Shown here: piece after piece, positions 1-64,000 of the stretch | Layout: every line of letters starts with the position of its first letter | Numbering within the stretch: the stretch's first letter is position 1 | Source: an uncultured Myxococcales bacterium | GTDB lineage: Bacteria; Myxococcota_A; UBA9160; UBA4427 | Length of the DNA: 64,000 nt | Assembly (NCBI GenBank): GCA_965603475.1 | Contig: CBFDDD010000013.1 | Location: 2,687-66,686 of the forward strand | Reading direction: 5' to 3' | Position numbers and translations under genes: made by a program | The notes under the pieces: model-generated | What the model saw: only the letters and a program-made list of their open reading frames with translations | The model's database searches: none | Told to the model about the DNA's origin: nothing

Positions 1-649
1 CGACGCTCCCGACCTCTTCGGGCTTGGCAGAACGGCCCATGGGGATCGCTTGCACGAGGCGGTCGACGGTTTCGGTGCCCAGATCGAACAACATGTCGGT
101 CTCGATGGCGCCTGGATGCACCGAGTTCACTCGCACGTTGTACTTCGCCAGCGTGGCCGCGGCGCTCTTGGTCATGCCTCGAACCGCCCATTTGCTGGCC
201 ACATAGGCGATCGCTCGCTGCCCTCGCATGCCGGCGATCGACGATATGTTCACAATGCTGCCTGCGCCCTGCTCCTTCATGAAGGGGGCAACCGCGGCCA
301 TTCCCAGATATGTACCGTGCTGGTTGACCTCGGTGATCAGCCTGAAATTGTCCTCGTTCGCGTCAAGGACGCTGTCGGGCCGAAAGATCCCAGCATTGTT
401 CACGAGACCGTCGATGCGGCCGTGGTCAGAGACGACCTGTTTCACCACGGCCTGCCACTCGCTGGACGAGGTGACGTCGAGGTGGTGGAAGGAGCCACTG
501 ATCTCGCCTGCTATGTCGACGCCGAGATCGTCGAGAACATCAGTGACGATCACGTGCGCTCCGTGTTCGGCAGCCTGGCGGGCCTCCGCCGCGCCCTGCC
601 CTCGGGCGGCGCCCGTGATGAGAATGACCTTGTCGTCGAGTCGACCCAT
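1..649 (-). CDS. short-chain dehydrogenase/reductase (SDR), N-terminal part only; the C-terminus lies beyond the window start
   Basis: Absent from the ORF track because it runs off the edge. Reverse-strand ATG at 649-647 gives MGRLDDKVILITGAARGQGAAEARQ... (TGxxxGxG Rossmann motif). The frame stays open to position 2 (...VDRLVQAIPMGRSAKPEEVGSV). Confidence 0.85.
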   Translation of the reverse strand, partial: MGRLDDKVILITGAARGQGAAEARQAAEHGAHVIVTDVLDDLGVDIAGEISGSFHHLDVTSSSEWQAVVKQVVSDHGRIDGLVNNAGIFRPDSVLDANEDNFRLITEVNQHGTYLGMAAVAPFMKEQGAGSIVNISSIAGMRGQRAIAYVASKWAVRGMTKSAAATLAKYNVRVNSVHPGAIETDMLFDLGTETVDRLVQAIPMGRSAKPEEVGSV

Positions 650-1169
650 CGGTATCTCCTTGCTCGCCCGGGAGGGGCGAGAATACCTCGTTGAGGTGCA
701 TGAGTTGGGTGACCCGACCTAACATCATCGAAGCACCGTCGTAGATGAAGAACCGTGAGTCCCTTCAGAGAATCCCCTCGGCTCTCGTATCGAATCCATC
801 CGGGTGGACAAGATGCCCTCCTTCTGGTTTCGAGGTCGTTGCGCGAATCGCGGCGCGTGCCCGAATCGATGGATCTCCGGATCAGATATTACGGGAGTAC
901 CGAATCCCCGTCTGATGGGACGCGCCCAATTCTGTGGCCAGCGCAAACTCGTCTTCGGAACTCGCTTCGAACCCGAGGATACGCTCTCCAAGCTCGCGCG
1001 TTTGGCGCTCAGAATCGTCCGGTGGTGTGCCAGAACTCGGCTGATCGAAATTCTGAATGAAATCGAATAGTTGCCGCACAGCGGGAACCTCTCGAATCGA
1101 ACGGATGCACGGGAGACTGCGAGAGGTCGGCGTCTGTACGAGGATGTGCGCGTTTTGACTGGACGTTAC

Positions 1170-1181
1170 GAGTAATTACTC
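1170..1181. promoter_or_regulatory. perfect 12-bp palindrome GAGTAATTACTC, candidate MerR operator
   Basis: Lies between TTGACT (1155-1160) and TAGAAT (1183-1188). TAGAAT is 6 nt from the ATG at 1195 and there is no Shine-Dalgarno sequence. Confidence 0.4.
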
Positions 1182-1194
1182 TTAGAATAATCAC

Positions 1195-1977
1195 ATGAAT
1201 TACAAGGTCGAAGAGCTGGCTGTAGCGACCGGCGTCAAGGTCGATACGATCCGGTTCTATCAAGCAAAGAAGCTGATTCCGGCACCCAGCAGGCAGGGTC
1301 GAAACGCCATCTACGGGCCCTCTCATGTGGCCCGTATCCAGCAGATCCGCACGCTGATGAGCGAAGGTTTCAGCCTTGCCCAGATCCAGCGCGTGCCGGG
1401 GCCCGAGGACGGGACGGCCGACCCACAGCGGATTTCGCCCGCCGCGAGCGCCGACGCGCTCCTCCGCGCACTCGCAAAGGAACGCCGCGGTGAAAGCACC
1501 TTTGGCCGCGCCGAACTCGCCAGCCGGGCGGGGGTTCCCGAAGAACTGGTCAGTGCAGCGCAGGCCGCAGGCCTGCTCGAACCCACGGAACGCGATGGCG
1601 AGGAGGTCTTCTCCTCGGTCGATCTCGAGATGCTCGAGAACGGACTTTCGATCCTCGGCGCGGGACTGCCGCTCGGCGAATTCCTCGCCCTCGCGGCCGA
1701 ACACGATCAGAACATCCGCGCTGTCAGTGAACGCGGGATCGATCTGTTCGACGATCACGTGCGCAAGATCGCGACCGATGGCGATGATCCAGAAGTGGTC
1801 GCGCAGGCCTTTCGCGATCTGCTGCCGCGACTCACGCGTCTGGTCGCACTTCACTTTCAACGCACGATCGTGAGCCGCGCCATGGAACGGCTGCGTGCCA
1901 AGGGTGAAGGGCCGGCGCTCGAACGAGCACTCGCAGCGGTCGAAGCCACACATCTGGAGGGAGAATGGCGACGCTGA
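1195..1977 (+). CDS. MerR-family transcriptional regulator
   Basis: N-terminus MNYKVEELAVATGVKVDTIRFYQAKKLIPAPSRQGRNAIYGPSHVARIQQIRTLMSEGFSLAQIQ is a typical MerR HTH plus start of the coiled coil. The gene overlaps menG by 13 nt. Confidence 0.85.
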   Translation: MNYKVEELAVATGVKVDTIRFYQAKKLIPAPSRQGRNAIYGPSHVARIQQIRTLMSEGFSLAQIQRVPGPEDGTADPQRISPAASADALLRALAKERRGESTFGRAELASRAGVPEELVSAAQAAGLLEPTERDGEEVFSSVDLEMLENGLSILGAGLPLGEFLALAAEHDQNIRAVSERGIDLFDDHVRKIATDGDDPEVVAQAFRDLLPRLTRLVALHFQRTIVSRAMERLRAKGEGPALERALAAVEATHLEGEWRR

Positions 1978-2663
1978 AACTGCCGACCGGGCGCGAGAAG
2001 CACACCGCGGTTCAAACCATGTTCGATCGAATCGCGCCGCGCTACGACTTGATGAACCGGCTCGTGAGTCTCGGTCTCGACCAGGGTTGGCGGCGACTCG
2101 CGCTCGACATTGCAGAAGTCGGTCCAGGAGATCGCGTTCTCGATCTCGCGTGCGGGACCGGTGATCTCAGCGAAGCGGCCCAAAAACGTGGCGCGTATGT
2201 CATCGGCGCCGACTTCGCGCGCGAAATGCTGCGCGGAGCGACCCGACGCGGCATCGCTGCGAACTTCGCCAATGCGGACGCAGCCCGGCTACCGATCGCA
2301 AGTGAGCGTATCGACGTCGTGACCTGCGGCTTTGCATTGCGCAACTTCGTCTCCCTGCCCGAAGTGTTTGCCGAAATCGCGCGCGTCCTGAAGCCGGGTG
2401 GCCGAATTGCCTTGATCGATGTCGACCGACCGACCTCCCGCTTCGTGCGCGTCGGTCATTCGCTCTACTTCGACCGGTTCGTTCCCTGGCTCGGTGCACG
2501 ACTCTCCGACGGGGACGCCTACCGATATCTGCCCGCATCCACCGCCTATCTCCCGCCTCCCACGGAACTGTTCGCGATGCTCGACAAAGCGGGCATCCAG
2601 CAGGTCGCGAAGAAGCGCCTGCTCCTGGGTTCTGCCCAGATACTCACGGGGGTGAAGGCGTGA
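1965..2663 (+). CDS. menG: demethylmenaquinone methyltransferase (UbiE/MenG family SAM methyltransferase)
   Basis: FDRIAPRYDLMNRLVSLGLDQGWRR and the SAM motif VLDLACGTGDL. It is the first biosynthetic gene of the men operon. Confidence 0.9.
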   Translation: MATLKLPTGREKHTAVQTMFDRIAPRYDLMNRLVSLGLDQGWRRLALDIAEVGPGDRVLDLACGTGDLSEAAQKRGAYVIGADFAREMLRGATRRGIAANFANADAARLPIASERIDVVTCGFALRNFVSLPEVFAEIARVLKPGGRIALIDVDRPTSRFVRVGHSLYFDRFVPWLGARLSDGDAYRYLPASTAYLPPPTELFAMLDKAGIQQVAKKRLLLGSAQILTGVKA

Positions 2664-4135
2664 TGTCGCTGCTTCGGAGTACGAACGAACTGCGCGAGCT
2701 CTTGCACACGCCCCTCGAAGCCGTCGCTGCACGGGCGGCCGACACCGGAAAGCAGCACTATTTTTCTGCGCGCTGGAGGATCGACCCTCGCGACCTGCTG
2801 ATGGATTTTCTTGCGGCCACGACGTGCGACGCGTTTCTTTGGCAGGAACCTTCACGGGGTGTTTCGCTGCTTGGACTGGGGCGCGTCGAAGTGATCGAGG
2901 CCATGGGCCGCGATCGCTTCGAGCGGGCTTCTGCCCTTGCACGGGATGTGTTCGAACGCATGGAGCGGATCACGCTCGACGACGACCCGCGGGTCGAAGA
3001 TTCCGTCGGCCCTCTTCTCGTCGGTGGATTCGGCTTCTACGATCGGGAGACCGACCCGGAAAGCGAATGGGCCGGCCTCGGACCCGGACGTCTCGTCCTG
3101 CCGGCGCTGACGATTTCAGGCCGCCCGGACGCGACGTGGCTGACGCGCTGTTGCGCCGTCGAACCCGGCGATGATGTCGCAGTGCTGCTCGAACGGCTTT
3201 GCAGTTCGCTCACGGATGAACCACAAACGTCGAACTGCGCGTCAGCGGCCCTGTACCGCGATCCAGGTCGCAGTCTGGGCGATGGGGCGCGCGGTCCCGA
3301 GATTCGCGTGCAGTCCGACCGCACCCACGGTCGCTACGTGGCCCAGGTGGAAGCCGCGCTCGAGGCCATCGAAGCCGGAAAGATCGAGAAGGTCGTAGTC
3401 GCGCGCTCGCTCCGGGTCGCGGCCGAAGAGGATTTCGACCTGCATGCCTTCCTTGCAGCGTTGTGCGACATCTATCCATCGTGCGCCACCGTTGCGGTGC
3501 GAGAGGGAGAGCATCTTTTCATCTGTGCGACTCCCGAGCGTCTGGTCTCCCTCGACGGCGATGCGGTTCGGACTGCTGCGATCGCCGGCTCGGCGCCCAG
3601 GGGGCGCAGTCCCCAAGAAGAGAAGAGTTTCAGCGATGCGTTGCTCGGTAGCGAGAAAGAACGAGACGAACACGAGGTCGTCAAACGGGCAATTCGCGCG
3701 GCACTGCGGGATGTGTGCGGCGAGCTCGCAGGCCCTTCGAAGCCGGCGTTGCTCAAACTCGATGGCATACAACATCTCGAGACTCAGCTTGCAGGTTGCT
3801 TGAATGACGATGCGCGCGAGCACACGAGCCTGCTCGAACTCGTCGGGCGTTTACATCCCACTCCAGCAGTAGGGGGCGCACCCAGCGCGGCGGCGCTCGA
3901 CTGGCTCGAGTGTTTCGAAGATCTCGATCGCGGCTGGTACGCGGGTCCGATCGGTTACGTCGACGCGGCGGGGGATGGCGAGTTTCGCGTGGCACTGCGT
4001 TCGGCGCTGCTACGCGGTCGCGTCGCCCGGTTGTTCGCCGGTGCCGGCATCGTCGTGGGATCCGACCCGGGACGCGAACTCGCCGAGACTCGACTCAAAT
4101 TGCGCGCCCTACTCGCACCTCTGACCGAGATCTAG
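2660..4135 (+). CDS. menF: isochorismate synthase
   Basis: C-terminal chorismate-binding signature LHPTPAVGGAP...GWYAGPIGYVD..GDGEFRVALRSAL. The start is GTG 2660 or ATG 2663, overlapping the menG stop. Confidence 0.9.
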   Translation: MMSLLRSTNELRELLHTPLEAVAARAADTGKQHYFSARWRIDPRDLLMDFLAATTCDAFLWQEPSRGVSLLGLGRVEVIEAMGRDRFERASALARDVFERMERITLDDDPRVEDSVGPLLVGGFGFYDRETDPESEWAGLGPGRLVLPALTISGRPDATWLTRCCAVEPGDDVAVLLERLCSSLTDEPQTSNCASAALYRDPGRSLGDGARGPEIRVQSDRTHGRYVAQVEAALEAIEAGKIEKVVVARSLRVAAEEDFDLHAFLAALCDIYPSCATVAVREGEHLFICATPERLVSLDGDAVRTAAIAGSAPRGRSPQEEKSFSDALLGSEKERDEHEVVKRAIRAALRDVCGELAGPSKPALLKLDGIQHLETQLAGCLNDDAREHTSLLELVGRLHPTPAVGGAPSAAALDWLECFEDLDRGWYAGPIGYVDAAGDGEFRVALRSALLRGRVARLFAGAGIVVGSDPGRELAETRLKLRALLAPLTEI

Positions 4136-5998
4136 ATGAGCGTTCCCGCTGCGCAGATATCCGCGGTTCCCGACGTCGCTTCGGCACCCAACGCCACGTA
4201 TGCATTTCTGCGCGCGTTCTTCGAGGAACTCCAGCGCTCCGGAGTCGAGCACGTCTGCGTTTCTCCCGGCTCGCGCTCGACACCCTTGGCAGTGACCGCC
4301 GCGAGCGTGGACGGCCTACTCATCTGGTCGCAGCTTGACGAACGCGCTGCCGCCTTCTTTGCGCTCGGTCTCGCCAAGGCGAGCCGCGCTCCGGTCGCGC
4401 TGGTCTGCACGTCGGGCACCGCGCTCGCAAACTACGCGCCGGCGGTGATCGAAGCCCACTACGCCGGCGTTCCGTTGATCGTGCTGAGCGCCGACCGTCC
4501 GCCCGAACTACGCGAATGGGGCGCGGGCCAGACGATCGATCAGCCGAAGCTCTTTGGCGCGCAGGTCCGCTACTTCGCCGAACTCCCTATCCCCACGGCG
4601 GGCAGTCGCATGCTTCGCTATGCGCGTGCGATGGCCTGTCGTGCCGTCGGTGAGTCTGTCGGCGCGTCGCCGGGTCCCGTGCATCTCAACTGGCCCCTGC
4701 GCGAACCCCTCGAGCCGTCGGTCGATCCGACGGCAAGCGATTGGGCCGATGGCGACGCCGTCGCCGAGCGGGGACGTGCGAACGGTCAACCCTACGCCCA
4801 CACGGTCCACGAAGCTTCGCGTGCTTCGGTCGCCGTGATCGAGGCGCTCGCTACAGCATTCTCCCATACGGAGCGCGGTGTCATCGCTTGTGGGATGCTC
4901 GACGAACCCGAATTCGCCGATGCCGTAGCGCGCCTCGCGCGAAGACTGGGCTGGCCGATTCTCGCTGAACCGATCTCCAACGTGCGCAGCGGGTCACACG
5001 TCGAATCCGCGCCGGTTCTTGCGGGCTACGACCTTTTCTTGCGCGACGTCGAATTCCAGGCGAACCATCAACCGGAAGTCGTGCTTCGTTTCGGCGGTAC
5101 ACCGACCTGCAAGGCCTTTCGCCTCTGGCTCGAAGCCACACCGCCCGATCGCATGGTGGTGGTGAGCGGGGACGGAGATTGGAACGAGCCTTCCCATCTC
5201 ACATCGGATTTCATCGTCGCCGATCCGACAGCGTTCTGTCTCGAACTCACCGCTGCGCTCGAACGGCTCGGTACCGATCCACGTCAGGGAGGGCAGAGAG
5301 GTCAGGCAAAATGGACCTCGAGCTTCCTCGCCGCGGAGGCGCGAGTCCAGGCGGTACTCGACTCCGAACTGGGCGCCAACCCGACACTCTTCGAACCGCG
5401 CGCGACGCGAACACTGAGCGAGTCCCTCCCCGAGGATTCGATTCTCTACGTCTCGAATAGCATGCCGGTGCGCGATCTCGACGCCTTCATGCCGACTCGG
5501 CAGTCTCGGCTGCGCGTGCTTGCCAACCGGGGCGCGAACGGGATCGACGGCATGGTGTCGAGCGCACTCGGTGCCGCAGCCTCCGGACAGGGGCGCGTGT
5601 TCCTCCTGACGGGGGATCTCGCGTTTCTGTACGACATCGGCGGGCTGCTGGCCGCACGTCGCTATCCGCTGAAAGCGACGATCGTCGTCTTCAACAACGA
5701 CGGCGGGGGGATCTTCTCCTTTCTCCCCATCGCCCAGTACGGTGAAGCGGTTCGCTTCGACGAACTCTTCAACACGCCACACGGCGTCGACCTTTCGGCT
5801 GCCGCGTCGCTGTATGGCTTGCATCATACCTGCGTGGCGAATTTCGACGAGTACGAGGCTGCCATCAACAAGTCGCTTTCCGAATCGGGTGTGAGCGTCA
5901 TCGAGGTGCCGATCGACGGAGAGGCGAATCGCGATCACTTCCGAGCTCTCGTGACCGCAGTCCAGGAATCACTTTGCGTCAATGGAGAGGCACAGTGA
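4136..5998 (+). CDS. menD: 2-succinyl-5-enolpyruvyl-6-hydroxy-3-cyclohexene-1-carboxylate (SEPHCHC) synthase, ThDP-dependent
   Basis: 620 aa. N-terminus FFEELQRSGVEHVCVSPGSRSTPLA and the ThDP motif GDLAFLYDIGGL...NNDGGGIFS. Operon context also supports the call. Confidence 0.95.
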   Translation: MSVPAAQISAVPDVASAPNATYAFLRAFFEELQRSGVEHVCVSPGSRSTPLAVTAASVDGLLIWSQLDERAAAFFALGLAKASRAPVALVCTSGTALANYAPAVIEAHYAGVPLIVLSADRPPELREWGAGQTIDQPKLFGAQVRYFAELPIPTAGSRMLRYARAMACRAVGESVGASPGPVHLNWPLREPLEPSVDPTASDWADGDAVAERGRANGQPYAHTVHEASRASVAVIEALATAFSHTERGVIACGMLDEPEFADAVARLARRLGWPILAEPISNVRSGSHVESAPVLAGYDLFLRDVEFQANHQPEVVLRFGGTPTCKAFRLWLEATPPDRMVVVSGDGDWNEPSHLTSDFIVADPTAFCLELTAALERLGTDPRQGGQRGQAKWTSSFLAAEARVQAVLDSELGANPTLFEPRATRTLSESLPEDSILYVSNSMPVRDLDAFMPTRQSRLRVLANRGANGIDGMVSSALGAAASGQGRVFLLTGDLAFLYDIGGLLAARRYPLKATIVVFNNDGGGIFSFLPIAQYGEAVRFDELFNTPHGVDLSAAASLYGLHHTCVANFDEYEAAINKSLSESGVSVIEVPIDGEANRDHFRALVTAVQESLCVNGEAQ

Positions 5999-6897
5999 AC
6001 CGGGTGCATTCGAAATTTGTCGAGGCGGGCGACGTGCTAATCCATGCGCGCGTCGTAACCTGCGCCGCAACCGACGCAACGCCGGTGGTGATCCTGCACG
6101 GATTCACGGGTTCGACAGAAAGCATGCGCGAAGTCGTCGCACAACTATGCCAGACCCGAACGACCGTCTGCATCGATCTGGTGGGCCACGGCCGCAGCGA
6201 CGCACCTGAAGACGTGGCGCGCTATTCGATGGAGTCGTGCATCGATCAACTCGCCGAGGTGATCGAATCGCTCGGGCTCGACCGACCCCACCTCCTCGGC
6301 TACTCGATGGGCGGGCGCACGGCCCTCACGTTCTGCACTCGATACCCCGATCGAGCGCGTTCCGCGCTGCTGGTCGGCGCGAGCGCGGGCTTCGCAGATC
6401 CCGAAGCGCGCCGTGCGCGCGTCACCGACGACGAGTCGCTCGCCGACCGCCTGCTCGAAGTCGGTCTCGAAGCCTTCATCGACGAGTGGATGGCCAAGCC
6501 AATCTTCGTCAGCCAGACTCGGCTCGGTGTAGTCGCGCTCGAGCGCTCTCGCACCCAGCGTCTGGGCAATCGCCCTCACGGTCTGGCCCAGAGTCTGCGC
6601 GGCATGGGAACCGGGGCGATGCCGCCCATCGATCTCACCTTTCTCAAGCTGCCGACCTGCTTCGTGGCGGGCGCAGAGGACGAGAAGTTCATCGCGCTTG
6701 CACGCAGCTATGGCGACCGCATCGACAATGCCCAGATCGAGATCATTGACGAAGCAGGCCACGCGGCCCATCTCGAAAACCCCGAAGCCTTCGGTCGTAT
6801 CGCTCGCGAATTCTTCGCGAGAGTCGACGCGTCCACTGACTGCCCGCGGCGCGAGCCTCGGCAATCCTCCCCGCGAGACCTCAACCCTCGCCAATAA
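5995..6897 (+). CDS. menH: SHCHC synthase, alpha/beta hydrolase
   Basis: [10 protein letters not shown] and the nucleophile elbow GYSMGG. GTG 5995 forms a GTGA overlap with the menD stop. The track ORF starts at 5974. Position between menD and menB fits menH. Confidence 0.8.
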
Positions 6898-6907
6898 AGG
6901 AAAGAAC

Positions 6908-7735
6908 ATGAGCAGTGAAAACTGGAAAGTCGTCAAGGAATTTCAGGACATCAAATACGAGAAGCTCGACGATGGAATCGCGAAAATCACGATCAACCGG
7001 CCCCACGTCCGCAATGCGTTCCGCCCCGAGACCACCAAGGAACTGATCGAAGCCTTTATGCACGTGCGTGAGGACTCGAGCGTTGGCTGCATCCTGTTCA
7101 CCGGCGAAGGCGACAAGGCGTTCTGTTCGGGTGGCGACCAGAGCGTGCGCGGACATGCGGGTTATGTCGGCGAGGATGACGGGGTCGCGCGGCTCAACAT
7201 CCTGGACGTGCAGCGTCTGATCCGCACCATGCCCAAGCCCGTGATCGCACTGGTGGCCGGCTACGCGATCGGCGGTGGTCACGTTCTCCACGTGGTCTGC
7301 GATCTGACGATCGCCGCGGAGAACGCCCGCTTCGGCCAGACGGGCGCCAAGGTGGGCAGCTTCGATGCCGGATTCGGTACTTCGTACCTCGCCCGCGTCG
7401 TCGGTCAGAAGAAGGCTCGCGAAATCTGGTTCACCTGCCGCCAGTACGACGCACAGCAAGCCCTCGACATGGGGCTCGTCAACGACGTCGTGCCGGGCGA
7501 GGAACTCGAAGCCGCGGGACTCGTGATGGCGCGTGAGATCGTGAGTATGAGCCCGACCGCGATTCGCTGTCTCAAGAGCGCGTTCAACGCCGACTGCGAC
7601 GGCCAGGCGGGGATCCAGGAACTTGCGGGCAATGCCACGATGCTCTTCTACATGAACGAAGAAGCCCAGGAAGGACGCAACGCCTTCATGGAGAAACGCA
7701 AGCCCGATTTCTCGCGCTTCCCCTGGAGGCCCTGA
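6908..7735 (+). CDS. menB: 1,4-dihydroxy-2-naphthoyl-CoA synthase (crotonase fold)
   Basis: From ATG 6908 the protein reads [40 protein letters not shown]...FCSGGDQ...[11 protein letters not shown]. The track ORF begins upstream at 6698, inside menH. Confidence 0.95.
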
Positions 7736-7738
7736 TCG

Positions 7739-8647
7739 ATGGGTGCCCTTCCGATCGAAGCGCCGGTCGCCTTCGACTGGCGCGCCTGGCTGCTGGCGGC
7801 GCGGCCGCGAACCCTCGCCGTCGCGCTCGGCCCGATTGCAGTGGGGACCGCCGTGGCCTCGGGCGATGGCGGTGCCCGCCTGATGCCCGCCCTCGCTGCG
7901 CTGGTGGGCGCGGTGTTGCTGCAGCTCGGTTCAAACTTCGCAAACGACGTCTACGACTTCGAGAAGGGTGCGGACACCGACGCACGAGTGGGACCTGCCC
8001 GCGCCACACAACTCGGCTTGCTCACTCCCGAGCAGATGAAGCGCGGCATGTGGGCGGTCTTCGCCGCCGCGACGATCGTCGGCTCTTATCTCGTGGCGGT
8101 CGCGGGTTGGCCGATTGTCTGGATCGGGCTGGCTTCGATCCTCGCGGCAATCGCCTATACCGGGGGCCCGTGGCCATTCGGCTACCACGGTCTCGGCGAT
8201 CCGATGGTGTTCCTGTTCTTCGGCGTGATCGCCGTGATGGGCACGATGTATGTCCAGACCCTCGATGCGACCGCTGCGGCATTGCTGGCCTCCTTGCCCG
8301 TCGGGGCCCTCGCAACCGCGACGCTGGTCGTCAACAATGTGCGCGATCGCGAAACCGACCTCGTGGCCGGCAAGCGAACCCTCGCCGTTCGACTCGGGGA
8401 TCGCGGTGGGCGAATCGAGTACGTGCTGCTCGTCGCGTCCGCCTACGGGATGTTGCCGGTCTTCTACCTTGCGTGTGAGCGGTCGGCGGCCGTCTTCCTG
8501 CCTCTGCTCACCATACCCATCGCCTATCGACTGCTCGATCGCGTGTTCCGCCATCGGGACGCTGCAAGTTTGAATGCGGCACTCGGCGGAACGGCTCAGC
8601 TCGGCCTGTTCTACTCGCTCTTGCTCGCGCTCGGCTGGTGGATCTGA
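7739..8647 (+). CDS. menA: 1,4-dihydroxy-2-naphthoate polyprenyltransferase (UbiA family)
   Basis: Polytopic membrane protein with NFANDVYDFEKGADT and NNVRDRETD Asp-rich motifs. Confidence 0.9.
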   Translation: MGALPIEAPVAFDWRAWLLAARPRTLAVALGPIAVGTAVASGDGGARLMPALAALVGAVLLQLGSNFANDVYDFEKGADTDARVGPARATQLGLLTPEQMKRGMWAVFAAATIVGSYLVAVAGWPIVWIGLASILAAIAYTGGPWPFGYHGLGDPMVFLFFGVIAVMGTMYVQTLDATAAALLASLPVGALATATLVVNNVRDRETDLVAGKRTLAVRLGDRGGRIEYVLLVASAYGMLPVFYLACERSAAVFLPLLTIPIAYRLLDRVFRHRDAASLNAALGGTAQLGLFYSLLLALGWWI

Positions 8648-8654
8648 GACGCAG

Positions 8655-9788
8655 ATGAAGGTCGTTCGCGGAAAGCTGATCCCGATCCGGTTGCCGCTTG
8701 CGCGTCCGATCATCAGCGCACACGGAATCGTGACAGCGCGCGAGTGCACTCTACTGAAACTCGAAACCGACGTCGGGCTCGTGGGATGCGGTGAAGCTTC
8801 GCCATATCCAGGTTTCGGCAACGAGACGACCGCGAGTGCGCGCGCGGCACTCGAGCGCGCAGTCGAGGATTCAATCGGCTGGGAGGTCGACGTGGCGCTC
8901 GCCCGCGAAGCGCCGAATTCGCTGGCCGCCCGTGGTGCACTCGAAACCGCGCTCCTCGAATTGCAGTCGAAAGCGCGGGGGGTTTCGCTTTGCGAGAGGC
9001 TTTCCACGGGTAGCGCCCACTCAGTCCGGAAGATCCAATGCAACGTCCTCGTCTCGGGAGAAGATCCCGTCGAGGTCGCGCGGGAAGCCGCATCAGCGAA
9101 GGCCCGGGGATTCGAAACCTTCAAACTCAAGGTCGGTGCCCTCACGGTCGAGCGAGATCGTTTGCGCGCGGCTGCCTTGCGCGATGCCGTTGGGCCCGAC
9201 GCGAAGATACGGCTCGATGCCAATCAGGCGTATTGCGAAAGCGAAGCCGCCGACGCGATCGCGGCCTTTGCCCCGTTCGAAATCGAATACCTCGAGCAGC
9301 CCGTGGCGGCCGCGGACATCGACGCAATGGCATCGGTACGCGCGAAATCACCGATCCCCCTGGCCGCAGACGAAGCGGCGATCGGTCTCGACGACGTGCG
9401 GCGGCTCATCGCGCGCGAGGCCGCGGACGTGATCATCATCAAACCGGGGGCCGCGGGCGGACCGCGGGCAGCCTTGAGCATTGCGCGGGAGGCGCGCCAC
9501 GCGGGACTCGATCTGGTCGTGACTTCCATCATCGATTCCGCGGTCGGTGTCGCGACCGCGCTCCACGTGGCCGCGGCAATCGCCAACGAAGGCAGCCTAC
9601 GAGCGTGCGGGCTTGCGACCACAGGGCTATTTGAATTCAACGTCGCGTCTCTCGGCGCTCCGATTGGTGGCAGGATGCAAGTGCCGCGCGGCCTCGGACT
9701 CGGACTAGGACTAGGACTCGGCATCGAAGAGGACCCCTCGCTGCTCGCACAGTGCCAGGACGAGCCGATGATCGAGATCGACCGGTGA
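8655..9788 (+). CDS. menC: o-succinylbenzoate synthase (enolase superfamily)
   Basis: From ATG 8655: MKVVRGKLIPIRLPLARPIISAHG..., then FKLKVG, IRLDANQAY and IEYLEQP metal-ligand blocks. Confidence 0.85.
   Translation: MKVVRGKLIPIRLPLARPIISAHGIVTARECTLLKLETDVGLVGCGEASPYPGFGNETTASARAALERAVEDSIGWEVDVALAREAPNSLAARGALETALLELQSKARGVSLCERLSTGSAHSVRKIQCNVLVSGEDPVEVAREAASAKARGFETFKLKVGALTVERDRLRAAALRDAVGPDAKIRLDANQAYCESEAADAIAAFAPFEIEYLEQPVAAADIDAMASVRAKSPIPLAADEAAIGLDDVRRLIAREAADVIIIKPGAAGGPRAALSIAREARHAGLDLVVTSIIDSAVGVATALHVAAAIANEGSLRACGLATTGLFEFNVASLGAPIGGRMQVPRGLGLGLGLGLGIEEDPSLLAQCQDEPMIEIDR
9690..9722 (+). repeat. hexanucleotide microsatellite (GGMCTN)x5.5 encoding GLGLGLGLGLG inside menC
   Basis: ggc ctc gga ctc gga cta gga cta gga ctc ggc, read directly in the menC frame. 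Confidence 0.9.
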
Positions 9789-11299
9789 ATTCGGGAGCAG
9801 GACGCGTCTATCGAAGCGGCGATTGGCGGGCACCGTGGCTCGGCGCGCGGGCCGCCACCTCCCCGGAAGCGGTCGCACTCGTGTTCGAAGGTCGCAGCTT
9901 CGACTACGCCGAACTCGCCACCCGCGTCGACGCCGTCGCGCAAGTCTTCTCGGATGCGGGCGTCGGACGCGGCGATGTCGTGGCGGTTCAACTCGGCAAC
10001 GGACTCCCGATGGTCGAAGTCGTACACGCGGGATTCGTTGCGGATTTCGTGGTCCAGCTCGTCAACACGCGGTTGACCGCTTCGGAAATCGAGTTCCAGC
10101 TCCGCGACAGTGGGGCACGCTGGTTCGTGCATCTCGTCGGCGACCGGGACTGCGAAACGGTCGATCTCGAGCCGGGAGTCGAACGCCTGCGCGTTCGCGA
10201 TCGCCATTCGGCCGCATCGATCTCGGAGAAGACGACGCGTGGCAATCCTGATTTGGCGCCCGGGACCAAGCAGATCGACCTCGAATCCCCCCGCTTCATT
10301 CTCTACACATCGGGTACAACAGGTCAGCCGAAAGGCGTTGCGCTCACCGGCGCAAACCTACTGGCGAGTGCCGACGGCTCCGCGGCGTTGCTCGGCGCCG
10401 ACCCAGGGGATCGCTGGCTCGTCTGCCTTCCGATCTTCCACATCGGAGGCTTGTCGATCCTGCTGCGCAGCGTGCTTGCGGGTTCGGCGGTCGTACTCCA
10501 TGAGCGTTTCGACCCCGAGGCCGTCGATCGGGACCTCGAACGCGAGCGAATCACTGGAATCTCGCTCGTCGCAAACATGCTCGCGCGTGTGCTCGAAGTT
10601 CGTGATCGCGGGACCAAGCCTCAGCATCTCGCGTGTGTCCTGGTGGGTGGCGGACCGGTGCCCATTCCGCTGCGTGAAGCGGCGGTCCATGCAGGCTTTC
10701 CGGTTGCCGCGACCTACGGCCTCACCGAAGCGGCGTCACAGGTCGCGACCCGTCCGCCTGGTATGTCTGACGACCGAGGACTCGTGCCCCTGCCGGGAAC
10801 GGAGGTTCAGATCATTGACGAAACGGGGCGCGTACTCGCGGCCGACGAGACCGGCGAAATCTGCGTGCGCGGTGATTCGGTGATGGACGGATATTGGCAG
10901 CGTCCGGATGCCACTCGCGACGTACTGTCCGACGGCTGGCTCCGCACCGGTGACGTCGGCGCAATCGATCGCGAGGGCGGGTTGCATGTATTCGATCGGC
11001 GCAGCGATCTCATCGTGTCCGGAGGCGAGAACATATACCCCGCTGAAATCGAAGCGGTTCTCCTCTCTCATCCCGCTATCGCCGAAGCGGGTATCGGGGG
11101 CCGGGAGGACGAAATCTATGGAGCGCGCCCCGTCGCTTGGCTGGTGTGCGGCGAAGGCCAGACACCGACGGCCGAAGAACTGAGGGCATTCTGTAGGGCG
11201 CGACTTGCGGCCTACAAATGTCCAGCCGACTACCGATTCGTCGAAGCCCTGCCTCGCAACGCCACCGGCAAGCTCGTTCGCCGTCGACTCGGCGACTGA
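9785..11299 (+). CDS. menE: o-succinylbenzoate-CoA ligase (ANL adenylating enzyme)
   Basis: AMP-binding motif LYTSGTTGQPKGV, then GDVGAIDREG and SGGENIYPAEIE. GTG 9785 forms a GTGA overlap with the menC stop. The track start is GTG 9752. Confidence 0.85.
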   Translation: MNSGAGRVYRSGDWRAPWLGARAATSPEAVALVFEGRSFDYAELATRVDAVAQVFSDAGVGRGDVVAVQLGNGLPMVEVVHAGFVADFVVQLVNTRLTASEIEFQLRDSGARWFVHLVGDRDCETVDLEPGVERLRVRDRHSAASISEKTTRGNPDLAPGTKQIDLESPRFILYTSGTTGQPKGVALTGANLLASADGSAALLGADPGDRWLVCLPIFHIGGLSILLRSVLAGSAVVLHERFDPEAVDRDLERERITGISLVANMLARVLEVRDRGTKPQHLACVLVGGGPVPIPLREAAVHAGFPVAATYGLTEAASQVATRPPGMSDDRGLVPLPGTEVQIIDETGRVLAADETGEICVRGDSVMDGYWQRPDATRDVLSDGWLRTGDVGAIDREGGLHVFDRRSDLIVSGGENIYPAEIEAVLLSHPAIAEAGIGGREDEIYGARPVAWLVCGEGQTPTAEELRAFCRARLAAYKCPADYRFVEALPRNATGKLVRRRLGD

Positions 11300-11343
11300 A
11301 CCCAACCATTCAGCACGACAGTCTGAAACGCGGCCTCTTCTGC

Positions 11344-11736
11344 CTATCCGCTTCCAGCTTTTGATCCGTCATAGGATTTCAGGAGTTCATACCAACCAGA
11401 ACCGTTTATCTTGATAGGCAGTTGGCCGGCCCTTTTCATCGTTTCCATGTGATGCCGGCGACCTTCCCAGGCGTCCGGGTCGGCCTGCCATTCGTTGAGC
11501 GCCCGCTCGGCTTCTTCGTAGCTTTCCGCCTCGACCTCGTAGACCGACAGGTAGTTCGAAACAGTCTCCCCATCGAGATGCGGTCCGGAAAGCTTGTAGA
11601 CACTGCCTTTGATGAAATTGGGACACTTGGTTGTGTCTTCGATGTGCTGATCGATAAACCACTCATCGAAAATCGCCTGGTCGTCGGTGCTTGTCGGCTC
11701 ACAGAGCCCTATCAATACGTACCGTGCCATGACCAT
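11344..11736 (-). CDS. hypothetical small cytoplasmic protein
   Basis: 130-aa ORF (MVMARYVLIGLCEPTSTDDQAIFDEWFIDQH...). Its composition looks like coding sequence and the overlapping frames are Arg-rich shadows. I did not recognise a family. Confidence 0.5.
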   Translation of the reverse strand: MVMARYVLIGLCEPTSTDDQAIFDEWFIDQHIEDTTKCPNFIKGSVYKLSGPHLDGETVSNYLSVYEVEAESYEEAERALNEWQADPDAWEGRRHHMETMKRAGQLPIKINGSGWYELLKSYDGSKAGSG

Positions 11737-12028
11737 CCCTTCTCTTTCTCGTTTCGGGTTCTCGGTGCGGGACAGGCCTGTCGGACGTGACGAGGCAAGA
11801 CCGCAGGCTTGTGGCCACTCTCAGGGCGGAATTCTCCGTCCTCATCGAGCTTATTCAACGTCTCAGGGTAAGAGGAATGCGCAGGCGACGCCACGATCCA
11901 CCCACCCGTTCTGTCGGTTTGTTATGTGACGCCCGAACCCGGCCTCCCTGGCGTCCGGATGGGGCAATCCCCTGTTTGTCGATCGGCTCCACCTCGCGTA
12001 GACTCACCGTCAACACACGGGAGGAAGT

Positions 12029-12589
12029 ATGCCGAGAATCAGCGAGGCGGGAGGAGTCGAGGGATTTGCAGGGGTCTACCTCCACTGTCCGAATCTCTTC
12101 AAGGGCTTCATGTTCAACTACGGGCTGTTGTGGTCCCACAGCAAGCTCGACCCCATTCTCAAGGACTTGATCCGACTGAAGTCCTCGAATCTGAACGGCT
12201 GCCGGTATTGAATACCTGCTCGATCCGCTGCGGCGCAGCGGAATGGCATGAATGAAGACATGGTCGCGAAGATGCTGGACCACCGAAGCTCCGACCTCGA
12301 CGAACGCACGAAGGTAGCCCTCGATTTGACCGAGGATTTCGTGATGAACCACGCTCATGGAATCGATGACGCGTTCATGAAACGATTGCGCGAGCACTTC
12401 ACAGAGGAGCAGGTCGTCGAGCTGACGATCGCTGTTGGAATCTGGGACTCGATCCACAAGTTCAACAACGTCTTCGACGTCGATCCACCCGTCTCGGACG
12501 GCCAGTTCACGGTCGAGCCCCCGGACGTCCCGCCCGACATGCGACAACACGTCCTCGGGGCCAAGCCGGTGGAGGAGGTAGGGGAGTAG
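12029..12589 (+). CDS. AhpD-like / carboxymuconolactone decarboxylase (CMD) family protein with in-frame UGA, predicted selenoprotein (CxxU)
   Basis: Track ORFs 12029..12211 and 12248..12589 are in the same frame and are separated only by TGA 12209-12211. Read-through gives ...LIRLKSSNLNGCRY[U]IPARSAAAQRNGMNEDMVAKML..., so the TGA falls on the second Cys of the CMD CxxC. The family consensus continues straight across it. RBS GGGAGGAAG lies at 12018-12026. Confidence 0.75.
12224..12242 (+). promoter_or_regulatory. SECIS-like hairpin downstream of UGA 12209
   Basis: TCCGCTGC-GGC-GCAGCGGA forms a perfect 8-bp stem starting 12 nt after the UGA, with a G-rich apex. Confidence 0.55.
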
Positions 12590-12694
12590 CCTACTCGCCT
12601 GAACTCGTTCCCAGTTCTCGATCACAGGAAATCCGTCGCCACCGCACCGAGTACGCTCGGAAAGATCAGCGACACGATTCAGCGGCGTCTCGTC

Positions 12695-13630
12695 CTACTG
12701 CCCGAAAGCAACGATCTCGGCTGCGATCTCGCGGGCGTGGGTCACCGGGAGCATGTGACTGGCACCCGGGTATTCGACGAGTTTGGCATCGGGAATACGA
12801 GCCGCGAGATATCTCGAAACGCCGACGGGGACCAGGCGATCATCATCGCCATGCAGAAGGAGCGTAGGCACGGCAATTCGCGAGGGATCGAAATTCATCA
12901 CACTTTCGGAGCTCATCCCCAGCATCTCTTCGCGATAAGTGACGAGCGTTTCCCAGCGGCTGAAGTTCGCGCGCACGCCATCGAGCCACCAATCGGGCTG
13001 AGGCCCTTCGCTGAAGGCGGCGTCGGAGAGCACCTTCATGAGCGCCACGCTCAGCGGAGGAATCGCGGTCCGCCACCTCAACACGGCGTCGGAGTAGAAG
13101 AACCGCAGCATCGCCGACGGCTCGGGGGGCGCTGCTTCGTCTGAGTCGGGACCACCCGTGCCGACCAGAATCAGTCGCCGGATCCGATCGGGCTGTTCCA
13201 TGACCGCCGTCATGGCGGTCGGACCGCCGTAGGACCAGCCGACGACCGTGGCGTCGCGCAGATCCATCGCTTCCAGGAGTCCGATGAGTTCGGCGGCATT
13301 GCCTTCTGGAGTGTAGGCGCCCGTCTTCCGAGCATCGGAGCGTCCGTAGCCTACTCGATCGTATGCGATCGCCCGCATCCCCAGCGCGTTCAACGCAGCC
13401 TGCGTTTCACGCCATTCGTAGCCGGTGCCGGGGAGCCCGTGAACCATGACGACCGGCGCACCCTGGCCGGAGTCCAGAACATTCAAGCCCGTCCCGTCAC
13501 TCAACACGACGCGCTTCCCGGCGGGCGGAAGCATCGGTGGCGCATCCGCAGGGAAGATCGCAAACCACAGCGGCGGAATTGCGATCGCCACGATCAGCAC
13601 GCCAGAGATGATCAAGAGTACGCGCCTCAT
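12695..13630 (-). CDS. alpha/beta hydrolase with N-terminal membrane anchor
   Basis: MRRVLLIISGVLIVAIAIPPLWF anchor, then VVMVHGLPGTGYEW, the GWSYGG nucleophile elbow and a C-terminal GASHM. Confidence 0.85.
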   Translation of the reverse strand: MRRVLLIISGVLIVAIAIPPLWFAIFPADAPPMLPPAGKRVVLSDGTGLNVLDSGQGAPVVMVHGLPGTGYEWRETQAALNALGMRAIAYDRVGYGRSDARKTGAYTPEGNAAELIGLLEAMDLRDATVVGWSYGGPTAMTAVMEQPDRIRRLILVGTGGPDSDEAAPPEPSAMLRFFYSDAVLRWRTAIPPLSVALMKVLSDAAFSEGPQPDWWLDGVRANFSRWETLVTYREEMLGMSSESVMNFDPSRIAVPTLLLHGDDDRLVPVGVSRYLAARIPDAKLVEYPGASHMLPVTHAREIAAEIVAFGQ

Positions 13631-13823
13631 GTTCGGAAACCTATCACCCGGAGCGCGGAAATTCGAGGGACCGATTCGAAAAGCGATTCAGCAGCGTGAC
13701 ATTGAATGGAGGAAATGTCCACTTCCGCGTTCCGCGTGAGCGCTCGTTCAGTCTTTTCGAAGCGCCGAAGCGCCGAAGCGCGAAGGCACGATCTGGAAGC
13801 GTCCCGACCACTTCCTGCGCAAG

Positions 13824-14285
13824 ATGTCGGGCGTCCCGCTCGGCGTCGCCGCCGATGCACTCGACACGGCCCGCAACATCCTCGAGGACAAGACCGATCG
13901 CGTGGTCGGCCTGCCCTACAGTCAGATGCCCCGGGTCCAGTCAGCCATTGCCGAGGCCCAGGCGATGCTCGGCTCGACCCGCAGCTACGTATTCACTTCG
14001 CTCGAGAATCAGTGGGCCAAGCTGGAGCGAGGAGAAGACCTCACCACCGAGGACCGGGCCAACGCCTGGCTCTCCGGCACGAACGCCTTCCAGACCGGAC
14101 GCAAGGTCGCGTCACTGCTCTACGACGTGATCGGCGGCAGTGCGATCTACAGCAAGAAGAGCCCCTTCGACCGGCACCTGCGCGACATGCAGACCGCGCG
14201 TCAGCATATGGTCGCACAGACGAAGGGCTGGGAAGGCGTGGGGTCCATGCTGCTCGATGGTGAGAGCGATCATCCGCTGATGTGA
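13824..14285 (+). pseudogene. C-terminal domain fragment of an acyl-CoA dehydrogenase type-2 / flavin monooxygenase family protein
   Basis: 153 aa (GVAADALDTARNILEDK...FDRHLRDMQTARQHM) matches only the C-terminal helical domain of proteins that are about 390 aa long. In frame upstream, a TGA at 13737 is reached after non-homologous sequence. Confidence 0.6.
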
Positions 14286-14300
14286 GTTCGCCATACCCGA

Positions 14301-15653
14301 TCAGGCATTCCGGTTGGCGACAGCCTCGTTCCGCTCCTCGATTTGTGCGCGAATCTCACGATGACGGGCTGCCGTGATCGGGTACTTCCACACGATCGCG
14401 GCCCCGATCAGGAAGAACAGCGATGGAAAGGTCGAGAAGAGGAAGCGCAGGCCGAAGAGTTCCTCGGCACTGTTGGCATCGCCGAGCTTGGCGTCGTAGC
14501 CGAACAGACTGAGGCCGTACATCGCGATCCCCGCACCTACGGTTGCCGTAGCCTTTTGAGCGAAGGACCAGGCGGCGAAGAAGAGGCCCGCGCGATTCTC
14601 GCCGCTCTCGAGCGCATCGAGATCGATGACGTCGGCCTTCATCGAGTTCGGCAAGGCCTGGGAAAAACCGCCCGCGGCGAAGCCGGTCGCGACCGTAATC
14701 GGCAGCATCCACCAGAAGTCACCCTTGCCTAACAAGAGATAGAAGGGGTGGGCGAACGCGAGCAGGAAGAAGGCGCAGATGTACGCGCGATGCTTCCCGA
14801 TCCGGCCCGAGAGCCAGACCCAGATCGGCACCGAGAACAGGCTCGTGAGATAGAAGAAGCTCAGCATATAGATCGTCTGGTCCTCGGAACCGAGTACGTC
14901 GGCGACAAAGAACGCGTAGAGCGGCGTCGTGATATTGAGACCGATCGAACCGATCATGAACGCGAGCACGAGTTGCAAAAACGGCTTGTTGCCGACCATG
15001 AGCTTGAGTCCGGCCATGGTCGGAACTTGCGACTGGATCTCGACTTCGGGCTCGGGTGTTCGCCAGACCGTGATCGCAACGCAGAGCGGCATCAACACGA
15101 GCATGGTCATTCCGACGGAGGTCAGGACGAAGTCGGTCCCGCCGAGCCCGAAGGCCAACAGCCCAACCGCCGGAACGGCCTGTGCCGTGAAGCTTCCGAT
15201 GACGTTGAACATGGCGCGCGCACCGGTCACACGCGAGCGCTCGTGATAGTCGGCGCTCAGCTCTGCCCCCCATGCGTAGTAGGGGATGATGATCATGGTT
15301 GTGCCGATCGAGAGCACCATGCCCCAGATGAGGAGATGCCAACCTCCCGCACCTTCCGGCGGCATGAATAGCTGATAGACCGCGAGCATGAGGATCGGGG
15401 CGGATGCAGCGACCCACGGACGCCGGCGACCGAATCGCGAACGCGTCCGATCGCTGACGATGCCCATCAGCGGATCGGTGACGACATCGAACAGGCGCTG
15501 GGCGATCAGGATCGTGCCCACCCACGCGAGAGGCACCCCGAGATCCGCCGAGTAGAAGCGCGGAATGAAGACGATCACCGGGAACATCGACATCGCGACC
15601 GGCATGTCCGCCAGCGAGTAGGAAAACAGCGTCGCTTTCGAGAGCTTCGGCAA
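14301..15653 (-). CDS. MFS transporter, glycoside-pentoside-hexuronide (MelB-like) type
   Basis: 450 aa and about 12 TM segments. Motif DVVTDPLMGIVSDRTRSRFGRRRPW. Confidence 0.85.
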   Translation of the reverse strand: MPKLSKATLFSYSLADMPVAMSMFPVIVFIPRFYSADLGVPLAWVGTILIAQRLFDVVTDPLMGIVSDRTRSRFGRRRPWVAASAPILMLAVYQLFMPPEGAGGWHLLIWGMVLSIGTTMIIIPYYAWGAELSADYHERSRVTGARAMFNVIGSFTAQAVPAVGLLAFGLGGTDFVLTSVGMTMLVLMPLCVAITVWRTPEPEVEIQSQVPTMAGLKLMVGNKPFLQLVLAFMIGSIGLNITTPLYAFFVADVLGSEDQTIYMLSFFYLTSLFSVPIWVWLSGRIGKHRAYICAFFLLAFAHPFYLLLGKGDFWWMLPITVATGFAAGGFSQALPNSMKADVIDLDALESGENRAGLFFAAWSFAQKATATVGAGIAMYGLSLFGYDAKLGDANSAEELFGLRFLFSTFPSLFFLIGAAIVWKYPITAARHREIRAQIEERNEAVANRNA

Positions 15654-15909
15654 GTCGCGCCTCTGTGTCCGGGGTGGAGCGGGTTAGACGATGACAGCGT
15701 TCTTCAGCGAGATGACGGCCCCCTACGGCTCGACCGGCCGCCTAAGAATATCGCGGGTGAGCGCGATCGCTTGCTCGGTTTTCCCTGCTCGCCGGAACGA
15801 AATCGCTGGTCCTGCGTTCAGGGAATTGGTCTCTACGACTCCAGCTCGGTGACCCTGGTTTCGATGTTCCCCAGGTTTGACGAAGCATCTGTTTTGATAG
15901 AGTCGCGCG

Positions 15910-16794
15910 ATGCCGCGCAGCCCCGCGAGTCGAAAGCGAACGCGAAGGCCGCCTCGGCGCCGTACTCGGCGTACTCGTTGGTCCCGTTTCCACCCGAGCA
16001 AGCTTCGAAAAAAGCTCCCGAGCAAGCGAACACGGCGGCGGTGGTGGCGCGCCTGGCGGGGTTTGCCGAGGGGCGTTCAATGGCCGATCGGAGCGGCCGC
16101 GGTCGTCGTCCTCTTCCTTGCGTTGAATGGCGTCTACCAGATCGTTCGCAAGCCGACCGAGCTCTTCTTCCCCGTCAGCGAGGTGCTTCAAAAGTCGCCT
16201 GCGGAAACATGGCGCGCCTATGCGCCGCTCTTCCGGCGCCATGCGACCGACGTGATCACCCCGGACCTGCTCGCTGCGCTCGCGCAGGTGGAGGGGGCCG
16301 GCAATCCGATCGCGCGGACGTATTGGCGTTGGTCTTTCGACTTCAACCCCTTCAACGTCTACCAGCCGGCCTCGAGTTCCGTCGGCATGTACCAGATCAG
16401 CGACGGGACCTTCGAGCAAGCCCGTCGCTTCTGCATCCATGACCACCAGGTCGTCGCGAGCGGCCCCTGGAACAACTGGCGGTCGTGTTGGTTCAATGTC
16501 CTTTATACCCGCGTGATTCCCTCCCATGCAATCGAGCTCACCGCCGCCCACCTCGATCGTAGTGTCGAGCAAGCCTTCAAGCGACACCCGGTCCCGAATG
16601 CGACGCTGCGGGACAAGCAGGAGCTGGCCGCGTTGGTTCATCTCTGTGGAGCCGGTGCCGGGCGTGCACATGCGCGGCGCGGTCTCGCGCTCAGGCCGGA
16701 CCAGCGTTGCGGCACGCATGACGTCCGGCGCTATCTCGCGAAGGTCGCCACTCAACAGGCACGTTTTCGGGCGCTGGCAGCCGCGGCGGGGTAA
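15910..16794 (+). CDS. lytic transglycosylase (SLT) domain protein, membrane anchored
   Basis: LLAALAQVEGAGNP...SSSVGMYQISDGTF resembles the SLT catalytic Glu and GLMQ blocks. The start is uncertain. The Arg-rich first 50 aa may be spurious, and TTG 16063 would give MPRGVQWPIGAAAVVVLFLAL. Confidence 0.65.
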   Translation: MPRSPASRKRTRRPPRRRTRRTRWSRFHPSKLRKKLPSKRTRRRWWRAWRGLPRGVQWPIGAAAVVVLFLALNGVYQIVRKPTELFFPVSEVLQKSPAETWRAYAPLFRRHATDVITPDLLAALAQVEGAGNPIARTYWRWSFDFNPFNVYQPASSSVGMYQISDGTFEQARRFCIHDHQVVASGPWNNWRSCWFNVLYTRVIPSHAIELTAAHLDRSVEQAFKRHPVPNATLRDKQELAALVHLCGAGAGRAHARRGLALRPDQRCGTHDVRRYLAKVATQQARFRALAAAAG

Positions 16795-16888
16795 TGAAAC
16801 AGCTACGCAAGAGCGCCGGTGTGGCTGAGCGACCGCACTGTCTGGTAGAATGGAAACCGTCTCGCTATAGCATCACTCAGCCTGATCC

Positions 16889-17554
16889 ATGAAAAAGCTA
16901 CTCACCCGAATACTGATCGGCTTCGTCGTGTTCGCCCTGCTGGCATTCTGGGCGCTCTTTTTCTCGCCCCGCCCACCGCTGACCACGGATCCCGCCACCC
17001 TCGCCGGTGACGGCAGTCTGGTGAACTACTGCGAGCTACCGGTGCTGGATGGATCGGGCTTGATGGCAGCGGACATCCCCAAAGGCAATACCCCGGGATG
17101 TGGCTACAAACACTTTCCGCTGCCGATACTGGCGCTCTGCACGGAACCACTCGTCGACGGTGCGGATGACATTCGCGGCCTGTGGCAGGAAGTGGGTGGG
17201 GGTCATGTCGAGCGTATCGAGCAGTGCGGCAGCCGCGTGGTGGTGACCTCGAGCGACATCATCCATGATTCGGGTCCCAACAGTACGCTCGGCGAAACCA
17301 CCAACGACACCGAAGGCGTGCTGTTCCGGATCGGGGGTAAACCGTTCTGCCCCCGCACGTCCGCCGCTATGGTCTGGAAGGACGGCGTGCTGGACTTTCA
17401 TGTCTTCGGATTCGGTCCCGTGGTGGTGAAGCGCTACCGCGAGGGTGAGCAGCTGGTGTGGGAATATCTGAACGGCAGCGTTACCCGTATGAACCGCATC
17501 TGCACGCTGCCGCCGGACAAAAAGTACCCCGAACGCGCACGGGTCACGGACTGA
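16889..17554 (+). CDS. hypothetical exported or membrane-anchored protein
   Basis: N-terminus MKKLLTRILIGFVVFALLAFWALFF. The ORF is clean but I did not recognise a family. Confidence 0.6.
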   Translation: MKKLLTRILIGFVVFALLAFWALFFSPRPPLTTDPATLAGDGSLVNYCELPVLDGSGLMAADIPKGNTPGCGYKHFPLPILALCTEPLVDGADDIRGLWQEVGGGHVERIEQCGSRVVVTSSDIIHDSGPNSTLGETTNDTEGVLFRIGGKPFCPRTSAAMVWKDGVLDFHVFGFGPVVVKRYREGEQLVWEYLNGSVTRMNRICTLPPDKKYPERARVTD

Positions 17555-17573
17555 TCGGCGCGACTAGCCAAAA

Positions 17574-17599
17574 CAGGCAGCTCTACATTGAGCAGCCTG
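17574..17599. terminator. hairpin between convergent genes, possible bidirectional terminator
   Basis: CAGGCAGCTC-tacatt-GAGCAGCCTG pairs at 9 of 10 positions. There is no clear T-tract. Confidence 0.35.
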
Positions 17600-17634
17600 G
17601 CCCATGTTCGTCGACCGGAAATCAATCAGCCAGA

Positions 17635-18753
17635 TTAGAGCCAGACCTCGAGATTGTTGTCTCGTCCAATCTGCCTCGAGAGCTTGAGATCGAGTAGCTC
17701 GGTCATGCCGCAAGCCGCCATCATCGCGGCGGCATCCTTCCGATCCTGCTGGCCCAGTGATTCGAATTCATCCTGCACGCGCTTGAGCAAGTAAAAGCGG
17801 AAGGGTTGCGCCAACGCGTTCACCGTGACGCCTCTCAGGTCGAAGGGACAGAGGCCAACCCCGCGAACGACTTCCGTTCCAGGCGCCAGCTCGCCTTGCT
17901 GATCAATCCATTCGTTGATGCAAACCGACGCAGCACGAGTCTCCGGCACGAAATCGATGGCGATGTGCTTCAGCACATCGATCAGGGACTCGGGAATCTC
18001 ATCACCGGCGAGATACGTCCCATCCTGCACAGCGAACTCGCCCACATCGAGCTCTGGTCGATTCATGCGCTCGACCCATCTGAAGAGCCGGACCGCATGT
18101 GCCTGCATCAGCGAGAGCGGCTTCGGGTCCCGACCCAGGTGGCCGTACAAGGGCGCGATCATGCCAAAATCGCCGATACAAGGCTTGCCGCCCAGGAGAT
18201 ACGGCTGACTAGCGAAATGCGCGTTCAGCTTCTCCAGCAATTCGAGGTAGAGGACTTCTACCACCTCAAACGTGTCCGGCACGGCACCGAAGCCCATACA
18301 GGCGGCTCGCATACGGTCCGCAGCTGCGTCCGCCTTCTGTTCCCGATCGGGACCATCCGGCATCACGGACTGAAAGTGGAATCTCAGAAAGTCGAGGTTC
18401 TGCTCCGGGAAGTTCCACCGATAGTGCATCGCCGGACGCAGTAGTCCCTCAGCGCCAATGACGTCAAAAAGCCTGCTGAGGATCTTCTGCTTTGGTGAGG
18501 TGGGAGAAAATGACTGCCCGCTCTCCTCTTCGAAGTGGTCGACAATGGCCACACCGTCCCGGATCACCCTGCCATCCGCCAGCTCGACCGTTGGCATGCT
18601 CTGTCGTCCGCCCGTCATAGGCGCCACGTTCTCCAGGTAGTGGCGGGTGGTGGGTGTCGTTTCTCGGTACGCAAGCCCCGCTTTGATCAGATAGCTACGG
18701 GCTCTACCTGTGTAGAGGGATAGCGGCGTTCCGTATAGCGTCGTGTTAGTCAT
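17635..18753 (-). CDS. glutathione S-transferase family protein (extended)
   Basis: Thioredoxin-like N-terminal domain LYGTPLSLYTGRARSYLIKAGLAY...MPTVELADGRVIRDGVAIVDHFEE, followed by a helical C-terminal domain. Confidence 0.7.
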   Translation of the reverse strand: MTNTTLYGTPLSLYTGRARSYLIKAGLAYRETTPTTRHYLENVAPMTGGRQSMPTVELADGRVIRDGVAIVDHFEEESGQSFSPTSPKQKILSRLFDVIGAEGLLRPAMHYRWNFPEQNLDFLRFHFQSVMPDGPDREQKADAAADRMRAACMGFGAVPDTFEVVEVLYLELLEKLNAHFASQPYLLGGKPCIGDFGMIAPLYGHLGRDPKPLSLMQAHAVRLFRWVERMNRPELDVGEFAVQDGTYLAGDEIPESLIDVLKHIAIDFVPETRAASVCINEWIDQQGELAPGTEVVRGVGLCPFDLRGVTVNALAQPFRFYLLKRVQDEFESLGQQDRKDAAAMMAACGMTELLDLKLSRQIGRDNNLEVWL

Positions 18754-19113
18754 CGGGTTTCCCTACTTCGTCTGCAAAGAGCATCCGTATAGTCGCTGCC
18801 TGATCCGGCAAGCGGCGGCAGAAGGATAAACGATCTCGATCAGGAAACGAGGAGCGGCATCGACAATCCAGCCGGTTCCTCATGCATTGCTCGCGTTCGG
18901 AATCGTGGGTGCGCCGGGTCGTCGCGACCGATCAGGGCCCGAAACAACGCGGACCCGCCTCGTTCAGAGCCCATTCAGCAAATCGGAATCGCGACCTGGC
19001 GGCCCGGCGCTGGGCTAGGGGAGGCAGCCGCGCAGCATTTCCGCCGGCCTGCGCAACGGTGATGATCGTTCTACTGTTTCGGTGCGCAATCAGCGGCAAC
19101 CGGGAGAGGCCCC

Positions 19114-19947
19114 ATGCAGCGACTCAGCGACAAGACCGCGATCATCACCGGAGGCGCCAGCGGGATCGGCGCAGCCAGCGCCCGGCTCTTCGTCGAAGAG
19201 GGCGCACGCGTGTTGATCGCCGATGCCCAGTCCGAGCGAGGCGAAGCGCTCGCCAAAGAACTCGGCGATGCGGCCGCCTTTCATCAGGTCGACGTAACAC
19301 GCGAAGACGAAATCCGAGCGGTCGTCGGCGATGCTGTGGAGCGCTGGGGTCGACTCGATTGCATCTTCAACAACGCTGGTTTCGGTGGTGCCCTCGGGTC
19401 GATCGAAACGACGACGGTCGAAGAATTCGACATTACGTTCGACGTTCTGCTCAAGGGTGTCTTTCTCGGGATCAAACACGCCGCGCCCGTCATGCGCGCG
19501 CAAGGTGGCGGCTCTATCATCAGTACAGCTTCGGTCGCAGGACTCAAGACGGGCGAGTCTCCCCATCTCTACAGCGTCGCGAAGGCGGCGGTCATTCACC
19601 TCACGCGTTCCGTCGCCCTGGAACTCGGTGAACACGGCATTCGGGTCAACTGCATCTGTCCGGGCATCGTCGCAACGCCGCTCGCCGCCGGCCGGCCGAA
19701 CGCCAGTCATGAAGCCCTCGAGCGCCTCGCGGACGGTCTGGCCAAGACGCAAGCGATGGGACGCGTCGGACAGCCCGAGGACATCGCGCGCGCCGCGCTC
19801 TGGCTGGCGAGTGACGATTCGGAATGGGTGACGGGCCACGCGCAGGTCGTCGACGGGGGCGCGTTTGCCGGACGACCTTGGAGTCGACAGGGGGATTGGA
19901 TCACGCAGGACCGGCCCATCAAATTGTATCGGCCCGAAGGTCGCTAA
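19114..19947 (+). CDS. SDR family oxidoreductase
   Basis: KTAIITGGASGIGAA, NNAG, and YSVAK as the YxxxK motif. Confidence 0.9.
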   Translation: MQRLSDKTAIITGGASGIGAASARLFVEEGARVLIADAQSERGEALAKELGDAAAFHQVDVTREDEIRAVVGDAVERWGRLDCIFNNAGFGGALGSIETTTVEEFDITFDVLLKGVFLGIKHAAPVMRAQGGGSIISTASVAGLKTGESPHLYSVAKAAVIHLTRSVALELGEHGIRVNCICPGIVATPLAAGRPNASHEALERLADGLAKTQAMGRVGQPEDIARAALWLASDDSEWVTGHAQVVDGGAFAGRPWSRQGDWITQDRPIKLYRPEGR

Positions 19948-19951
19948 CGCC

Positions 19952-20629
19952 GTGGTCAAGCTCATCGCATTCTTCAAGCGCAGGATCGGCATGTCGGTCG
20001 AGGATTTCCAGCGACACTGGCGGACACGTCACGCAGCGCTGGTGGTTCGCCAGAGCGGACTGCGCCGATACATCCAGAATCACACACTTCTATCCGCCTA
20101 CGATCGAAGCGAACCGTCTTACGACGGCGTCGCGGAGGCGTGGTTCGACGACACCGACTCGATGCGGGCTCTTTCCTCGTCGCCGGAATTCCGAGCGGTC
20201 CAGGCGGACGAGTCCAACTTCATCGACGCGAAGAGCATCGACTCCGTGATCACAGACGAGGTCGTCATCATCGACGGCACGATTCCCGAAGACAGCGTAA
20301 AAATGATCGCATTCCTGAACAAGCGACCCGACGTGAGCTTCGAGTTCTTTCAAAGATATTGGCGAGAAACGCACGGGCCCATTGCATCGCGCATTCCGGG
20401 CAACAGACGCTATGTGCAATGTCACGTCCGGCCCGGCATCTACGAGGCTGGCAGGACACCTGCCTATGATGGCGTCCCGATTTCGTGGTTCGCAGACGTG
20501 CAAGCGCTGCGCGATTCGGGATCGTCGCCAGAATACGCTGCCACGCGTGCGGACGAAGCGAATTTCATGATCTCTGGTCGACTGCCCTTCGTGATCGCAA
20601 ACGCCCTCGAGATCGAGATCGAGCATTGA
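19952..20629 (+). CDS. tandem EthD-domain protein
   Basis: Two repeats of the EthD signature: VVKLIAFFKRRIGMSVEDFQRHWRTRH and VKMIAFLNKRPDVSFEFFQRYWRETH. GTG 19952 lies 5 nt after the SDR stop. The track start at 19865 is inside the SDR gene. Confidence 0.75.
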   Translation: MVKLIAFFKRRIGMSVEDFQRHWRTRHAALVVRQSGLRRYIQNHTLLSAYDRSEPSYDGVAEAWFDDTDSMRALSSSPEFRAVQADESNFIDAKSIDSVITDEVVIIDGTIPEDSVKMIAFLNKRPDVSFEFFQRYWRETHGPIASRIPGNRRYVQCHVRPGIYEAGRTPAYDGVPISWFADVQALRDSGSSPEYAATRADEANFMISGRLPFVIANALEIEIEH

Positions 20630-20632
20630 ACG

Positions 20633-21139
20633 ATGCATGAGTCGGCGCTTCAATCCTTGCTCGACCGCGCCGCGATCAGCGACGTCGTTCATGCGTACGC
20701 GACCGGGCTCGATCGACGCGACTGGGCGCTTCTTCGATCGATCTTCATGGACACGATCGATATGGACTTCCAATCCGTTGGCCTGCGACCGGATCACTAC
20801 GACGCGGATCAATGGGTACGCGACGCAGAACGACTCTTTGCCGGCTTCCGAGCAACTCAACACACCAGTTCGAATCATGTTCACGATCTGCGGGGTGACT
20901 ACGCGACTTGTGTCTCGAATATGCAGGCCGAGCACTTTCTCCTGCTTGAACCGGATGACGCTTTCGAGAACGGTGCGGATCGCTGGACGATTGGCGGTTA
21001 CTACATCAACGAACTCGTTCGCACGGCCGACATCTGGAAGCTTGCGAAGGTGACGCTCAACGTGACCTGGCAGACCGGGAACGAAAATCTCTCCCGAATG
21101 GCGCTTCGCCGAGGGCGCAAGGCCACAGGCGACGCGTAG
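20633..21139 (+). CDS. SnoaL-like / NTF2-fold protein
   Basis: LLDRAAISDVVHAYATGLDRRDWALLRSIF is typical of the SnoaL_4 family. Confidence 0.8.
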   Translation: MHESALQSLLDRAAISDVVHAYATGLDRRDWALLRSIFMDTIDMDFQSVGLRPDHYDADQWVRDAERLFAGFRATQHTSSNHVHDLRGDYATCVSNMQAEHFLLLEPDDAFENGADRWTIGGYYINELVRTADIWKLAKVTLNVTWQTGNENLSRMALRRGRKATGDA

Positions 21140-21243
21140 CCCCTGGTCGTGAGGCCCATCAGAGGCCGGGATGGTCGGACCGCCTCGGCGTGGCTCCCGA
21201 AAAACACGCCCAACTGGGCAGTGAAAAGTCGTACAATCGACCT

Positions 21244-22461
21244 ATGAAATTTGGAATCTTCTACGAACATCAGCTGCCGCGGCCCTGGACGGAGCGAGCG
21301 GAGTATGAGCTGTTTCAGAACTCTCTCACGCAAGTCGAACTGGCCGACGGGCTCGGCTACGACTACGCCTGGGAAGTCGAGCACCACTTCCTAGAAGAAT
21401 ATTCTCATTCCTCCGCGCCGGAAGTGTTTCTCGCTGCGGCCAGCCAACGCACAAAGCAGATCCGGCTCGCGCACGGAATCATCCAGCTCACGACCAATCA
21501 TCCCGCACGCGTCGCCGAACGCGTGAGTACCCTCGACCTGCTCTCGAATGGTCGAGTCGAGATGGGCATTGGTGAAGGCTCCTCGATTACCGAACTCCAC
21601 CCATTCGATCGACGCTTCCGCGACAAGCGTGCCGTATGGGAAGACGCCGTCAAAGCAATCATGCCCATGTTCACGAGCGAAGGCTGGGAATACCACGGCG
21701 AGTATTTCGATTTCCCGCTTCGCAACGTGTTGCCCAAGCCGTATCAGAAACCGCATCCGCCCCTTTGGGTGGCGTGTTCACAGCTCGAAACGATCGACAT
21801 GGCCGGCCGCCGCGGCATGGGTGCGCTGGGCTTTCAGTTCGTGTCGGCGGACGCGGCACACGCTTGGGTCAACACCTACTACAACGCCTTCGTGAAAAGA
21901 CAGGAGAAGCTCGCGGACTACCAGACAAATCCGAATATCGCGCTCGTGTCCGGCTTCATGTGCTGCCGCGACGACGAAGAAGCACTGCGCAAAGCCGACG
22001 GCTGGACCTTCTTTCAATTCGCGCTTCGCTTCTACTCGAAACACGGCCCCGTTGCACCGGGTTCCGTCAATCTCTGGGAGCAATACCTCGAGTGGAAGGA
22101 AACGCCGGCCGGCGAAAAACAGCGCCGCACGGGACTCGTCGGATCCCCGGAAACGCTGCGCGCGAAGCTGCGCAAATTCGAGGCCTCGAACATCGATCAG
22201 GTGATCCTGCTCAACCAGGCCGGCAGCAACACCCACGAGGACATCTGTGAAAGCCTCGAACTGTTTGCCGAGGAGGTGATGCCCGAATTCCACGCGCGCG
22301 AGCCCGAACACCAGGAATGGAAACGCAAGGTCCTCTCGGGAGAGATCGAACTCGAGGAAACGGATACTGAGGAGTTCAGCTTTCGCGGGACTGCGAAGCC
22401 AACGATTACCCCGGACGGATCGCGCACCGAATCGGCTACGCCTACGATGGCGCAAGACTGA
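21244..22461 (+). CDS. LLM-class (luciferase-like) flavin-dependent oxidoreductase
   Basis: From ATG 21244: MKFGIFYEHQLPRPW...GYDYAWEVEHHFLEEYSHSSAPEVFL. Confidence 0.85.
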   Translation: MKFGIFYEHQLPRPWTERAEYELFQNSLTQVELADGLGYDYAWEVEHHFLEEYSHSSAPEVFLAAASQRTKQIRLAHGIIQLTTNHPARVAERVSTLDLLSNGRVEMGIGEGSSITELHPFDRRFRDKRAVWEDAVKAIMPMFTSEGWEYHGEYFDFPLRNVLPKPYQKPHPPLWVACSQLETIDMAGRRGMGALGFQFVSADAAHAWVNTYYNAFVKRQEKLADYQTNPNIALVSGFMCCRDDEEALRKADGWTFFQFALRFYSKHGPVAPGSVNLWEQYLEWKETPAGEKQRRTGLVGSPETLRAKLRKFEASNIDQVILLNQAGSNTHEDICESLELFAEEVMPEFHAREPEHQEWKRKVLSGEIELEETDTEEFSFRGTAKPTITPDGSRTESATPTMAQD

Positions 22462-22473
22462 GTTCCGCGCGTC

Positions 22474-23637
22474 ATGGATTTCCCCCTCGAAGGTATCCGT
22501 GTACTCGACTTTTCGCGGGTCCTTGCCGGTCCCTTCGCAGGCCGCATGCTGTCGGACCTCGGTGCAGAGGTCGTCAAACTCGAACCGCCCGAAGGCGACG
22601 TGACGCGCGCCTGGGGACATGTCCGAGCTGGCCTATCCGGCTACTACACTCAACAGAACGCCGGCAAAGAGAGCATTTGCATCGACCTCGAGGCGACGGG
22701 ATCGACTGATCTCGTACAGCGGCTTGCGTCGCGGGCCGACGTCGTCATCGAGAATTTTCGGCCCGACGTCATGACTCGACACGGTCTCTCGTGGAAGGAA
22801 CTCTCCGCGGACAATCCCGGTCTCATCATGCTTTCGATTTCCGGCTTCGGTCAAGACGGACCCGAGTCTCATCGGGCCGCCTACGCCGCGGTCCTCCACG
22901 CCGAATCCGGTATCGTGGCGCGCCAGGCCGAACTCGATGGTCGACCCGCCAGCGATCCCGTCCTCTCCATTGCCGACATGAACGCCGGCCTGCACGGACT
23001 CGTGGCGATCCTCTCGGCCCTTCACCTGCGAAACCGGACCGGCCGCGGCCAACACCTCGACATCGCAATGCTCGACACGATGTTGGTGACGGATGACTAC
23101 GCCAATTTCACAGTCGACGGAATTCCACTCGAGCGAGGAGGTGGAGAGGTCTGGGATGCGACCGGCGGTCCGATCATGATCACCGGTGATTTTCGCTTCA
23201 TCTGGAAGCTGCTGGTGAAGCATCACGGCGTAGTCGACGCAACGCCTGCGGGAGCCGATCTCGAAACAAAGATCCGCCATCGGCGAGAGGCGACGGCCGC
23301 ATTCTACACATCGTTCCCCGACCGCCCGTCGCTGATTGCCGCGCTCGACGGTATGAACCTCGCCTGGGGCGATATTCGGCCGAACGTCGACGCCTTCACC
23401 TCACCCACCGCGTTGGCCCGGGGAAGCGTCGCGCAGGTGGACGATCGCTGTGAAGGAAAGCGGCCGGTCGTACAGTCGCCGTATCGCTTCTCGGACGCAG
23501 CCAGTGGTGTGCGTGCCGGACCGGCCTATCGAGGCGAGCACAATCGGCAGGTCCTCGTGCGCTGGCTCGATGCCACGGCGGACGAGATCGACCGACTCTC
23601 ACGCGATGGCGTACTCGACGCCGAGCGCATGCCATGA
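22474..23637 (+). CDS. family III CoA-transferase (CaiB/BaiF)
   Basis: GIRVLDFSRVLAGPFAGRMLSDLGAEVVKLEPPEGD. Confidence 0.9.
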   Translation: MDFPLEGIRVLDFSRVLAGPFAGRMLSDLGAEVVKLEPPEGDVTRAWGHVRAGLSGYYTQQNAGKESICIDLEATGSTDLVQRLASRADVVIENFRPDVMTRHGLSWKELSADNPGLIMLSISGFGQDGPESHRAAYAAVLHAESGIVARQAELDGRPASDPVLSIADMNAGLHGLVAILSALHLRNRTGRGQHLDIAMLDTMLVTDDYANFTVDGIPLERGGGEVWDATGGPIMITGDFRFIWKLLVKHHGVVDATPAGADLETKIRHRREATAAFYTSFPDRPSLIAALDGMNLAWGDIRPNVDAFTSPTALARGSVAQVDDRCEGKRPVVQSPYRFSDAASGVRAGPAYRGEHNRQVLVRWLDATADEIDRLSRDGVLDAERMP

Positions 23638-23900
23638 GTCAGCCTGAGAATCCATTCGCATTCGACACGAGCCGCAAGCAACGCAAGCCACAAGACTACT
23701 ACGACGAGATCAAGAAGAAGTTTGGTGCGGAACGGGACCTTCGACTGGGCTACCGGCCGGAAGGCACGCCGCAGTTCACGTCGGAATTCGCTGGAGGGCT
23801 CGAGAAATACGCCATCGATCCGAACGTCAGCGGGGAACGAGACGATACACCCAGACTCCCTCGAGGTCGTCAGGGTGGCGAAGGATCATCGAATGGCTGA
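23634..23900 (+). pseudogene. N-terminal remnant of a Baeyer-Villiger (type I flavin) monooxygenase
   Basis: YYDEIKKKFGAERDLRLGYRPEGTPQFTSEFAGGLEKYAIDP matches the N-terminal extension of BVMOs (the ..REKYRxERDKRLR..G..QY...DPY.. pattern). The FAD GxGxxG fold never follows, and the ORF runs into the convergent gene. ATGA overlap with the CoA-transferase stop. Confidence 0.5.
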
Positions 23901-24276
23901 CCCACGCGTCATCGAACTCCGAGATCTCGGCCGGATCGACGACCCGCTCGGCACGCGCAAGATAGATCACATCTCCGGTGCGTAGCCGGACGAGCGGATT
24001 CGACTCCATGTGCACGACCCATTTCTTCTCCGTGTCGCCCGCATTGATATAGAGGCGCCCGTCGATCTGTGCGTAGGAGATATTGACCGAGTAGGGATCC
24101 TCCGGTCGCGTCTCGAGTTGAACGGTCGCGAAGTCTTCGTCGAGCGCCCATTCCTCGGGTGCGGGACGTTCGTCCCCGGACAACTCCCCGCCGGACATGA
24201 AAGGCAGGGGTCCGTTGCAGCCGCTCATGACGAGCGCGACCGAACACAACCACATCCCGCGAGTCACCCATCCCAT
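23827..24276 (-). CDS. hypothetical lipoprotein
   Basis: From ATG 24276: MGWVTRGMWLCSVALVMSGC (lipobox-like), then a soluble domain. The longer track start would overlap the thiolase gene. Confidence 0.6.
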   Translation of the reverse strand: MGWVTRGMWLCSVALVMSGCNGPLPFMSGGELSGDERPAPEEWALDEDFATVQLETRPEDPYSVNISYAQIDGRLYINAGDTEKKWVVHMESNPLVRLRTGDVIYLARAERVVDPAEISEFDDAWVSHSMILRHPDDLEGVWVYRLVPR

Positions 24277-24322
24277 CGCGACTTGCCCAACCTTCCTCGC
24301 CACCGATCGGCGTGACAGCGCT

Positions 24323-25543
24323 CTAGACGCGTTCGATGATGATCGCCGGGGCCATCCCGCCACCGGCACACATCGTGATCAGACCTGTCTGGAGATCTCG
24401 CCGCTCGAGCTCGTCGAGCACCGTGCCGATCAGGATCGCGCCCGTCGCGCCAATGGGATGTCCGAGCGCCATGGCTCCGCCGTTGACGTTCACCTTGTCG
24501 CGAGCGAGGTCGAGATCCCGCTGGACCTTCTCCGAGACGACGGCGAAGGCTTCGTTGACCTCGACGAGGTCGATGTCCGCGAGTGTCATACCGGCTCGCT
24601 TCAGCACCTTCTTCGCAGCGGGGACCGGCGCGTTCAGCATCAGGGTCGGGTCATCGCCCATGTTGGCGGTGGCGATGACACGTGCTCGCGGCCTGAGTCC
24701 ATGAGCGTCCGCGTACTCCTTGCCGGCGAAGAGGATCGCGGCGGCGCCATCGACCACTCCGCTCGAATTACCCGCGTGGTGCACGTGCACGATCTCGAGG
24801 TCCGGATACTTCTTGGCGACGAGTTCGCGAAAGGTCAGGCTGTCCTCGTGTCGATAGTCGGCGAGCTTCGGGAAGCTCGGGGCCAGTGCGGCGAGGGATT
24901 CGGCCGTCGTGCCGGGCCGCGGAAACTCCTCGTGGTCCAGCGCGAGTGTGCCGTCGAGGTTATGCACGGGAACGAGGCTCCTATCGAATCGGCCTTCTTT
25001 GATTGCGACGTCGGCCCGTCGCTGGGACTCGGCTGCGAGCGCGTCGAGCGCTTCACGCGAAATCCCTTCGAGCGTGGCGATCGCGTCGGCGCACACGCCT
25101 TGGTGAGGCTGTGGATGCAACTCCTGGAGATGCATGTTGTTCGCCCCCATCGGCAGCATCCCCTTCTTGGGCAGCGACATCATCTCCGTGCCGCCCGCGA
25201 TCACGAGGTCCTCCATCCCCGCCATGACGGAATTGGCGGCGATGTTCGCGCTCGTAATGCCGGAACCGCAGAAGCGATCGAGGGTGACTCCACTGGCCTT
25301 GATGTCGTAGCCGGCGTCGAGCGCGGCCATGCGACCGAGATCGCCGGACTGTTCGCTGACCTGCGAACTCGTTCCCCAGACCACGTCGTCGACTTCGGCG
25401 GAATCGAAACCGTTTCGCTCCTGGAGCGCGCGGAGCACGGTCGATCCGAGATGCTGCGGGTGCAGGTGCGCAAGGGCTCCCTTGCCTTGCTTGCCGATTC
25501 CACGAGGGGTACGGCAGGCGTCGATGATGAATGCGTCGGGCAT
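24323..25543 (-). CDS. acetyl-CoA C-acyltransferase (thiolase)
   Basis: From ATG 25543: MPDAFIIDACRTPRGIGKQGKGALA..., then DRFCGSG (active-site Cys), NVNGGAMALGHPIGATG and CAGGGMA. Confidence 0.9.
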   Translation of the reverse strand: MPDAFIIDACRTPRGIGKQGKGALAHLHPQHLGSTVLRALQERNGFDSAEVDDVVWGTSSQVSEQSGDLGRMAALDAGYDIKASGVTLDRFCGSGITSANIAANSVMAGMEDLVIAGGTEMMSLPKKGMLPMGANNMHLQELHPQPHQGVCADAIATLEGISREALDALAAESQRRADVAIKEGRFDRSLVPVHNLDGTLALDHEEFPRPGTTAESLAALAPSFPKLADYRHEDSLTFRELVAKKYPDLEIVHVHHAGNSSGVVDGAAAILFAGKEYADAHGLRPRARVIATANMGDDPTLMLNAPVPAAKKVLKRAGMTLADIDLVEVNEAFAVVSEKVQRDLDLARDKVNVNGGAMALGHPIGATGAILIGTVLDELERRDLQTGLITMCAGGGMAPAIIIERV

Positions 25544-25794
25544 GGGAAACTCCTGATGGTTGGGTGTACTGAAAGGATCGCCGCAGTCGGCTTGGAGACG
25601 CGGACGATCGTGAATGGGTCCGGCCAGAGAGTAACCGAATGCGGAGCGACGCGAGAGGGTCGACCGATGAGGCGGATCCGGGCTTCGAGTTCGATCACTC
25701 TGTTCCCCAGCACGACTGCCGCCCCCCGGCGCCACGCATCCGAGCGCTCCGCTGAGAAGCGATTCGCCATCGCCTCATCTACCCTTGAAGCAGG

Positions 25795-28029
25795 ATGAAC
25801 CGGCGCCGGGGAGGCCCATTGAGAGCTATTCGCTTCGTCTTGACACCGCTTCTGCTGTTGCTGGCGGTGGCCGTTGGCTGGGGCTACCTCGCTGGAACAG
25901 GCTACTGGGGACAGCGGCAGGCGCCGGGTGAGATCATTCTCGAGCCGAGAAAGCCTGCCCCCGCAGAGCCAGAGTTGATGCGTTCCGACAAGCAGATCCT
26001 GTTTGGAGATCTGCATGCGCACACCACTTTTTCCTTTGACGCCTTCAATATCAGTTTGCCGATGTACGGCGGTGAGGGTTCGCATCCACCTTCTGACGCC
26101 TGTGATTTTGCCCGCTATTGCTCGGCACTGGATTTCTGGTCCATCAATGATCACGCCGAGGGACTGACACCCAGACAATGGTCTTTGACCAGGGATGCCG
26201 TTCGTCAGTGCAATGCCGTCGCGGGTGACCCGCAGAATCCGGATATGGTGACTTTCCTTGGCTGGGAGTGGACCCAGATCGGTAACGTCCCGGACCAGCA
26301 CTACGGGCACAAAAATGTGATCCTGAAAGATACCGCCGAAGGAAAGATCCCCGTTCGCCCGATCTCTTCGCGGGAGCAGCTCTTTCCTGGCGGCACCGAT
26401 CCATTCGGAATTCCGATGCGCCTGTTGTTGATCGCCGGCGGCATGGGTGACCAGGGACGGCAGCCCTACCATGATTTTGCCCGCTTCCTGGAGGATCGAG
26501 CGCAGCTCGAAACTTGTCCCAGCGGCATTCCGGTGCGGAGTCTGCCAGCCGATTGCCAGGAGAGTGCACCCACACCCACTGAATTGTTTGGCAAGCTGGA
26601 TGACTGGGGTTTTCCTTATATGGTGATTCCCCATGGCAACACATGGGGTTTCTATACGCCGCCGTTGACCAGTTGGGACAAACAACTGGCCGCACACACG
26701 ACCCCCGATAAGCATGAGCCGCTCATCGAAGTTTTCTCGGGCCATGGCAACACCGAGCAGTACCGATCCTGGCGAGCGCGTGGCATCGACGAGAATGGTG
26801 CAGAGTATTGTGCGGCGCCCACCGAAGATTTCTTGCCCGAGTGCTGGCGAGCCGGACAGATCATTTTTGATCGCTGCATGCTGGCGGGTGAAAGCAGCGA
26901 GGTCTGCGAGCAACGGGCGGCGGCCACGCGCGCCAATTTTATCCTGACCAAGGATTCCGGCCACTGGACGGTGCCCGGAGCGACGATCGAGGACTGGCTG
27001 AATGCGGGGCAATGCACCGACTGCTACATGCCCGCCTACAACTATCGGCCAGCCAGCTCGGTTCAGTACGGACTGGCCATCCGTGATTTTTCTGTGGACG
27101 GTGAACCCAAGCGTTTTCGCTGGGGCATGATCGGTTCATCCGATGTGCATACGGCGAGGCCAGGTACCGGCTACAAAGAATTTCAGCGCCTCAACATGAC
27201 GGATGCCGGATTGGGGCGATTGGGCCCGCCTGCCATCCTCAAAGACGAGGAACAGACAGCTGAGTTTCTCAGCGTCGAAGAAGCTGGTGGATTGCTGAGC
27301 CCGAATTTCGAACGTTTCGCGTCCTTCTTTGGCACCGGCGGTCTGGTCGCGGTGCATAGCGAAGGGCGTAGTCGCGATGCGGTGTGGGACGCTCTGCAGC
27401 GCAAGGAGGTCTACGCCACCAGCGGAGATCGGATCCTGCTGTGGTTCGACTTGCATAACGGTTCGCAGTCTGCCGCGATGGGCAGTTCCATCCGCAGCCG
27501 GCAGAACCCCAGCTTCGAAGTCACTGCCGTCGGTGCATTCGAGCAAAAGCCGGGCTGTCCACCGGATACCTTGCGAGTGATGCCGAAGGATAAATTGCAG
27601 CGCTTGTGCGGGGGTGAATGTTATCACCCCTCCGATCGGAGAAAGCGCATCGACCGGATCGAAGTGGTGAGAATCTTGCCGCAGAACTCGCCGGGCGAAG
27701 ACGTGGCGGGGCTGATACAAGACCCCTGGCGGACCCTCCCCTGTCCGCCGACGAGCGAGGGTTGTTCAGTCCGATTCAGCGATGAGGACTACGCAAGCAA
27801 TGCCAGGGATGCGGTGTATTACGTTCGGGCGATCGAGGAAGCGAGTCCCACGATCAATGCCGGCCAGCTGCGTTGCGAACTCGATGAGCAGGGACAATGT
27901 ATTGCGGTGAACCCGTGCCGAGCGACATTGCCCACGGATCCTGCTGATGATTGTCTTGCCTCCGCCGAAGAGCGAGCCTGGTCATCCCCGATCTATATCG
28001 ACTGGCTTTCGACGGGCCAGCGCCAATAG
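25795..28029 (+). CDS. DUF3604-family (PHP-like metal-dependent) protein, N-terminally anchored
   Basis: ILFGDLHAHTTFSFDAF...FWSINDHAEG is the DUF3604 hallmark. TM helix FVLTPLLLLLAVAVGWGYL. Confidence 0.8.
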   Translation: MNRRRGGPLRAIRFVLTPLLLLLAVAVGWGYLAGTGYWGQRQAPGEIILEPRKPAPAEPELMRSDKQILFGDLHAHTTFSFDAFNISLPMYGGEGSHPPSDACDFARYCSALDFWSINDHAEGLTPRQWSLTRDAVRQCNAVAGDPQNPDMVTFLGWEWTQIGNVPDQHYGHKNVILKDTAEGKIPVRPISSREQLFPGGTDPFGIPMRLLLIAGGMGDQGRQPYHDFARFLEDRAQLETCPSGIPVRSLPADCQESAPTPTELFGKLDDWGFPYMVIPHGNTWGFYTPPLTSWDKQLAAHTTPDKHEPLIEVFSGHGNTEQYRSWRARGIDENGAEYCAAPTEDFLPECWRAGQIIFDRCMLAGESSEVCEQRAAATRANFILTKDSGHWTVPGATIEDWLNAGQCTDCYMPAYNYRPASSVQYGLAIRDFSVDGEPKRFRWGMIGSSDVHTARPGTGYKEFQRLNMTDAGLGRLGPPAILKDEEQTAEFLSVEEAGGLLSPNFERFASFFGTGGLVAVHSEGRSRDAVWDALQRKEVYATSGDRILLWFDLHNGSQSAAMGSSIRSRQNPSFEVTAVGAFEQKPGCPPDTLRVMPKDKLQRLCGGECYHPSDRRKRIDRIEVVRILPQNSPGEDVAGLIQDPWRTLPCPPTSEGCSVRFSDEDYASNARDAVYYVRAIEEASPTINAGQLRCELDEQGQCIAVNPCRATLPTDPADDCLASAEERAWSSPIYIDWLSTGQRQ

Positions 28030-28320
28030 CAGCACGAGTACAGTCGCTCCGAGCAAGCTGGCGCTCGGTTCGGGGACCAGCTTCTCGGCCTCGCCCCAGG
28101 AGGCCCCGTCGAAGTCGAAGATGTAGCCGGAGCCTACTCCCTGTGTGTTCTCAATATTCGTCCGCGAGTCCCGACGCCGCATGCGAGGGCAAGGCCGATC
28201 GAACTCAGCCCGAGCCTCGGTGGTCAGAAATACAGACATGGCGCTGGCGACCGCAGGGCGCCACGGATCGACTCGCGAGCAGCCCACCGTCCCGGACGGA
28301 CCGCCGCAGGAGAGATCCAT
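27982..28320 (-). CDS. possible small PEP-CTERM-tailed protein, or a remnant of one
   Basis: The C-terminus ...WGEAEKLVPEPSASLLGATVLVLLLALARRKPVDIDRG has the PEP motif, a TM helix and an RRK cluster (28006-28077). No N-terminal signal peptide is present in this frame. The 3' end overlaps the DUF3604 gene by 48 nt. Confidence 0.3.
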   Translation of the reverse strand: MDLSCGGPSGTVGCSRVDPWRPAVASAMSVFLTTEARAEFDRPCPRMRRRDSRTNIENTQGVGSGYIFDFDGASWGEAEKLVPEPSASLLGATVLVLLLALARRKPVDIDRG

Positions 28321-28353
28321 GAAGCTGCTCTTACTCGTCGAAGAGGTTGTGCG

Positions 28354-29247
28354 CTAGTCCTCGAGCAGGGCGACTCGCTGCTCGAGATCCTCCAGGGATG
28401 CGATGTGATCCACTCCGCCTGGAAGTTTGATCGCGCTCGCGCCAGATCCACCGAGCCAGAGATGAATCGGGCCCGCCAACCCTTCGCGGAGGGCGAGAAT
28501 CGTACGCGTTGCCTGTGAAGTCGGGATCGTGACAAGACTCAGGCCTAGTGCCACTGCGCGGGTTTCCTCAACGGCACTCAGTAGATCGTCGACGGGCACC
28601 TCGCTTCCCAGATAAAGGGGGTTTGCTCCCGCGCCGAGCGCGGTCAGAGCCGCAATCAACCCACCGAGCTCGTGGCGCTCTCCGGTTGGCGTCGCGAATA
28701 CGACACGAGGACCCAGGATTGAGCTGGAGGTTTGTTGAAGCGCCGATCCGAGCAATGATCGAAGAATGCCTGTCGCAAGATGTTCTGCTGCAATGCCCAT
28801 CTCTCCATTGGCCCAGCGCACGCCGATCTCGTGCACGAGCGGAATTGCGATCTCGCGCGCAAACCTCGATGGACCCAGAGTGGACAGTTGAAAGGAGAGA
28901 AGCCTCTGGGAAGTCGCATCATCGAGTCGGTCGAGTGCAGCCAGGATCTCGTCGAGCTGGCCGGCCGGACGGGCTTCACCGACCGCCGACCTGCTTTTTA
29001 GCTCTGAGACGTCCAGCTTTGCGACTTTTCCGATCCGGTGACCTGCATCGACCGCGGCCTTCACCAGACGAAGCCGTTCAAGGTCGGCTGCGCTGTATCG
29101 CCGCGTCCCACCCGCCGTTCGAAGAGGCACGACGACTTCATATCGTCGTTCCCAAGCACGCAGTAGCTCCGGCGAAAGGCCGGTCAGCCGCGCGGCGGTG
29201 CGAAGTGGGTAGGTCAGCTCGAGTGGATCGCCTTCTGCTTCTGACAT
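28354..29247 (-). CDS. carH: CarH/LitR-type light-responsive regulator (MerR HTH plus cobalamin-binding domain), paralog 1
   Basis: MerR HTH YPLRTAARLTGLSPELLRAWERRYEVVVPLRTAGGTRRYS. Wx9EH motif in RWANGEMGIAAEHLATG. Lower-axial His motif in ATPTGERHELGG. Confidence 0.85.
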   Translation of the reverse strand: MSEAEGDPLELTYPLRTAARLTGLSPELLRAWERRYEVVVPLRTAGGTRRYSAADLERLRLVKAAVDAGHRIGKVAKLDVSELKSRSAVGEARPAGQLDEILAALDRLDDATSQRLLSFQLSTLGPSRFAREIAIPLVHEIGVRWANGEMGIAAEHLATGILRSLLGSALQQTSSSILGPRVVFATPTGERHELGGLIAALTALGAGANPLYLGSEVPVDDLLSAVEETRAVALGLSLVTIPTSQATRTILALREGLAGPIHLWLGGSGASAIKLPGGVDHIASLEDLEQRVALLED

Positions 29248-29392
29248 GGCCGTATTCTATATCGAATCACAGATCTGTCCATATTCAATCTCCTCAATCG
29301 TCCCCCCTTCAATTTACAAAAAATACTGTAAACCATTGTTTTATAACAATAAAAATGCACGATGAGTTGACAATCTGATCTCCAAAAAAAAT

Positions 29393-29440
29393 ATTGTATA
29401 GATAATATCTTGACAGAAACTCAAATCGAGAGGATAGTCC
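29393..29440. promoter_or_regulatory. bidirectional promoter/operator module, copy 1 (carH1 <-> SRPBCC operon)
   Basis: Plus strand: ATTGTATAGATAATATCTTGACA-N17-GATAGTCC, giving -35 TTGACA at 29410-15 and -10 GATAGT at 29433-38, then SD GGAGGA at 29455-60. Minus strand: TTGAGT (29424-19)-N18-TATACA (29400-395) pointing at carH1. An imperfect 21-bp palindrome TGTATAGATAATATCTTGACA spans both promoters. Confidence 0.55.
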
Positions 29441-29465
29441 CGCCATTGCGGAACGGAGGAGTGAA

Positions 29466-30047
29466 ATGGCCAGATATGTAGACGCGATTGACCTGCCCAT
29501 CCCAATAGAGGAGGCATTCGACTATCTCGCTGATTTCAGCCGCACCGCTGAATGGGACCCAGGCGTCGAGGAGTCTCATCGTCTAACGAAGGGCAAGGTC
29601 CGTGTCGGCAGCCGGTTCAATGTGATCGTTTCGTTTTTCGGGCAGTCGATTCCGCTCGAGTACGAGATCACCGAATTCGATCGACCCTCGCGTTTGGTCC
29701 TGAGCGGAGGCGATTCCTCCGTGCGTTCAATCGACGAAATTACCTTCGTCGCAAGACCTGGCGGTACCCGCGTCACCTACGAGGCGAGAATCGATCTGGT
29801 CGGCATTCGCCGGATAGCAGATCCCCTGGTCGATATTCTGATGCAGCGAGTCGGTCGCCTCGCGGTGCGAGGTTTGCGAGAGCGACTGTCTGGGATTGGC
29901 CAAATGAACAATGAACCGGGAGCGCCTCCCGAGGATGCGATTACGTCGAGGGAAGGCAAGCGTCGATCTTCTACGCGAAGCGGAAAAAGCGCCAGAGCCG
30001 CAAAAAACTTCACTTCCAATCAACAAGAAAAAGGAGTTGCATCATGA
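29466..30047 (+). CDS. SRPBCC (polyketide cyclase/dehydrase-like) family protein
   Basis: MARYVDAIDLPIPIEEAFDYLADFSRTAEWDPGV... is typical of the family. Confidence 0.8.
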   Translation: MARYVDAIDLPIPIEEAFDYLADFSRTAEWDPGVEESHRLTKGKVRVGSRFNVIVSFFGQSIPLEYEITEFDRPSRLVLSGGDSSVRSIDEITFVARPGGTRVTYEARIDLVGIRRIADPLVDILMQRVGRLAVRGLRERLSGIGQMNNEPGAPPEDAITSREGKRRSSTRSGKSARAAKNFTSNQQEKGVAS

Positions 30048-30280
30048 ACGTAAGAGTCGAAGAACCACGTGCGAAGGAGCGCGCAATTGAGAGGCGAGAG
30101 GTGATTCCAGGCGTCAGCAAACCAAAGGCATTGTTCATTCTGGCGGCCGGACTCTCGTTCCTGATGTCAGTGTCGCTCTTCTTCACAGGAAGCCAGGAGC
30201 AAGGAATCTACGTCGGCATCTGGGTTCCCTCGATCTTGTCGGCCGGTGCATTGTTGCTTGGAGGGAACGGTCGTGAGTGA
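30044..30280 (+). CDS. small membrane protein (2 predicted TM)
   Basis: ATGA overlap with the SRPBCC stop. ...KALFILAAGLSFLMSVSLFF...IYVGIWVPSILSAGALLLGG. Confidence 0.55.
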   Translation: MNVRVEEPRAKERAIERREVIPGVSKPKALFILAAGLSFLMSVSLFFTGSQEQGIYVGIWVPSILSAGALLLGGNGRE

Positions 30281-30437
30281 AGTTGTCCTACTGTCCTTTG
30301 GATGCGCTGTGAGCTTCATCGTCGTTGCAGCTGTCTATATCTATGTAACCGAAGACTTCGCGGGAGCCGAGGGATACCGCAAGCAGGAGGCGAAAAGCGC
30401 AGACGGCGAAGTCAAGGATCTTTCAAAAATGGCATGA
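30273..30437 (+). CDS. small membrane protein (1 TM)
   Basis: GTG 30273 overlaps the previous stop (GTGAGTGA). VSEVVLLSFGCAVSFIVVAAVYIYV, then a charged tail. Confidence 0.45.
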   Translation: MSEVVLLSFGCAVSFIVVAAVYIYVTEDFAGAEGYRKQEAKSADGEVKDLSKMA

Positions 30438-30574
30438 TCACATTCGAGGTCTGCGAGCCGGCGCTGAATACCCTGGCGATTATCGCTGTGGGGTTTGGGG
30501 GGCGAGTGACCGCATCGCCGTATTGGACTGCATGCCAGCGCAAAATCGAGAAGAACTCTGACTGTCGCAGATGA
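30434..30574 (+). CDS. possible 46-aa micro-ORF
   Basis: ATGA overlap with the previous stop. MITFEVCEPALNTLAIIAVGFGGRVTASPYWTACQRKIEKNSDCRR. Support comes only from the coupling geometry. Confidence 0.3.
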   Translation: MITFEVCEPALNTLAIIAVGFGGRVTASPYWTACQRKIEKNSDCRR

Positions 30575-30586
30575 GAGAGCAATATA

Positions 30587-32110
30587 ATGAGAATTGCAAA
30601 CAAGCTTTCACGCATTGAACTCTCTGATTGGACGGGGCAGCAAGAACGCCTTGGAGCATTCTGGCGAGAGCGTCCGGTCGTACTCGTATTCATTCGCCAC
30701 TTTGGTTGACTTTTTTGCCGAGAGCAAGTCGCGCAGTTGCGCGACCGAATGAACGAAATACGCGCCCAAGGAGCAGAGATCGTCATCGTCGGGAACGGAG
30801 CCGAAAATTTTGCGGCGGCCTTCCGAGAGGATTTCGACCTCGATTGTCCGATTCTGGTGGATCCGGATCTCCGCGCGTATCGCGCGGCCGGTCTTCGAAG
30901 AGGCCGGGTTGAACTGCTCTCCCCGAGGCTTCCTCTGAATGCGCTGCGCGCTCTTCGTGCAGGTTCTCGCCAGACGGGCGTTCAGGGTGACCCCTGGCAG
31001 CTCGGCGGATTGTTCGTGATTAGGCCTGATGGCGAGCTGATGTATCGACATGTTAGCCGCGAGGCGGGAGATCATCCGCCTGTGGACGAAATTCTCGAGG
31101 CGCTCGAAGAAGGGGCAGAGCCAATCTCCGATATGTCTGGTTCTTCCGCGGGTCAAGTCTGGCTGGGACGCGCGCTCAGTCGAGTCGTTGATCCATTCAT
31201 CGTTTCCTCCTTCGACCGAACTGGATTCCGAATTCATAGCTTGACCTTTGGGGCCGACGACCTGGATGTCGATCTCTCGGGAAGACGGTGTCTCGTTACC
31301 GGCGCGAACTCAGGGATCGGGTACGAGACAGCGTTGGCGATGGCGGACCTCGGCGCTGAGGTCGTGCTTCTCTGTCGCAATGCCGAGCGAGGTACCGAGG
31401 CGGTAGAGCGTGTGCGCCAGCAAACAGGAAATTCGCGGGTATCGCTCGAGATCGTCGACATGTCGGACATGGAATCGATTCGAGCGGCGGCGGTTCGGCT
31501 GAATTCAGCACCGATCGATATATTGGTGCACAATGCGGGCGTTCTGCCGGATGAGCGCGTCGAGAGCCGTGATGGGTTGGAACTCACACTGGCCACGCAT
31601 GTGGTCGGGCCATTCCTGCTCACGCGCCTACTGCGCGAGAGCCTGGAAAAGTCCTCCGATGGTCGGGTGATCTGGGTTTCGTCGGGTGGAATGTACTCTC
31701 GCCGATTGAATCTGGAGGATCCGAACTGGAAGGGTCGCGATTACGATGGTGTTCTCGCCTACGCCGAGACCAAGCGCGCCCAGGTGATCCTTGCTGAGCT
31801 CTGGGCTGAAGAACTGCGGGGGGGGCCCGTCGTCGTGAACGCGATGCATCCCGGTTGGGCTGACACGCCCGCCGTACAGGACTCGCTGCCTCGGTTCCAT
31901 AAAGTGACTCGTCATATCCTGCGTACGCCGGCCGAGGGGGCAGATACCGTTGTTTGGCTTGCGGCGTCCGAACAGGGGCGACGATCGACCGGTCGATTCT
32001 TCTTCGATCGAAGGGAGCGGAGAACCCATCTGATTCCCATCACGAGGGAATCCCAGAAGGATCGTCGAGCACTCTGGGCGCTTTGTGAAAATCTAAGCTC
32101 AAAGAGTTAG
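30587..32110 (+). CDS. peroxiredoxin-like (AhpC/TSA_2, PRXL2/SelU-like) domain with UxxC, fused to an SDR domain; predicted selenoprotein
   Basis: The frame is open from ATG 30587 to the stop at 32108-10 except for TGA 30707-09: ...RPVVLVFIRHFG[U]LFCREQVAQLRD... This aligns with the in-window paralog LLVFLRHFGCIFCREIVGDLRK. SDR part: CLVTGANSGIG, HNAG, YAETK. The track ORF starts only at TTG 30737. Confidence 0.75.
30728..30745 (+). promoter_or_regulatory. SECIS-like hairpin downstream of UGA 30707
   Basis: GTCGCGCA-GT-TGCGCGAC has perfect arms. A realistic fold is a 7-bp stem with an AGUU loop. It starts 18 nt after the UGA and carries GU at the apex. Confidence 0.55.
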
Positions 32111-32186
32111 CCGGTGCCAAACGATTCGATTTCTCCGTCAGCTGTGCTCCGTAACGTGGGGAGAAATTGAGACTCAATCGTCCGGT

Positions 32187-32414
32187 TCAACTCCAGCCTG
32201 GTTTCCACTGAGTGTTGTCCGCGAGTTCACACGCTCCTACGAATTGCTCACGACCGGACAGGATGGCGCGAAGGCGGACCGAACGGTCTTCTTGGCCGGC
32301 GACAGAACGTTTCACAACAGCGATAACGATAAAGTGCTTGTCGCGCTCCTTTGGAAGAGTTGCCGTCCAACTCGAGCCGAGGAGCTTCTTCGGGTGAATG
32401 ACGTTCGAGGGCAA
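32187..32414 (-). CDS. TIGR02450-like Trp-rich small protein
   Basis: ..VIHPKKLLGSSWTATLPKERDKHFIVIAV...NTQWKPGWS matches the family pattern (NPKKLL.SKWTA...EKHF.V...W..GW). The only in-frame start is TTG 32414. Confidence 0.7.
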   Translation of the reverse strand: MPSNVIHPKKLLGSSWTATLPKERDKHFIVIAVVKRSVAGQEDRSVRLRAILSGREQFVGACELADNTQWKPGWS

Positions 32415-32617
32415 GGTAGATTCTCCGCTCTTGGATCGGCTTTACGATGAACTCGCTACTGATATTGTCGTCACCGTTGATGATTCGTTCTGGTCTGATC
32501 GCAATGTAGCCCTCGAAGTCCAATCATGGACTGAGCGAAGCGCAGATTCGGATTTTGTGCGGACCCGCGTCAACGCTCCACGAGATTTCTAGAACGCCCT
32601 GGTTGAAGGATTCCAAC

Positions 32618-32947
32618 ATGCCCAACTACCCCGAAAAAACCTGCAGCATCGAGCGCCTCGTGCGCCAGAAGAAGCTCGTCGACGCGACCCTTGCTGGAAC
32701 CAAGACGGAGCAGCGGCGGGATGGCGTGTACGGCTATCCCGGCGAATCGTTCACGCTCGAATCACGCAGCTTCGAAATCGTCTCATTGACCCACGATCGT
32801 CTTGGCGACATGACGGACGAAGAAGCCCGCGCCGAAGGCTTCACGGATCTCGAAACCTACCGGGCGTTGATCATCCGGATGCATCGCGGGATGGAATGGG
32901 ATCCGGACCATCTCGTCTGGGTTCACCGTTTTCGAGAAGTGCGCTAG
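32618..32947 (+). CDS. ASCH-domain protein
   Basis: From ATG 32618, with SD GAAGGA at 32605-10: MPNYPEKTCSIERLVRQKKLVDATLAGTKTEQRR... Confidence 0.75.
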   Translation: MPNYPEKTCSIERLVRQKKLVDATLAGTKTEQRRDGVYGYPGESFTLESRSFEIVSLTHDRLGDMTDEEARAEGFTDLETYRALIIRMHRGMEWDPDHLVWVHRFREVR

Positions 32948-33012
32948 GTGAACGGTGTGGACGAGCGAGATGGGCTAATGTGCCCGAGCCCGTATCGCCA
33001 GGGAGTGCGACG

Positions 33013-33648
33013 ATGTCCTCGGATTCAGTGGTGAAGGAGCGCCGTGCCGATGAGCCTGAACCCGCCGCGGCGGTTCAGGGTCACGAAGGCGGCCTTCACC
33101 CAGATTCCATCTCGCCCGAGACACTCGAAGCATCCGTCGTGGGGGTCGGGCTTTCACCGGGTTCGTTGCGAGACCAACTCGCGTCGGCCGAGACACTGCT
33201 GGTCTTCCTGCGCCACTTCGGCTGCATCTTCTGTCGTGAGATCGTAGGAGACCTTCGCAAGGCGACGACGGAGATCGACAATTTCCCGGACGTGCTCTTC
33301 TTCTTCCAGGGGACGCCGACGGAGGGCCGTGCATTCCTCCGGCGTGATTGGCCGGACGCACGCGCGGTGGCCGACCCGGAGCTCGAATTCTACGAGCGCT
33401 TCGGTGTTCACCGAGCGAGTTATTTCGAAGCGCTCGGCCCCGCGGTGTTCGCCGCCGGTCGCAGAGCGCGAAAGAAGGGATACGAAGGCGGACCGCGCTC
33501 CGGCGATATCTGGAGAATGCCCGGGATCTTCGCTGTGGAGCGAGAGCGTGTGATCTGGTCGCATCGTCCTCGCCATGCTGCGGACCATCCCGACTTTAGT
33601 GAGATCCCATCACTGATTCGCGCTGCACAGGGGTCCGGCGGGCAGTGA
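33013..33648 (+). CDS. peroxiredoxin-like protein (AhpC/TSA_2), Cys form with CxxC
   Basis: From ATG 33013: ...LLVFLRHFGCIFCREIVGDLRK...IWRMPGIFAVERERVIW. It is the Cys-containing paralog of the N-terminal domain of 30587..32110. Confidence 0.8.
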   Translation: MSSDSVVKERRADEPEPAAAVQGHEGGLHPDSISPETLEASVVGVGLSPGSLRDQLASAETLLVFLRHFGCIFCREIVGDLRKATTEIDNFPDVLFFFQGTPTEGRAFLRRDWPDARAVADPELEFYERFGVHRASYFEALGPAVFAAGRRARKKGYEGGPRSGDIWRMPGIFAVERERVIWSHRPRHAADHPDFSEIPSLIRAAQGSGGQ

Positions 33649-34036
33649 GTTTCAAGAGGTCTCTCCCATTCGGATTTCTCGGTCTGGCCACTTTCTGGAC
33701 ATTCCACGCGGTCGCCGACATCAACCTCCCCGATCGGTATGCGCTTGGTCCCGCCCCGCGTGATTTCGGCGATTGATCAACGAGCTGGAGCGGCAATTTT
33801 TCTCACGGAACTTTCGGCGTCCGATTCCCATTCTTGATGCGTCGCCTGGGAACGCTCTTTCGAAGCGGGTCGGCCACACCCACGCGCGCGGGGAATGACG
33901 GCGTTTATCTGCGCGAGAACGCCACGGAATCAGACTGGGGCGGATCCATATTGACCTCGCCAATGATTCCTGAATCAAACAATCGCTCGAACCCGAACCC
34001 CGACTATCACTTATGTCATGGCGGCGACCCTACAGG

Positions 34037-34957
34037 TCAGTAGAATTTTTCGAGGATATCCGTTTGCGCAAGGGTGTGTGTCGGGTACCGGAAAGCGAAT
34101 CCGCAGCCAATCAGTCGTGTCGGCAAAATGTTGTAGCTCGAAAGAACCAGCGAAGAAGCTTCGCCGAGCGCGGCACGAACGAGTACGGAAGGAACCTTGA
34201 TGAAACTCGGACGCCTGAGGCTCCGAGCGAGCGTTCGACCGAACGTCTCGAGCGATACCGGCTCCGGACCGACCAGGTTGATCGGCCCGCTCAGTTCCCT
34301 GTGTTCGAGGACGAAACGCATCATATTGACAAGATCTTCTATGTGCACCCAGGGAATTTTCTGGCTGCCGTCTCCGATCGGTCCACCTAGACCAAGCCGA
34401 TAGATCGGCACGAGAGGCGCGAGCATTCCGCTTTCAGCCAGTACCAGACCGATCCTCAAGCAGGCCTGTCGCCGCTTCGTCGTCATTGCTGCAGCGGCTG
34501 CCTCTTCCCAGTCGGTGCACAGACGCGTCATGAAGGTGTTAGGTGTGGGTAGAGGCGAGCTTTCATCGAAAGGCTCATGCGTATCACCCGGATAAATCCC
34601 GATCGCACTGGCGCAGAAAAAGTCCGTTACGTCGTCGGTGAGAGAGGCGACGAGCTTCTGCGTGCTGAGGATGCGAGATTCGCGCAGCGCCTTCTTCTTG
34701 CGAGCCGTCCAACGCCCGCTGCCGATATTCTCGCCCATCAGGTGATACACTGCAGAGACACCCGCGAGTGCCGCGACTGGGAAGGGCTCATGCCGATAGT
34801 CCCAGTCGAAGCATTTGACAGAGTCGCCCAGGCTCTTCTGAGCACGAGCGCGATCTCGTGATGTGGCTACGACATGGTGGCCGTCTCTTTCGAGCGAAGC
34901 GACGAGTCGCTTGCCGAGCAACCCGGTCGCGCCGGTAATGAGGATTCGTTTCGACAT
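34037..34957 (-). CDS. TIGR01777-family (YfcH-like) NAD-dependent epimerase/dehydratase-fold protein
   Basis: From ATG 34957: MSKRILITGATGLLGKRLV...GRWTARKKKALRESRILST. The start shares one nucleotide with the upstream stop (TGATG). Confidence 0.85.
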   Translation of the reverse strand: MSKRILITGATGLLGKRLVASLERDGHHVVATSRDRARAQKSLGDSVKCFDWDYRHEPFPVAALAGVSAVYHLMGENIGSGRWTARKKKALRESRILSTQKLVASLTDDVTDFFCASAIGIYPGDTHEPFDESSPLPTPNTFMTRLCTDWEEAAAAAMTTKRRQACLRIGLVLAESGMLAPLVPIYRLGLGGPIGDGSQKIPWVHIEDLVNMMRFVLEHRELSGPINLVGPEPVSLETFGRTLARSLRRPSFIKVPSVLVRAALGEASSLVLSSYNILPTRLIGCGFAFRYPTHTLAQTDILEKFY

Positions 34958-35835
34958 CAAATAGTTCGGGGTGGGCGGGGAAAGAGCGCCGGCGTCGATC
35001 GCATGTAGGCGACGAAATTCGGATCTTCTCCCCACTTCTTTTTCGCGCGGGCTTCGAGTAGCGGGACACCGCTAATCCGTGTGAGCAGGAGATACACAAA
35101 AACAGGCGAGATCAGGGTCGCGAGCTGCCAGCCTGATAGCACGGGCACCGCAATCAAGGCGATTCCGATCCAGAGGGCGATCTCGCCGAAATAGTTGGGG
35201 TGCCGGGACCAGGCCCAGAGACCCGATCGGATGAAGCCGTCGCGATTGCCGGAGTCGGCCCGAAAGCGACGTTTCTGTTGATCCGCGGCCACTTCGATTG
35301 CGAAGCCCACAGCCCACAGAAGGCATCCAAGAGCCGCGAATATTCCCAATGGTCGAACTTCACTCGAAGTCATCGCCGCGAGCGCACAGGCAGCCGTCAG
35401 GAAGACCCATAGCGCCTGCAGTGTCCAGGCCATCAGGAATCGCGGCAGACTCATTTTGATCTGGTCGAAGCGTCGATCGGAACCGTCTCGATTGACACGA
35501 ATGAAGAGGAAACTCCCGAGGCGCAAGGCCCATACGGCGATCAGGCCTCCGAGGACGAGCGATCGGGGGTCCAGCTCTCCGCGCAGGCTAACGGCCAGAG
35601 CGACGAGGCTCATGTAGGTCATGCTGCCAGTGAGATCGTAATAGCGCTCGGTCTTGGAGGCGTAGGCGCCAACGAATGCCGACCAGTTGATCGCCAATGA
35701 ACAGAGGCCGCACAGAGCGAAGAGTGGAATACCCAAGGCTTGGATCCCATTGTGACTACCGGCCCAGGCGATCGCGGTTCCGAGCAGCAGAATGAGGGGG
35801 ATCGCGGCGGCGCTTTGCATTTCGAGTTTAGTCAT
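34957..35835 (-). CDS. DUF1295 (steroid 5-alpha-reductase / ICMT-like) membrane protein
   Basis: Polytopic protein with GLWAWSRHPNYFGEIALWIG near the C-terminus. Confidence 0.85.
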   Translation of the reverse strand: MTKLEMQSAAAIPLILLLGTAIAWAGSHNGIQALGIPLFALCGLCSLAINWSAFVGAYASKTERYYDLTGSMTYMSLVALAVSLRGELDPRSLVLGGLIAVWALRLGSFLFIRVNRDGSDRRFDQIKMSLPRFLMAWTLQALWVFLTAACALAAMTSSEVRPLGIFAALGCLLWAVGFAIEVAADQQKRRFRADSGNRDGFIRSGLWAWSRHPNYFGEIALWIGIALIAVPVLSGWQLATLISPVFVYLLLTRISGVPLLEARAKKKWGEDPNFVAYMRSTPALFPRPPRTI

Positions 35836-35844
35836 GGACGGTAT

Positions 35845-36378
35845 TTATCCTCGAGCCAGTGGATTTCTTGCTGGCATAGCTTCGTGAGGCGATACGGCGA
35901 GAGACCTCTCTTCGGCCGGCGAAGCCTGGGGCGTCAGCAACTCACGCACTCTGTTCTCCCGGTACTCGAAGATTCGATCTAGTCTCGAACGAATCAGGGG
36001 ATGTGCCATTCGGCCGAGCGGCTCGAATGGGAGCGCATAATGAACTTCGTCGCGGATGCGTGTCGACGCGTCACTGACAGATTCGAATCGATGCTCATGA
36101 ATCCACGTGTGAAAGGGACCTGAGATTTGTTCGTCGACGAATCGCCTTCCGGGCTCCCAGCAAGTTATTTCGGTCAACCAGGAGAAGGGGATTCCGAAGA
36201 GTCGGATGCGATACTCGATTCGTGTTCCGGCTTTCATCTCGATCGGCATAGCTGTCCGGATCTCGAAACGCAGCTCCGGTGGTGTGAGCGTCTCGAGGTT
36301 CGAAGCGTCGCAGAATAGGTCAAATGCATCCTCGAGCGAGCGCGCCAGCGTCATGTCCGTATAGAGAGCGTAGGTCAT
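35845..36378 (-). CDS. SRPBCC family protein
   Basis: ...FDLFCDASNLETLTPPELRFEI...GPFHTWIHEHRFE. ATGA overlap with the DCC gene stop. Confidence 0.8.
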   Translation of the reverse strand: MTYALYTDMTLARSLEDAFDLFCDASNLETLTPPELRFEIRTAMPIEMKAGTRIEYRIRLFGIPFSWLTEITCWEPGRRFVDEQISGPFHTWIHEHRFESVSDASTRIRDEVHYALPFEPLGRMAHPLIRSRLDRIFEYRENRVRELLTPQASPAEERSLAVSPHEAMPARNPLARG

Positions 36379-36815
36379 CGTGATTGATCAATCTCCTCGC
36401 TCTCGCAAGCAGGCTCGCCCGGGCCGATTTCACATCGTTTGGGCGCTCGGCCTGTGATTCGGAGACGGTATTTCGCAAAGACGAGATAGAGACGGTCGAG
36501 CAACCACCTAGCCCCGCGCCACTCTGACAGTGTGGAAATCCAAGTCACGCCCACGGCCGAGTAAGCGCGCGAGAATACCTCCACTCCTTCCACAACGGTC
36601 CCGTCGGGTAGGATTCCGTGGATCCGCGCTTCTACCATTGCCTGGTTGAGGCCGTACTTTTTTGGGTCGAATTCGACTGACGACAGATCTTCGAGTTCGA
36701 TTCTCCCTCGCCCGCGATCCATCCGCTCCAGAAATCGGGCCTCACGTGCACATAAGGGACACTCACCATCGACTAGTACGCGGATCTGCCAAGTCGGCTT
36801 TTCGATCGCGACCAT
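36375..36815 (-). CDS. DCC1-like thiol-disulfide oxidoreductase (DUF393)
   Basis: From ATG 36815: MVAIEKPTWQIRVLVDGECPLCAREARFLERMD, with the CxxC at the family position. It begins 1 nt after the sigma gene stop. Confidence 0.8.
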   Translation of the reverse strand: MVAIEKPTWQIRVLVDGECPLCAREARFLERMDRGRGRIELEDLSSVEFDPKKYGLNQAMVEARIHGILPDGTVVEGVEVFSRAYSAVGVTWISTLSEWRGARWLLDRLYLVFAKYRLRITGRAPKRCEIGPGEPACESEEIDQSR

Positions 36816-36816
36816 C

Positions 36817-38079
36817 CTAGAGGCAGCCGACTTCGAAGGCGATGGACTGCGCCACCTGGTTCTCACGAAGCTGCTCGAGCGCATGATGCTCGATTTGTCG
36901 GACTCGCTCTCGGCTTACGCCCAACTCACACCCAATATCGTTGAGCGAGCGCGGAGCATCTCCCCGCAATCCAAATCGCGCTTCGATGACTCGCTGTTCG
37001 CGCTCGGTCAGCGTCGGAATGATCTTCCGGATGCATTTATTGAGGACTCGCTCATCAATCGATGAGATGATTTCGTCCCCGTCATCTTTGACGAGCGTTT
37101 CTTCGACAGTCAGGTTTTCTGTCCGACCGACCAACGCTTGTGTCGAAACCTCAGCCGAGAGGCTGCGCCGAAGATCGTCCGATTGGCTTGGATCAATTTC
37201 GAGTCTTTCTATCAAATCCATCGGCGTCAGTTCAGCTGCGCTCGTGGCTCGTCCCGACTGCTCGATCTGCCGGAGCTTTCGCTTCTGGTCGATCAGTGGA
37301 CTCGGGATGCGAACCGTTCGCGAGTCGGTCGCGACTGAACGAACCAAAGACTGTTCGATCCACCAGATCGCATAGGTCGAAAATTTGTAACCACGGCGAT
37401 AGTCGAACTTCTCGACAGCACGCATCAATCCCAGATTGCCTTCCTGGATCAAGTCCAGGAAAGGGATATTCTGATTGCGATAGTTCTTGGCACAGCGAAT
37501 CACAAGTCGAAGATTGTGGTTGATGAAGAGGTTTTTGCTGTCTGTGAGCTGGGCGCGATGTTCGATCGCGAGGAGGAGAGATTTGCTGGAGTCCTTGTCT
37601 CTCATTAGTTCTTCGGAATCCTCCAGAGTCTCGAGGATCTCCAGAAGAAGAGGCAGCGCAAATTCGGCAGCGAGTACACTCTGGGCCAGCGCTTTGCGCA
37701 ATTCACGTCGATCCGTGGCTTTCTTGGATCTAGAGCGATCGAGCGCCAAAAGTGATGATTCGATCCCCACGAACGCCTCATCGATCAGCTTGTTCACATC
37801 CCTACTAGACCCGTCTCGATGCCATCGGGACAACGCGCCCGTCACTCGTCCCTGCGCTCGTTTTTCGCTCCAGCGCCCGAGGAGGATCCTCGCGGCCTCC
37901 GGAATCTCTGCAAGAGATTCTCGGAGCGACGCTTCCGCGGCTTCCATTCGCTTGAACAGCCTGAGTTGTTCCTCGGAATCCAGTACGGACATGTCAGCGA
38001 TGTCAGTGAGGTAGTCCTGAAGAACATCTCTTGAAGATCTGTCGCTCGCGGCCGCTTCAGATCCGGTTCGATATCCCAT
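36817..38079 (-). CDS. RpoD-like sigma-70 family sigma factor (regions 1.2, 2, 3 and 4 plus a non-conserved insert)
   Basis: NLRLVIRCAKNYRNQNIPFLDLIQEGNLGLMRAVEKFDYRRGYKFSTYAIWWIEQS is region 2, and LGVSRERVRQIEHHALEQLR is region 4.2. ATG 38079 is preceded by GGAG at a 7-nt spacing. The track start TTG 38109 is less likely. Confidence 0.9.
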   Translation of the reverse strand: MGYRTGSEAAASDRSSRDVLQDYLTDIADMSVLDSEEQLRLFKRMEAAEASLRESLAEIPEAARILLGRWSEKRAQGRVTGALSRWHRDGSSRDVNKLIDEAFVGIESSLLALDRSRSKKATDRRELRKALAQSVLAAEFALPLLLEILETLEDSEELMRDKDSSKSLLLAIEHRAQLTDSKNLFINHNLRLVIRCAKNYRNQNIPFLDLIQEGNLGLMRAVEKFDYRRGYKFSTYAIWWIEQSLVRSVATDSRTVRIPSPLIDQKRKLRQIEQSGRATSAAELTPMDLIERLEIDPSQSDDLRRSLSAEVSTQALVGRTENLTVEETLVKDDGDEIISSIDERVLNKCIRKIIPTLTEREQRVIEARFGLRGDAPRSLNDIGCELGVSRERVRQIEHHALEQLRENQVAQSIAFEVGCL

Positions 38080-38119
38080 GAATTGACTCCGTGTTTGGCG
38101 GGCGCCCAATCTCTTGGAC

Positions 38120-38167
38120 GGACTATCGTCGGCAAGTTGACATTTGTAAAGGTTTTATCTATACAAT
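38120..38167. promoter_or_regulatory. bidirectional promoter/operator module, copy 2 (sigma factor <-> carH2)
   Basis: Minus strand reads ATTGTATAGATAAAACCTTTACA-N17-GATAGTCC, with -35 at 38150-45 and -10 at 38127-22, pointing at the sigma gene. Plus strand reads TTGACA (38137-42)-N17-TATACA (38160-65), pointing at carH2. The architecture is block-for-block the same as 29393-29440. Confidence 0.55.
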
Positions 38168-38223
38168 GTTCTCCTAAATGAAAAATATTTAATCCCTATG
38201 GGGACATTCCGTCATTTTTTCTA

Positions 38224-39189
38224 TTGGCAGAGATGGTCTGGCGAATGAAACAGTTCGAGAAAGCAAGGGACACTTCGGGTTATCCGGTCCGAGTGGCCGC
38301 GAGAATGACCGGTCTGAAGCCCGAATTGCTTCGTGCCTGGGAGATTCGATACCGCGCGGTGATACCAAGCCGAACCCAGGGCGGGTCTCGACGCTACTCC
38401 GGGGAGGACCTCGATCGGCTGATGCTTCTCCGAGACATCGTGGAATCTGGCCGTCGAATCGGAAAAATCGCTCATCTGAGCGTTGATGAACTCCAAGTCC
38501 TCCTTGTCGAGTCGAGGAGCCAGTATCCCAATGCAATGGAGCTAATCATCGCAGTCCTTCAGAGGCTCGATGGATTCAAAGCGCGACGCTTGCTGACCGA
38601 CGAACTGACGAGGCTTGGTTCGCTTGAATTCGTAACGAACCTTGTCCTTCCGCTTCTGTTCGAGATCGGTCGGCGCTGGGAGCGCGGAGACCTCACTATC
38701 TCGGCCGAACATCTCGCGTCGGGCGTCCTTCGGTCCATATTGATGACTCTCGTCGACGCCGAAAACGAGAATCGAGGGTCACCAAAGATCGTTTTCGCAA
38801 CGCCAAGCGGAGAGCCTCATGATCTTGGAACGCTCGCAGCGTCGATCGTCGCGAATCGGGCCGGAACCGATTTGGTTTTTCTAGGAGCAGATGTCCCCGC
38901 CAAAGATCTCGTCGATTGCGTCGTCCGCTCAAATGCATCGGCCCTCGTACTGGGAGTCGTGACATTGCCGAAAGAGAGCGCTGAGCGAATTCTCCGAGAA
39001 GTCCGAAAGGAACTGCCTGAAAAGATCGGCGTTCTAATCGGAGGTGCCGGAATCCAGGGCCTTGCACCTATCAAAGGCATTGATCGAATAGACAACCTCG
39101 GTCAGCTCGAGGCGCAACTCACAAACTTGGCACTCGGCGGGATCGCCAGTCCAATGGCACGGGAACAGAGTGGCTCGAAATGGACGTGA
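38224..39189 (+). CDS. carH: CarH/LitR-type light-responsive regulator (MerR HTH plus cobalamin-binding domain), paralog 2
   Basis: YPVRVAARMTGLKPELLRAWEIRYRAVIPSRTQGGSRRYS. Wx9EH motif in RWERGDLTISAEHLASG. ExH motif in ATPSGEPHDLG. The start is ambiguous: TTG 38224, ATG 38233 or ATG 38245. Confidence 0.85.
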   Translation: MAEMVWRMKQFEKARDTSGYPVRVAARMTGLKPELLRAWEIRYRAVIPSRTQGGSRRYSGEDLDRLMLLRDIVESGRRIGKIAHLSVDELQVLLVESRSQYPNAMELIIAVLQRLDGFKARRLLTDELTRLGSLEFVTNLVLPLLFEIGRRWERGDLTISAEHLASGVLRSILMTLVDAENENRGSPKIVFATPSGEPHDLGTLAASIVANRAGTDLVFLGADVPAKDLVDCVVRSNASALVLGVVTLPKESAERILREVRKELPEKIGVLIGGAGIQGLAPIKGIDRIDNLGQLEAQLTNLALGGIASPMAREQSGSKWT

Positions 39190-39199
39190 GATACCGATT

Positions 39200-40171
39200 A
39201 TGAAGGCCGCCATCGTTGGAGCAGGGCTCGCAGGACTCCGGCTCGCAAATCGCTTGCGCGACACTGGTGCGGAGGTCCGAGTCTTCGAAAAGGCGCGTGG
39301 CCCGTCGGGGAGGCTCGCGACTCGGAGAACGGTCGAGGGACAGTTCGACCATGGAGCACAGTATTTTACCGCTCGAACTCCGAGTTTCGTCGACCAAGTC
39401 GACGACTGGTGCCGTCGAGGCATAGTCGAAGAATGGAAAGGGACGATTGCGTCCCTCCAGAACGGCGTAGTGAGCACGGAGAAAGCACCGCCGGTTCGCT
39501 ATGTCGGCGTGCCTCGCATGAGCGCGATTGCGCGTGACCTGGCAGCAGAGATTCCTGCGGAATTTTCTGTACGCGTCGAATCTGTTCGCAGGGAGGGGGC
39601 GTTATGGACTCTCGTGACAGACGGTGGAGTGGATCGCCGAGGCTTCGACGCCGTTTTCATTGCCGCGCCAGCACCTCAGGCGGTACCCCTGCTCGCGGCA
39701 AGTCCGTCGCTCGCTCGGCGCGCGAGTGAAGTACGTATGCTGTCTTGCCATGCGTTGATGCTGAGGTTCGAATCGGATGTCGATGTCGAATTCGATGCTG
39801 CGTTCGTCCGATCTTCTCCGCTTGCGTGGATCGCTCGGAATGGGTCCAAGCCGGGTCGAGAAGACGAACCGACTTGGGTTCTGCATTCGACGGCTGCGTG
39901 GAGCGAGTCCCATCTGGATCTCGGGCCAGAAGAGGTTCGAGACGTTCTCTTGGCAGGTCTCGGGGCGGCGTTGGGAAAATCACTTTCGGCGGTTCGCTTT
40001 TTCGCGGTTCACCGTTGGCTCTACGCACGTCCGACTGAGTTCTTTGCTGAAACACCGGTCTGGGATCGAGAATTGGGACTCGGGGCCTGCGGCGATTGGA
40101 CTCATGGAGATCGCGTTGAGGACGCCTATGCGAGTGCCGAGGCGTTGGCCGACGCGATTGGAGTTCCTTGA
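39200..40171 (+). CDS. NAD(P)/FAD-dependent oxidoreductase (renalase-like)
   Basis: From ATG 39200: MKAAIVGAGLAGLRLANRLRDTGAEVRVFEKARGPSGR (dinucleotide-binding fold). Confidence 0.8.
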   Translation: MKAAIVGAGLAGLRLANRLRDTGAEVRVFEKARGPSGRLATRRTVEGQFDHGAQYFTARTPSFVDQVDDWCRRGIVEEWKGTIASLQNGVVSTEKAPPVRYVGVPRMSAIARDLAAEIPAEFSVRVESVRREGALWTLVTDGGVDRRGFDAVFIAAPAPQAVPLLAASPSLARRASEVRMLSCHALMLRFESDVDVEFDAAFVRSSPLAWIARNGSKPGREDEPTWVLHSTAAWSESHLDLGPEEVRDVLLAGLGAALGKSLSAVRFFAVHRWLYARPTEFFAETPVWDRELGLGACGDWTHGDRVEDAYASAEALADAIGVP

Positions 40172-40189
40172 TTTGATGATCGGATCTCT

Positions 40190-41650
40190 ATGACACGCGG
40201 AATTCACTGGTTCCGAAACGACTTGCGACTTCACGACAATCTCGCATTGACGGCGCTTGCCGAGCGGAGCACGGCTTGGCTTCCGATATTCGTGATCGAC
40301 CCGGCCATGCTCGCGCGGTCAGGCCGGGATTCTCCTCGTGCCCGCTTTCTTTTCGACTGTCTCGCACGACTAGAGGGTGATTTGTTGGCGAAAGGGTTTG
40401 CGCTTCAGATTCTTGAAGGAAAGCCGGAGAGATTGATTCCTGAACTGATGGCTAAAACCGGTGCAACCCTGGTTTCGTGGAACAACGCGTCAACTCCATT
40501 GGGTCAGCGTCGAGACCTGAAGGTTGCCAATGCAATTTCTCGAGCCGGAGGGCAGGCCATCCAGCTCGACGATCACACGGTATTTGGCCCGGACGAGATC
40601 AAAACCAAGGATGGCGGTCACTATCGCGTTTACACGCCCTATCGAAATGAATGGTGGAAGACGTGGGAGAGAGAGCCCCGACCTTCTTCATCGACGGCAC
40701 GGTACCCAAAGGCTAACATCCCAAAAATCGCGATCTCCCGAGAACGACATTCGACGTTCTTTTCCGAGAACGGGAGCAAGATTCGCCTACCGAGAGGCGG
40801 AGAAGAGAGCGCAAAGCGCCGGCTCCGAAACTTCCTGTCTGGGCCGGCGAGTCGATATCATCTCGACCGAGACCGCCCAGATATCGATGGAACCTCGCGC
40901 CTATCTCCCTACCTCCGCTTCGGCGCGATATCGGCGAGGAGATGTTTTACAGAGGGCCTTCGAAAGATCGAGTCCGATCCGCGCGCACGGCCCGGAATCT
41001 CGAAGTGGCTCGACGAGCTGATCTGGCGTGAGTTCTACAATGCGGTGCTCATCAACAACCCCCATGTGCTCTCCGGGGCTTTCAAGCCGGAGTACGACGA
41101 GCTCAACTGGAAAGGGAGCGCGGCGCAATTTGCGGCCTGGTGTGAGGGGCGGACTGGCTATCCCTTCGTGGATGCTGGGATGAGGCAGCTGCGTTCCACG
41201 GGTTGGATGCACAATCGAGTGCGTATGGTCGTCGCAAGTTTTCTGACGAAGGATTTGCTCGTTGACTGGCGTCGTGGTGAACGCTTTTTCTTTGATTCGC
41301 TTGTCGATGGCGACCCCGCCTCGAACAACGGTGGATGGCAGTGGTCGGCATCGACCGGGACCGACGCCCAGCCCTATTTCAGGATCTTCAATCCGGTCGT
41401 TCAAGGGAAGAAATGGGACCCAGATGGAAAATACATCCGTCGATGGGTCCCTGAACTGCGGAAAGTAGATCCCAAGTGGATTCATGCGCCCTGGCAGGAG
41501 CCGAGCTCTCGCGTTCAATACATAAGGCCCATTGTCGATCATGGCGTACAGCGGCGATTGGCCTTGGATGAGTTCAAAAGGGTCCGGGCGATCGGTGGAG
41601 GACCGCGTTTGCTGGTCCCAGAAACAGGAGCGAAGTCAGCCAATGAGTAA
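40190..41650 (+). CDS. phrB: deoxyribodipyrimidine (CPD) photolyase
   Basis: MTRGIHWFRNDLRLHDNLAL...SRLSPYLRFGAIS...GYPFVDAGMRQL..TGWMHNRVRMVVASFL...GGWQWSASTGTDAQPYFRIFNP. Confidence 0.95.
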   Translation: MTRGIHWFRNDLRLHDNLALTALAERSTAWLPIFVIDPAMLARSGRDSPRARFLFDCLARLEGDLLAKGFALQILEGKPERLIPELMAKTGATLVSWNNASTPLGQRRDLKVANAISRAGGQAIQLDDHTVFGPDEIKTKDGGHYRVYTPYRNEWWKTWEREPRPSSSTARYPKANIPKIAISRERHSTFFSENGSKIRLPRGGEESAKRRLRNFLSGPASRYHLDRDRPDIDGTSRLSPYLRFGAISARRCFTEGLRKIESDPRARPGISKWLDELIWREFYNAVLINNPHVLSGAFKPEYDELNWKGSAAQFAAWCEGRTGYPFVDAGMRQLRSTGWMHNRVRMVVASFLTKDLLVDWRRGERFFFDSLVDGDPASNNGGWQWSASTGTDAQPYFRIFNPVVQGKKWDPDGKYIRRWVPELRKVDPKWIHAPWQEPSSRVQYIRPIVDHGVQRRLALDEFKRVRAIGGGPRLLVPETGAKSANE

Positions 41651-42647
41651 TCTATCCGTGCGAGATAGACCAATCTGGATGGAGTGGCATGATACAGCCA
41701 TGCCGATCCGAGTCGGAGTCTCGGCCTGTCTACTCGGGGGAGAAGTTCGTTTCGACGGAGGTCACAAGCGAGATCGCTACCTAACGGATGTGCTCGGCGA
41801 GAACGTGACTTGGCTCCCGGTCTGCCCGGAGATCGAAGTCGGTATGGGGATTCCAAGGCCAGTGATTCAGCTTAGGCAGGGTGAGATCGGAGAACGGCTC
41901 GTCGAGAGAGAATCGGGCGAGGACTGGACGGATCGGATGCAGAAGTACGCAGATGCGCGGACATCCGAGCTTTCCCGCATCGGTCTCGACGGTTTCGTCC
42001 TCAAAAAAGATTCGCCTTCCTGTGGGATGGCTCGGGTTCGCGTCTACGGAAGACCGGGAGCAATGCCGTCAAAAGGAGGCGTCGGTCATTTCGCGCAGGC
42101 GCTGAATCGCGGAATGGCAGATCTTCCCATCGAGGAAGAGGGAAGACTCCGTGACGCGGTTCTGCGCGAACGATTTATCGAGGCGGTGTTCAGCCACAAT
42201 CGGTGGCGAGTTCTCGTATCGAGAGGCTTGACGCGAGGTCGGTTGGTCGCTTTCCACGAAGCGCACAAGATGCTGATTCTCGCCCACGACCAGCATATCT
42301 ACCGCGAACTGGGTCGCCTCGTGGCGAGTTTTGGTCGTGTCCCGGACGAGGAAGTGTACCCGGCCTACCATGCGCTCTTCGTCGCTGCATTTCGGAAGCC
42401 CACAACGATCTCGCGACATGTCAACGTGCTCGAGCATCTCTTCGGACACGTCAAGAAGAAGATCAACAGCGCCGAGAAAAGAGAAATCTCCGCAGCGATC
42501 GAAGACTACCGGGACGCTCGAAGTCCTCTCGTCGTCGTGATCTCGCTCTTGCGATTTCTCGTTGCGGCCCACGACGTCAAGTATGTGCGAGGGCAGCTCT
42601 ATCTAGAGCCTCACCCTCGCGAGCTGATGCTGAGAAATCATGTCTGA
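41643..42647 (+). CDS. ybgA: DUF523 plus DUF1722 protein (YbgA-like)
   Basis: IRVGVSACLLGGEVRFDGGHK is the DUF523 part and the helical C-terminal half is DUF1722. The start is uncertain, at ATG 41643 or a downstream Met. Confidence 0.85.
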   Translation: MSNLSVRDRPIWMEWHDTAMPIRVGVSACLLGGEVRFDGGHKRDRYLTDVLGENVTWLPVCPEIEVGMGIPRPVIQLRQGEIGERLVERESGEDWTDRMQKYADARTSELSRIGLDGFVLKKDSPSCGMARVRVYGRPGAMPSKGGVGHFAQALNRGMADLPIEEEGRLRDAVLRERFIEAVFSHNRWRVLVSRGLTRGRLVAFHEAHKMLILAHDQHIYRELGRLVASFGRVPDEEVYPAYHALFVAAFRKPTTISRHVNVLEHLFGHVKKKINSAEKREISAAIEDYRDARSPLVVVISLLRFLVAAHDVKYVRGQLYLEPHPRELMLRNHV

Positions 42648-43803
42648 AGAAAAAGATGCCAAGATCTCTTCCGCTGAATCGGAACGAACCGGCATAGCAG
42701 AAAGCGTGATGTCGGCTCGAATCCAACCGCTGAGAGTCGCCATCACAGGAGCGACCGGCTTCATCGGAAGCGCGCTGGCGTCAGGCCTGGAGAGCGACTG
42801 TGCAGTCATTGCGCTCGGACGGCGTTATGCGTCAGCTACCAAAATGAACGCACACACGGATCTCAGCGTACCCGGTATCGTGAGGAGACGGTGCGACCTG
42901 TTCTCCATTGAGCAGACCCGCGACGCACTGGAGAACGCGGATGTCGCCGTCTATCTAGTCCATTCCATGAGCCCGAATGCAAGGCTCACGCAGGGTCGAT
43001 TCCAAGACCTGGATCTCTTGCTCGCCGACAATTTCGGACGCGCGGCCGCCAAAACTGGGGTCCGACGCATCATCTATCTCGGCGGATTACTCCCAGGTCA
43101 CGAAAGTCAGAGCCTCTCTCCGCATCTAGCCAGTCGACTCGAAGTCGAGAGGGCTCTTGGAGCGCATGGTGTTCCGGTGACCGCGGTCCGTGCTGGTCTG
43201 GTCGTTGGTGCAGAGGGTTCTTCTCTGAACATCCTCGTCCGCTTGGTCGAACGTTTGCCGCTGATGATCTGTCCGAGCTGGACGTCGTCTCGCACACAGC
43301 CGATCGCGCTGTCGGATGTCGTCGAAATTCTAAAACACTGCTGCGTCGACGAAGAAACCACGGGACGGATCTGCGAGGTCGGTGGCCCCGACGTTCTCTC
43401 CTACCGGGAGATGATGCAGACTACAGCCAAAGTAGTCGGGCGCCGTCGGCCAATGATTCCGGTACCCATCGTCACGCCTGCACTTTCAGAACTCTGGGTA
43501 TCTCTGGTTACGGGGACCTCGCGAAGCCTCGTTCGTCCTTTGATCGAGAGCCTGAGGCATCCGATGGTCGTGTCGGACCCCTGGCTGCAAAAGAAAATGG
43601 GACTCGCCGGACGTTCCTTCGAAGATGCGCTTCGCGATTCGCTGCGTCGATCGCGAGTTTGGAAGCGGTCAATCGCGAGGTCGGTTCAGCGCTCCAAGCT
43701 GCCGGCCGGTCGCGACGCGGTCTGGGTGGGCGAGGAGTATCCGAGATGGCTGGAGCGAACTCTGCCGGGACTTCTGAAGGCCACGCACGATGAGATCAGT
43801 TGA
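42640..43803 (+). CDS. NAD(P)H-binding (NmrA/atypical SDR-like) protein with C-terminal extension
   Basis: LRVAITGATGFIGSAL Rossmann motif. ATG 42709 is an alternative start. Overlaps the ybgA stop. Confidence 0.75.
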   Translation: MSEEKDAKISSAESERTGIAESVMSARIQPLRVAITGATGFIGSALASGLESDCAVIALGRRYASATKMNAHTDLSVPGIVRRRCDLFSIEQTRDALENADVAVYLVHSMSPNARLTQGRFQDLDLLLADNFGRAAAKTGVRRIIYLGGLLPGHESQSLSPHLASRLEVERALGAHGVPVTAVRAGLVVGAEGSSLNILVRLVERLPLMICPSWTSSRTQPIALSDVVEILKHCCVDEETTGRICEVGGPDVLSYREMMQTTAKVVGRRRPMIPVPIVTPALSELWVSLVTGTSRSLVRPLIESLRHPMVVSDPWLQKKMGLAGRSFEDALRDSLRRSRVWKRSIARSVQRSKLPAGRDAVWVGEEYPRWLERTLPGLLKATHDEIS

Positions 43804-44030
43804 GGCTGGATGGTCGGCAGGTTCTGGCGGCGCTTCAAGACTTCGAGCCGCGACTTCCCTGGTGGATCTATGCGTTTACGCAAGCACGAATTCACTCTGC
43901 GGTCATGTCGGCCTATCGGAGATACCTGGCAACGGCGACTTAGCTGGTCGCAGTCAGGGTTTGGTGGTTTTCGAAATCGACGATCCTATGAAGCATCGCG
44001 AACGGAAACAAAAGGAAGGAGTATTCAAGT

Positions 44031-44480
44031 ATGGATTCTGTGAGTGTCGCCAGTGCCTGGCCCGTGGACAAGATCGAAGATTATCTCACGACATATGTGT
44101 CGCCGCTGAGGCTCGCGGTCGTGAGTGATTCGGGTTTTCCGCTGATCTGCTCGCTCTGGTACGCCTACGAACCTGGCCGTCTCCTCTGCGCCACGACACG
44201 CCAGGCGAAGGTCGTCGAGTGCATTCTCGCCAACCCGCGATGCGGATTCGAAATTGCACCTAGCGAACCGCCCTATTTCGGCGTTCGAGGGCGAGGTGTC
44301 GCGACCATCTCATCCGACGGTTCGATGGATCTGCTGGGGAATCTAGTCGACCGTTATCTCGGCAGTCGCGAGACGAAATTTGCGCGTTGGCTGCTGAGTC
44401 GGGGCGATGACGAAGTCACGATTGAAATTGACATTCGCTGGATGACGTCGTGGGACTACAGCAATCGGATGTCCGATTGA
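44031..44480 (+). CDS. pyridoxamine 5'-phosphate oxidase-like (split-barrel flavin-binding) family protein
   Basis: ...PLRLAVVSDSGFPLICSLWYAYEPGRLLCATTRQAKVVECILANPRCGFEI... resembles the PPOX fold. SD AAGGAGT lies upstream. Confidence 0.65.
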   Translation: MDSVSVASAWPVDKIEDYLTTYVSPLRLAVVSDSGFPLICSLWYAYEPGRLLCATTRQAKVVECILANPRCGFEIAPSEPPYFGVRGRGVATISSDGSMDLLGNLVDRYLGSRETKFARWLLSRGDDEVTIEIDIRWMTSWDYSNRMSD

Positions 44481-44584
44481 AAATGGTGATTTGGATATCC
44501 GCTTCGTGATAGTCGAGTTACGCGTCGACTTGAAACTTGGCATGGCAAAAAATGCAAAGACATTGAAGAACGAGGAGTCATAGA

Positions 44585-45154
44585 TTGTCTACCCAAAAGA
44601 TCACCATAGAACGCCTGCTACGCGATCCGCTCAGGCGAAATTTTGCATTGTTGAACGTAATCGGCGGCGTTCTCGTAGTCGCGACGTATGGCTGGGGTGC
44701 GGTCGCGGAAAGCACGATGATGGCCTCGCTCTGGGGTGGTGTGCCCGAAGCGATTCGTCCCCTCTATACGGCGAATATGTTGCTTTCGGCGGCGGGCTAC
44801 TTTTTCTTTGCCCCATACATTCTGCTTCGCGTCGACTCGGATCGGCTGGATATTCTCGGAGGCTTTGGATATTCGCTGTTCAGCAAGTTCATGATGCTCG
44901 TCTTGCTGCCGTCCGCATGCTGGCTTCCACTGACGTCAATGATGCTGTCTCAGCCCAGCCCGGGGCTCTGGGTTGCCATCCGCGTCGTCCTTGCGCTGGT
45001 TGCAGTTGGCAGTCTGGGCCTCTTTTTTTCTCTCTGGACTCTTCGGCCGCCCCGTGAGCCGGGGCGCGTGGCGGCTCTAGTCGGGCTCGTTCCGTTCTGC
45101 CTTCAAACGGTCGTACTCGACGCGCTGGTATGGCCCGAGTATTTCACATACTGA
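44585..45154 (+). CDS. hypothetical polytopic membrane protein
   Basis: TTG start with GAGGAG 7 nt upstream. About 5 hydrophobic helices. No family recognised. Confidence 0.5.
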   Translation: MSTQKITIERLLRDPLRRNFALLNVIGGVLVVATYGWGAVAESTMMASLWGGVPEAIRPLYTANMLLSAAGYFFFAPYILLRVDSDRLDILGGFGYSLFSKFMMLVLLPSACWLPLTSMMLSQPSPGLWVAIRVVLALVAVGSLGLFFSLWTLRPPREPGRVAALVGLVPFCLQTVVLDALVWPEYFTY

Positions 45155-45774
45155 TGGGACACGAAATGCATAGAATTTTCGAATCAGACCGATCAAGACT
45201 ACGGTACGCAGCACTCGCGTTCGCCGTGATTCTGAGCCTGCCATTCCCAGCGAACACCGCCGAGATAGAAGGGGTGGAGTTTGCTGACGAAATCAAGTTC
45301 TCGAAACCAATCGATGGAACTCTTCGACTGCACGGAATGGGCTTGCTTCGCTATCGAGTTGTCTTCAAGGGTTATGTTGCGGCCCTCTATCTACCCGAAG
45401 GCCTATCTGGAGAAGACGCACTCGAAGATGTGAACCGTCGTCTCGAGCTCAGCTATTTCTGGTCGATCGGCGCCGAAGACTTTGCCCACGCTGCCGATCA
45501 GTTGCTCGAAAAGGAGCTGAGTGCCGCGCAGCTCGCACCTCTTCGGCTTCGCATCGACGCCCTCCACACTGCCTATCGCGATGTTCGACCAGACGACCGC
45601 TATTCGCTGACATATTTTCAAGGAGTGGGTACGGAACTTCGTCTCAACGGGGAATTGCTGGTGTTGATACCGGGAGCCGACTTTGCGAGAGCCTATTTTG
45701 GAATCTGGCTTGGGCGTAACGCTCTCGACACCGATCTGCGCGACGCCCTTCTTCGGCGTGACCGGCTCTCCTAG
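45154..45774 (+). CDS. chalcone isomerase-like family protein (secreted)
   Basis: Signal-like YAALAFAVILSLPFPANTA, then LRLHGMGLLRYRVVFKGYVAALYLP, which is typical of the Chalcone_3 family. TGATG overlap with the previous stop. Confidence 0.7.
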   Translation: MGHEMHRIFESDRSRLRYAALAFAVILSLPFPANTAEIEGVEFADEIKFSKPIDGTLRLHGMGLLRYRVVFKGYVAALYLPEGLSGEDALEDVNRRLELSYFWSIGAEDFAHAADQLLEKELSAAQLAPLRLRIDALHTAYRDVRPDDRYSLTYFQGVGTELRLNGELLVLIPGADFARAYFGIWLGRNALDTDLRDALLRRDRLS

Positions 45775-45776
45775 GC

Positions 45777-46832
45777 ATGGCCTTCGAACAAGACAGGTCG
45801 ACTGTTCTGGGCGAGACGCGAGCTGATATCTGGATGCGTCGCGCAATATCCGTACCTGCCGTCTATCTAGGGTTCTTCGTGGTGATCGCCACGGCCCCGT
45901 TCTGGATTGTAATTGCCCTTTGTGTCGATTTAGCGAATGCGTTTCGGACGACCACGGTACGGACCGGGCTATTTCTGGCTGTCTACCTGGGCTGCGAGGT
46001 CATCGGAGTCGCTGCGAGCTTGATTTTCTGGGTAATCAACGCGATTCACAGAACCTCCGCGGTGGAAGCCAAAAAATATTATCGCCGACACCTCATGCTG
46101 CAGCGTTGGTGGGCCGGAACCTTGCTGCGAGTTGCCATTCGGCTCTTTCGCCTGAAGATTCGAGCTGCGGGATGCGAAGTTCTCGATACTCCAATGATCT
46201 TGATGATCCGGCACGCGAGCATTGCGGATGCGTTGTTAGCGAACGAGTTCATTGGCGTTCCCCACGGTATTCATCTTCGTTATGTCATGAAGCGCGAGCT
46301 ACTGATCGATCCATGCCTTGATATTGTTGGTCACCGCCTGCCCAACTATTTTGTTGACCGAGATTCGGACGACCCGACAGGCAAACTCGCCGGAATGGTC
46401 AAGCTCCTTTCTGGTCTGCGGGAAGACGAGGGTGTGTTGATCTATCCCGAGGGCACGCGATTCACAGAAAAGAAACGTGAGCGGATTATCGAACGCCTTT
46501 CGGAGCAAGGGAAACTTGAAATGGCCGCCCGCGCCCGCGCGCTGCGACATACTCTGCCCCCGAGGCTCGGCGGATCACTTGCGTTGCTCGAGGCGAACCC
46601 GGGACTTGACGTGGTCTTCTGTGCACATACCGGATTCGAGGCTGCCGGTAAGCCCACGGACTTGTCCAATGGCTCGATGCTGGATCGCGAGATAGCCGTG
46701 CGGTTCTGGCGAGTACCTCTGGACGAGATTCCAATCGACGCATCTGCGCGCAGTGCCTGGCTTTTTGATCACTGGCAGAAGATCGACGACTGGATCGATG
46801 TGAACAGGGTTCGGGCCGGACGGAGTCGGTGA
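45777..46832 (+). CDS. PlsC-family lysophospholipid acyltransferase
   Basis: HX4D motif in MIRHASIADA and the YPEGTR block. N-terminal TM helices. Confidence 0.8.
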   Translation: MAFEQDRSTVLGETRADIWMRRAISVPAVYLGFFVVIATAPFWIVIALCVDLANAFRTTTVRTGLFLAVYLGCEVIGVAASLIFWVINAIHRTSAVEAKKYYRRHLMLQRWWAGTLLRVAIRLFRLKIRAAGCEVLDTPMILMIRHASIADALLANEFIGVPHGIHLRYVMKRELLIDPCLDIVGHRLPNYFVDRDSDDPTGKLAGMVKLLSGLREDEGVLIYPEGTRFTEKKRERIIERLSEQGKLEMAARARALRHTLPPRLGGSLALLEANPGLDVVFCAHTGFEAAGKPTDLSNGSMLDREIAVRFWRVPLDEIPIDASARSAWLFDHWQKIDDWIDVNRVRAGRSR

Positions 46833-46988
46833 CGATTCCTTCAGCGAATGGTATCTGTTTCCTGGTGGGGATAAGGTCGTCAAGCGCTGTGTCAATCTTT
46901 GCGTCTCGGGTTCGCCTGGGTCGTGGACGCTAAAATGGGAGCAAAGGCGACATTGCTGATTGCGGCCGCCGATGGGAGACCAAGAATT

Positions 46989-47549
46989 ATGCTGCAGCCC
47001 GATCTGCTCCGACGTTCCTTGCGCCTGGTCGGAGCGCTCCTTGCGAGTGGGCTGCTCTTCGCCTGTCAAACTCCCTATGAGCGGCGTGATCCGACCGGCG
47101 AAGTATTTCCTTCGGTCTCGGGGACATCGCTCAATGGCGAGGTGACGTCCTTGCCCCAGTCACTTGCGGGCGAGCCGGCACTCCTTCTGATCGGCTTCGA
47201 GCAGGACAGTCAATTCGATCTCGACCGCTGGGCGCTGGGTCTCTGGCAGAGTGGTTTTGCGTTGCCGGTCATAGAGGTTCCGACGATTCCCGGCATTGTG
47301 CCGCGCGTCATTTCGGATCGCATCGACAGCGGAATGCGAAGTGGAATTCCGATGGAAGATTGGGCGAGCGTCATTACGGTCTATCGTGATGCCGATGCCA
47401 TCGTGCGATTCACTGGCAACGAGAACCCACGTCCGGGCCGCGTTCTGCTTCTCAATGCAGCGAGTCAGGTTACGTATTTTCACGATCGGGGCTACTCGAC
47501 GGGAGCGCTGGCGCGACTCATCGAAGCAGTCGGGCAGCTCGGGAAATAG
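46989..47549 (+). CDS. hypothetical lipoprotein
   Basis: From ATG 46989: MLQPDLLRRSLRLVGALLASGLLFAC (lipobox). Confidence 0.6.
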   Translation: MLQPDLLRRSLRLVGALLASGLLFACQTPYERRDPTGEVFPSVSGTSLNGEVTSLPQSLAGEPALLLIGFEQDSQFDLDRWALGLWQSGFALPVIEVPTIPGIVPRVISDRIDSGMRSGIPMEDWASVITVYRDADAIVRFTGNENPRPGRVLLLNAASQVTYFHDRGYSTGALARLIEAVGQLGK

Positions 47550-47930
47550 GCAAAACAAGGCCCCTTTTTCGGCACTACCAACAGAAAATGTTCCTGTAAA
47601 TAGACGTCGGGGCGAGCAGATTATCCGTTGGCTACTGCGGTGTCCTCTGCGCGCGCTTCGCTTCGACCTGCATACGCAGCGTAGTGAGAGCCCTGGGCCC
47701 TGGTGCGCCGTCCCCAACGAGCTCCGCGAGAAGCAACGTAAACCCGTGAGCGAGTCCCAGCACGACGCGCCCGCCCTCGACGAACGTTAGTACTGGCACC
47801 CGAGTGAGCTTCTCGGTGAGGGCCGTCTAATACTTCCGCTGTCGCAGGCAATCCGCAGCCTCTAGAGTCGCCGCCGCGCGGAAGCGCAGGGGGACTTTGT
47901 CTCAATCGGACCCAATCTTGAGTCCACGTC

Positions 47931-49685
47931 TCATTCTGCGAGGCCGAGCCGACTCAGGATCGAGACAAAGCGCGACTCGGAACGATACTCGGAGAACGCC
48001 GAATCCGGAGCAATCACGATCGCGATCGCTCCCGCCCCCTTCCCCACTCCTTGCTCCAGGCACTCGTACATCGGTTCCGGATCTTTGAGCAGCGCGAATG
48101 TCATCGCGGCGAGGTCCGGCCGGTCCGTGCACGGCCGCTTCGTTTCGGCGATCCGCATATCGAGCGCCCGTCTCATGAGTTCGTCGATCCCACCGTTTTG
48201 ATAGGCGACTCGGAGCGTCGCTGTGTCCTGCCCCGGGAACCATCCGAACTTTTCCGGTTCCTTGCCGAGCGCAACATTCGCAAGGACCATATACAGGCGT
48301 GCCAGGGGTACGTCGGGATACAGTTTCAGCGCCTTGGCCATCCACTCGGATGCCCGTTTGTACTCGCCCCGATAAAAGTGAGTTCGGCCGACCTCGCGAT
48401 TGATGATGGGCGCCAGGGGATCCAGTTCCAGGGCCTTCGTCATCTGGACCTGCGCGTCCTCGATCCGACCAATCGTTCGCAAGAAGAGCGCGTAGAAGAG
48501 ATGCGCGGTGGCGTAGCCGGGACTGAGGCGAAGCGCTTCGCGATATTCGGCCTCCGCCTCTGCCCAGCGCCATCGCGTCATCTGTATATAGCCGAGAGAC
48601 GCGTGTGCTTCGCCACTGTTGGCGTCGAGGGCGAGTGCGCGCCGGGCTGCGACCTCCGCCTTGGCGAGTGACGTGACATCTTCCTCGTAGGCGTAGATGA
48701 ATGCAAGCACGTGAGCGTCCGCGAATCCCACATAGGCCAGCTGGAAGTTCGGATCGATGGCGAGCGCACGCTCGAAGTAGCGGACGGCCTCCCGAAGATC
48801 CTCCTTGGTTCGGTGGCTCAAGAAATGTCGCCCCGTCAGGTACAAATCGTAGGCGCGGACGTCGCCCGTCGTGCTCCTGACAAGCGGCTCGCTTCCGACG
48901 AGTTGGACCTTCAGCGCGTCGACCGTGGCGCGCGCAATCTCCTCCTGGATCGCGAACACGTCATCGAGCTTGCGGTCGAAGGTATCGGACCAGAGTTCGA
49001 AGCCATCTGACACACGGATGAGTTGCGCTGTGATGCGAAGCCGATCACCCGACTTGCGTACGCTGCCCTCGACGACCGCGCCGACGCCGAGCTGCTCGCC
49101 AATCGTCTGGATGTCTTCGTTTCTTCCCTTGAATGTGAAGGCGGAAGTCCGGGCGGTCACGCGCAGTTCGTCGACTTTCGAGAGGCCGCCCATGATCTCC
49201 TCGGCGATTCCGTCGCCGAAGTATTCCTGGTCTCGCGCCGGACTCATGTCCGCGAAGGACAAGACCGCAATGGTTCGGATGGGCGGAGCCTCGTCTGGCG
49301 CGATCTCCATATCCGGTCCGAACAGCGCCATGCCGAGGGCCAGAACCAGCACACCGATGATGGCGAAATCGATCCGACGATGGCCTCGAAGCCGCGCGAC
49401 TGCCTGACCCGGGTCGTCCGGGGTGCGAACCACGCCCGCTGCCGTCCAGTCGAAGAGCCAGCCCACGACGAGTGCGACGGGGAAGCCGAGGGCAACGGCG
49501 ATGATCAGGATTCTCAGGGAGCCGCCGGGAAGACCCAACGCGTCGAAAGTCGTCTCGCCGATCTGAATCAGGAGCCAGCCTGCCACCGCGTACATGGCGC
49601 CAACCCGGAAGACATTGCGCCGCTTCAACTCTTCGAAGAGGCCGGACTGCGGGTCGTTCATTCTTCGAGGCCCGCCAAAACGCAT
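47931..49685 (-). CDS. membrane-anchored TPR-repeat protein
   Basis: N-terminus LFEELKRRNVFRVGAMYAVAGWLLIQI with a TM helix. The C-terminal half carries multiple TPR-like AxxxYxxALxLxP repeats. Confidence 0.8.
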   Translation of the reverse strand: MRFGGPRRMNDPQSGLFEELKRRNVFRVGAMYAVAGWLLIQIGETTFDALGLPGGSLRILIIAVALGFPVALVVGWLFDWTAAGVVRTPDDPGQAVARLRGHRRIDFAIIGVLVLALGMALFGPDMEIAPDEAPPIRTIAVLSFADMSPARDQEYFGDGIAEEIMGGLSKVDELRVTARTSAFTFKGRNEDIQTIGEQLGVGAVVEGSVRKSGDRLRITAQLIRVSDGFELWSDTFDRKLDDVFAIQEEIARATVDALKVQLVGSEPLVRSTTGDVRAYDLYLTGRHFLSHRTKEDLREAVRYFERALAIDPNFQLAYVGFADAHVLAFIYAYEEDVTSLAKAEVAARRALALDANSGEAHASLGYIQMTRWRWAEAEAEYREALRLSPGYATAHLFYALFLRTIGRIEDAQVQMTKALELDPLAPIINREVGRTHFYRGEYKRASEWMAKALKLYPDVPLARLYMVLANVALGKEPEKFGWFPGQDTATLRVAYQNGGIDELMRRALDMRIAETKRPCTDRPDLAAMTFALLKDPEPMYECLEQGVGKGAGAIAIVIAPDSAFSEYRSESRFVSILSRLGLAE

Positions 49686-49984
49686 TGGAGAATATCGGCC
49701 CCGGCGTGGAGCCCGCCGATAGCGATCATTCAGTCAATTAGGCTCGGAGGGAGGCAACCTGGCCACTTCCGGGCGACTCACCGCCCCTCATCATGCGCAT
49801 CATGCTGAACGCAGATAGGAATTTCAAGCAGCGTTTTCCGTAGCGCCGTCGAGTCCTCAGCCGAGCCTGCCAATCGATCCGTTCATTCGTGAAGCGAGCG
49901 ATCGCGGCACCCTACGTGGGACGCATCGAGCCCCGGATCGTCTTAGAGAGTCTCTGGTGCTTCGCCAGAAGCGCGATTCGAGCA

Positions 49985-51313
49985 TCAGGCGTGGTAGAGC
50001 TCCCGGGCGCGCGTCCGGAGCATGTCTCGGAAATCCGGATGGGCAATCTCGCAGAGCGCACGCGCTCGTTCTTGAACGGTCTTCCCGCGAAGTTCTGCAT
50101 GGCCGAACTCGGTCACGACGAAGTCGACATAGGTGCGGGGGACGGTGACCGGCGTCCCGGATTCGAGAGTCGGGACGATTCGCGTGACCCGGGAACCGCC
50201 GCCGGTGCTCGGAACGGAACTCGAGGGAACCACACTGATCGACTTCCCGTTTGGGGAATACGCCCCCGCGAGCATGAAGACGGTTTGGCCGCCGACTCCG
50301 GTATAGGGCCGATGATCGAACGCTTCGGCTGAGACCTGACCCGTCAAGTCCACGACCATTGCGTTGTTCACCGCGACGAAGCTATCGAGCTGGATTAGTC
50401 GGCGCAGATCGTCGGTGTGCCCGAAGTCGTAGAGTTCGAAGGCCGGGTTCTCATGAATCTTCTGGAGCTCGTCGTGTTGCATGGAGACGAGCGCGCTTCC
50501 GACTACTTTCCCTCGGTGAATCTCCTTGCGGAGCCCCGTGACATTCCCACGTTCAACGAGGTCCGCGATCCCGCCAGTCACGAGCTCCGTCTGGATTCCG
50601 AGATCGTTTCGAAAATCGAGAAACTGCGCCAAAGAAGCAGACACCGTCCCGACCCCCATCTGGAGGGTGTCGCCATCGTTGACCAGTTCGACGGCGACGG
50701 TCGTGCAGATCGCTTCGACCTGGGAAATTTCCTCCTCACTCGGGGGCGGAGACACCGTCGCACCGATTTGCGCCTCACCCTCCACGAAGAGATCGATCTC
50801 GTCCATGTGGATGTAGTTTTCACCGCCGGTCCGGATGAAGTCTTCCTGGACTTCGGCAAGTACCAGCTTCGCCGCGCGGGCTGTCGTCGGCGACATCCAG
50901 ACGCCTGGCCCAAAGCTGCACATCCCGCGAGCGTCAGGAGGCGATACGGGAACCAGGAAAACATCCGGAGTAGGATTCAGACCGTCGGGAAGCTCATAGC
51001 TTCGATAGAGTCCAATTGGCAGGTAGTCGCTTCGGCCCGCGTGACAGGCAGCGCGATTGGCGACCGTTGCGTAGTTGTCGCGTAGTCTGAAGACCCCTTC
51101 CAGCTCGGGATCCGTCCAGCAGAAGGCAGAAGCGAGGTGATCGATTCGAACGTTCTCGAGGCCCCCTTTTCGGCCCCGATCGGCCAGCCCCTTGCAGAGC
51201 GTCATCGGGCTACATGTGAAAGGAGAGGCCGCGACGGTCTGGCCGGATTCGACTCGGCTGACCGCTGCTTCGAGGGACACCAACTTTGCGCCGAGTCGAT
51301 CTCGCCAGTGCAT
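49985..51313 (-). CDS. acetyl-CoA hydrolase/transferase family protein (4-hydroxybutyrate CoA-transferase-like)
   Basis: 442 aa. ...SGQTVAASPFTCSPMTL... and GGQTVFMLAGAYSPNGKSI blocks resemble this family. Confidence 0.8.
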   Translation of the reverse strand: MHWRDRLGAKLVSLEAAVSRVESGQTVAASPFTCSPMTLCKGLADRGRKGGLENVRIDHLASAFCWTDPELEGVFRLRDNYATVANRAACHAGRSDYLPIGLYRSYELPDGLNPTPDVFLVPVSPPDARGMCSFGPGVWMSPTTARAAKLVLAEVQEDFIRTGGENYIHMDEIDLFVEGEAQIGATVSPPPSEEEISQVEAICTTVAVELVNDGDTLQMGVGTVSASLAQFLDFRNDLGIQTELVTGGIADLVERGNVTGLRKEIHRGKVVGSALVSMQHDELQKIHENPAFELYDFGHTDDLRRLIQLDSFVAVNNAMVVDLTGQVSAEAFDHRPYTGVGGQTVFMLAGAYSPNGKSISVVPSSSVPSTGGGSRVTRIVPTLESGTPVTVPRTYVDFVVTEFGHAELRGKTVQERARALCEIAHPDFRDMLRTRARELYHA

Positions 51314-51378
51314 TCGTAGAATTGCTCCCTCGTATTCGCTTCAAGATTGGACCGGTGCGCGGTCGTCGCATCTACGTT

Positions 51379-51423
51379 GCCAGAAGTTGCCAGAAGTCCC
51401 CAGAAGTCCCCAGAAGTCCGCAG
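51379..51423. repeat. 4.5 tandem copies of a 10-bp unit (SCCAGAAGTY)
   Basis: gccagaagtt gccagaagtc cccagaagtc cccagaagtc cgcag. It abuts the gltA stop (51424) and lies 66 nt upstream of the CoA-transferase start (51313). Confidence 0.9.
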
Positions 51424-52701
51424 TCAGCGTTCGTCCAGCGGCACCCAGGCTCGCGCGGTCTCTCCCGTGTAGATCTGCCGGGGGCGAGCGATGCGAGTGC
51501 CAGGCTGGTTTCGCTGCTCGAGCCAGTGCGCGATCCAGCCAGGTAGGCGCCCGAGCGCAAACATCACTGTAAACATATCTGTCGGAATGCCCATCGCGCG
51601 ATACAAGACGCCACTGTAGAAGTCGACGTTTGGGTAGAGATTGCGCTCGATGAAGTAGCTATCTGCGAGCGCTACTTCCTCGAGTCGCTTGGCAATCTCG
51701 AGCAGAGGGTCGTCCACTCCGAGGTTCGCGAGAACCTCGTCCGCCGCCTCCTTCAGAATACGGGCGCGCGGATCGAAGCTCTTGTAGACCCGGTGGCCGA
51801 AGCCCATCAGCCTGAAGTCCGAATCCTTTGACTTGGTCAGATCGACGTATTTCTGGAAGTTCGAGCCGTCCTGCCGAATGACTTCCAGCGTCTCGATGAC
51901 GGCCTGATTCGCCCCACCGTGGAGCCGTCCCCAGAGCGCACTGATTCCCGCGGAGATCGACGCATAGAGATTCGCGCCGCTGCTTCCGACCGTGCGGACG
52001 GTCGTGGTACTGCAGTTCTGTTCGTGGTCGGCGTGTAGGATCAGGAGCTTGTTGAGCGCACGCTGGACCACCGGATTCACTTCGTACGGCTCGCTGGGCA
52101 AGGTGAACATCATGAGAAGAAAATTCTGGAGGTACGAACGATCGTTCCGTGGATAGATGAAGGGCTGCCCGATCGATTTCTTGTACGCGAATGCTGCGAG
52201 CGTCTTGGCTTTCGCGAGCAGGCGAATGATATTGAGGTCGATCTCTTCCGGCGTTTCGTCCTCGGGATAGTAGGCGGAGAGCGACGCGACCATCGCAGAA
52301 AGAATCACCATCGGATGCGCAGAATGCGGAAGTCCCTCGAAGAAGAGTTTCATATCCTCGTGAACGAGCGAATGGCGCGTGAGTCGCGTACGAAAACCCT
52401 CGCGCTCCGGCCGTGTCGGCAGGCGACCGTAGATCAGCAGGTGGCAGACCTCGGGAAAGCTCGCGTACTCCGCAAGATCCGCGATGTCGTAGCCCCGGTA
52501 GCGCAGAATCCCCTGCTCGCCGTCGATGTAGGTGATGGCGCTTTCGCACGCGCCCGTGTTGGCAAAGGAAGGATCGAGTGTGATGGCTCCCGTTTGCGCG
52601 CGGAGCTTCGAGATATCGATTCCGACTTCGCCCTCGCTACCCACACTGACCGGTAGCTCCGTCTCCTTCGAATCCAGTACGAGTCTGGCCGTGTTTGTCA
52701 T
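51424..52701 (-). CDS. gltA: citrate synthase
   Basis: From ATG 52701: MTNTARLVLDSKETELPVSVGSEG...ITYIDGEQGILRYRGYDI...LHADHEQNCST...GFGHRVYK..DPR. Confidence 0.95.
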   Translation of the reverse strand: MTNTARLVLDSKETELPVSVGSEGEVGIDISKLRAQTGAITLDPSFANTGACESAITYIDGEQGILRYRGYDIADLAEYASFPEVCHLLIYGRLPTRPEREGFRTRLTRHSLVHEDMKLFFEGLPHSAHPMVILSAMVASLSAYYPEDETPEEIDLNIIRLLAKAKTLAAFAYKKSIGQPFIYPRNDRSYLQNFLLMMFTLPSEPYEVNPVVQRALNKLLILHADHEQNCSTTTVRTVGSSGANLYASISAGISALWGRLHGGANQAVIETLEVIRQDGSNFQKYVDLTKSKDSDFRLMGFGHRVYKSFDPRARILKEAADEVLANLGVDDPLLEIAKRLEEVALADSYFIERNLYPNVDFYSGVLYRAMGIPTDMFTVMFALGRLPGWIAHWLEQRNQPGTRIARPRQIYTGETARAWVPLDER

Positions 52702-52849
52702 GCCCGGAAGAATGCCACGCGCGACCGCAAGTTGCGAGCGGGTGTCGGATACTTGGGCCTCGATGCGCTCCTCGACGAGGCCGCTGGAGACGACGCGCCC
52801 ACGCAGCTCGTCTACGAACGGGAAAATGTCCGGCACAGAGTCGAGTTCG

Positions 52850-52978
52850 CGCGAACTCTCCAACCGGAAGATCGGTGAGGTCCTCGGGATCTCGGCGGGC
52901 ACGGTCAAGACACACGTCGCCGCGTAGCTCGAGATCCTTGACGTATCCAATCGCACCGAGGTCACCCTGGATGCACAT
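52850..52978 (+). pseudogene. remnant of a LuxR/GerE-type HTH, interrupted by an in-frame TAG
   Basis: RELSNRKIGEVLGISAGTVKTHVAA[TAG]LEILDVSNRTEVTLDAH matches the GerE consensus (SN.EIA..L.IS..TVK.HV..I..KL.V.NRT.A). No receiver or N-terminal part precedes it. It sits in the gltA upstream region. Confidence 0.45.
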
Positions 52979-53052
52979 AGTCAACGAAGCTACTATTCCT
53001 CTTCCTCCACTCTCAAGTCAGAGTACTGAAACCACCCGGGAGAACGATTTCC

Positions 53053-53337
53053 ATGAGACTCGCGATCGCCCTGCTTCTCGCTGCCTTCCTGATCGGATGC
53101 AGCACCACCTACTATCAGGTTCGGGATCCGAGTTCGGGGCAAACCTACTACACGACCGAGATTGAAGAGGAGAAGGGTGGCGCCGTCTCGTTGAAGGACC
53201 ACCGTACGAATGCCCAGGTGACGATCCAGAATTCGGAAGTGATGGAGATGACCCCGGACCAGTACGACGCAGCGATTCGAACGGTCGCTGCGCCTCCGGC
53301 GCCGCCCGAAACCACGGAGAACGAGTCGACTCCCTGA
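53053..53337 (+). CDS. small lipoprotein
   Basis: MRLAIALLLAAFLIGCSTT has a clear lipobox. Confidence 0.7.
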   Translation: MRLAIALLLAAFLIGCSTTYYQVRDPSSGQTYYTTEIEEEKGGAVSLKDHRTNAQVTIQNSEVMEMTPDQYDAAIRTVAAPPAPPETTENESTP

Positions 53338-53357
53338 TCGAGCGCCAGTCGTTCGGG

Positions 53358-54932
53358 CTACGCTCCGAACGCGCGCAAGGCACGAAGCACGACGCCGGGA
53401 TCTCGATAGCCGCGGTAGATCGGCGTGACTGCCCGAGGCAAATCGAGCAGATGGTAGACCGCCGTCTGGGCCGTACGTACCGAATACTCCACGGTAAAGA
53501 TGGTGTCGTCGGCCAGCTCACAGAATTGTCCCAGAAACGCGAAGTTGGAAACACCGGCAGGAATCACGGCGGGTCGGTCTCCAGCTGCCCTCGGCATGAA
53601 CTGGCTCGTAATGAACGGCATCATGCACGGTATGCAGTTGGACCCCGCCAGAATTCGATCACTCGCCTCACCCACCGGTAGATGAAATAACAGCTCCTGC
53701 AGGATCTCTTTCCCGCTGCACTCCGTCATAGGTTTCGCGATGAAGTCGCCGGGCCGACCGGGCCTCAAGGCATAGCCCCAGAACACCTGAACGCGTTCGG
53801 GCTGGTTCAGAAAATGGGGTTGATGGGCGAGGACCACGGAGATGCGCCAGTTGGAATCCTTGATCGTGACCAGGCCTCCCGTGCCCGCGCGATTGCCCGT
53901 AAACCGTTCCATGAACGCAAAGAAGGTCGGTTCCTGCAGCGTGACGGTAAACGATTCCCAGAAGGTTCTTTCGATATCGTCGCAGAATACCTGCGGGCGT
54001 CCGAAATGTTCAGAATGCGCCGCGATCTTCCGCCATAGGGCCCAGCTTCCATTAGGCGACTCGGACTTCAATCGCGGCGCTTCCTCCATCGAACCGAGCG
54101 AGGAGTCTGCGGTCATCGATCCCAAAGTGATCAGCACCAGGTCCTGCTCTCCGACGTCGATGCGCTCCGGGCCATTCGCGCCATCGAACGCTATTGCAGT
54201 CGCCGTGGACGCTGATTCGTCGTCGGCGAAACGAATATTCGTCACGAGAGTGTCGCTACGCATCTCGACGCCGGCATCACTCAGCCAGCGCAGCAGCGGT
54301 AGGACCAATGAATCGTACTGATTCAGTGGCGTCCGCATGATTCCTTCGAGCCGATTGAAGCCGGGGAGCAGATGCATAAAGCGGCGCGTGTAGCGTCGGA
54401 ACTCGACCAGGCTGTGCCAGGGTTGAAAGGCGAACATCGTGGACCACATGAGCCAGAAATTCGTTTCAAAGAAGGCGCAGTTGAAGTAGCTGTCGATGGT
54501 TCTGACACCGATGGTGGATTCGCCGAGTAGCGTCAGTCGCGCGAGGTCCCATTTATCACGAAAACTAAGACCGAACTCCGGCGCCTCTAGTTTCTGTCCA
54601 CCAACGACCAGACGACTTTTCGATGAACTCGAAACATGACGATTGAATGCATGGATCTCCTCGCTGACCGACTGGCCGTCGCTCGTTAGAGACGGGATGC
54701 CGCTAAACAGATCGTAGGTGCAGGAAAAATGCGCCTCGAACATTCGACCACCGCGAATGACGTAACCCGATTGCGGATCGCCAGCGCCATCGAGACTGCC
54801 GCCGAACCTGTCAGACTCTTCCAGGACATGGATACAGTCGCCGCGAAAGCCTCCCTCGCGAATCAGGAGCGCCGCGGCCGCCAACCCGGCGATACCGCCA
54901 CCAACGAGGTACGCGTGGCGGTCAGCGGACAT
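53358..54932 (-). CDS. oleate hydratase (MCRA family, FAD-dependent)
   Basis: AYLVGGGIAGLAAAALLIREG...GGSLDG......GYVIRGGRMFE..F.CTYDLFSGIPS is typical of MCRA/oleate hydratases. Confidence 0.8.
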   Translation of the reverse strand: MSADRHAYLVGGGIAGLAAAALLIREGGFRGDCIHVLEESDRFGGSLDGAGDPQSGYVIRGGRMFEAHFSCTYDLFSGIPSLTSDGQSVSEEIHAFNRHVSSSSKSRLVVGGQKLEAPEFGLSFRDKWDLARLTLLGESTIGVRTIDSYFNCAFFETNFWLMWSTMFAFQPWHSLVEFRRYTRRFMHLLPGFNRLEGIMRTPLNQYDSLVLPLLRWLSDAGVEMRSDTLVTNIRFADDESASTATAIAFDGANGPERIDVGEQDLVLITLGSMTADSSLGSMEEAPRLKSESPNGSWALWRKIAAHSEHFGRPQVFCDDIERTFWESFTVTLQEPTFFAFMERFTGNRAGTGGLVTIKDSNWRISVVLAHQPHFLNQPERVQVFWGYALRPGRPGDFIAKPMTECSGKEILQELLFHLPVGEASDRILAGSNCIPCMMPFITSQFMPRAAGDRPAVIPAGVSNFAFLGQFCELADDTIFTVEYSVRTAQTAVYHLLDLPRAVTPIYRGYRDPGVVLRALRAFGA

Positions 54933-54972
54933 GCTTGTCGAGTGTCAGGCTCATGTATCCATAATAGCCGGA

Positions 54973-56178
54973 ATGAGCGGAGCGCCATCGAAGGTCCCAG
55001 CCGTCGGGGACAAGCACCGAGCGACTCGTCGAATTCGATGCGATGATGTCGACGAGGAGGAGATCTTCGCCGTGACCACGACGCCTGCTGGTCCGGCCGG
55101 CTTTCGACCGGTCGTATTCCGCCATCTACTGCTCCACCAGCTTTCGTTCGTGCCGGCGGGGCTCGCATTCGTGTACGTCTTGACCGGTCCCCACCTGTGG
55201 TGGCAGTCGCTGCTCCTCCTCGTTCCGCTCTTGCTATTCCAGCTCGCGGACAACTTTTCGCCCAACGAGACCCGCCAACCGCCCGACGAGATGCCGCGAT
55301 TTCCCTTCGACGCGATGCTCTACGTCATGTTTGTGATGCGGCTCGCGACGGTCGTACTCGGGGCGCGATTGATCTCGCAGATCGGCTTCCTCTCTCTCGA
55401 CGGGCTGCTCATGCTGCTACTCGTCGGGGGCAGCGGCGGCTTCAGCATCATTACCGCCCACGAGTTGATCCACCGCCGAGAGGCCCACTTCCGCATGATG
55501 GGTCGCATCATGCTGGGCGTCGTGCTCTACGAGCATTTCTATACCGAGCACGTACGCGGCCATCACGTGCGCGTGGGTACGCTGAACGATCCGGCCACCG
55601 CGAGCTTTGGCGAGCGCTTCGGGGCGTTCTACAAACGCACCGTGCCCGCGCAGTTTCGAAGCGCATGGCGGCTGGAGACGAAGCGGCTCGGGGACGTCGA
55701 CATGGGCCTCTTCGATCGGCGCATCCTGAAAAGTCGCGTCCTGCACGGACTCGTCGCCGAGTGGGCGTTCGCGATCGTGATCTTCGGCGTCTTCGGCTGG
55801 CGCGCCTTTGTCTTTCAACTCGTGCAGGCCAGCATGGCCGTCACGGCCCTCGAGGTCGTCAACTACTTCGAGCACTGGGGACTGCAGAGATCGCCCGGCA
55901 CGCGTGTTCAGCCGACCGACTCCTGGGACACCACGAACAAGGTCACCCTCTACGGGCTCGTCGGCCTCTCCCGCCATGCCGACCACCACGCCTTCGCGAG
56001 CAGGCCCTTCCAACAGCTACGACACTGGGACGAAAGCCCCAAGCTGCCGCGGGGCTACCCGGGCATGATTCGCCTCGTTCTCTTCAACAACCGCAGGTTC
56101 CAGCTACAGATGACCGAAGCCCTGAAGCGCGCGAGGCTCGGACCCTTCCGCGAGGAGATCGACCCGGCCTCGCTGTGA
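54973..56178 (+). CDS. AlkB-like membrane di-iron hydroxylase / fatty-acid desaturase family protein
   Basis: Histidine boxes HELIHR, EHVRGHH, NYFEHWGL and LSRHADHHA. The start is uncertain (ATG 54973 chosen). Confidence 0.8.
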   Translation: MSGAPSKVPAVGDKHRATRRIRCDDVDEEEIFAVTTTPAGPAGFRPVVFRHLLLHQLSFVPAGLAFVYVLTGPHLWWQSLLLLVPLLLFQLADNFSPNETRQPPDEMPRFPFDAMLYVMFVMRLATVVLGARLISQIGFLSLDGLLMLLLVGGSGGFSIITAHELIHRREAHFRMMGRIMLGVVLYEHFYTEHVRGHHVRVGTLNDPATASFGERFGAFYKRTVPAQFRSAWRLETKRLGDVDMGLFDRRILKSRVLHGLVAEWAFAIVIFGVFGWRAFVFQLVQASMAVTALEVVNYFEHWGLQRSPGTRVQPTDSWDTTNKVTLYGLVGLSRHADHHAFASRPFQQLRHWDESPKLPRGYPGMIRLVLFNNRRFQLQMTEALKRARLGPFREEIDPASL

Positions 56179-56624
56179 TTGCGACCGACTCGGCTCGTCA
56201 GCCGGGCTTACGTCCGACGAGCTCGACGACGGACGCGAGGCAACCTTGAGGCCGTTTCTACAGCAGAGTCAGGCCGAGCTGGCCGGAGGGGTGGGGGAGA
56301 GCGCGGAGCGCGCTCGACTACTACGAGAGGCGCACAGCGGATTCGAGGCAATCGGAGCGCCGCTACGGGCCGGGCGGGCGGACGAGTAACGCGGAGCTGT
56401 CCGGACTTCAGCCCCCACTATTGCGGTCAGTCCTCGCCGGTCTGCTCTGGAGATGTGCGGAGTGCCTCGAAACTCATATGTCTCCTTGCGGAGGATGCTC
56501 GGCGGAGCTTGGAACGGATGACTTGCAGTCGCACAATATCTAGAGCTGCATCGCAGGAGATTCTGTAGAACCTCGCTTCTTGACCCATCCCCGGCCAATC
56601 CGGCCGATTCAAAGGAGATTGTTT

Positions 56625-57029
56625 TTGAGACTCGAACGTACGATCAGGATCGGAATCACGACGCTGCTGGCCCTCGCAATCGCGAGCTTCATGTCGAGTT
56701 CCGCCTTCGCGGACTCTCATGAGGGGTTGGCCGCCGAAGCCCAGGGCATGGGCGACGCGATGAAGAAGTCCGGCGAGGACACCGCCGAAGCTGCCAAGCA
56801 CAAGGGCAAGGACAAAGCCAGCTCTGAAACGGAGCGAGCCGAAAAGAAGGCCGAAAAGCAGCAGACCAAGGCCGCAGAAAAGGCGGAGAGGGAGCAGGCC
56901 AAAGCCGCCAAAAAAGCAGATAAGGCGAATGCCAGCGCTAAGAAGAGCGTAGACAAGGGCATCGCGAAGGGGAACGAGGAAGCGGACGCCGCCGTCAAGA
57001 AGCTCGACGGGCTGGGGACGCCGGAGTAG
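56625..57029 (+). CDS. secreted Lys/Ala/Glu-rich low-complexity protein
   Basis: TTG 56625 lies 7 nt after AAAGGAG. Signal peptide RLERTIRIGITTLLALAIASFMSSSAFA, then AEKKAEKQQTKAAEKAEREQAKAAKKADKA. Confidence 0.6.
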   Translation: MRLERTIRIGITTLLALAIASFMSSSAFADSHEGLAAEAQGMGDAMKKSGEDTAEAAKHKGKDKASSETERAEKKAEKQQTKAAEKAEREQAKAAKKADKANASAKKSVDKGIAKGNEEADAAVKKLDGLGTPE

Positions 57030-57098
57030 TCATCTCTCCCTGGTCGGCCGAAGCGCGTCGCGTCGCAGACGATGTCGCGTTTCGAACCCGAAGCAATG

Positions 57099-57141
57099 CA
57101 GCCCCGTTAGGCATTAGGCCTTTCGGGGCTGTTCTCGTTTC
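57099..57141 (+). terminator. rho-independent terminator candidate
   Basis: CAGCCCCG..AGGC-attag-GCCT..CGGGGCTG followed by TTCTCGTTTC, 70 nt after the stop at 57029. Confidence 0.55.
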
Positions 57142-57208
57142 GGAAAGCAGATGCGGCAGCGATGCAGACGACTCGAGCAGGGGACGAACCGCCACTTAGC
57201 TGAAAAGA

Positions 57209-58036
57209 TCAATTTCGGAGGCCGCCACTGGCAACGATGATCTCGCCGGTGATGAAGTCCGACTCGGGCAGGCAAAAGAGAAGAATCGCTCCGGCACCAT
57301 CCTCGGGCGTTCCCACTCGACCCAACGGCGTCATGCGTTTGTTCAATTCGATGGCTGCCGCCGGCACGCCCACCTTGCGCTTGTGGCCCTTGACTTCGAT
57401 TTCTGGGATTTCCGAGTCGAAGGCCTGGGTGAGTCGGGTGTCGATATGACCGAAAGCGACACAGTTGACGGTCACGTTGTAGCGGCCCCAGTCCTTGGCC
57501 AGGGAACGGGTCATGCCGATGAGCGCCGACTTCGCCGCGGAGTAGCTGAATTGCGTGTCGACACCGTAGAGGCCGGAAATGGACGACACGTTGACCACTT
57601 TGCGCGCTGACTCGGTGTTGCCCCCCTTGTGTTGCTGTCGGAAGTGTCGGCCCGCAGCGCGCAGCAGTCGGAACGGGGCCTTCGCATGCACGTCGAGCAT
57701 GGCATCCCACTGTTCATCCGTATGGTTGACGATGCGCGAGTTCCAGATGTAGCCGGCATTGTTGACGAGAATGTCCAGATCACCGAAGCGAGACACGCAA
57801 GCCTCGACCGCGCGGTCACCAAAGTCTTTTTCAGTAATGTCCCCGGGAAAGCCGATGTAGTGCCCGCCCATCGCGTCGACTTCTGCCTCGAGCGTTTTCA
57901 GTCCGTCCTGATCCAGATCATTCGCAAAAATGTTTGCGCCCTCTGCGGCGAGCTTCAACACCAGTGCCCGACCGATGCCCTGCGCCGTTCCCGTGACGAG
58001 TGCGGTCTTTCCCGAGAGCCTCCCGTCAACCATCAC
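57209..58036 (-). CDS. SDR family oxidoreductase
   Basis: GKTALVTGTAQGIGRA, NNAG, and YSAAK as the YxxxK motif. Confidence 0.9.
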   Translation of the reverse strand: MMVDGRLSGKTALVTGTAQGIGRALVLKLAAEGANIFANDLDQDGLKTLEAEVDAMGGHYIGFPGDITEKDFGDRAVEACVSRFGDLDILVNNAGYIWNSRIVNHTDEQWDAMLDVHAKAPFRLLRAAGRHFRQQHKGGNTESARKVVNVSSISGLYGVDTQFSYSAAKSALIGMTRSLAKDWGRYNVTVNCVAFGHIDTRLTQAFDSEIPEIEVKGHKRKVGVPAAAIELNKRMTPLGRVGTPEDGAGAILLFCLPESDFITGEIIVASGGLRN

Positions 58037-58217
58037 AAGTCATCCTGGCGTTGCAGATCGTGTCTGCTTCCCTCATCTTCACTACCCCTTCGATTCGTGG
58101 AACCCGCATCGCCCGAAAACGGACGACAGTCATAGCCCGCTCGGGCTCCGGCGTGTATCAAGGATAGGCCCCCAGACCAGCGACGTCGGCAGAAAAATCC
58201 CAGACGAGGAACGCATC

Positions 58218-59084
58218 ATGATCACAGGCATGCCACGCATTGCAATTGCGGTCCGCGACTTCGATACGAGCGTCGCCACTTTCAGGGAGAAGCTCGGGAT
58301 GCCCGTCGTCGACCTCTCGGAAAGCAGCGTGAAGAGCCTCGGTGCGAGCCTGGCGCTGTGTGTCCCGGAGGGTGGAAGCAATATCGAAATCATGTCGCCG
58401 GCAGATCCCAGCGCGGCGCTCAGCCAGAGCCTGCAGAGATTCCTCGATCGCCGCGGAGAGGGATTGTTCGCCCTCATGCTCGAAGCCCCGGATCCTGATA
58501 GAGAAGCCGAAGTTCTGTTGGACCGCGGGCTCAACGTGCTTCCCTTGATGAAAGGTGCGAGTGGCCGCGACGTTCACCCCAACTCGACGCATGGCGTTTT
58601 GATCCGCGTGTACCCGGTGGATTCCCTTGCAGGGTACGAGGGCATCGGCCCCATGAACGCGGAAGACAAGCCCGAGCTCTCTGGAATCGCGCGGGTCATC
58701 ATTGCAGTCGAGGATTTGGACAATGCCGTGGATGTCTACGGCACTCGATTCGCCATGGACATGCACATAGACAGGGTTAGTCCGTCGCTGGACGCGGAGC
58801 GGGGAGTGCGAACGGCGATTTGCAGGCCGCCGTCTGGGGGTGTGATCGAACTCGTCTCGGTCAAGGACTCGAAGCGCCCCTTTGCCCGGTCTATCCGGGA
58901 ATTTCTCGACAGAGATCGGGAAGGTATGTTCGCCGTGGTCCTGCAGTCACGCGACTTGCAGTCCTCGCGGCACGCCCTGCTCGCGCGGGGGGTCAACGTC
59001 ACTCCCAGCGACGAATCTCCAGATGTCCTCGAGGTCGAACGCGGCGCGACCTTTGGCATGCGGGTGCGAATCGAAGCGATCTAG
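58218..59084 (+). CDS. two-domain VOC (glyoxalase/bleomycin-resistance/dioxygenase) family protein
   Basis: From ATG 58218: MITGMPRIAIAVRDFDTSVATFREKLGM..., and the second repeat is IARVIIAVEDLDNAVDVYGTRFAM. Confidence 0.8.
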   Translation: MITGMPRIAIAVRDFDTSVATFREKLGMPVVDLSESSVKSLGASLALCVPEGGSNIEIMSPADPSAALSQSLQRFLDRRGEGLFALMLEAPDPDREAEVLLDRGLNVLPLMKGASGRDVHPNSTHGVLIRVYPVDSLAGYEGIGPMNAEDKPELSGIARVIIAVEDLDNAVDVYGTRFAMDMHIDRVSPSLDAERGVRTAICRPPSGGVIELVSVKDSKRPFARSIREFLDRDREGMFAVVLQSRDLQSSRHALLARGVNVTPSDESPDVLEVERGATFGMRVRIEAI

Positions 59085-59159
59085 TACGTGGTCATTCTCG
59101 ACTGGCGGATGTGGCGCAATTCAACTCGCTATGTCGAACGTTAGTCCTGGTGCGGCAGA

Positions 59160-59729
59160 TCAATCCACCGTCCAATACTGCCGTAGCGCCCAGGACGCCT
59201 GGTAGCTGAGCATGGCGATCGCCATGGTGCCGTGAAAACGCGGATTCCGGGTAACCATCGCGACAATGCACAAGATCGGATGAGCCACCCGCGCGATGTG
59301 GTACTCCATGCCCAGGGCCAGCCAGTAGTCCACACCCTTGGCCAACGAGTCGACTACATCGGTGAGACCAATGACCCCCAACAAACCGAAGAGCCAGAGT
59401 CTTCGCGAATAGAAGTAGTCACGATACCCGTCGTAACCCTCTAGGCTGTCCGGAAACAGAATCGAAGCCGTCAGAAACATGAGAACGGCGTACAGCACGA
59501 CGAACATGTATAGCTGGAACGTCCACAACCCGACGTCGCCCAGACTAAATTCCCACCACCACCAGAACACCAACGAAAGGAACACGTAACCAACCCAGCA
59601 CAGATGCACCCAGTAGACAGGCTCTGTATCCGGGTGCTGGATCAATCGCGCAACGCCGCGAAGCAGGTGGGTGATGCCCAGACCGATGATGATCGAGGTG
59701 AGTACAGCGACGTATTCGAAGATGCCCAT
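59160..59729 (-). CDS. hypothetical polytopic membrane protein
   Basis: 189 aa and about 6 TM segments (MGIFEYVAVLTSIIIGLGITHLL...). No family recognised. Confidence 0.6.
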   Translation of the reverse strand: MGIFEYVAVLTSIIIGLGITHLLRGVARLIQHPDTEPVYWVHLCWVGYVFLSLVFWWWWEFSLGDVGLWTFQLYMFVVLYAVLMFLTASILFPDSLEGYDGYRDYFYSRRLWLFGLLGVIGLTDVVDSLAKGVDYWLALGMEYHIARVAHPILCIVAMVTRNPRFHGTMAIAMLSYQASWALRQYWTVD

Positions 59730-59777
59730 GCGTGAGCAGTATAGTACCAGCGGCGGACGAGTGTGTCCGAAGCGGGC

Positions 59778-60536
59778 CTAGCGCCCGGGCCAGTCGACCT
59801 TGCGCCTCTTTGCGAAAGCTTTGACGCCTTCCTTCCGATCTTCTGAGTTCATGACTCGGGTCTGCACCCAATCCGTGACCTGGTCGATTGCGTTGTAGTC
59901 GAGAGTCGAGCCGCGCACCATCAGCTCTTTCATTCCCTGCACCGCCATCGGGCTCAGCTCGCAAAGCCTCTCTGCCGCCTTCTCGGCTTCGGCCATCAGT
60001 TCGTCTCGGGTGACGACCTTGTTCACGAGTCCGACTTGATAGGCGCGCTCCGCATTCACACGCTCGGCCATCAGCAACAATTCGGAGGCAATCGCCCAGG
60101 GCATGATTTTCGGAAACCACGCGGCCGGAATCGTGGCGATTCCCCACTGGGGTTCGGGCAGCCAGAACGAGGTGTCCTCCGCAGCGATTCGGATATCCGC
60201 GTCCAGTGAGATCCACATGCCGTAGCCGACGACATGACCGTGCAACGCGGCGATGATGGGCTTGAAGACGTTCCGCGTCTGTGTGATGTCGGGGAAGTCC
60301 CCGGTATAGCGGTATTTCCCGGTGGTACGCTCGGACAGATCCGCACCCGCGCTGAAACACTTGCCCTTACCCGACAAGATGGCAACGCGTAGGTCGGGAT
60401 CGTCTCTGAAGTCTTCCCAGACCCGACCCAACTCTTCATGCATCTGGTTGTTCATCGCATTGAGCTTGTCTGGGCGATTGAGTGTGACGTACGCGATTGC
60501 ACCCTTCTTTTCATATTCGACGGTGCTGAGTTCCAT
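59778..60536 (-). CDS. enoyl-CoA hydratase/isomerase (crotonase) family protein
   Basis: From ATG 60536: MELSTVEYEKKGAIAYVTLNRPDKLNAMN...GKCFSAGADL. Confidence 0.9.
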   Translation of the reverse strand: MELSTVEYEKKGAIAYVTLNRPDKLNAMNNQMHEELGRVWEDFRDDPDLRVAILSGKGKCFSAGADLSERTTGKYRYTGDFPDITQTRNVFKPIIAALHGHVVGYGMWISLDADIRIAAEDTSFWLPEPQWGIATIPAAWFPKIMPWAIASELLLMAERVNAERAYQVGLVNKVVTRDELMAEAEKAAERLCELSPMAVQGMKELMVRGSTLDYNAIDQVTDWVQTRVMNSEDRKEGVKAFAKRRKVDWPGR

Positions 60537-60691
60537 TTTTTCGGCTTCCTGACAATCTAAGAGAGAAATGGGCTGATTCTCTCTGTACAATTCGTCAACG
60601 CGCCCAAATCGTCCTGTGCAGTATCACATATTTTTTGCGACTCATTCAAATCCGTGAATCGCAAGCCGTCCTCTACTCCAGGAGTTGCCCC

Positions 60692-61108
60692 ATGTCTGTC
60701 GTCATCGAAACTGGTTCATTCGCTGTCCCCGCTTCCAGCCTTTGGAAGCTGGTGAGCGACTTTGGCGGCCTCGACAAGATCATGGACGGCATCGATGAGT
60801 GTGTGCTCGAAGGGGAAGGCATCGGTGCAACCCGAAGGGTGACCCTCGCAAACGGACCGGTGGTGGAGTCTCTCGACGTACTCGATCAAGAAAAGATGAC
60901 CTTGACCTACTCGATTGTCTCTGGGCCTCTGCCTTTCAAGGACTACTCGGCAACAATGGTTGTGACCGAGGACAGCGACGATCGCTGCAGCCTGACCTGG
61001 ACGGGTACTTTCGAAGCCAACGGAGTTCCGAGCGAGAAGGCCAATCGAATCGCACGCGGCATCTACCGCAGCGGCATCGCCGGTTATTCCAAGGCGCTGG
61101 GCCTCTAA
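60692..61108 (+). CDS. SRPBCC (Bet v1-like) family protein
   Basis: From ATG 60692, with SD CCAGGAG: MSVVIETGSFAVPASSLWKLVSDFGGLDKIM... Confidence 0.75.
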   Translation: MSVVIETGSFAVPASSLWKLVSDFGGLDKIMDGIDECVLEGEGIGATRRVTLANGPVVESLDVLDQEKMTLTYSIVSGPLPFKDYSATMVVTEDSDDRCSLTWTGTFEANGVPSEKANRIARGIYRSGIAGYSKALGL

Positions 61109-61463
61109 CACCCCCTAAGAGGTGGACCGCCGATTGGGCCTGGGCCCTCTCGGCCGTCTTGGGGCTGTTAGAGCGCTGTGGGCACAGCCCGGCTGGCCTT
61201 CAGATCGAGCCGCTCACACAGACCCATTCTTCTTTACACCCCCCAGCCGCCAAATCCGGGCCCTGCTTCCCGCAAGGCGGAGAAACGCCAAGCGGAGGTG
61301 CTCCCTGGCTTCCGGTCGCGGCCCGACGGGACCCGATCCCGTTCCTAGTCCGCCAAGCAGCCCCACTTCGACCTCCTTTGCGAACGCGTTCTCTAAGTTT
61401 TCGAAGCGCCACGCTCAAGAAAATCGACCGGAGCGTCGAATGTTCTTGAGTCTCGATCCAATC

Positions 61464-61479
61464 TTGGAGTAGACTCCAA
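61464..61479. promoter_or_regulatory. inverted repeat TTGGAGT-AG-ACTCCAA, candidate TetR operator
   Basis: Perfect 7-bp arms, 28 nt upstream of the TetR start codon. Confidence 0.45.
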
Positions 61480-61506
61480 TTTCATAGAACCCTCCACCCA
61501 TTCAAG

Positions 61507-62184
61507 ATGATGACCCTCCCAGAAGAACCAAATTCCTCTGCACCGGATAGCTCGACCGATGAGCCGCACGTTCCCCTCGGGCGCCGTGAGCGACGAAAGC
61601 TCGAGGTGCGAGAGCGGATCTACTCTGTCGCTCGAGAGCTCTTTGCCAAACAGGGGTTCGAATCCACCACGGTCGACGAGATTGCACGAGTCGCCGACGT
61701 CGCCCCGGCCACCTTTTTCAATCACTTCCAGAGCAAACAGGCTCTGTTGGGCATCATGACCGGGGAGGTCTTCGAGGTTCTCCACTCGATGACTTCGGAG
61801 CATCTCGAAGGCGAAGGGTCGAGTCCCGAAAAACTGCGGGCGTTCATTTCCTCGGCCACCGAAGGCATCTCGGCGAGCCGTGGGATCGCCCGCGACGTGC
61901 TGCTCGAATTCATGCGGAGCGACGCGACGCCCGACGGCCCTCATCCCTATCTCGAACGCGTCTTCGAACCCTTCGTCGCGTTGATCGAGCAAGGCCAGCG
62001 CGCCGGCGAGGTACGAAGCGACTACGACGCAACCTTTCTGGCCCAGATGGCCGCCGGCATGCTGAACTCAGCCATCACGAATTGGCTCGCCAACCCCGAT
62101 TACCCCGTCGAAACCGGCCTCGTAGACGCGGCCGAATTCGCATTGATCACACTTCGTCCCGAATCGGGCGAAGTCTCATCCTAA
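61507..62184 (+). CDS. TetR/AcrR family transcriptional regulator
   Basis: RERIYSVARELFAKQGFESTTVDEIARVADVAPATFFNHFQSKQALL. Confidence 0.85.
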   Translation: MMTLPEEPNSSAPDSSTDEPHVPLGRRERRKLEVRERIYSVARELFAKQGFESTTVDEIARVADVAPATFFNHFQSKQALLGIMTGEVFEVLHSMTSEHLEGEGSSPEKLRAFISSATEGISASRGIARDVLLEFMRSDATPDGPHPYLERVFEPFVALIEQGQRAGEVRSDYDATFLAQMAAGMLNSAITNWLANPDYPVETGLVDAAEFALITLRPESGEVSS

Positions 62185-62198
62185 AGGAACTCTCTCTG

Positions 62199-63449
62199 AT
62201 GGAAATCGACGTCGACTTCTCCCATTCCTCGAGCTGGAATCACGAAATGACCGAGCGGACGCGCTGGCTCCGCGAGAACGAGCCCATTTTCTGGAGCGAG
62301 AAGACCAACCACTTCATCATCAGTCGATTCGAAGACGTGACCTTCGTCTCGAAGAACAACGATGTCTTTTGCTCGGGCCAGGGGGTGCTGCCCGATCCAC
62401 GAATCACGAATATCGGGCTGATCGATGAAGACGAGCCCCGCCATACCGAAATGCGCGGGCTCATCAATCGCGGATTTACCCCCCGCATGGTCAAGCAGTG
62501 GGAAGCCGTTTTTCAGAGGATTACCAACGAAACCCTCGATGAGATCGCTCCGAAGGGTGAATGCGATTTCGTAGAAGACATCGCCGTCCCACTGCCTCTG
62601 CTCCTGATCGCGGAGATGATCGGGATTCGGCGGGAAGATCGCGAACGCTTTCATCAATGGTCCGATGCCATGATCGGATCGACCGGAAACATGGATGACC
62701 CGCTGAAAGTGGCCGCTGCTGCCAACGCGGCGCTCGAATATTTCGCGTATGTGACCGAAATCATCGAAGATCGGCGAAGGAACCCGAAGCAAGACCTCAT
62801 CAGCATCCTCGTTCGTGCCAAGGACGACGGCGTTCTCGTTCAACACGAAGGCGGCTATGAGAGCGATGACGATTTCGGTACCTCGCGATCGGATGAAGAG
62901 CGCGAAATGAGCAACGACGAGCTCATCAAAATGTGTGTCCTGCTCCTGGTTGCTGGAAACGAGACCACTCGAAATGGCCTCTCGGGTGCAATGCAGCTCC
63001 TGATCGAGAATCCTGAGGCGCGTGAACGACTGACAGGGGATCCTTCGCTGATCCCTGCCGCGATCGAGGAGATGCTACGATTGATTTCGCCCGTAGTCTC
63101 CTTCGCGCGGACCGCCACCTGCGATACGGAGCTTCGGGGCGTCCCCATCAAGAAGGGACAGAAGGTCCTGATGATCTATGGCTCCGCGAATCGGGACGCC
63201 GAAGAATTCGAGAATCCAGACGAATTCGATATCGATCGAAACCCGCAACACCTCGCCTTCGGAATTGGAAATCATTTCTGCATGGGCGCAAACCTGGCTC
63301 GCATGGAGCTACGTGTCGCACTGGCTGAGCTACTCCGACGAATCCCAGACATGAGCTACGCAACCAACGGCCCGGAGTTCGGTGCGTCAGCCCTGGTCCG
63401 CAGCGTCGCGCACATGCACGTACGCTTCTCGCCAGAAAAGCCTGACTAG
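62199..63449 (+). CDS. cytochrome P450
   Basis: Heme-binding loop FGIGNHFCMGANLA, I-helix LLLVAGNETT and the EEMLR (ExxR) motif. Confidence 0.9.
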   Translation: MEIDVDFSHSSSWNHEMTERTRWLRENEPIFWSEKTNHFIISRFEDVTFVSKNNDVFCSGQGVLPDPRITNIGLIDEDEPRHTEMRGLINRGFTPRMVKQWEAVFQRITNETLDEIAPKGECDFVEDIAVPLPLLLIAEMIGIRREDRERFHQWSDAMIGSTGNMDDPLKVAAAANAALEYFAYVTEIIEDRRRNPKQDLISILVRAKDDGVLVQHEGGYESDDDFGTSRSDEEREMSNDELIKMCVLLLVAGNETTRNGLSGAMQLLIENPEARERLTGDPSLIPAAIEEMLRLISPVVSFARTATCDTELRGVPIKKGQKVLMIYGSANRDAEEFENPDEFDIDRNPQHLAFGIGNHFCMGANLARMELRVALAELLRRIPDMSYATNGPEFGASALVRSVAHMHVRFSPEKPD

Positions 63450-63461
63450 CCCAAGGACGTT

Positions 63462-64000
63462 ATGCAGAGCGGCGAACGCGCCCTGATCTTCGACATGGAT
63501 GGCGTCTTGATCGACTCCGAGCCGCTCTGGCGGCGCGCGGAAGTCGAAATCTTTGCGGAGGTGGGGCTCGCACTCGAGGAGTCGGACTGTTTTCAGACCC
63601 AGGGACTTCGAATCGATGAAGCCGTCGCCTTCTGGTACGAACGAGCCCCGTGGGCCGACCGCTCGATCGACGACGTCGCGAATTCGATCGTGTCACGCGT
63701 GGCCGGGCTCATCCGAAGCGAAGGCGAACCCATGCCGGGTGTGCTGGCTTCGATCGATTGGGCCGCCAAGTCGCACTGGAGACTCGCTCTCGCGTCCTCC
63801 TCTCCGAAGTACTTGATCGAGACCGTGCTCAATCGATTCGACATGGCCAATCTCTTCGAATGTACTCGCTCCGCCGAAGACGAAGTCTCCGGCAAACCTC
63901 ATCCGGACGTCTATTTGTCGGCCGCTCGCGACCTTCTGCTCGAACCAGCGGCCTGTGTGGCGGTCGAGGACTCTCCAAACGGGATGGACTCAGCGCTCGC
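63462..64000 (+). CDS. HAD-superfamily hydrolase (beta-phosphoglucomutase/HxpB-like), 3' end beyond the window
   Basis: MQSGERALIFDMDGVLIDSEPLW (DxDG motif) ...SGKPHPDVYL...AVEDSPNG. Absent from the ORF track because it runs off the edge. Confidence 0.85.
   Translation, partial: MQSGERALIFDMDGVLIDSEPLWRRAEVEIFAEVGLALEESDCFQTQGLRIDEAVAFWYERAPWADRSIDDVANSIVSRVAGLIRSEGEPMPGVLASIDWAAKSHWRLALASSSPKYLIETVLNRFDMANLFECTRSAEDEVSGKPHPDVYLSAARDLLLEPAACVAVEDSPNGMDSAL

What the first reader, a model, noticed from the sequence alone, without database searches (positions are those of the whole stretch)
30587..32110. In-frame UGA in a peroxiredoxin-like/SDR fusion gene: predicted UxxC selenoprotein that ORF callers truncate
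The frame is open from ATG 30587 to the stop at 32108-10 apart from a single TGA at 30707-09. Translation across it gives MRIANKLSRIELSDWTGQQERLGAFWRERPVVLVFIRHFG[TGA]LFCREQVAQLRDRMNEIRAQGAEIVIVGNG... The paralog 2.3 kb downstream (33013-33648) reads ...LLVFLRHFGCIFCREIVGDLRK... So the TGA sits exactly on the first Cys of the CxxC of an AhpC/TSA_2 (PRXL2/SelU-like) fold. Eighteen nt after the TGA is a perfect-armed hairpin GTCGCGCA-GT-TGCGCGAC (30728-45) with GU at its apex, which fits bacterial SECIS geometry. The track starts this gene at TTG 30737 and so deletes the redox centre. The C-terminal ~300 aa are a classical SDR (TGANSGIG, NAG, YAETK). I have not seen a Sec-containing thiol-redox domain covalently fused to an NAD(P) reductase described. 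This one also sits at the end of an operon driven by a CarH-associated promoter.
Basis: partly seen in the sequence, partly recalled or inferred. Interest (0 to 1): 0.85.

Follow-up and report, generated by a model that had tools for sequence, protein, structure and literature searches.

The report
Light-regulon selenoprotein fused to a dehydrogenase
The in-frame TGA is almost certainly a selenocysteine codon in a peroxiredoxin-like (PRXL2/SelL-related) redox domain fused to a short-chain dehydrogenase; the gene belongs to a widespread family that gene callers truncate and that travels with B12-dependent light-sensor (CarH) gene clusters.

Summary
The frame 30587-32110 is open except for one TGA at 30707-09.

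- **TGA conservation.** The same TGA, at the same column (RHFG-TGA-LFCREQ), occurs in all 17 species-level genomes that carry the fusion. It also occurs in unfused stand-alone versions and in 119 of 120 metagenome contigs retrieved with that codon left free.
- **Coding on both sides.** The 40 upstream codons evolve as protein. Cys-containing homologues, and the solved PRXL2B structure, place the first Cys of their CxxC at this position.
- **SECIS.** The hairpin 18 nt downstream (7-bp stem, AGUU loop, 25 nt from UGA to loop, -12.1 kcal/mol) meets all four published bacterial SECIS criteria. It is frozen at synonymous sites, and its variants are mostly wobble-preserving.
- **Family.** The N-domain belongs to NCBIfam "SelL-related redox protein" and Pfam AhpC-TSA_2. 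The C-domain is a classical SDR that sources name DHRS12.
- **Partnership.** The two modules occur fused, in tandem or divergent, so they are functional partners. They repeatedly sit beside CarH-type regulators, photolyase and other light-cluster genes.
- **Not shown.** Sec machinery in this genome could not be checked (none in the window). The biochemical function is inferred.

Verdict: a real, systematically mis-annotated selenoprotein. It is a new variant (architecture and regulon) of a known kind.

The parts
30587..32110 (+). Complete selenoprotein gene (507 aa plus stop): SelL-related/PRXL2-like redox domain, linker, classical SDR domain
   Evidence: Open frame apart from the TGA. Full-length tblastn matches run through the TGA in 17 genomes. 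Domains from Pfam and NCBIfam.
30707..30709 (+). UGA codon read as selenocysteine (residue 41; first position of the U-L-F-C redox motif)
   Evidence: TGA in 18 of 18 fused orthologues and in 119 of 120 metagenome contigs with the codon left free. Cys sits at this column in stand-alone homologues. Aligns to catalytic Cys44 of PRXL2B.
30716..30718 (+). Codon of Cys44, the presumed resolving cysteine of UxxC
   Evidence: Invariant Cys (TGC 16, TGT 2) in 18 of 18 sequences. Aligns to Cys47 of PRXL2B.
30728..30745 (+). Bacterial SECIS-type hairpin: stem 30728-34 / 30739-45, loop AGUU 30735-38, 25 nt between UGA and loop
   Evidence: Fold -12.1 kcal/mol. Synonymous sites are frozen, with third-position entropy 0-0.31 against 0.5-1.7 in flanking conserved codons, and Leu is TTG in 18 of 18. 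Variants are mostly wobble-preserving, and CGG is absent opposite G4. One compensatory G-C to A-U change.
30587..31129 (+). N-terminal thioredoxin-fold redox domain (aa 1-181), NF040769 / PF13911
   Evidence: NF040769 scores 152.8-156 bits against a cutoff of 120. PF13911 and PF00578 match. PRXL2B 9us9 at E = 9.5e-13.
31130..31279 (+). Linker plus the conserved N-terminal extension of the SDR (contains FDRTGF, 31211-28)
   Evidence: The same FSFDRTGF extension occurs in stand-alone SDR partners in L019, L045 and L088. Low-confidence region in the AF2 model.
31280..32107 (+). Classical SDR domain: TGANSGIG 31298-321, HNAG 31529-40, SSGG 31679-90, YAETK 31760-74
   Evidence: adh_short 4.2e-26. 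PDB SDR matches. Motif coordinates. JGI names for homologues: 'dehydrogenase/reductase SDR family protein 12'.
28354..29247 (-). CarH/LitR-type regulator (MerR HTH plus B12-binding domains), divergent from the operon
   Evidence: Pfam MerR_1, B12-binding_2 and B12-binding. Homologues are adjacent to the Sec gene in 7 of 19 genome loci and on 16 metagenome contigs.
29254..29438 (.). AT-rich divergent intergenic region with sigma-70-like promoters on both strands (two TTGACA-17-nt sites facing the operon)
   Evidence: All four promoter-like hits within 29150-33800 fall here, and none lies directly upstream of 30587. CarH binding was not tested.
29466..30047 (+). SRPBCC / polyketide-cyclase-like gene, first gene of the putative operon
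   Evidence: Pfam Polyketide_cyc2 6.5e-15. Syntenic in L001, L008 and L087, and near 18 SDR-only loci.
30044..30280 (+). Conserved small ORF (78 aa, no family) between the SRPBCC gene and the selenoprotein gene
   Evidence: 55-70% identical homologues in the same position in L001, L002, L003 and L005, and on 12 metagenome contigs. No Pfam or NCBIfam hit.
32896..33648 (+). Cys-containing paralogue of the redox domain (HFGCIFCRE; the conserved part starts near 33013); no SECIS-like hairpin
   Evidence: NF040769 145.8 bits. The hairpin-equivalent 18 nt folds at only -0.5 kcal/mol. A 66% identical orthologue lies downstream of the fusion in L012.

Best explanation
Gene 30587-32110 encodes one 507-residue selenoprotein.

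Decoding (inferred from comparative evidence). SelB with Sec-tRNA(Sec) reads UGA 30707-09 as selenocysteine. It is recruited by the hairpin at 30728-45, which lies inside the coding sequence (7-bp stem, AGUU loop).

Chemistry of the N-domain (by homology). Sec41 is the attacking residue of a U-L-F-C motif at the start of the first helix of a PRXL2/SelL-related thioredoxin fold. By analogy with PRXL2B (prostamide/PGF synthase), the selenolate reduces an organic peroxide or endoperoxide. This forms a selenenylsulfide with Cys44, which an external thiol system such as thioredoxin then reduces.

Role of the SDR (inferred). The C-terminal NAD(P)(H)-dependent classical SDR most likely acts on the same substrate family, reducing or oxidising the carbonyl or alcohol products of peroxide reduction. 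It is unlikely to feed electrons to the Sec centre.

Regulation (inferred from synteny). The gene is probably the distal gene of an operon transcribed from the promoter region shared with a divergent CarH-type B12 photoreceptor-repressor. It would then be made in the light as part of a photo-oxidative (singlet-oxygen) damage response.

What is shown: the conserved TGA, coding conservation on both sides, Sec/Cys pairing, nucleotide-level constraint on the hairpin, family membership, the domain partnership and the synteny. What is inferred: actual Sec insertion, substrates, the reductant and light induction.
For: 1. TGA conservation.
- TGA is invariant at the same column in 18 of 18 fused orthologues at 57-77% identity.
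- It is present in unfused forms L019, L045, L085, L087, L088 and L090.
- It is present in 119 of 120 metagenome contigs retrieved with that codon unspecified: 1 CGA, 0 Cys.

2. The upstream 40-56 codons are conserved as protein, with free synonymous variation.

3. All 120 closest database proteins are truncated just after the TGA. Stand-alone forms are split by gene callers into a 40-43-aa ORF plus an ORF of about 140 aa.

4. Cys homologues (HFGCLFCREQV) exist. PRXL2B Cys44 aligns to the U.

5. Hairpin.
[quoted passage not shown] Here: AGUU, 7 bp, 25 nt, -12.1 kcal/mol.
- Synonymous sites are frozen. Leu is TTG in 18 of 18 against 6% background use.
- The Arg codon opposite G4 is CGC 91, CGT 20, CGG 0, against a background of CGG 26% and CGT 9%.
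- 42 of 49 variant sequences preserve pairing by wobble.
- L016 has a compensatory A-U pair.
- L045 has a different hairpin with an AGGUG loop.
- Deep Cys paralogues lack the hairpin.

6. TGA is the commonest ordinary stop in the window (28 of 48 genes), so there is no code reassignment.

7. The N-domain scores above cutoff for NF040769.

8. The SDR and Sec-Prx modules occur fused (17 genomes, 47-50 contigs), in tandem as SDR then Prx (L019, L045 and 3 contigs) and divergent (L088, SDR 63% identical).

9. CarH-type regulator, photolyase, DUF523/DUF1722, SRPBCC and PNPOx-like genes recur next to it. LitR/CarH light clusters with an SDR and a photolyase are documented in Pseudomonas (PMC9758184).
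Against: - No tRNA-Sec, SelA, SelB or SelD in the 64-kb window, nor in 1.4 Mb of related loci. The rest of the genome could not be searched.
- No Rfam SECIS hit. The 62-nt region is not more stable than shuffles.
- True covariation in the stem is sparse: one compensatory pair. Several sequences carry a mismatch (L002, L003, L087, L088).
- Two non-Sec variants (L080 TGC, L081 CGA) keep the hairpin, so hairpin and Sec are not perfectly coupled.
- The conserved peptide REQVAQLRD could explain part of the nucleotide conservation.
- The AF2 model gives no reliable interdomain geometry (pLDDT 70, pTM 0.57).
- There is no experimental evidence for substrate, reductant, light induction or CarH binding.
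Confidence: 0.9

Rival explanations
1. Self-contained NAD(P)H-driven peroxidase. The SDR domain passes reducing equivalents from NAD(P)H directly to the selenenylsulfide of the fused redox domain, so the protein recycles itself without thioredoxin.
For: Covalent fusion and conserved gene pairing in three arrangements. The fused form was seen only with Sec, never with Cys, among the listed hits. The PRXL2B literature describes the reaction as NADPH-dependent overall (PMC12938796).
Against: Classical SDRs transfer hydride to carbonyl, imine or C=C groups. No flavin or other mediator domain is present; Pfam finds only AhpC-TSA_2/AhpC-TSA and SDR families. The same SDR subfamily is common without any Prx partner: about 60 SDR-only loci. 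34 stand-alone Sec-Prx genes have no SDR on their contig, although most of those contigs are short. The linker is long and predicted to be disordered.
Confidence: 0.08
2. The TGA is a genuine stop. The locus makes a 40-aa peptide and, separately, a 457-aa protein from TTG 30737 (or from a start right after the TGA) that lacks the redox centre. The hairpin would be a translational-coupling or attenuation element.
For: This is what gene callers output. In some homologues ATG or GTG directly follows the TGA. No Sec machinery was found in the sequence held.
Against: The 40 upstream codons form the first strand and loop of the thioredoxin fold and are contiguous with the rest in Cys homologues and in PRXL2B. 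A fold split before its catalytic residue would be non-functional, yet both halves are under purifying selection in more than 130 sequences. The codon after the TGA is usually CTG or CTC, which is not a start. Cys never replaces TGA when the hairpin is present, apart from one contig, L080.
Confidence: 0.03
3. UGA is read through without the Sec system, by near-cognate Trp or Cys tRNA or a suppressor. The result would be a Cys or Trp protein at low level, with the hairpin merely slowing termination.
For: Machinery not verified. Stop-codon read-through stimulated by downstream structures is known in general (my knowledge).
Against: The hairpin matches the SelB-type SECIS model in loop sequence and spacing (PMC13188914). 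The position is the catalytic Cys of a CxxC, which is the classic Sec/Cys exchange site. Maintaining TGA in hundreds of lineages when TGC would give full expression is hard to explain without a benefit from Sec. Members of this superfamily are established selenoproteins (SELENOU, SELENOL; PMC13134290).
Confidence: 0.03
4. Assembly or sequencing error, or a pseudogene, in this particular genome.
For: A single-base change (TGC to TGA) would produce it. Raw reads are not available.
Against: The identical TGA occurs in 17 independent genomes and in 119 metagenome contigs from many samples. The rest of the gene is intact.
Confidence: 0.01

Closest known systems
PRXL2B / SELENOU3 (prostamide/prostaglandin F synthase; PDB 9us9) and the SELENOU (PRXL2A/B/C) family
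   Same: Best solved-structure match of the N-domain (E = 9.5e-13 over aa 16-178). Same Pfam family, AhpC-TSA_2. The redox motif sits in the same place (RRFG-C-VV-C-R against RHFG-U-LF-C-R), with the U on catalytic Cys44. SELENOU1 members in fish and birds are Sec proteins (PMC13134290). PRXL2B reduces an endoperoxide with its CxxC (PMC12938796).
   Different: Bacterial rather than eukaryotic. Uses a coding-region SECIS. Sequence similarity is low. Has Arg-His instead of Arg-Arg before the motif. Fused or paired with an SDR. Sits in a light-regulated context. The substrate is unknown.
SelL / SELENOL and NCBIfam NF040769 'SelL-related redox protein'
   Same: The N-domain and the Cys paralogue score above the NF040769 cutoff (153 and 146 bits against 120). 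SelL is a Prx-like selenoprotein of aquatic organisms (PMC2398784, PMC13134290).
   Different: SelL is defined by a UxxU diselenide motif. Here the motif is UxxC in every sequence examined, so this is not SelL proper.
Bacterial Prx-like / redoxin UxxC selenoproteins (Prx-like thiol:disulfide oxidoreductase PF00578; Redoxin family PF08534; cd02970 UxxS) listed in the 2026 prokaryotic selenoproteome review
   Same: Thioredoxin-fold proteins with Sec at the first position of the redox motif and a coding-region SECIS. All were predicted computationally from Sec/Cys pairs (PMC13188914, Table 1).
   Different: None of the 119 listed families or subfamilies is an SDR fusion, and none is assigned to NF040769 or PF13911. 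The GOS fusion selenoproteins involve PP2C, Secretin_N-like and unknown domains, not an SDR. The HFGU motif is absent from the held GOS supplements.
LitR/CarH light-inducible gene clusters (Myxococcus, Thermus, Bacillus, Pseudomonas)
   Same: A MerR plus B12-binding regulator lies next to the target genes. The Pseudomonas clusters hold a photolyase, an SDR, an FAD oxidoreductase and a furan-fatty-acid synthase (PMC9758184). L088 shows the same set plus the Sec-Prx.
   Different: No selenoprotein has been reported in these regulons in the papers I found. Regulation here is inferred from synteny only.
DHRS12-type classical SDRs
   Same: TGxxxGIG, NAG and S...YxxxK motifs and a conserved N-terminal extension (FDRTGF). 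Source names for homologues are 'DHRS12'.
   Different: Orthology to animal DHRS12 was not tested. The best PDB match is an uncharacterised mycobacterial SDR, 3rd5. No substrate is known.

Membership tests
Bacterial selenoprotein gene (Sec-UGA plus bSECIS) | In-frame UGA conserved among orthologues, with protein-level conservation on both sides | tested here: met
   18 of 18 fused orthologues, 6 unfused forms and 119 of 120 metagenome contigs carry TGA. The upstream codons show synonymous drift with conserved residues.
Bacterial selenoprotein gene (Sec-UGA plus bSECIS) | Cys-containing homologues with Cys aligned to the UGA | tested here: met
   About 24 stand-alone HFGC(L/V)FC proteins, the window's own paralogue and PRXL2B Cys44.
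Bacterial selenoprotein gene (Sec-UGA plus bSECIS) | bSECIS model: 3-9 nt apical loop, 4-16 bp stem, G in the first two loop positions (N-G-[G/U]-N), 16-37 nt from UGA to loop, MFE at or below -7.5 kcal/mol (PMC13188914, Fig. 2) | tested here: met
   Loop AGUU, 7-bp stem, 25 nt spacing, -12.1 kcal/mol. Conserved across loci.
Bacterial selenoprotein gene (Sec-UGA plus bSECIS) | selA, selB, selC (tRNA-Sec) and selD present in the same genome | not testable with these tools
   None in the 64-kb window or in the fetched loci.
Bacterial selenoprotein gene (Sec-UGA plus bSECIS) | Selenium demonstrably incorporated (75Se labelling or mass spectrometry) | not testable with these tools
   Requires an experiment.
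NF040769 SelL-related redox protein / PF13911 AhpC-TSA_2 (PRXL2/SELENOU superfamily) | Profile score above the curated cutoff | tested here: met
   NF040769 152.8-156.1 bits against 120. PF13911 60.6 bits against 27.
NF040769 SelL-related redox protein / PF13911 AhpC-TSA_2 (PRXL2/SELENOU superfamily) | CxxC-type redox motif at the position of PRXL2B Cys44/Cys47 | tested here: met
   The phmmer alignment to 9us9 places U41 and C44 on C44 and C47.
SelL (SELENOL) proper | UxxU motif (two Sec residues forming a diselenide) | tested here: not met
   The second position is an invariant Cys codon, TGC or TGT.
Canonical peroxiredoxin (PF00578 with peroxidatic PxxxT/SxxC) | The Pro-x-x-x-Thr/Ser-x-x-Cys(Sec) active-site motif | tested here: not met
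   The sequence around the Sec is VLVFIRHFG-U-LFC, with no PxxxT/S. The PF00578 match is weaker than the PF13911 match.
Classical short-chain dehydrogenase/reductase | TGxxxGxG cofactor motif, NNAG-type motif and the Ser...Tyr-x-x-x-Lys catalytic residues | tested here: met
   TGANSGIG, HNAG, SSGG and YAETK. adh_short 4.2e-26. The motifs are conserved in the alignment consensus.
Flavoprotein disulfide reductase fusions (TrxR / AhpF type NAD(P)H to disulfide relay) | FAD-binding pyridine-nucleotide-disulfide oxidoreductase domain | tested here: not met
   Only thioredoxin-fold and SDR families are detected.
CarH/LitR-controlled light-inducible operon | Adjacent MerR-HTH plus B12-binding regulator | tested here: met
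   Gene 28354-29247(-) has MerR_1, B12-binding_2 and B12-binding. The adjacency recurs in other species.
CarH/LitR-controlled light-inducible operon | Regulator binds the operator at the promoter, and transcription is induced by light | not testable with these tools
   Only sigma-70-like promoter matches were found in the shared intergenic region.

The most novel reading that the evidence does not exclude
The Sec-PRXL2-like module and its SDR partner form a two-step, light-induced repair or detoxification pathway for singlet-oxygen adducts of membrane lipids, for example the endoperoxides formed when furan or polyunsaturated fatty acids trap singlet oxygen. The selenolate would cleave the O-O bond, as PRXL2B does with PGH2. 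The NADPH-dependent SDR would then reduce the resulting reactive dicarbonyl or enedione. This would be the first selenoenzyme placed in a B12/CarH photoreceptor regulon, and a bacterial counterpart of the eukaryotic SELENOU/PRXL2 chemistry.
Probability: 0.2. Interest if true: 0.75.

Novelty: new variant of a known kind. Interest (0 to 1): 0.55.

Why it matters
- **Annotation.** Hundreds of database entries for this family, including NCBI MAG annotations named 'SDR family NAD(P)-dependent oxidoreductase', start after the TGA and lack the catalytic centre. Stand-alone versions are split into two ORFs. A simple DNA pattern recovers them cleanly.
- **Selenoproteome.** The finding adds a widespread architecture (Sec thioredoxin-fold domain plus SDR) and a family (NF040769/PF13911, UxxC) that I did not find among the 119 catalogued prokaryotic selenoprotein families or subfamilies.
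- **Biology.** It links selenocysteine use to the B12-dependent light response, in clusters with CarH, photolyase and furan-fatty-acid genes. That gives a concrete, testable context for why Sec rather than Cys is kept: fast reaction with organic peroxides and resistance to over-oxidation under photo-oxidative stress.
- **Function of uncharacterised proteins.** The fused, tandem and divergent gene arrangements give a functional handle on two poorly understood protein groups, DHRS12-type SDRs and PRXL2-like proteins.

Tried and rejected
- **Rfam.** No family matched at gathering threshold on the whole window or at a permissive E-value on 30680-30800, and there was no SECIS model hit. Bacterial SECIS elements are family-specific, so this is uninformative.
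- **Folding energy.** The 62-nt region is no more stable than shuffles (z = 0.17), so single-sequence thermodynamics does not support the hairpin. I relied on comparative data instead.
- **Sec machinery.** ARAGORN found no tRNA in the window. tblastn with E. coli SelA, SelB and SelD against the window plus 1.4 Mb of loci gave no hits.
- **Other selenoprotein candidates.** A crude scan of the window, based on coding signal on both sides of a TGA, was noisy, missed even the target and gave nothing credible.
- **Structure prediction.** The model of residues 42-507 is mediocre (pLDDT 69.9, pTM 0.57, linker disordered). I did not use it for domain-domain geometry and did not run a fold search.
- **Hairpin control in Cys forms.** This was only partly clean. 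Deep Cys forms lack the hairpin, but the two closest non-Sec variants (L080 TGC, L081 CGA) retain it. I read these as recent conversions or errors with a fossil SECIS.
- **Published datasets.** The held GOS supplements contain no HFGU motif.
- **Rejected explanations.** Code reassignment of TGA, because TGA terminates 28 of 48 window genes. Membership of SelL proper, because the motif is UxxC and not UxxU. Canonical Prx, because there is no PxxxT/SxxC motif.
Full report
**Observation.** The frame from ATG 30587 to TAG 32108-10 is open apart from one TGA at 30707-09. The mechanical ORF list contains only 30737-32110, with a TTG start and 457 aa, which removes the first 50 residues. The translation around the stop reads ...VVLVFIRHFG-*-LFCREQVAQLRD.... 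The palindrome GTCGCGCAGTTGCGCGAC lies at 30728-45 and is unique in the window. With the stop replaced by Cys, Pfam finds AhpC-TSA_2 (aa 50-158), AhpC-TSA (aa 5-151) and adh_short (aa 235-432). The SDR motifs TGANSGIG, HNAG, SSGG and YAETK are present. The downstream paralogue (ORF 32896-33648) reads HFGCIFCRE. One correction: a 2-nt loop is not feasible, and the predicted hairpin is a 7-bp stem closed by an AGUU loop.

**Is the TGA real and conserved?** A search of 5.8 billion proteins with the full-length U-to-C sequence returned 120 listed hits at 74-94% identity. All are about 459 aa, all cover about 90% of the query, and every one starts after the TGA position. Several start exactly one codon after it ('MFCREQVAQL...'). 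That is what systematic truncation at a conserved stop looks like.

A scan of one genome per species found 17 loci that match residues 1 to about 504 straight through the stop. They are labelled Myxococcota or 'Deltaproteobacteria' MAGs, plus three labelled Spirochaetales or Spirochaetaceae (L011, L012, L017), and identity is 57-77%. In all 17, plus the window, the codon is TGA at the same column. The 40-56 upstream codons are conserved as protein while their third positions drift: Val -9 uses all four codons and Gly -1 uses GGT or GGC.

TGA is also the commonest ordinary stop in the window, ending 28 of 48 genes, so the genetic code is standard. A sequencing error or pseudogene is excluded.

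**Sec/Cys pairing.** A search with the N-domain alone found two classes of stand-alone protein:
- full-length proteins of 173-225 aa with HFG-C-(L/V)FC, at 44-59% identity;
- many proteins of 125-145 aa that begin just after the motif.

For the second class, gene callers emit a 40-43-aa ORF ending at the TGA, immediately followed by an ORF of about 140 aa, and the codon is TGA.

The best solved structure is human prostamide/PGF synthase, PRXL2B (9us9, E = 9.5e-13). Its catalytic Cys44 and Cys47 (RRFG-C-VV-C-R) align with U41 and C44. The UGA therefore sits on the nucleophilic Cys of a CxxC, which is the classical site of Sec/Cys exchange.

**The hairpin as a SECIS.** The published bacterial SECIS model requires a 3-9 nt apical loop, a 4-16 bp upper stem, a G in the first two loop positions (pattern N-G-[G/U]-N), 16-37 nt between UGA and loop, and an MFE at or below -7.5 kcal/mol (PMC13188914, Fig. 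2). The element here has an AGUU loop, a 7-bp stem, 25 nt of spacing and -12.1 kcal/mol, so all four criteria are met.

Single-sequence thermodynamics is not informative (z = 0.17), and Rfam has no matching model. The weight rests on comparative evidence:
- **Synonymous freezing.** In the 18 protein-retrieved orthologues, the six hairpin codons (GTC GCG CAG TTG CGC GAC) have third-position entropy of 0-0.31 bits. Other equally conserved residues nearby have 0.5-1.7 bits: Arg +4 has 1.68 and Gly +21 has 1.70. Leu is TTG in 18 of 18 sequences, although TTG makes up only 6% of Leu codons in the rest of these genes.
- **Codon at the Sec position.** I scanned public metagenomes with a pattern that fixed the motif and the 5' part of the hairpin but left the Sec-position codon and the last four stem bases free. 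Of 120 contigs, 119 have TGA, one has CGA and none has Cys.
- **Free stem positions.** The Arg codon's third base, which pairs with G4, is C in 91 sequences, T in 20, A in 1 and G in 0. The background in the same genes is CGG 26% and CGT 9%.
- **Variant types.** Of 49 variant hairpins, 42 differ only by wobble-preserving changes (G·U or U·G).
- **Covariation.** L016 has a compensatory G-C to A-U pair and L019 has C-G to U-G. L045, the most divergent member, has a different hairpin (GCGAGC-AGGUG-GCUCGC) that again has GU in the loop.
- **Cys forms.** Deep Cys forms (L082, the window's paralogue and L012's paralogue) have no hairpin.

Points against:
- Strict covariation is sparse.
- A few sequences carry a mismatch (L002, L003, L087, L088).
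- Two close non-Sec variants (L080 TGC, L081 CGA) keep the hairpin. I interpret these as recent conversions or errors with a fossil SECIS.
- The conserved peptide REQVAQLRD accounts for some, but not the synonymous-site, conservation.

**Sec machinery.** The window has no tRNA. E. coli SelA, SelB and SelD find nothing in the window or in 1.4 Mb of related loci. It is the main reason confidence is not higher.

**What the protein is.**
- **N-domain.** It scores above the curated cutoff of NCBIfam NF040769, 'SelL-related redox protein' (153-156 bits against 120). The Cys paralogue does too (146 bits).
- **What it is not.** It is not SelL proper, whose defining feature is a UxxU diselenide motif (PMC13134290); here the second position is an invariant Cys. 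It is not a canonical peroxiredoxin, because it has no PxxxT/SxxC motif.
- **Superfamily.** It belongs to the PRXL2/SELENOU superfamily. SELENOU1 is a selenoprotein in fish and birds (PMC13134290). PRXL2B reduces the endoperoxide of PGH2 through the thiolate of Cys44, assisted by Arg40 and Arg41 (PMC12938796). Here an invariant Arg-His precedes G-U.
- **C-domain.** It is a classical SDR with a conserved N-terminal extension (FDRTGF). Sources name homologues 'DHRS12'. The nearest structure is an uncharacterised mycobacterial SDR.
- **Reductase question.** There is no flavin domain, so this is not a TrxR- or AhpF-like NAD(P)H-to-disulfide relay.

**The partnership of the two modules.** The same two modules occur in three arrangements:
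- fused as Prx-SDR, in 17 genomes and 47-50 of the 120 metagenome contigs;
- as adjacent separate genes in the order SDR then Sec-Prx, in L019 (Acidobacteriota), L045 and three contigs;
- divergently transcribed, in L088, where the SDR is 63% identical to the window's SDR domain.

This is Rosetta-stone evidence that they work together. No Cys-containing fusion appeared among the listed hits of either protein search. The SDR subfamily also exists widely without a Prx partner, in about 60 loci, and 34 stand-alone Sec-Prx genes have no SDR on their (mostly short) contigs. This argues against an obligatory electron relay between the two domains.

**Genomic context.** Upstream and divergent lies a MerR-HTH plus B12-binding regulator of the CarH/LitR type (28354-29247). 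The shared AT-rich intergenic region holds all four sigma-70-like promoter matches found in 29150-33800, two of them facing the operon. The operon then runs: an SRPBCC gene (29466-30047), a conserved 78-aa ORF (30044-30280), a 306-nt gap, then the selenoprotein gene.

Homologues of the regulator lie next to the Sec gene in 7 of 19 genome loci, usually divergent and immediately upstream. They also lie on 16 of the short metagenome contigs, together with photolyase (7), DUF523/DUF1722 (9), PNPOx-like (11), SRPBCC (10) and the 78-aa ORF (12). L088 shows the full picture: amine oxidase, CFA-synthase-like gene, DUF1365, SDR, Sec-Prx, CarH-like regulator, PNPOx, photolyase and DUF523/DUF1722. This mirrors the light-inducible LitR clusters of Pseudomonas, which hold a photolyase, an SDR, an FAD oxidoreductase and the furan-fatty-acid synthase UfaM (PMC9758184). 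The window itself holds a second CarH-like gene (38224-39189), a sigma factor, DUF523/DUF1722, NmrA-like, DUF1295 and further SRPBCC genes. Light control is therefore a well-supported inference from synteny, but it has not been demonstrated.

**Mechanism proposed.**
- *Decoding (supported by comparative evidence):* SelB with Sec-tRNA(Sec), bound to the coding-region hairpin, decodes UGA41 as Sec.
- *Chemistry (by homology to PRXL2B and UxxC redox proteins):* the selenolate attacks an organic peroxide or endoperoxide, forms a selenenylsulfide with Cys44, and is recycled by a thioredoxin-type reductant.
- *Role of the SDR (from gene pairing and SDR chemistry):* the SDR uses NAD(P)(H) on the carbonyl or alcohol products of the same substrates.
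- *Regulation (from synteny):* the module is expressed in the light to deal with singlet-oxygen damage to lipids.

**Novelty.** Thioredoxin-fold UxxC selenoproteins are common in bacteria, and Sec in the PRXL2/SelL superfamily is established, so the kind is known. Three things I did not find described:
- a Sec form of NF040769/PF13911 with UxxC among the 119 families or subfamilies of the 2026 review;
- any SDR fusion among the selenoprotein fusions described in the GOS study, whose held supplements also lack the HFGU motif;
- a selenoprotein in a CarH/LitR cluster.

My literature access is limited to open-access full text. I rate this a new variant of a known kind. It is of moderate interest, with clear value for annotation and a testable biological hypothesis.

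Noticed in passing
window 32896-33648 (+); L012 11617-12144: A Cys-containing paralogue of the same SelL-related redox domain (HFGCIFCRE, NF040769 146 bits) lies 0.8 kb downstream of the selenoprotein gene. It has a poorly conserved N-terminal extension of about 80 aa. A 66% identical orthologue occupies the same position after the fusion gene in L012. So some genomes keep a Sec copy and a Cys copy side by side.
   Followed up: partly
L080 126-722; L081 186-740: Two stand-alone homologues have TGC (Cys) or CGA (Arg) at the Sec column but retain the exact SECIS hairpin GTTGCGCAGTTGCGCGAC. One further CGA case appeared among the 120 metagenome contigs. These may be recent Sec-to-Cys or Sec-to-Arg conversions with a fossil SECIS, or single-base assembly errors.
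   Followed up: partly
window 30044-30280 (+): A 78-aa ORF with no Pfam or NCBIfam family is conserved (55-70% identity) and syntenic between the CarH/SRPBCC genes and the selenoprotein gene in at least four genomes and on 12 metagenome contigs. It looks like an uncharacterised small protein of the light cluster.
   Followed up: partly
window 28354-29247 (-) and 38224-39189 (+): There are two CarH/LitR-type regulators (MerR HTH plus B12-binding) about 9 kb apart. Between them and after them lie a sigma-70-family factor (36817-38109), SRPBCC, DUF1295, epimerase/DUF1731, DUF523/DUF1722 (41532-42647) and NmrA-like genes. This looks like an extended light-response island, although no photolyase was identified in the window.
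   Followed up: partly
window 41532-42647 (+): This DUF523 (2-thiouracil desulfurase-like) plus DUF1722 gene carries Cys (…GVSACLLGG…). The 2026 review lists Sec-containing DUF523 proteins (SxSUG) in other bacteria. Here it appears to be the Cys form, judged by eye without an alignment.
   Followed up: no
window 1965-11299 (+): A run of co-directional genes looks like a menaquinone biosynthesis operon: methyltransferase, isochorismate synthase-like, MenD-like, MenB-like crotonase, prenyltransferase, MenC-like and an acyl-CoA synthetase. I recognised these from the translations only and did not run them against family libraries.
   Followed up: no
window 53358-54932 (-) and 54931-56178 (+): An oleate-hydratase-type MCRA gene (5.6e-199) sits back-to-back with a membrane fatty-acid desaturase/hydroxylase-family gene. 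These are further lipid-modifying enzymes in the neighbourhood.
   Followed up: no
window 30281-30586: A 306-nt gap lies between the 78-aa ORF and the selenoprotein start. It contains only a non-conserved 90-aa ORF (30302-30574) and no promoter-like match. The equivalent spacing varies from 220 to about 800 nt in other species. Whether it holds a regulatory element or a second promoter is unknown.
   Followed up: no
L011, L012, L017 (genome contigs record titles): Three MAGs that carry the fusion are labelled Spirochaetales or Spirochaetaceae. One has the isolate name 'HK-STAS-MYXO-51'. Their loci resemble the Myxococcota ones, which suggests mislabelled or mis-binned taxonomy rather than a wide phyletic spread.
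   Followed up: no
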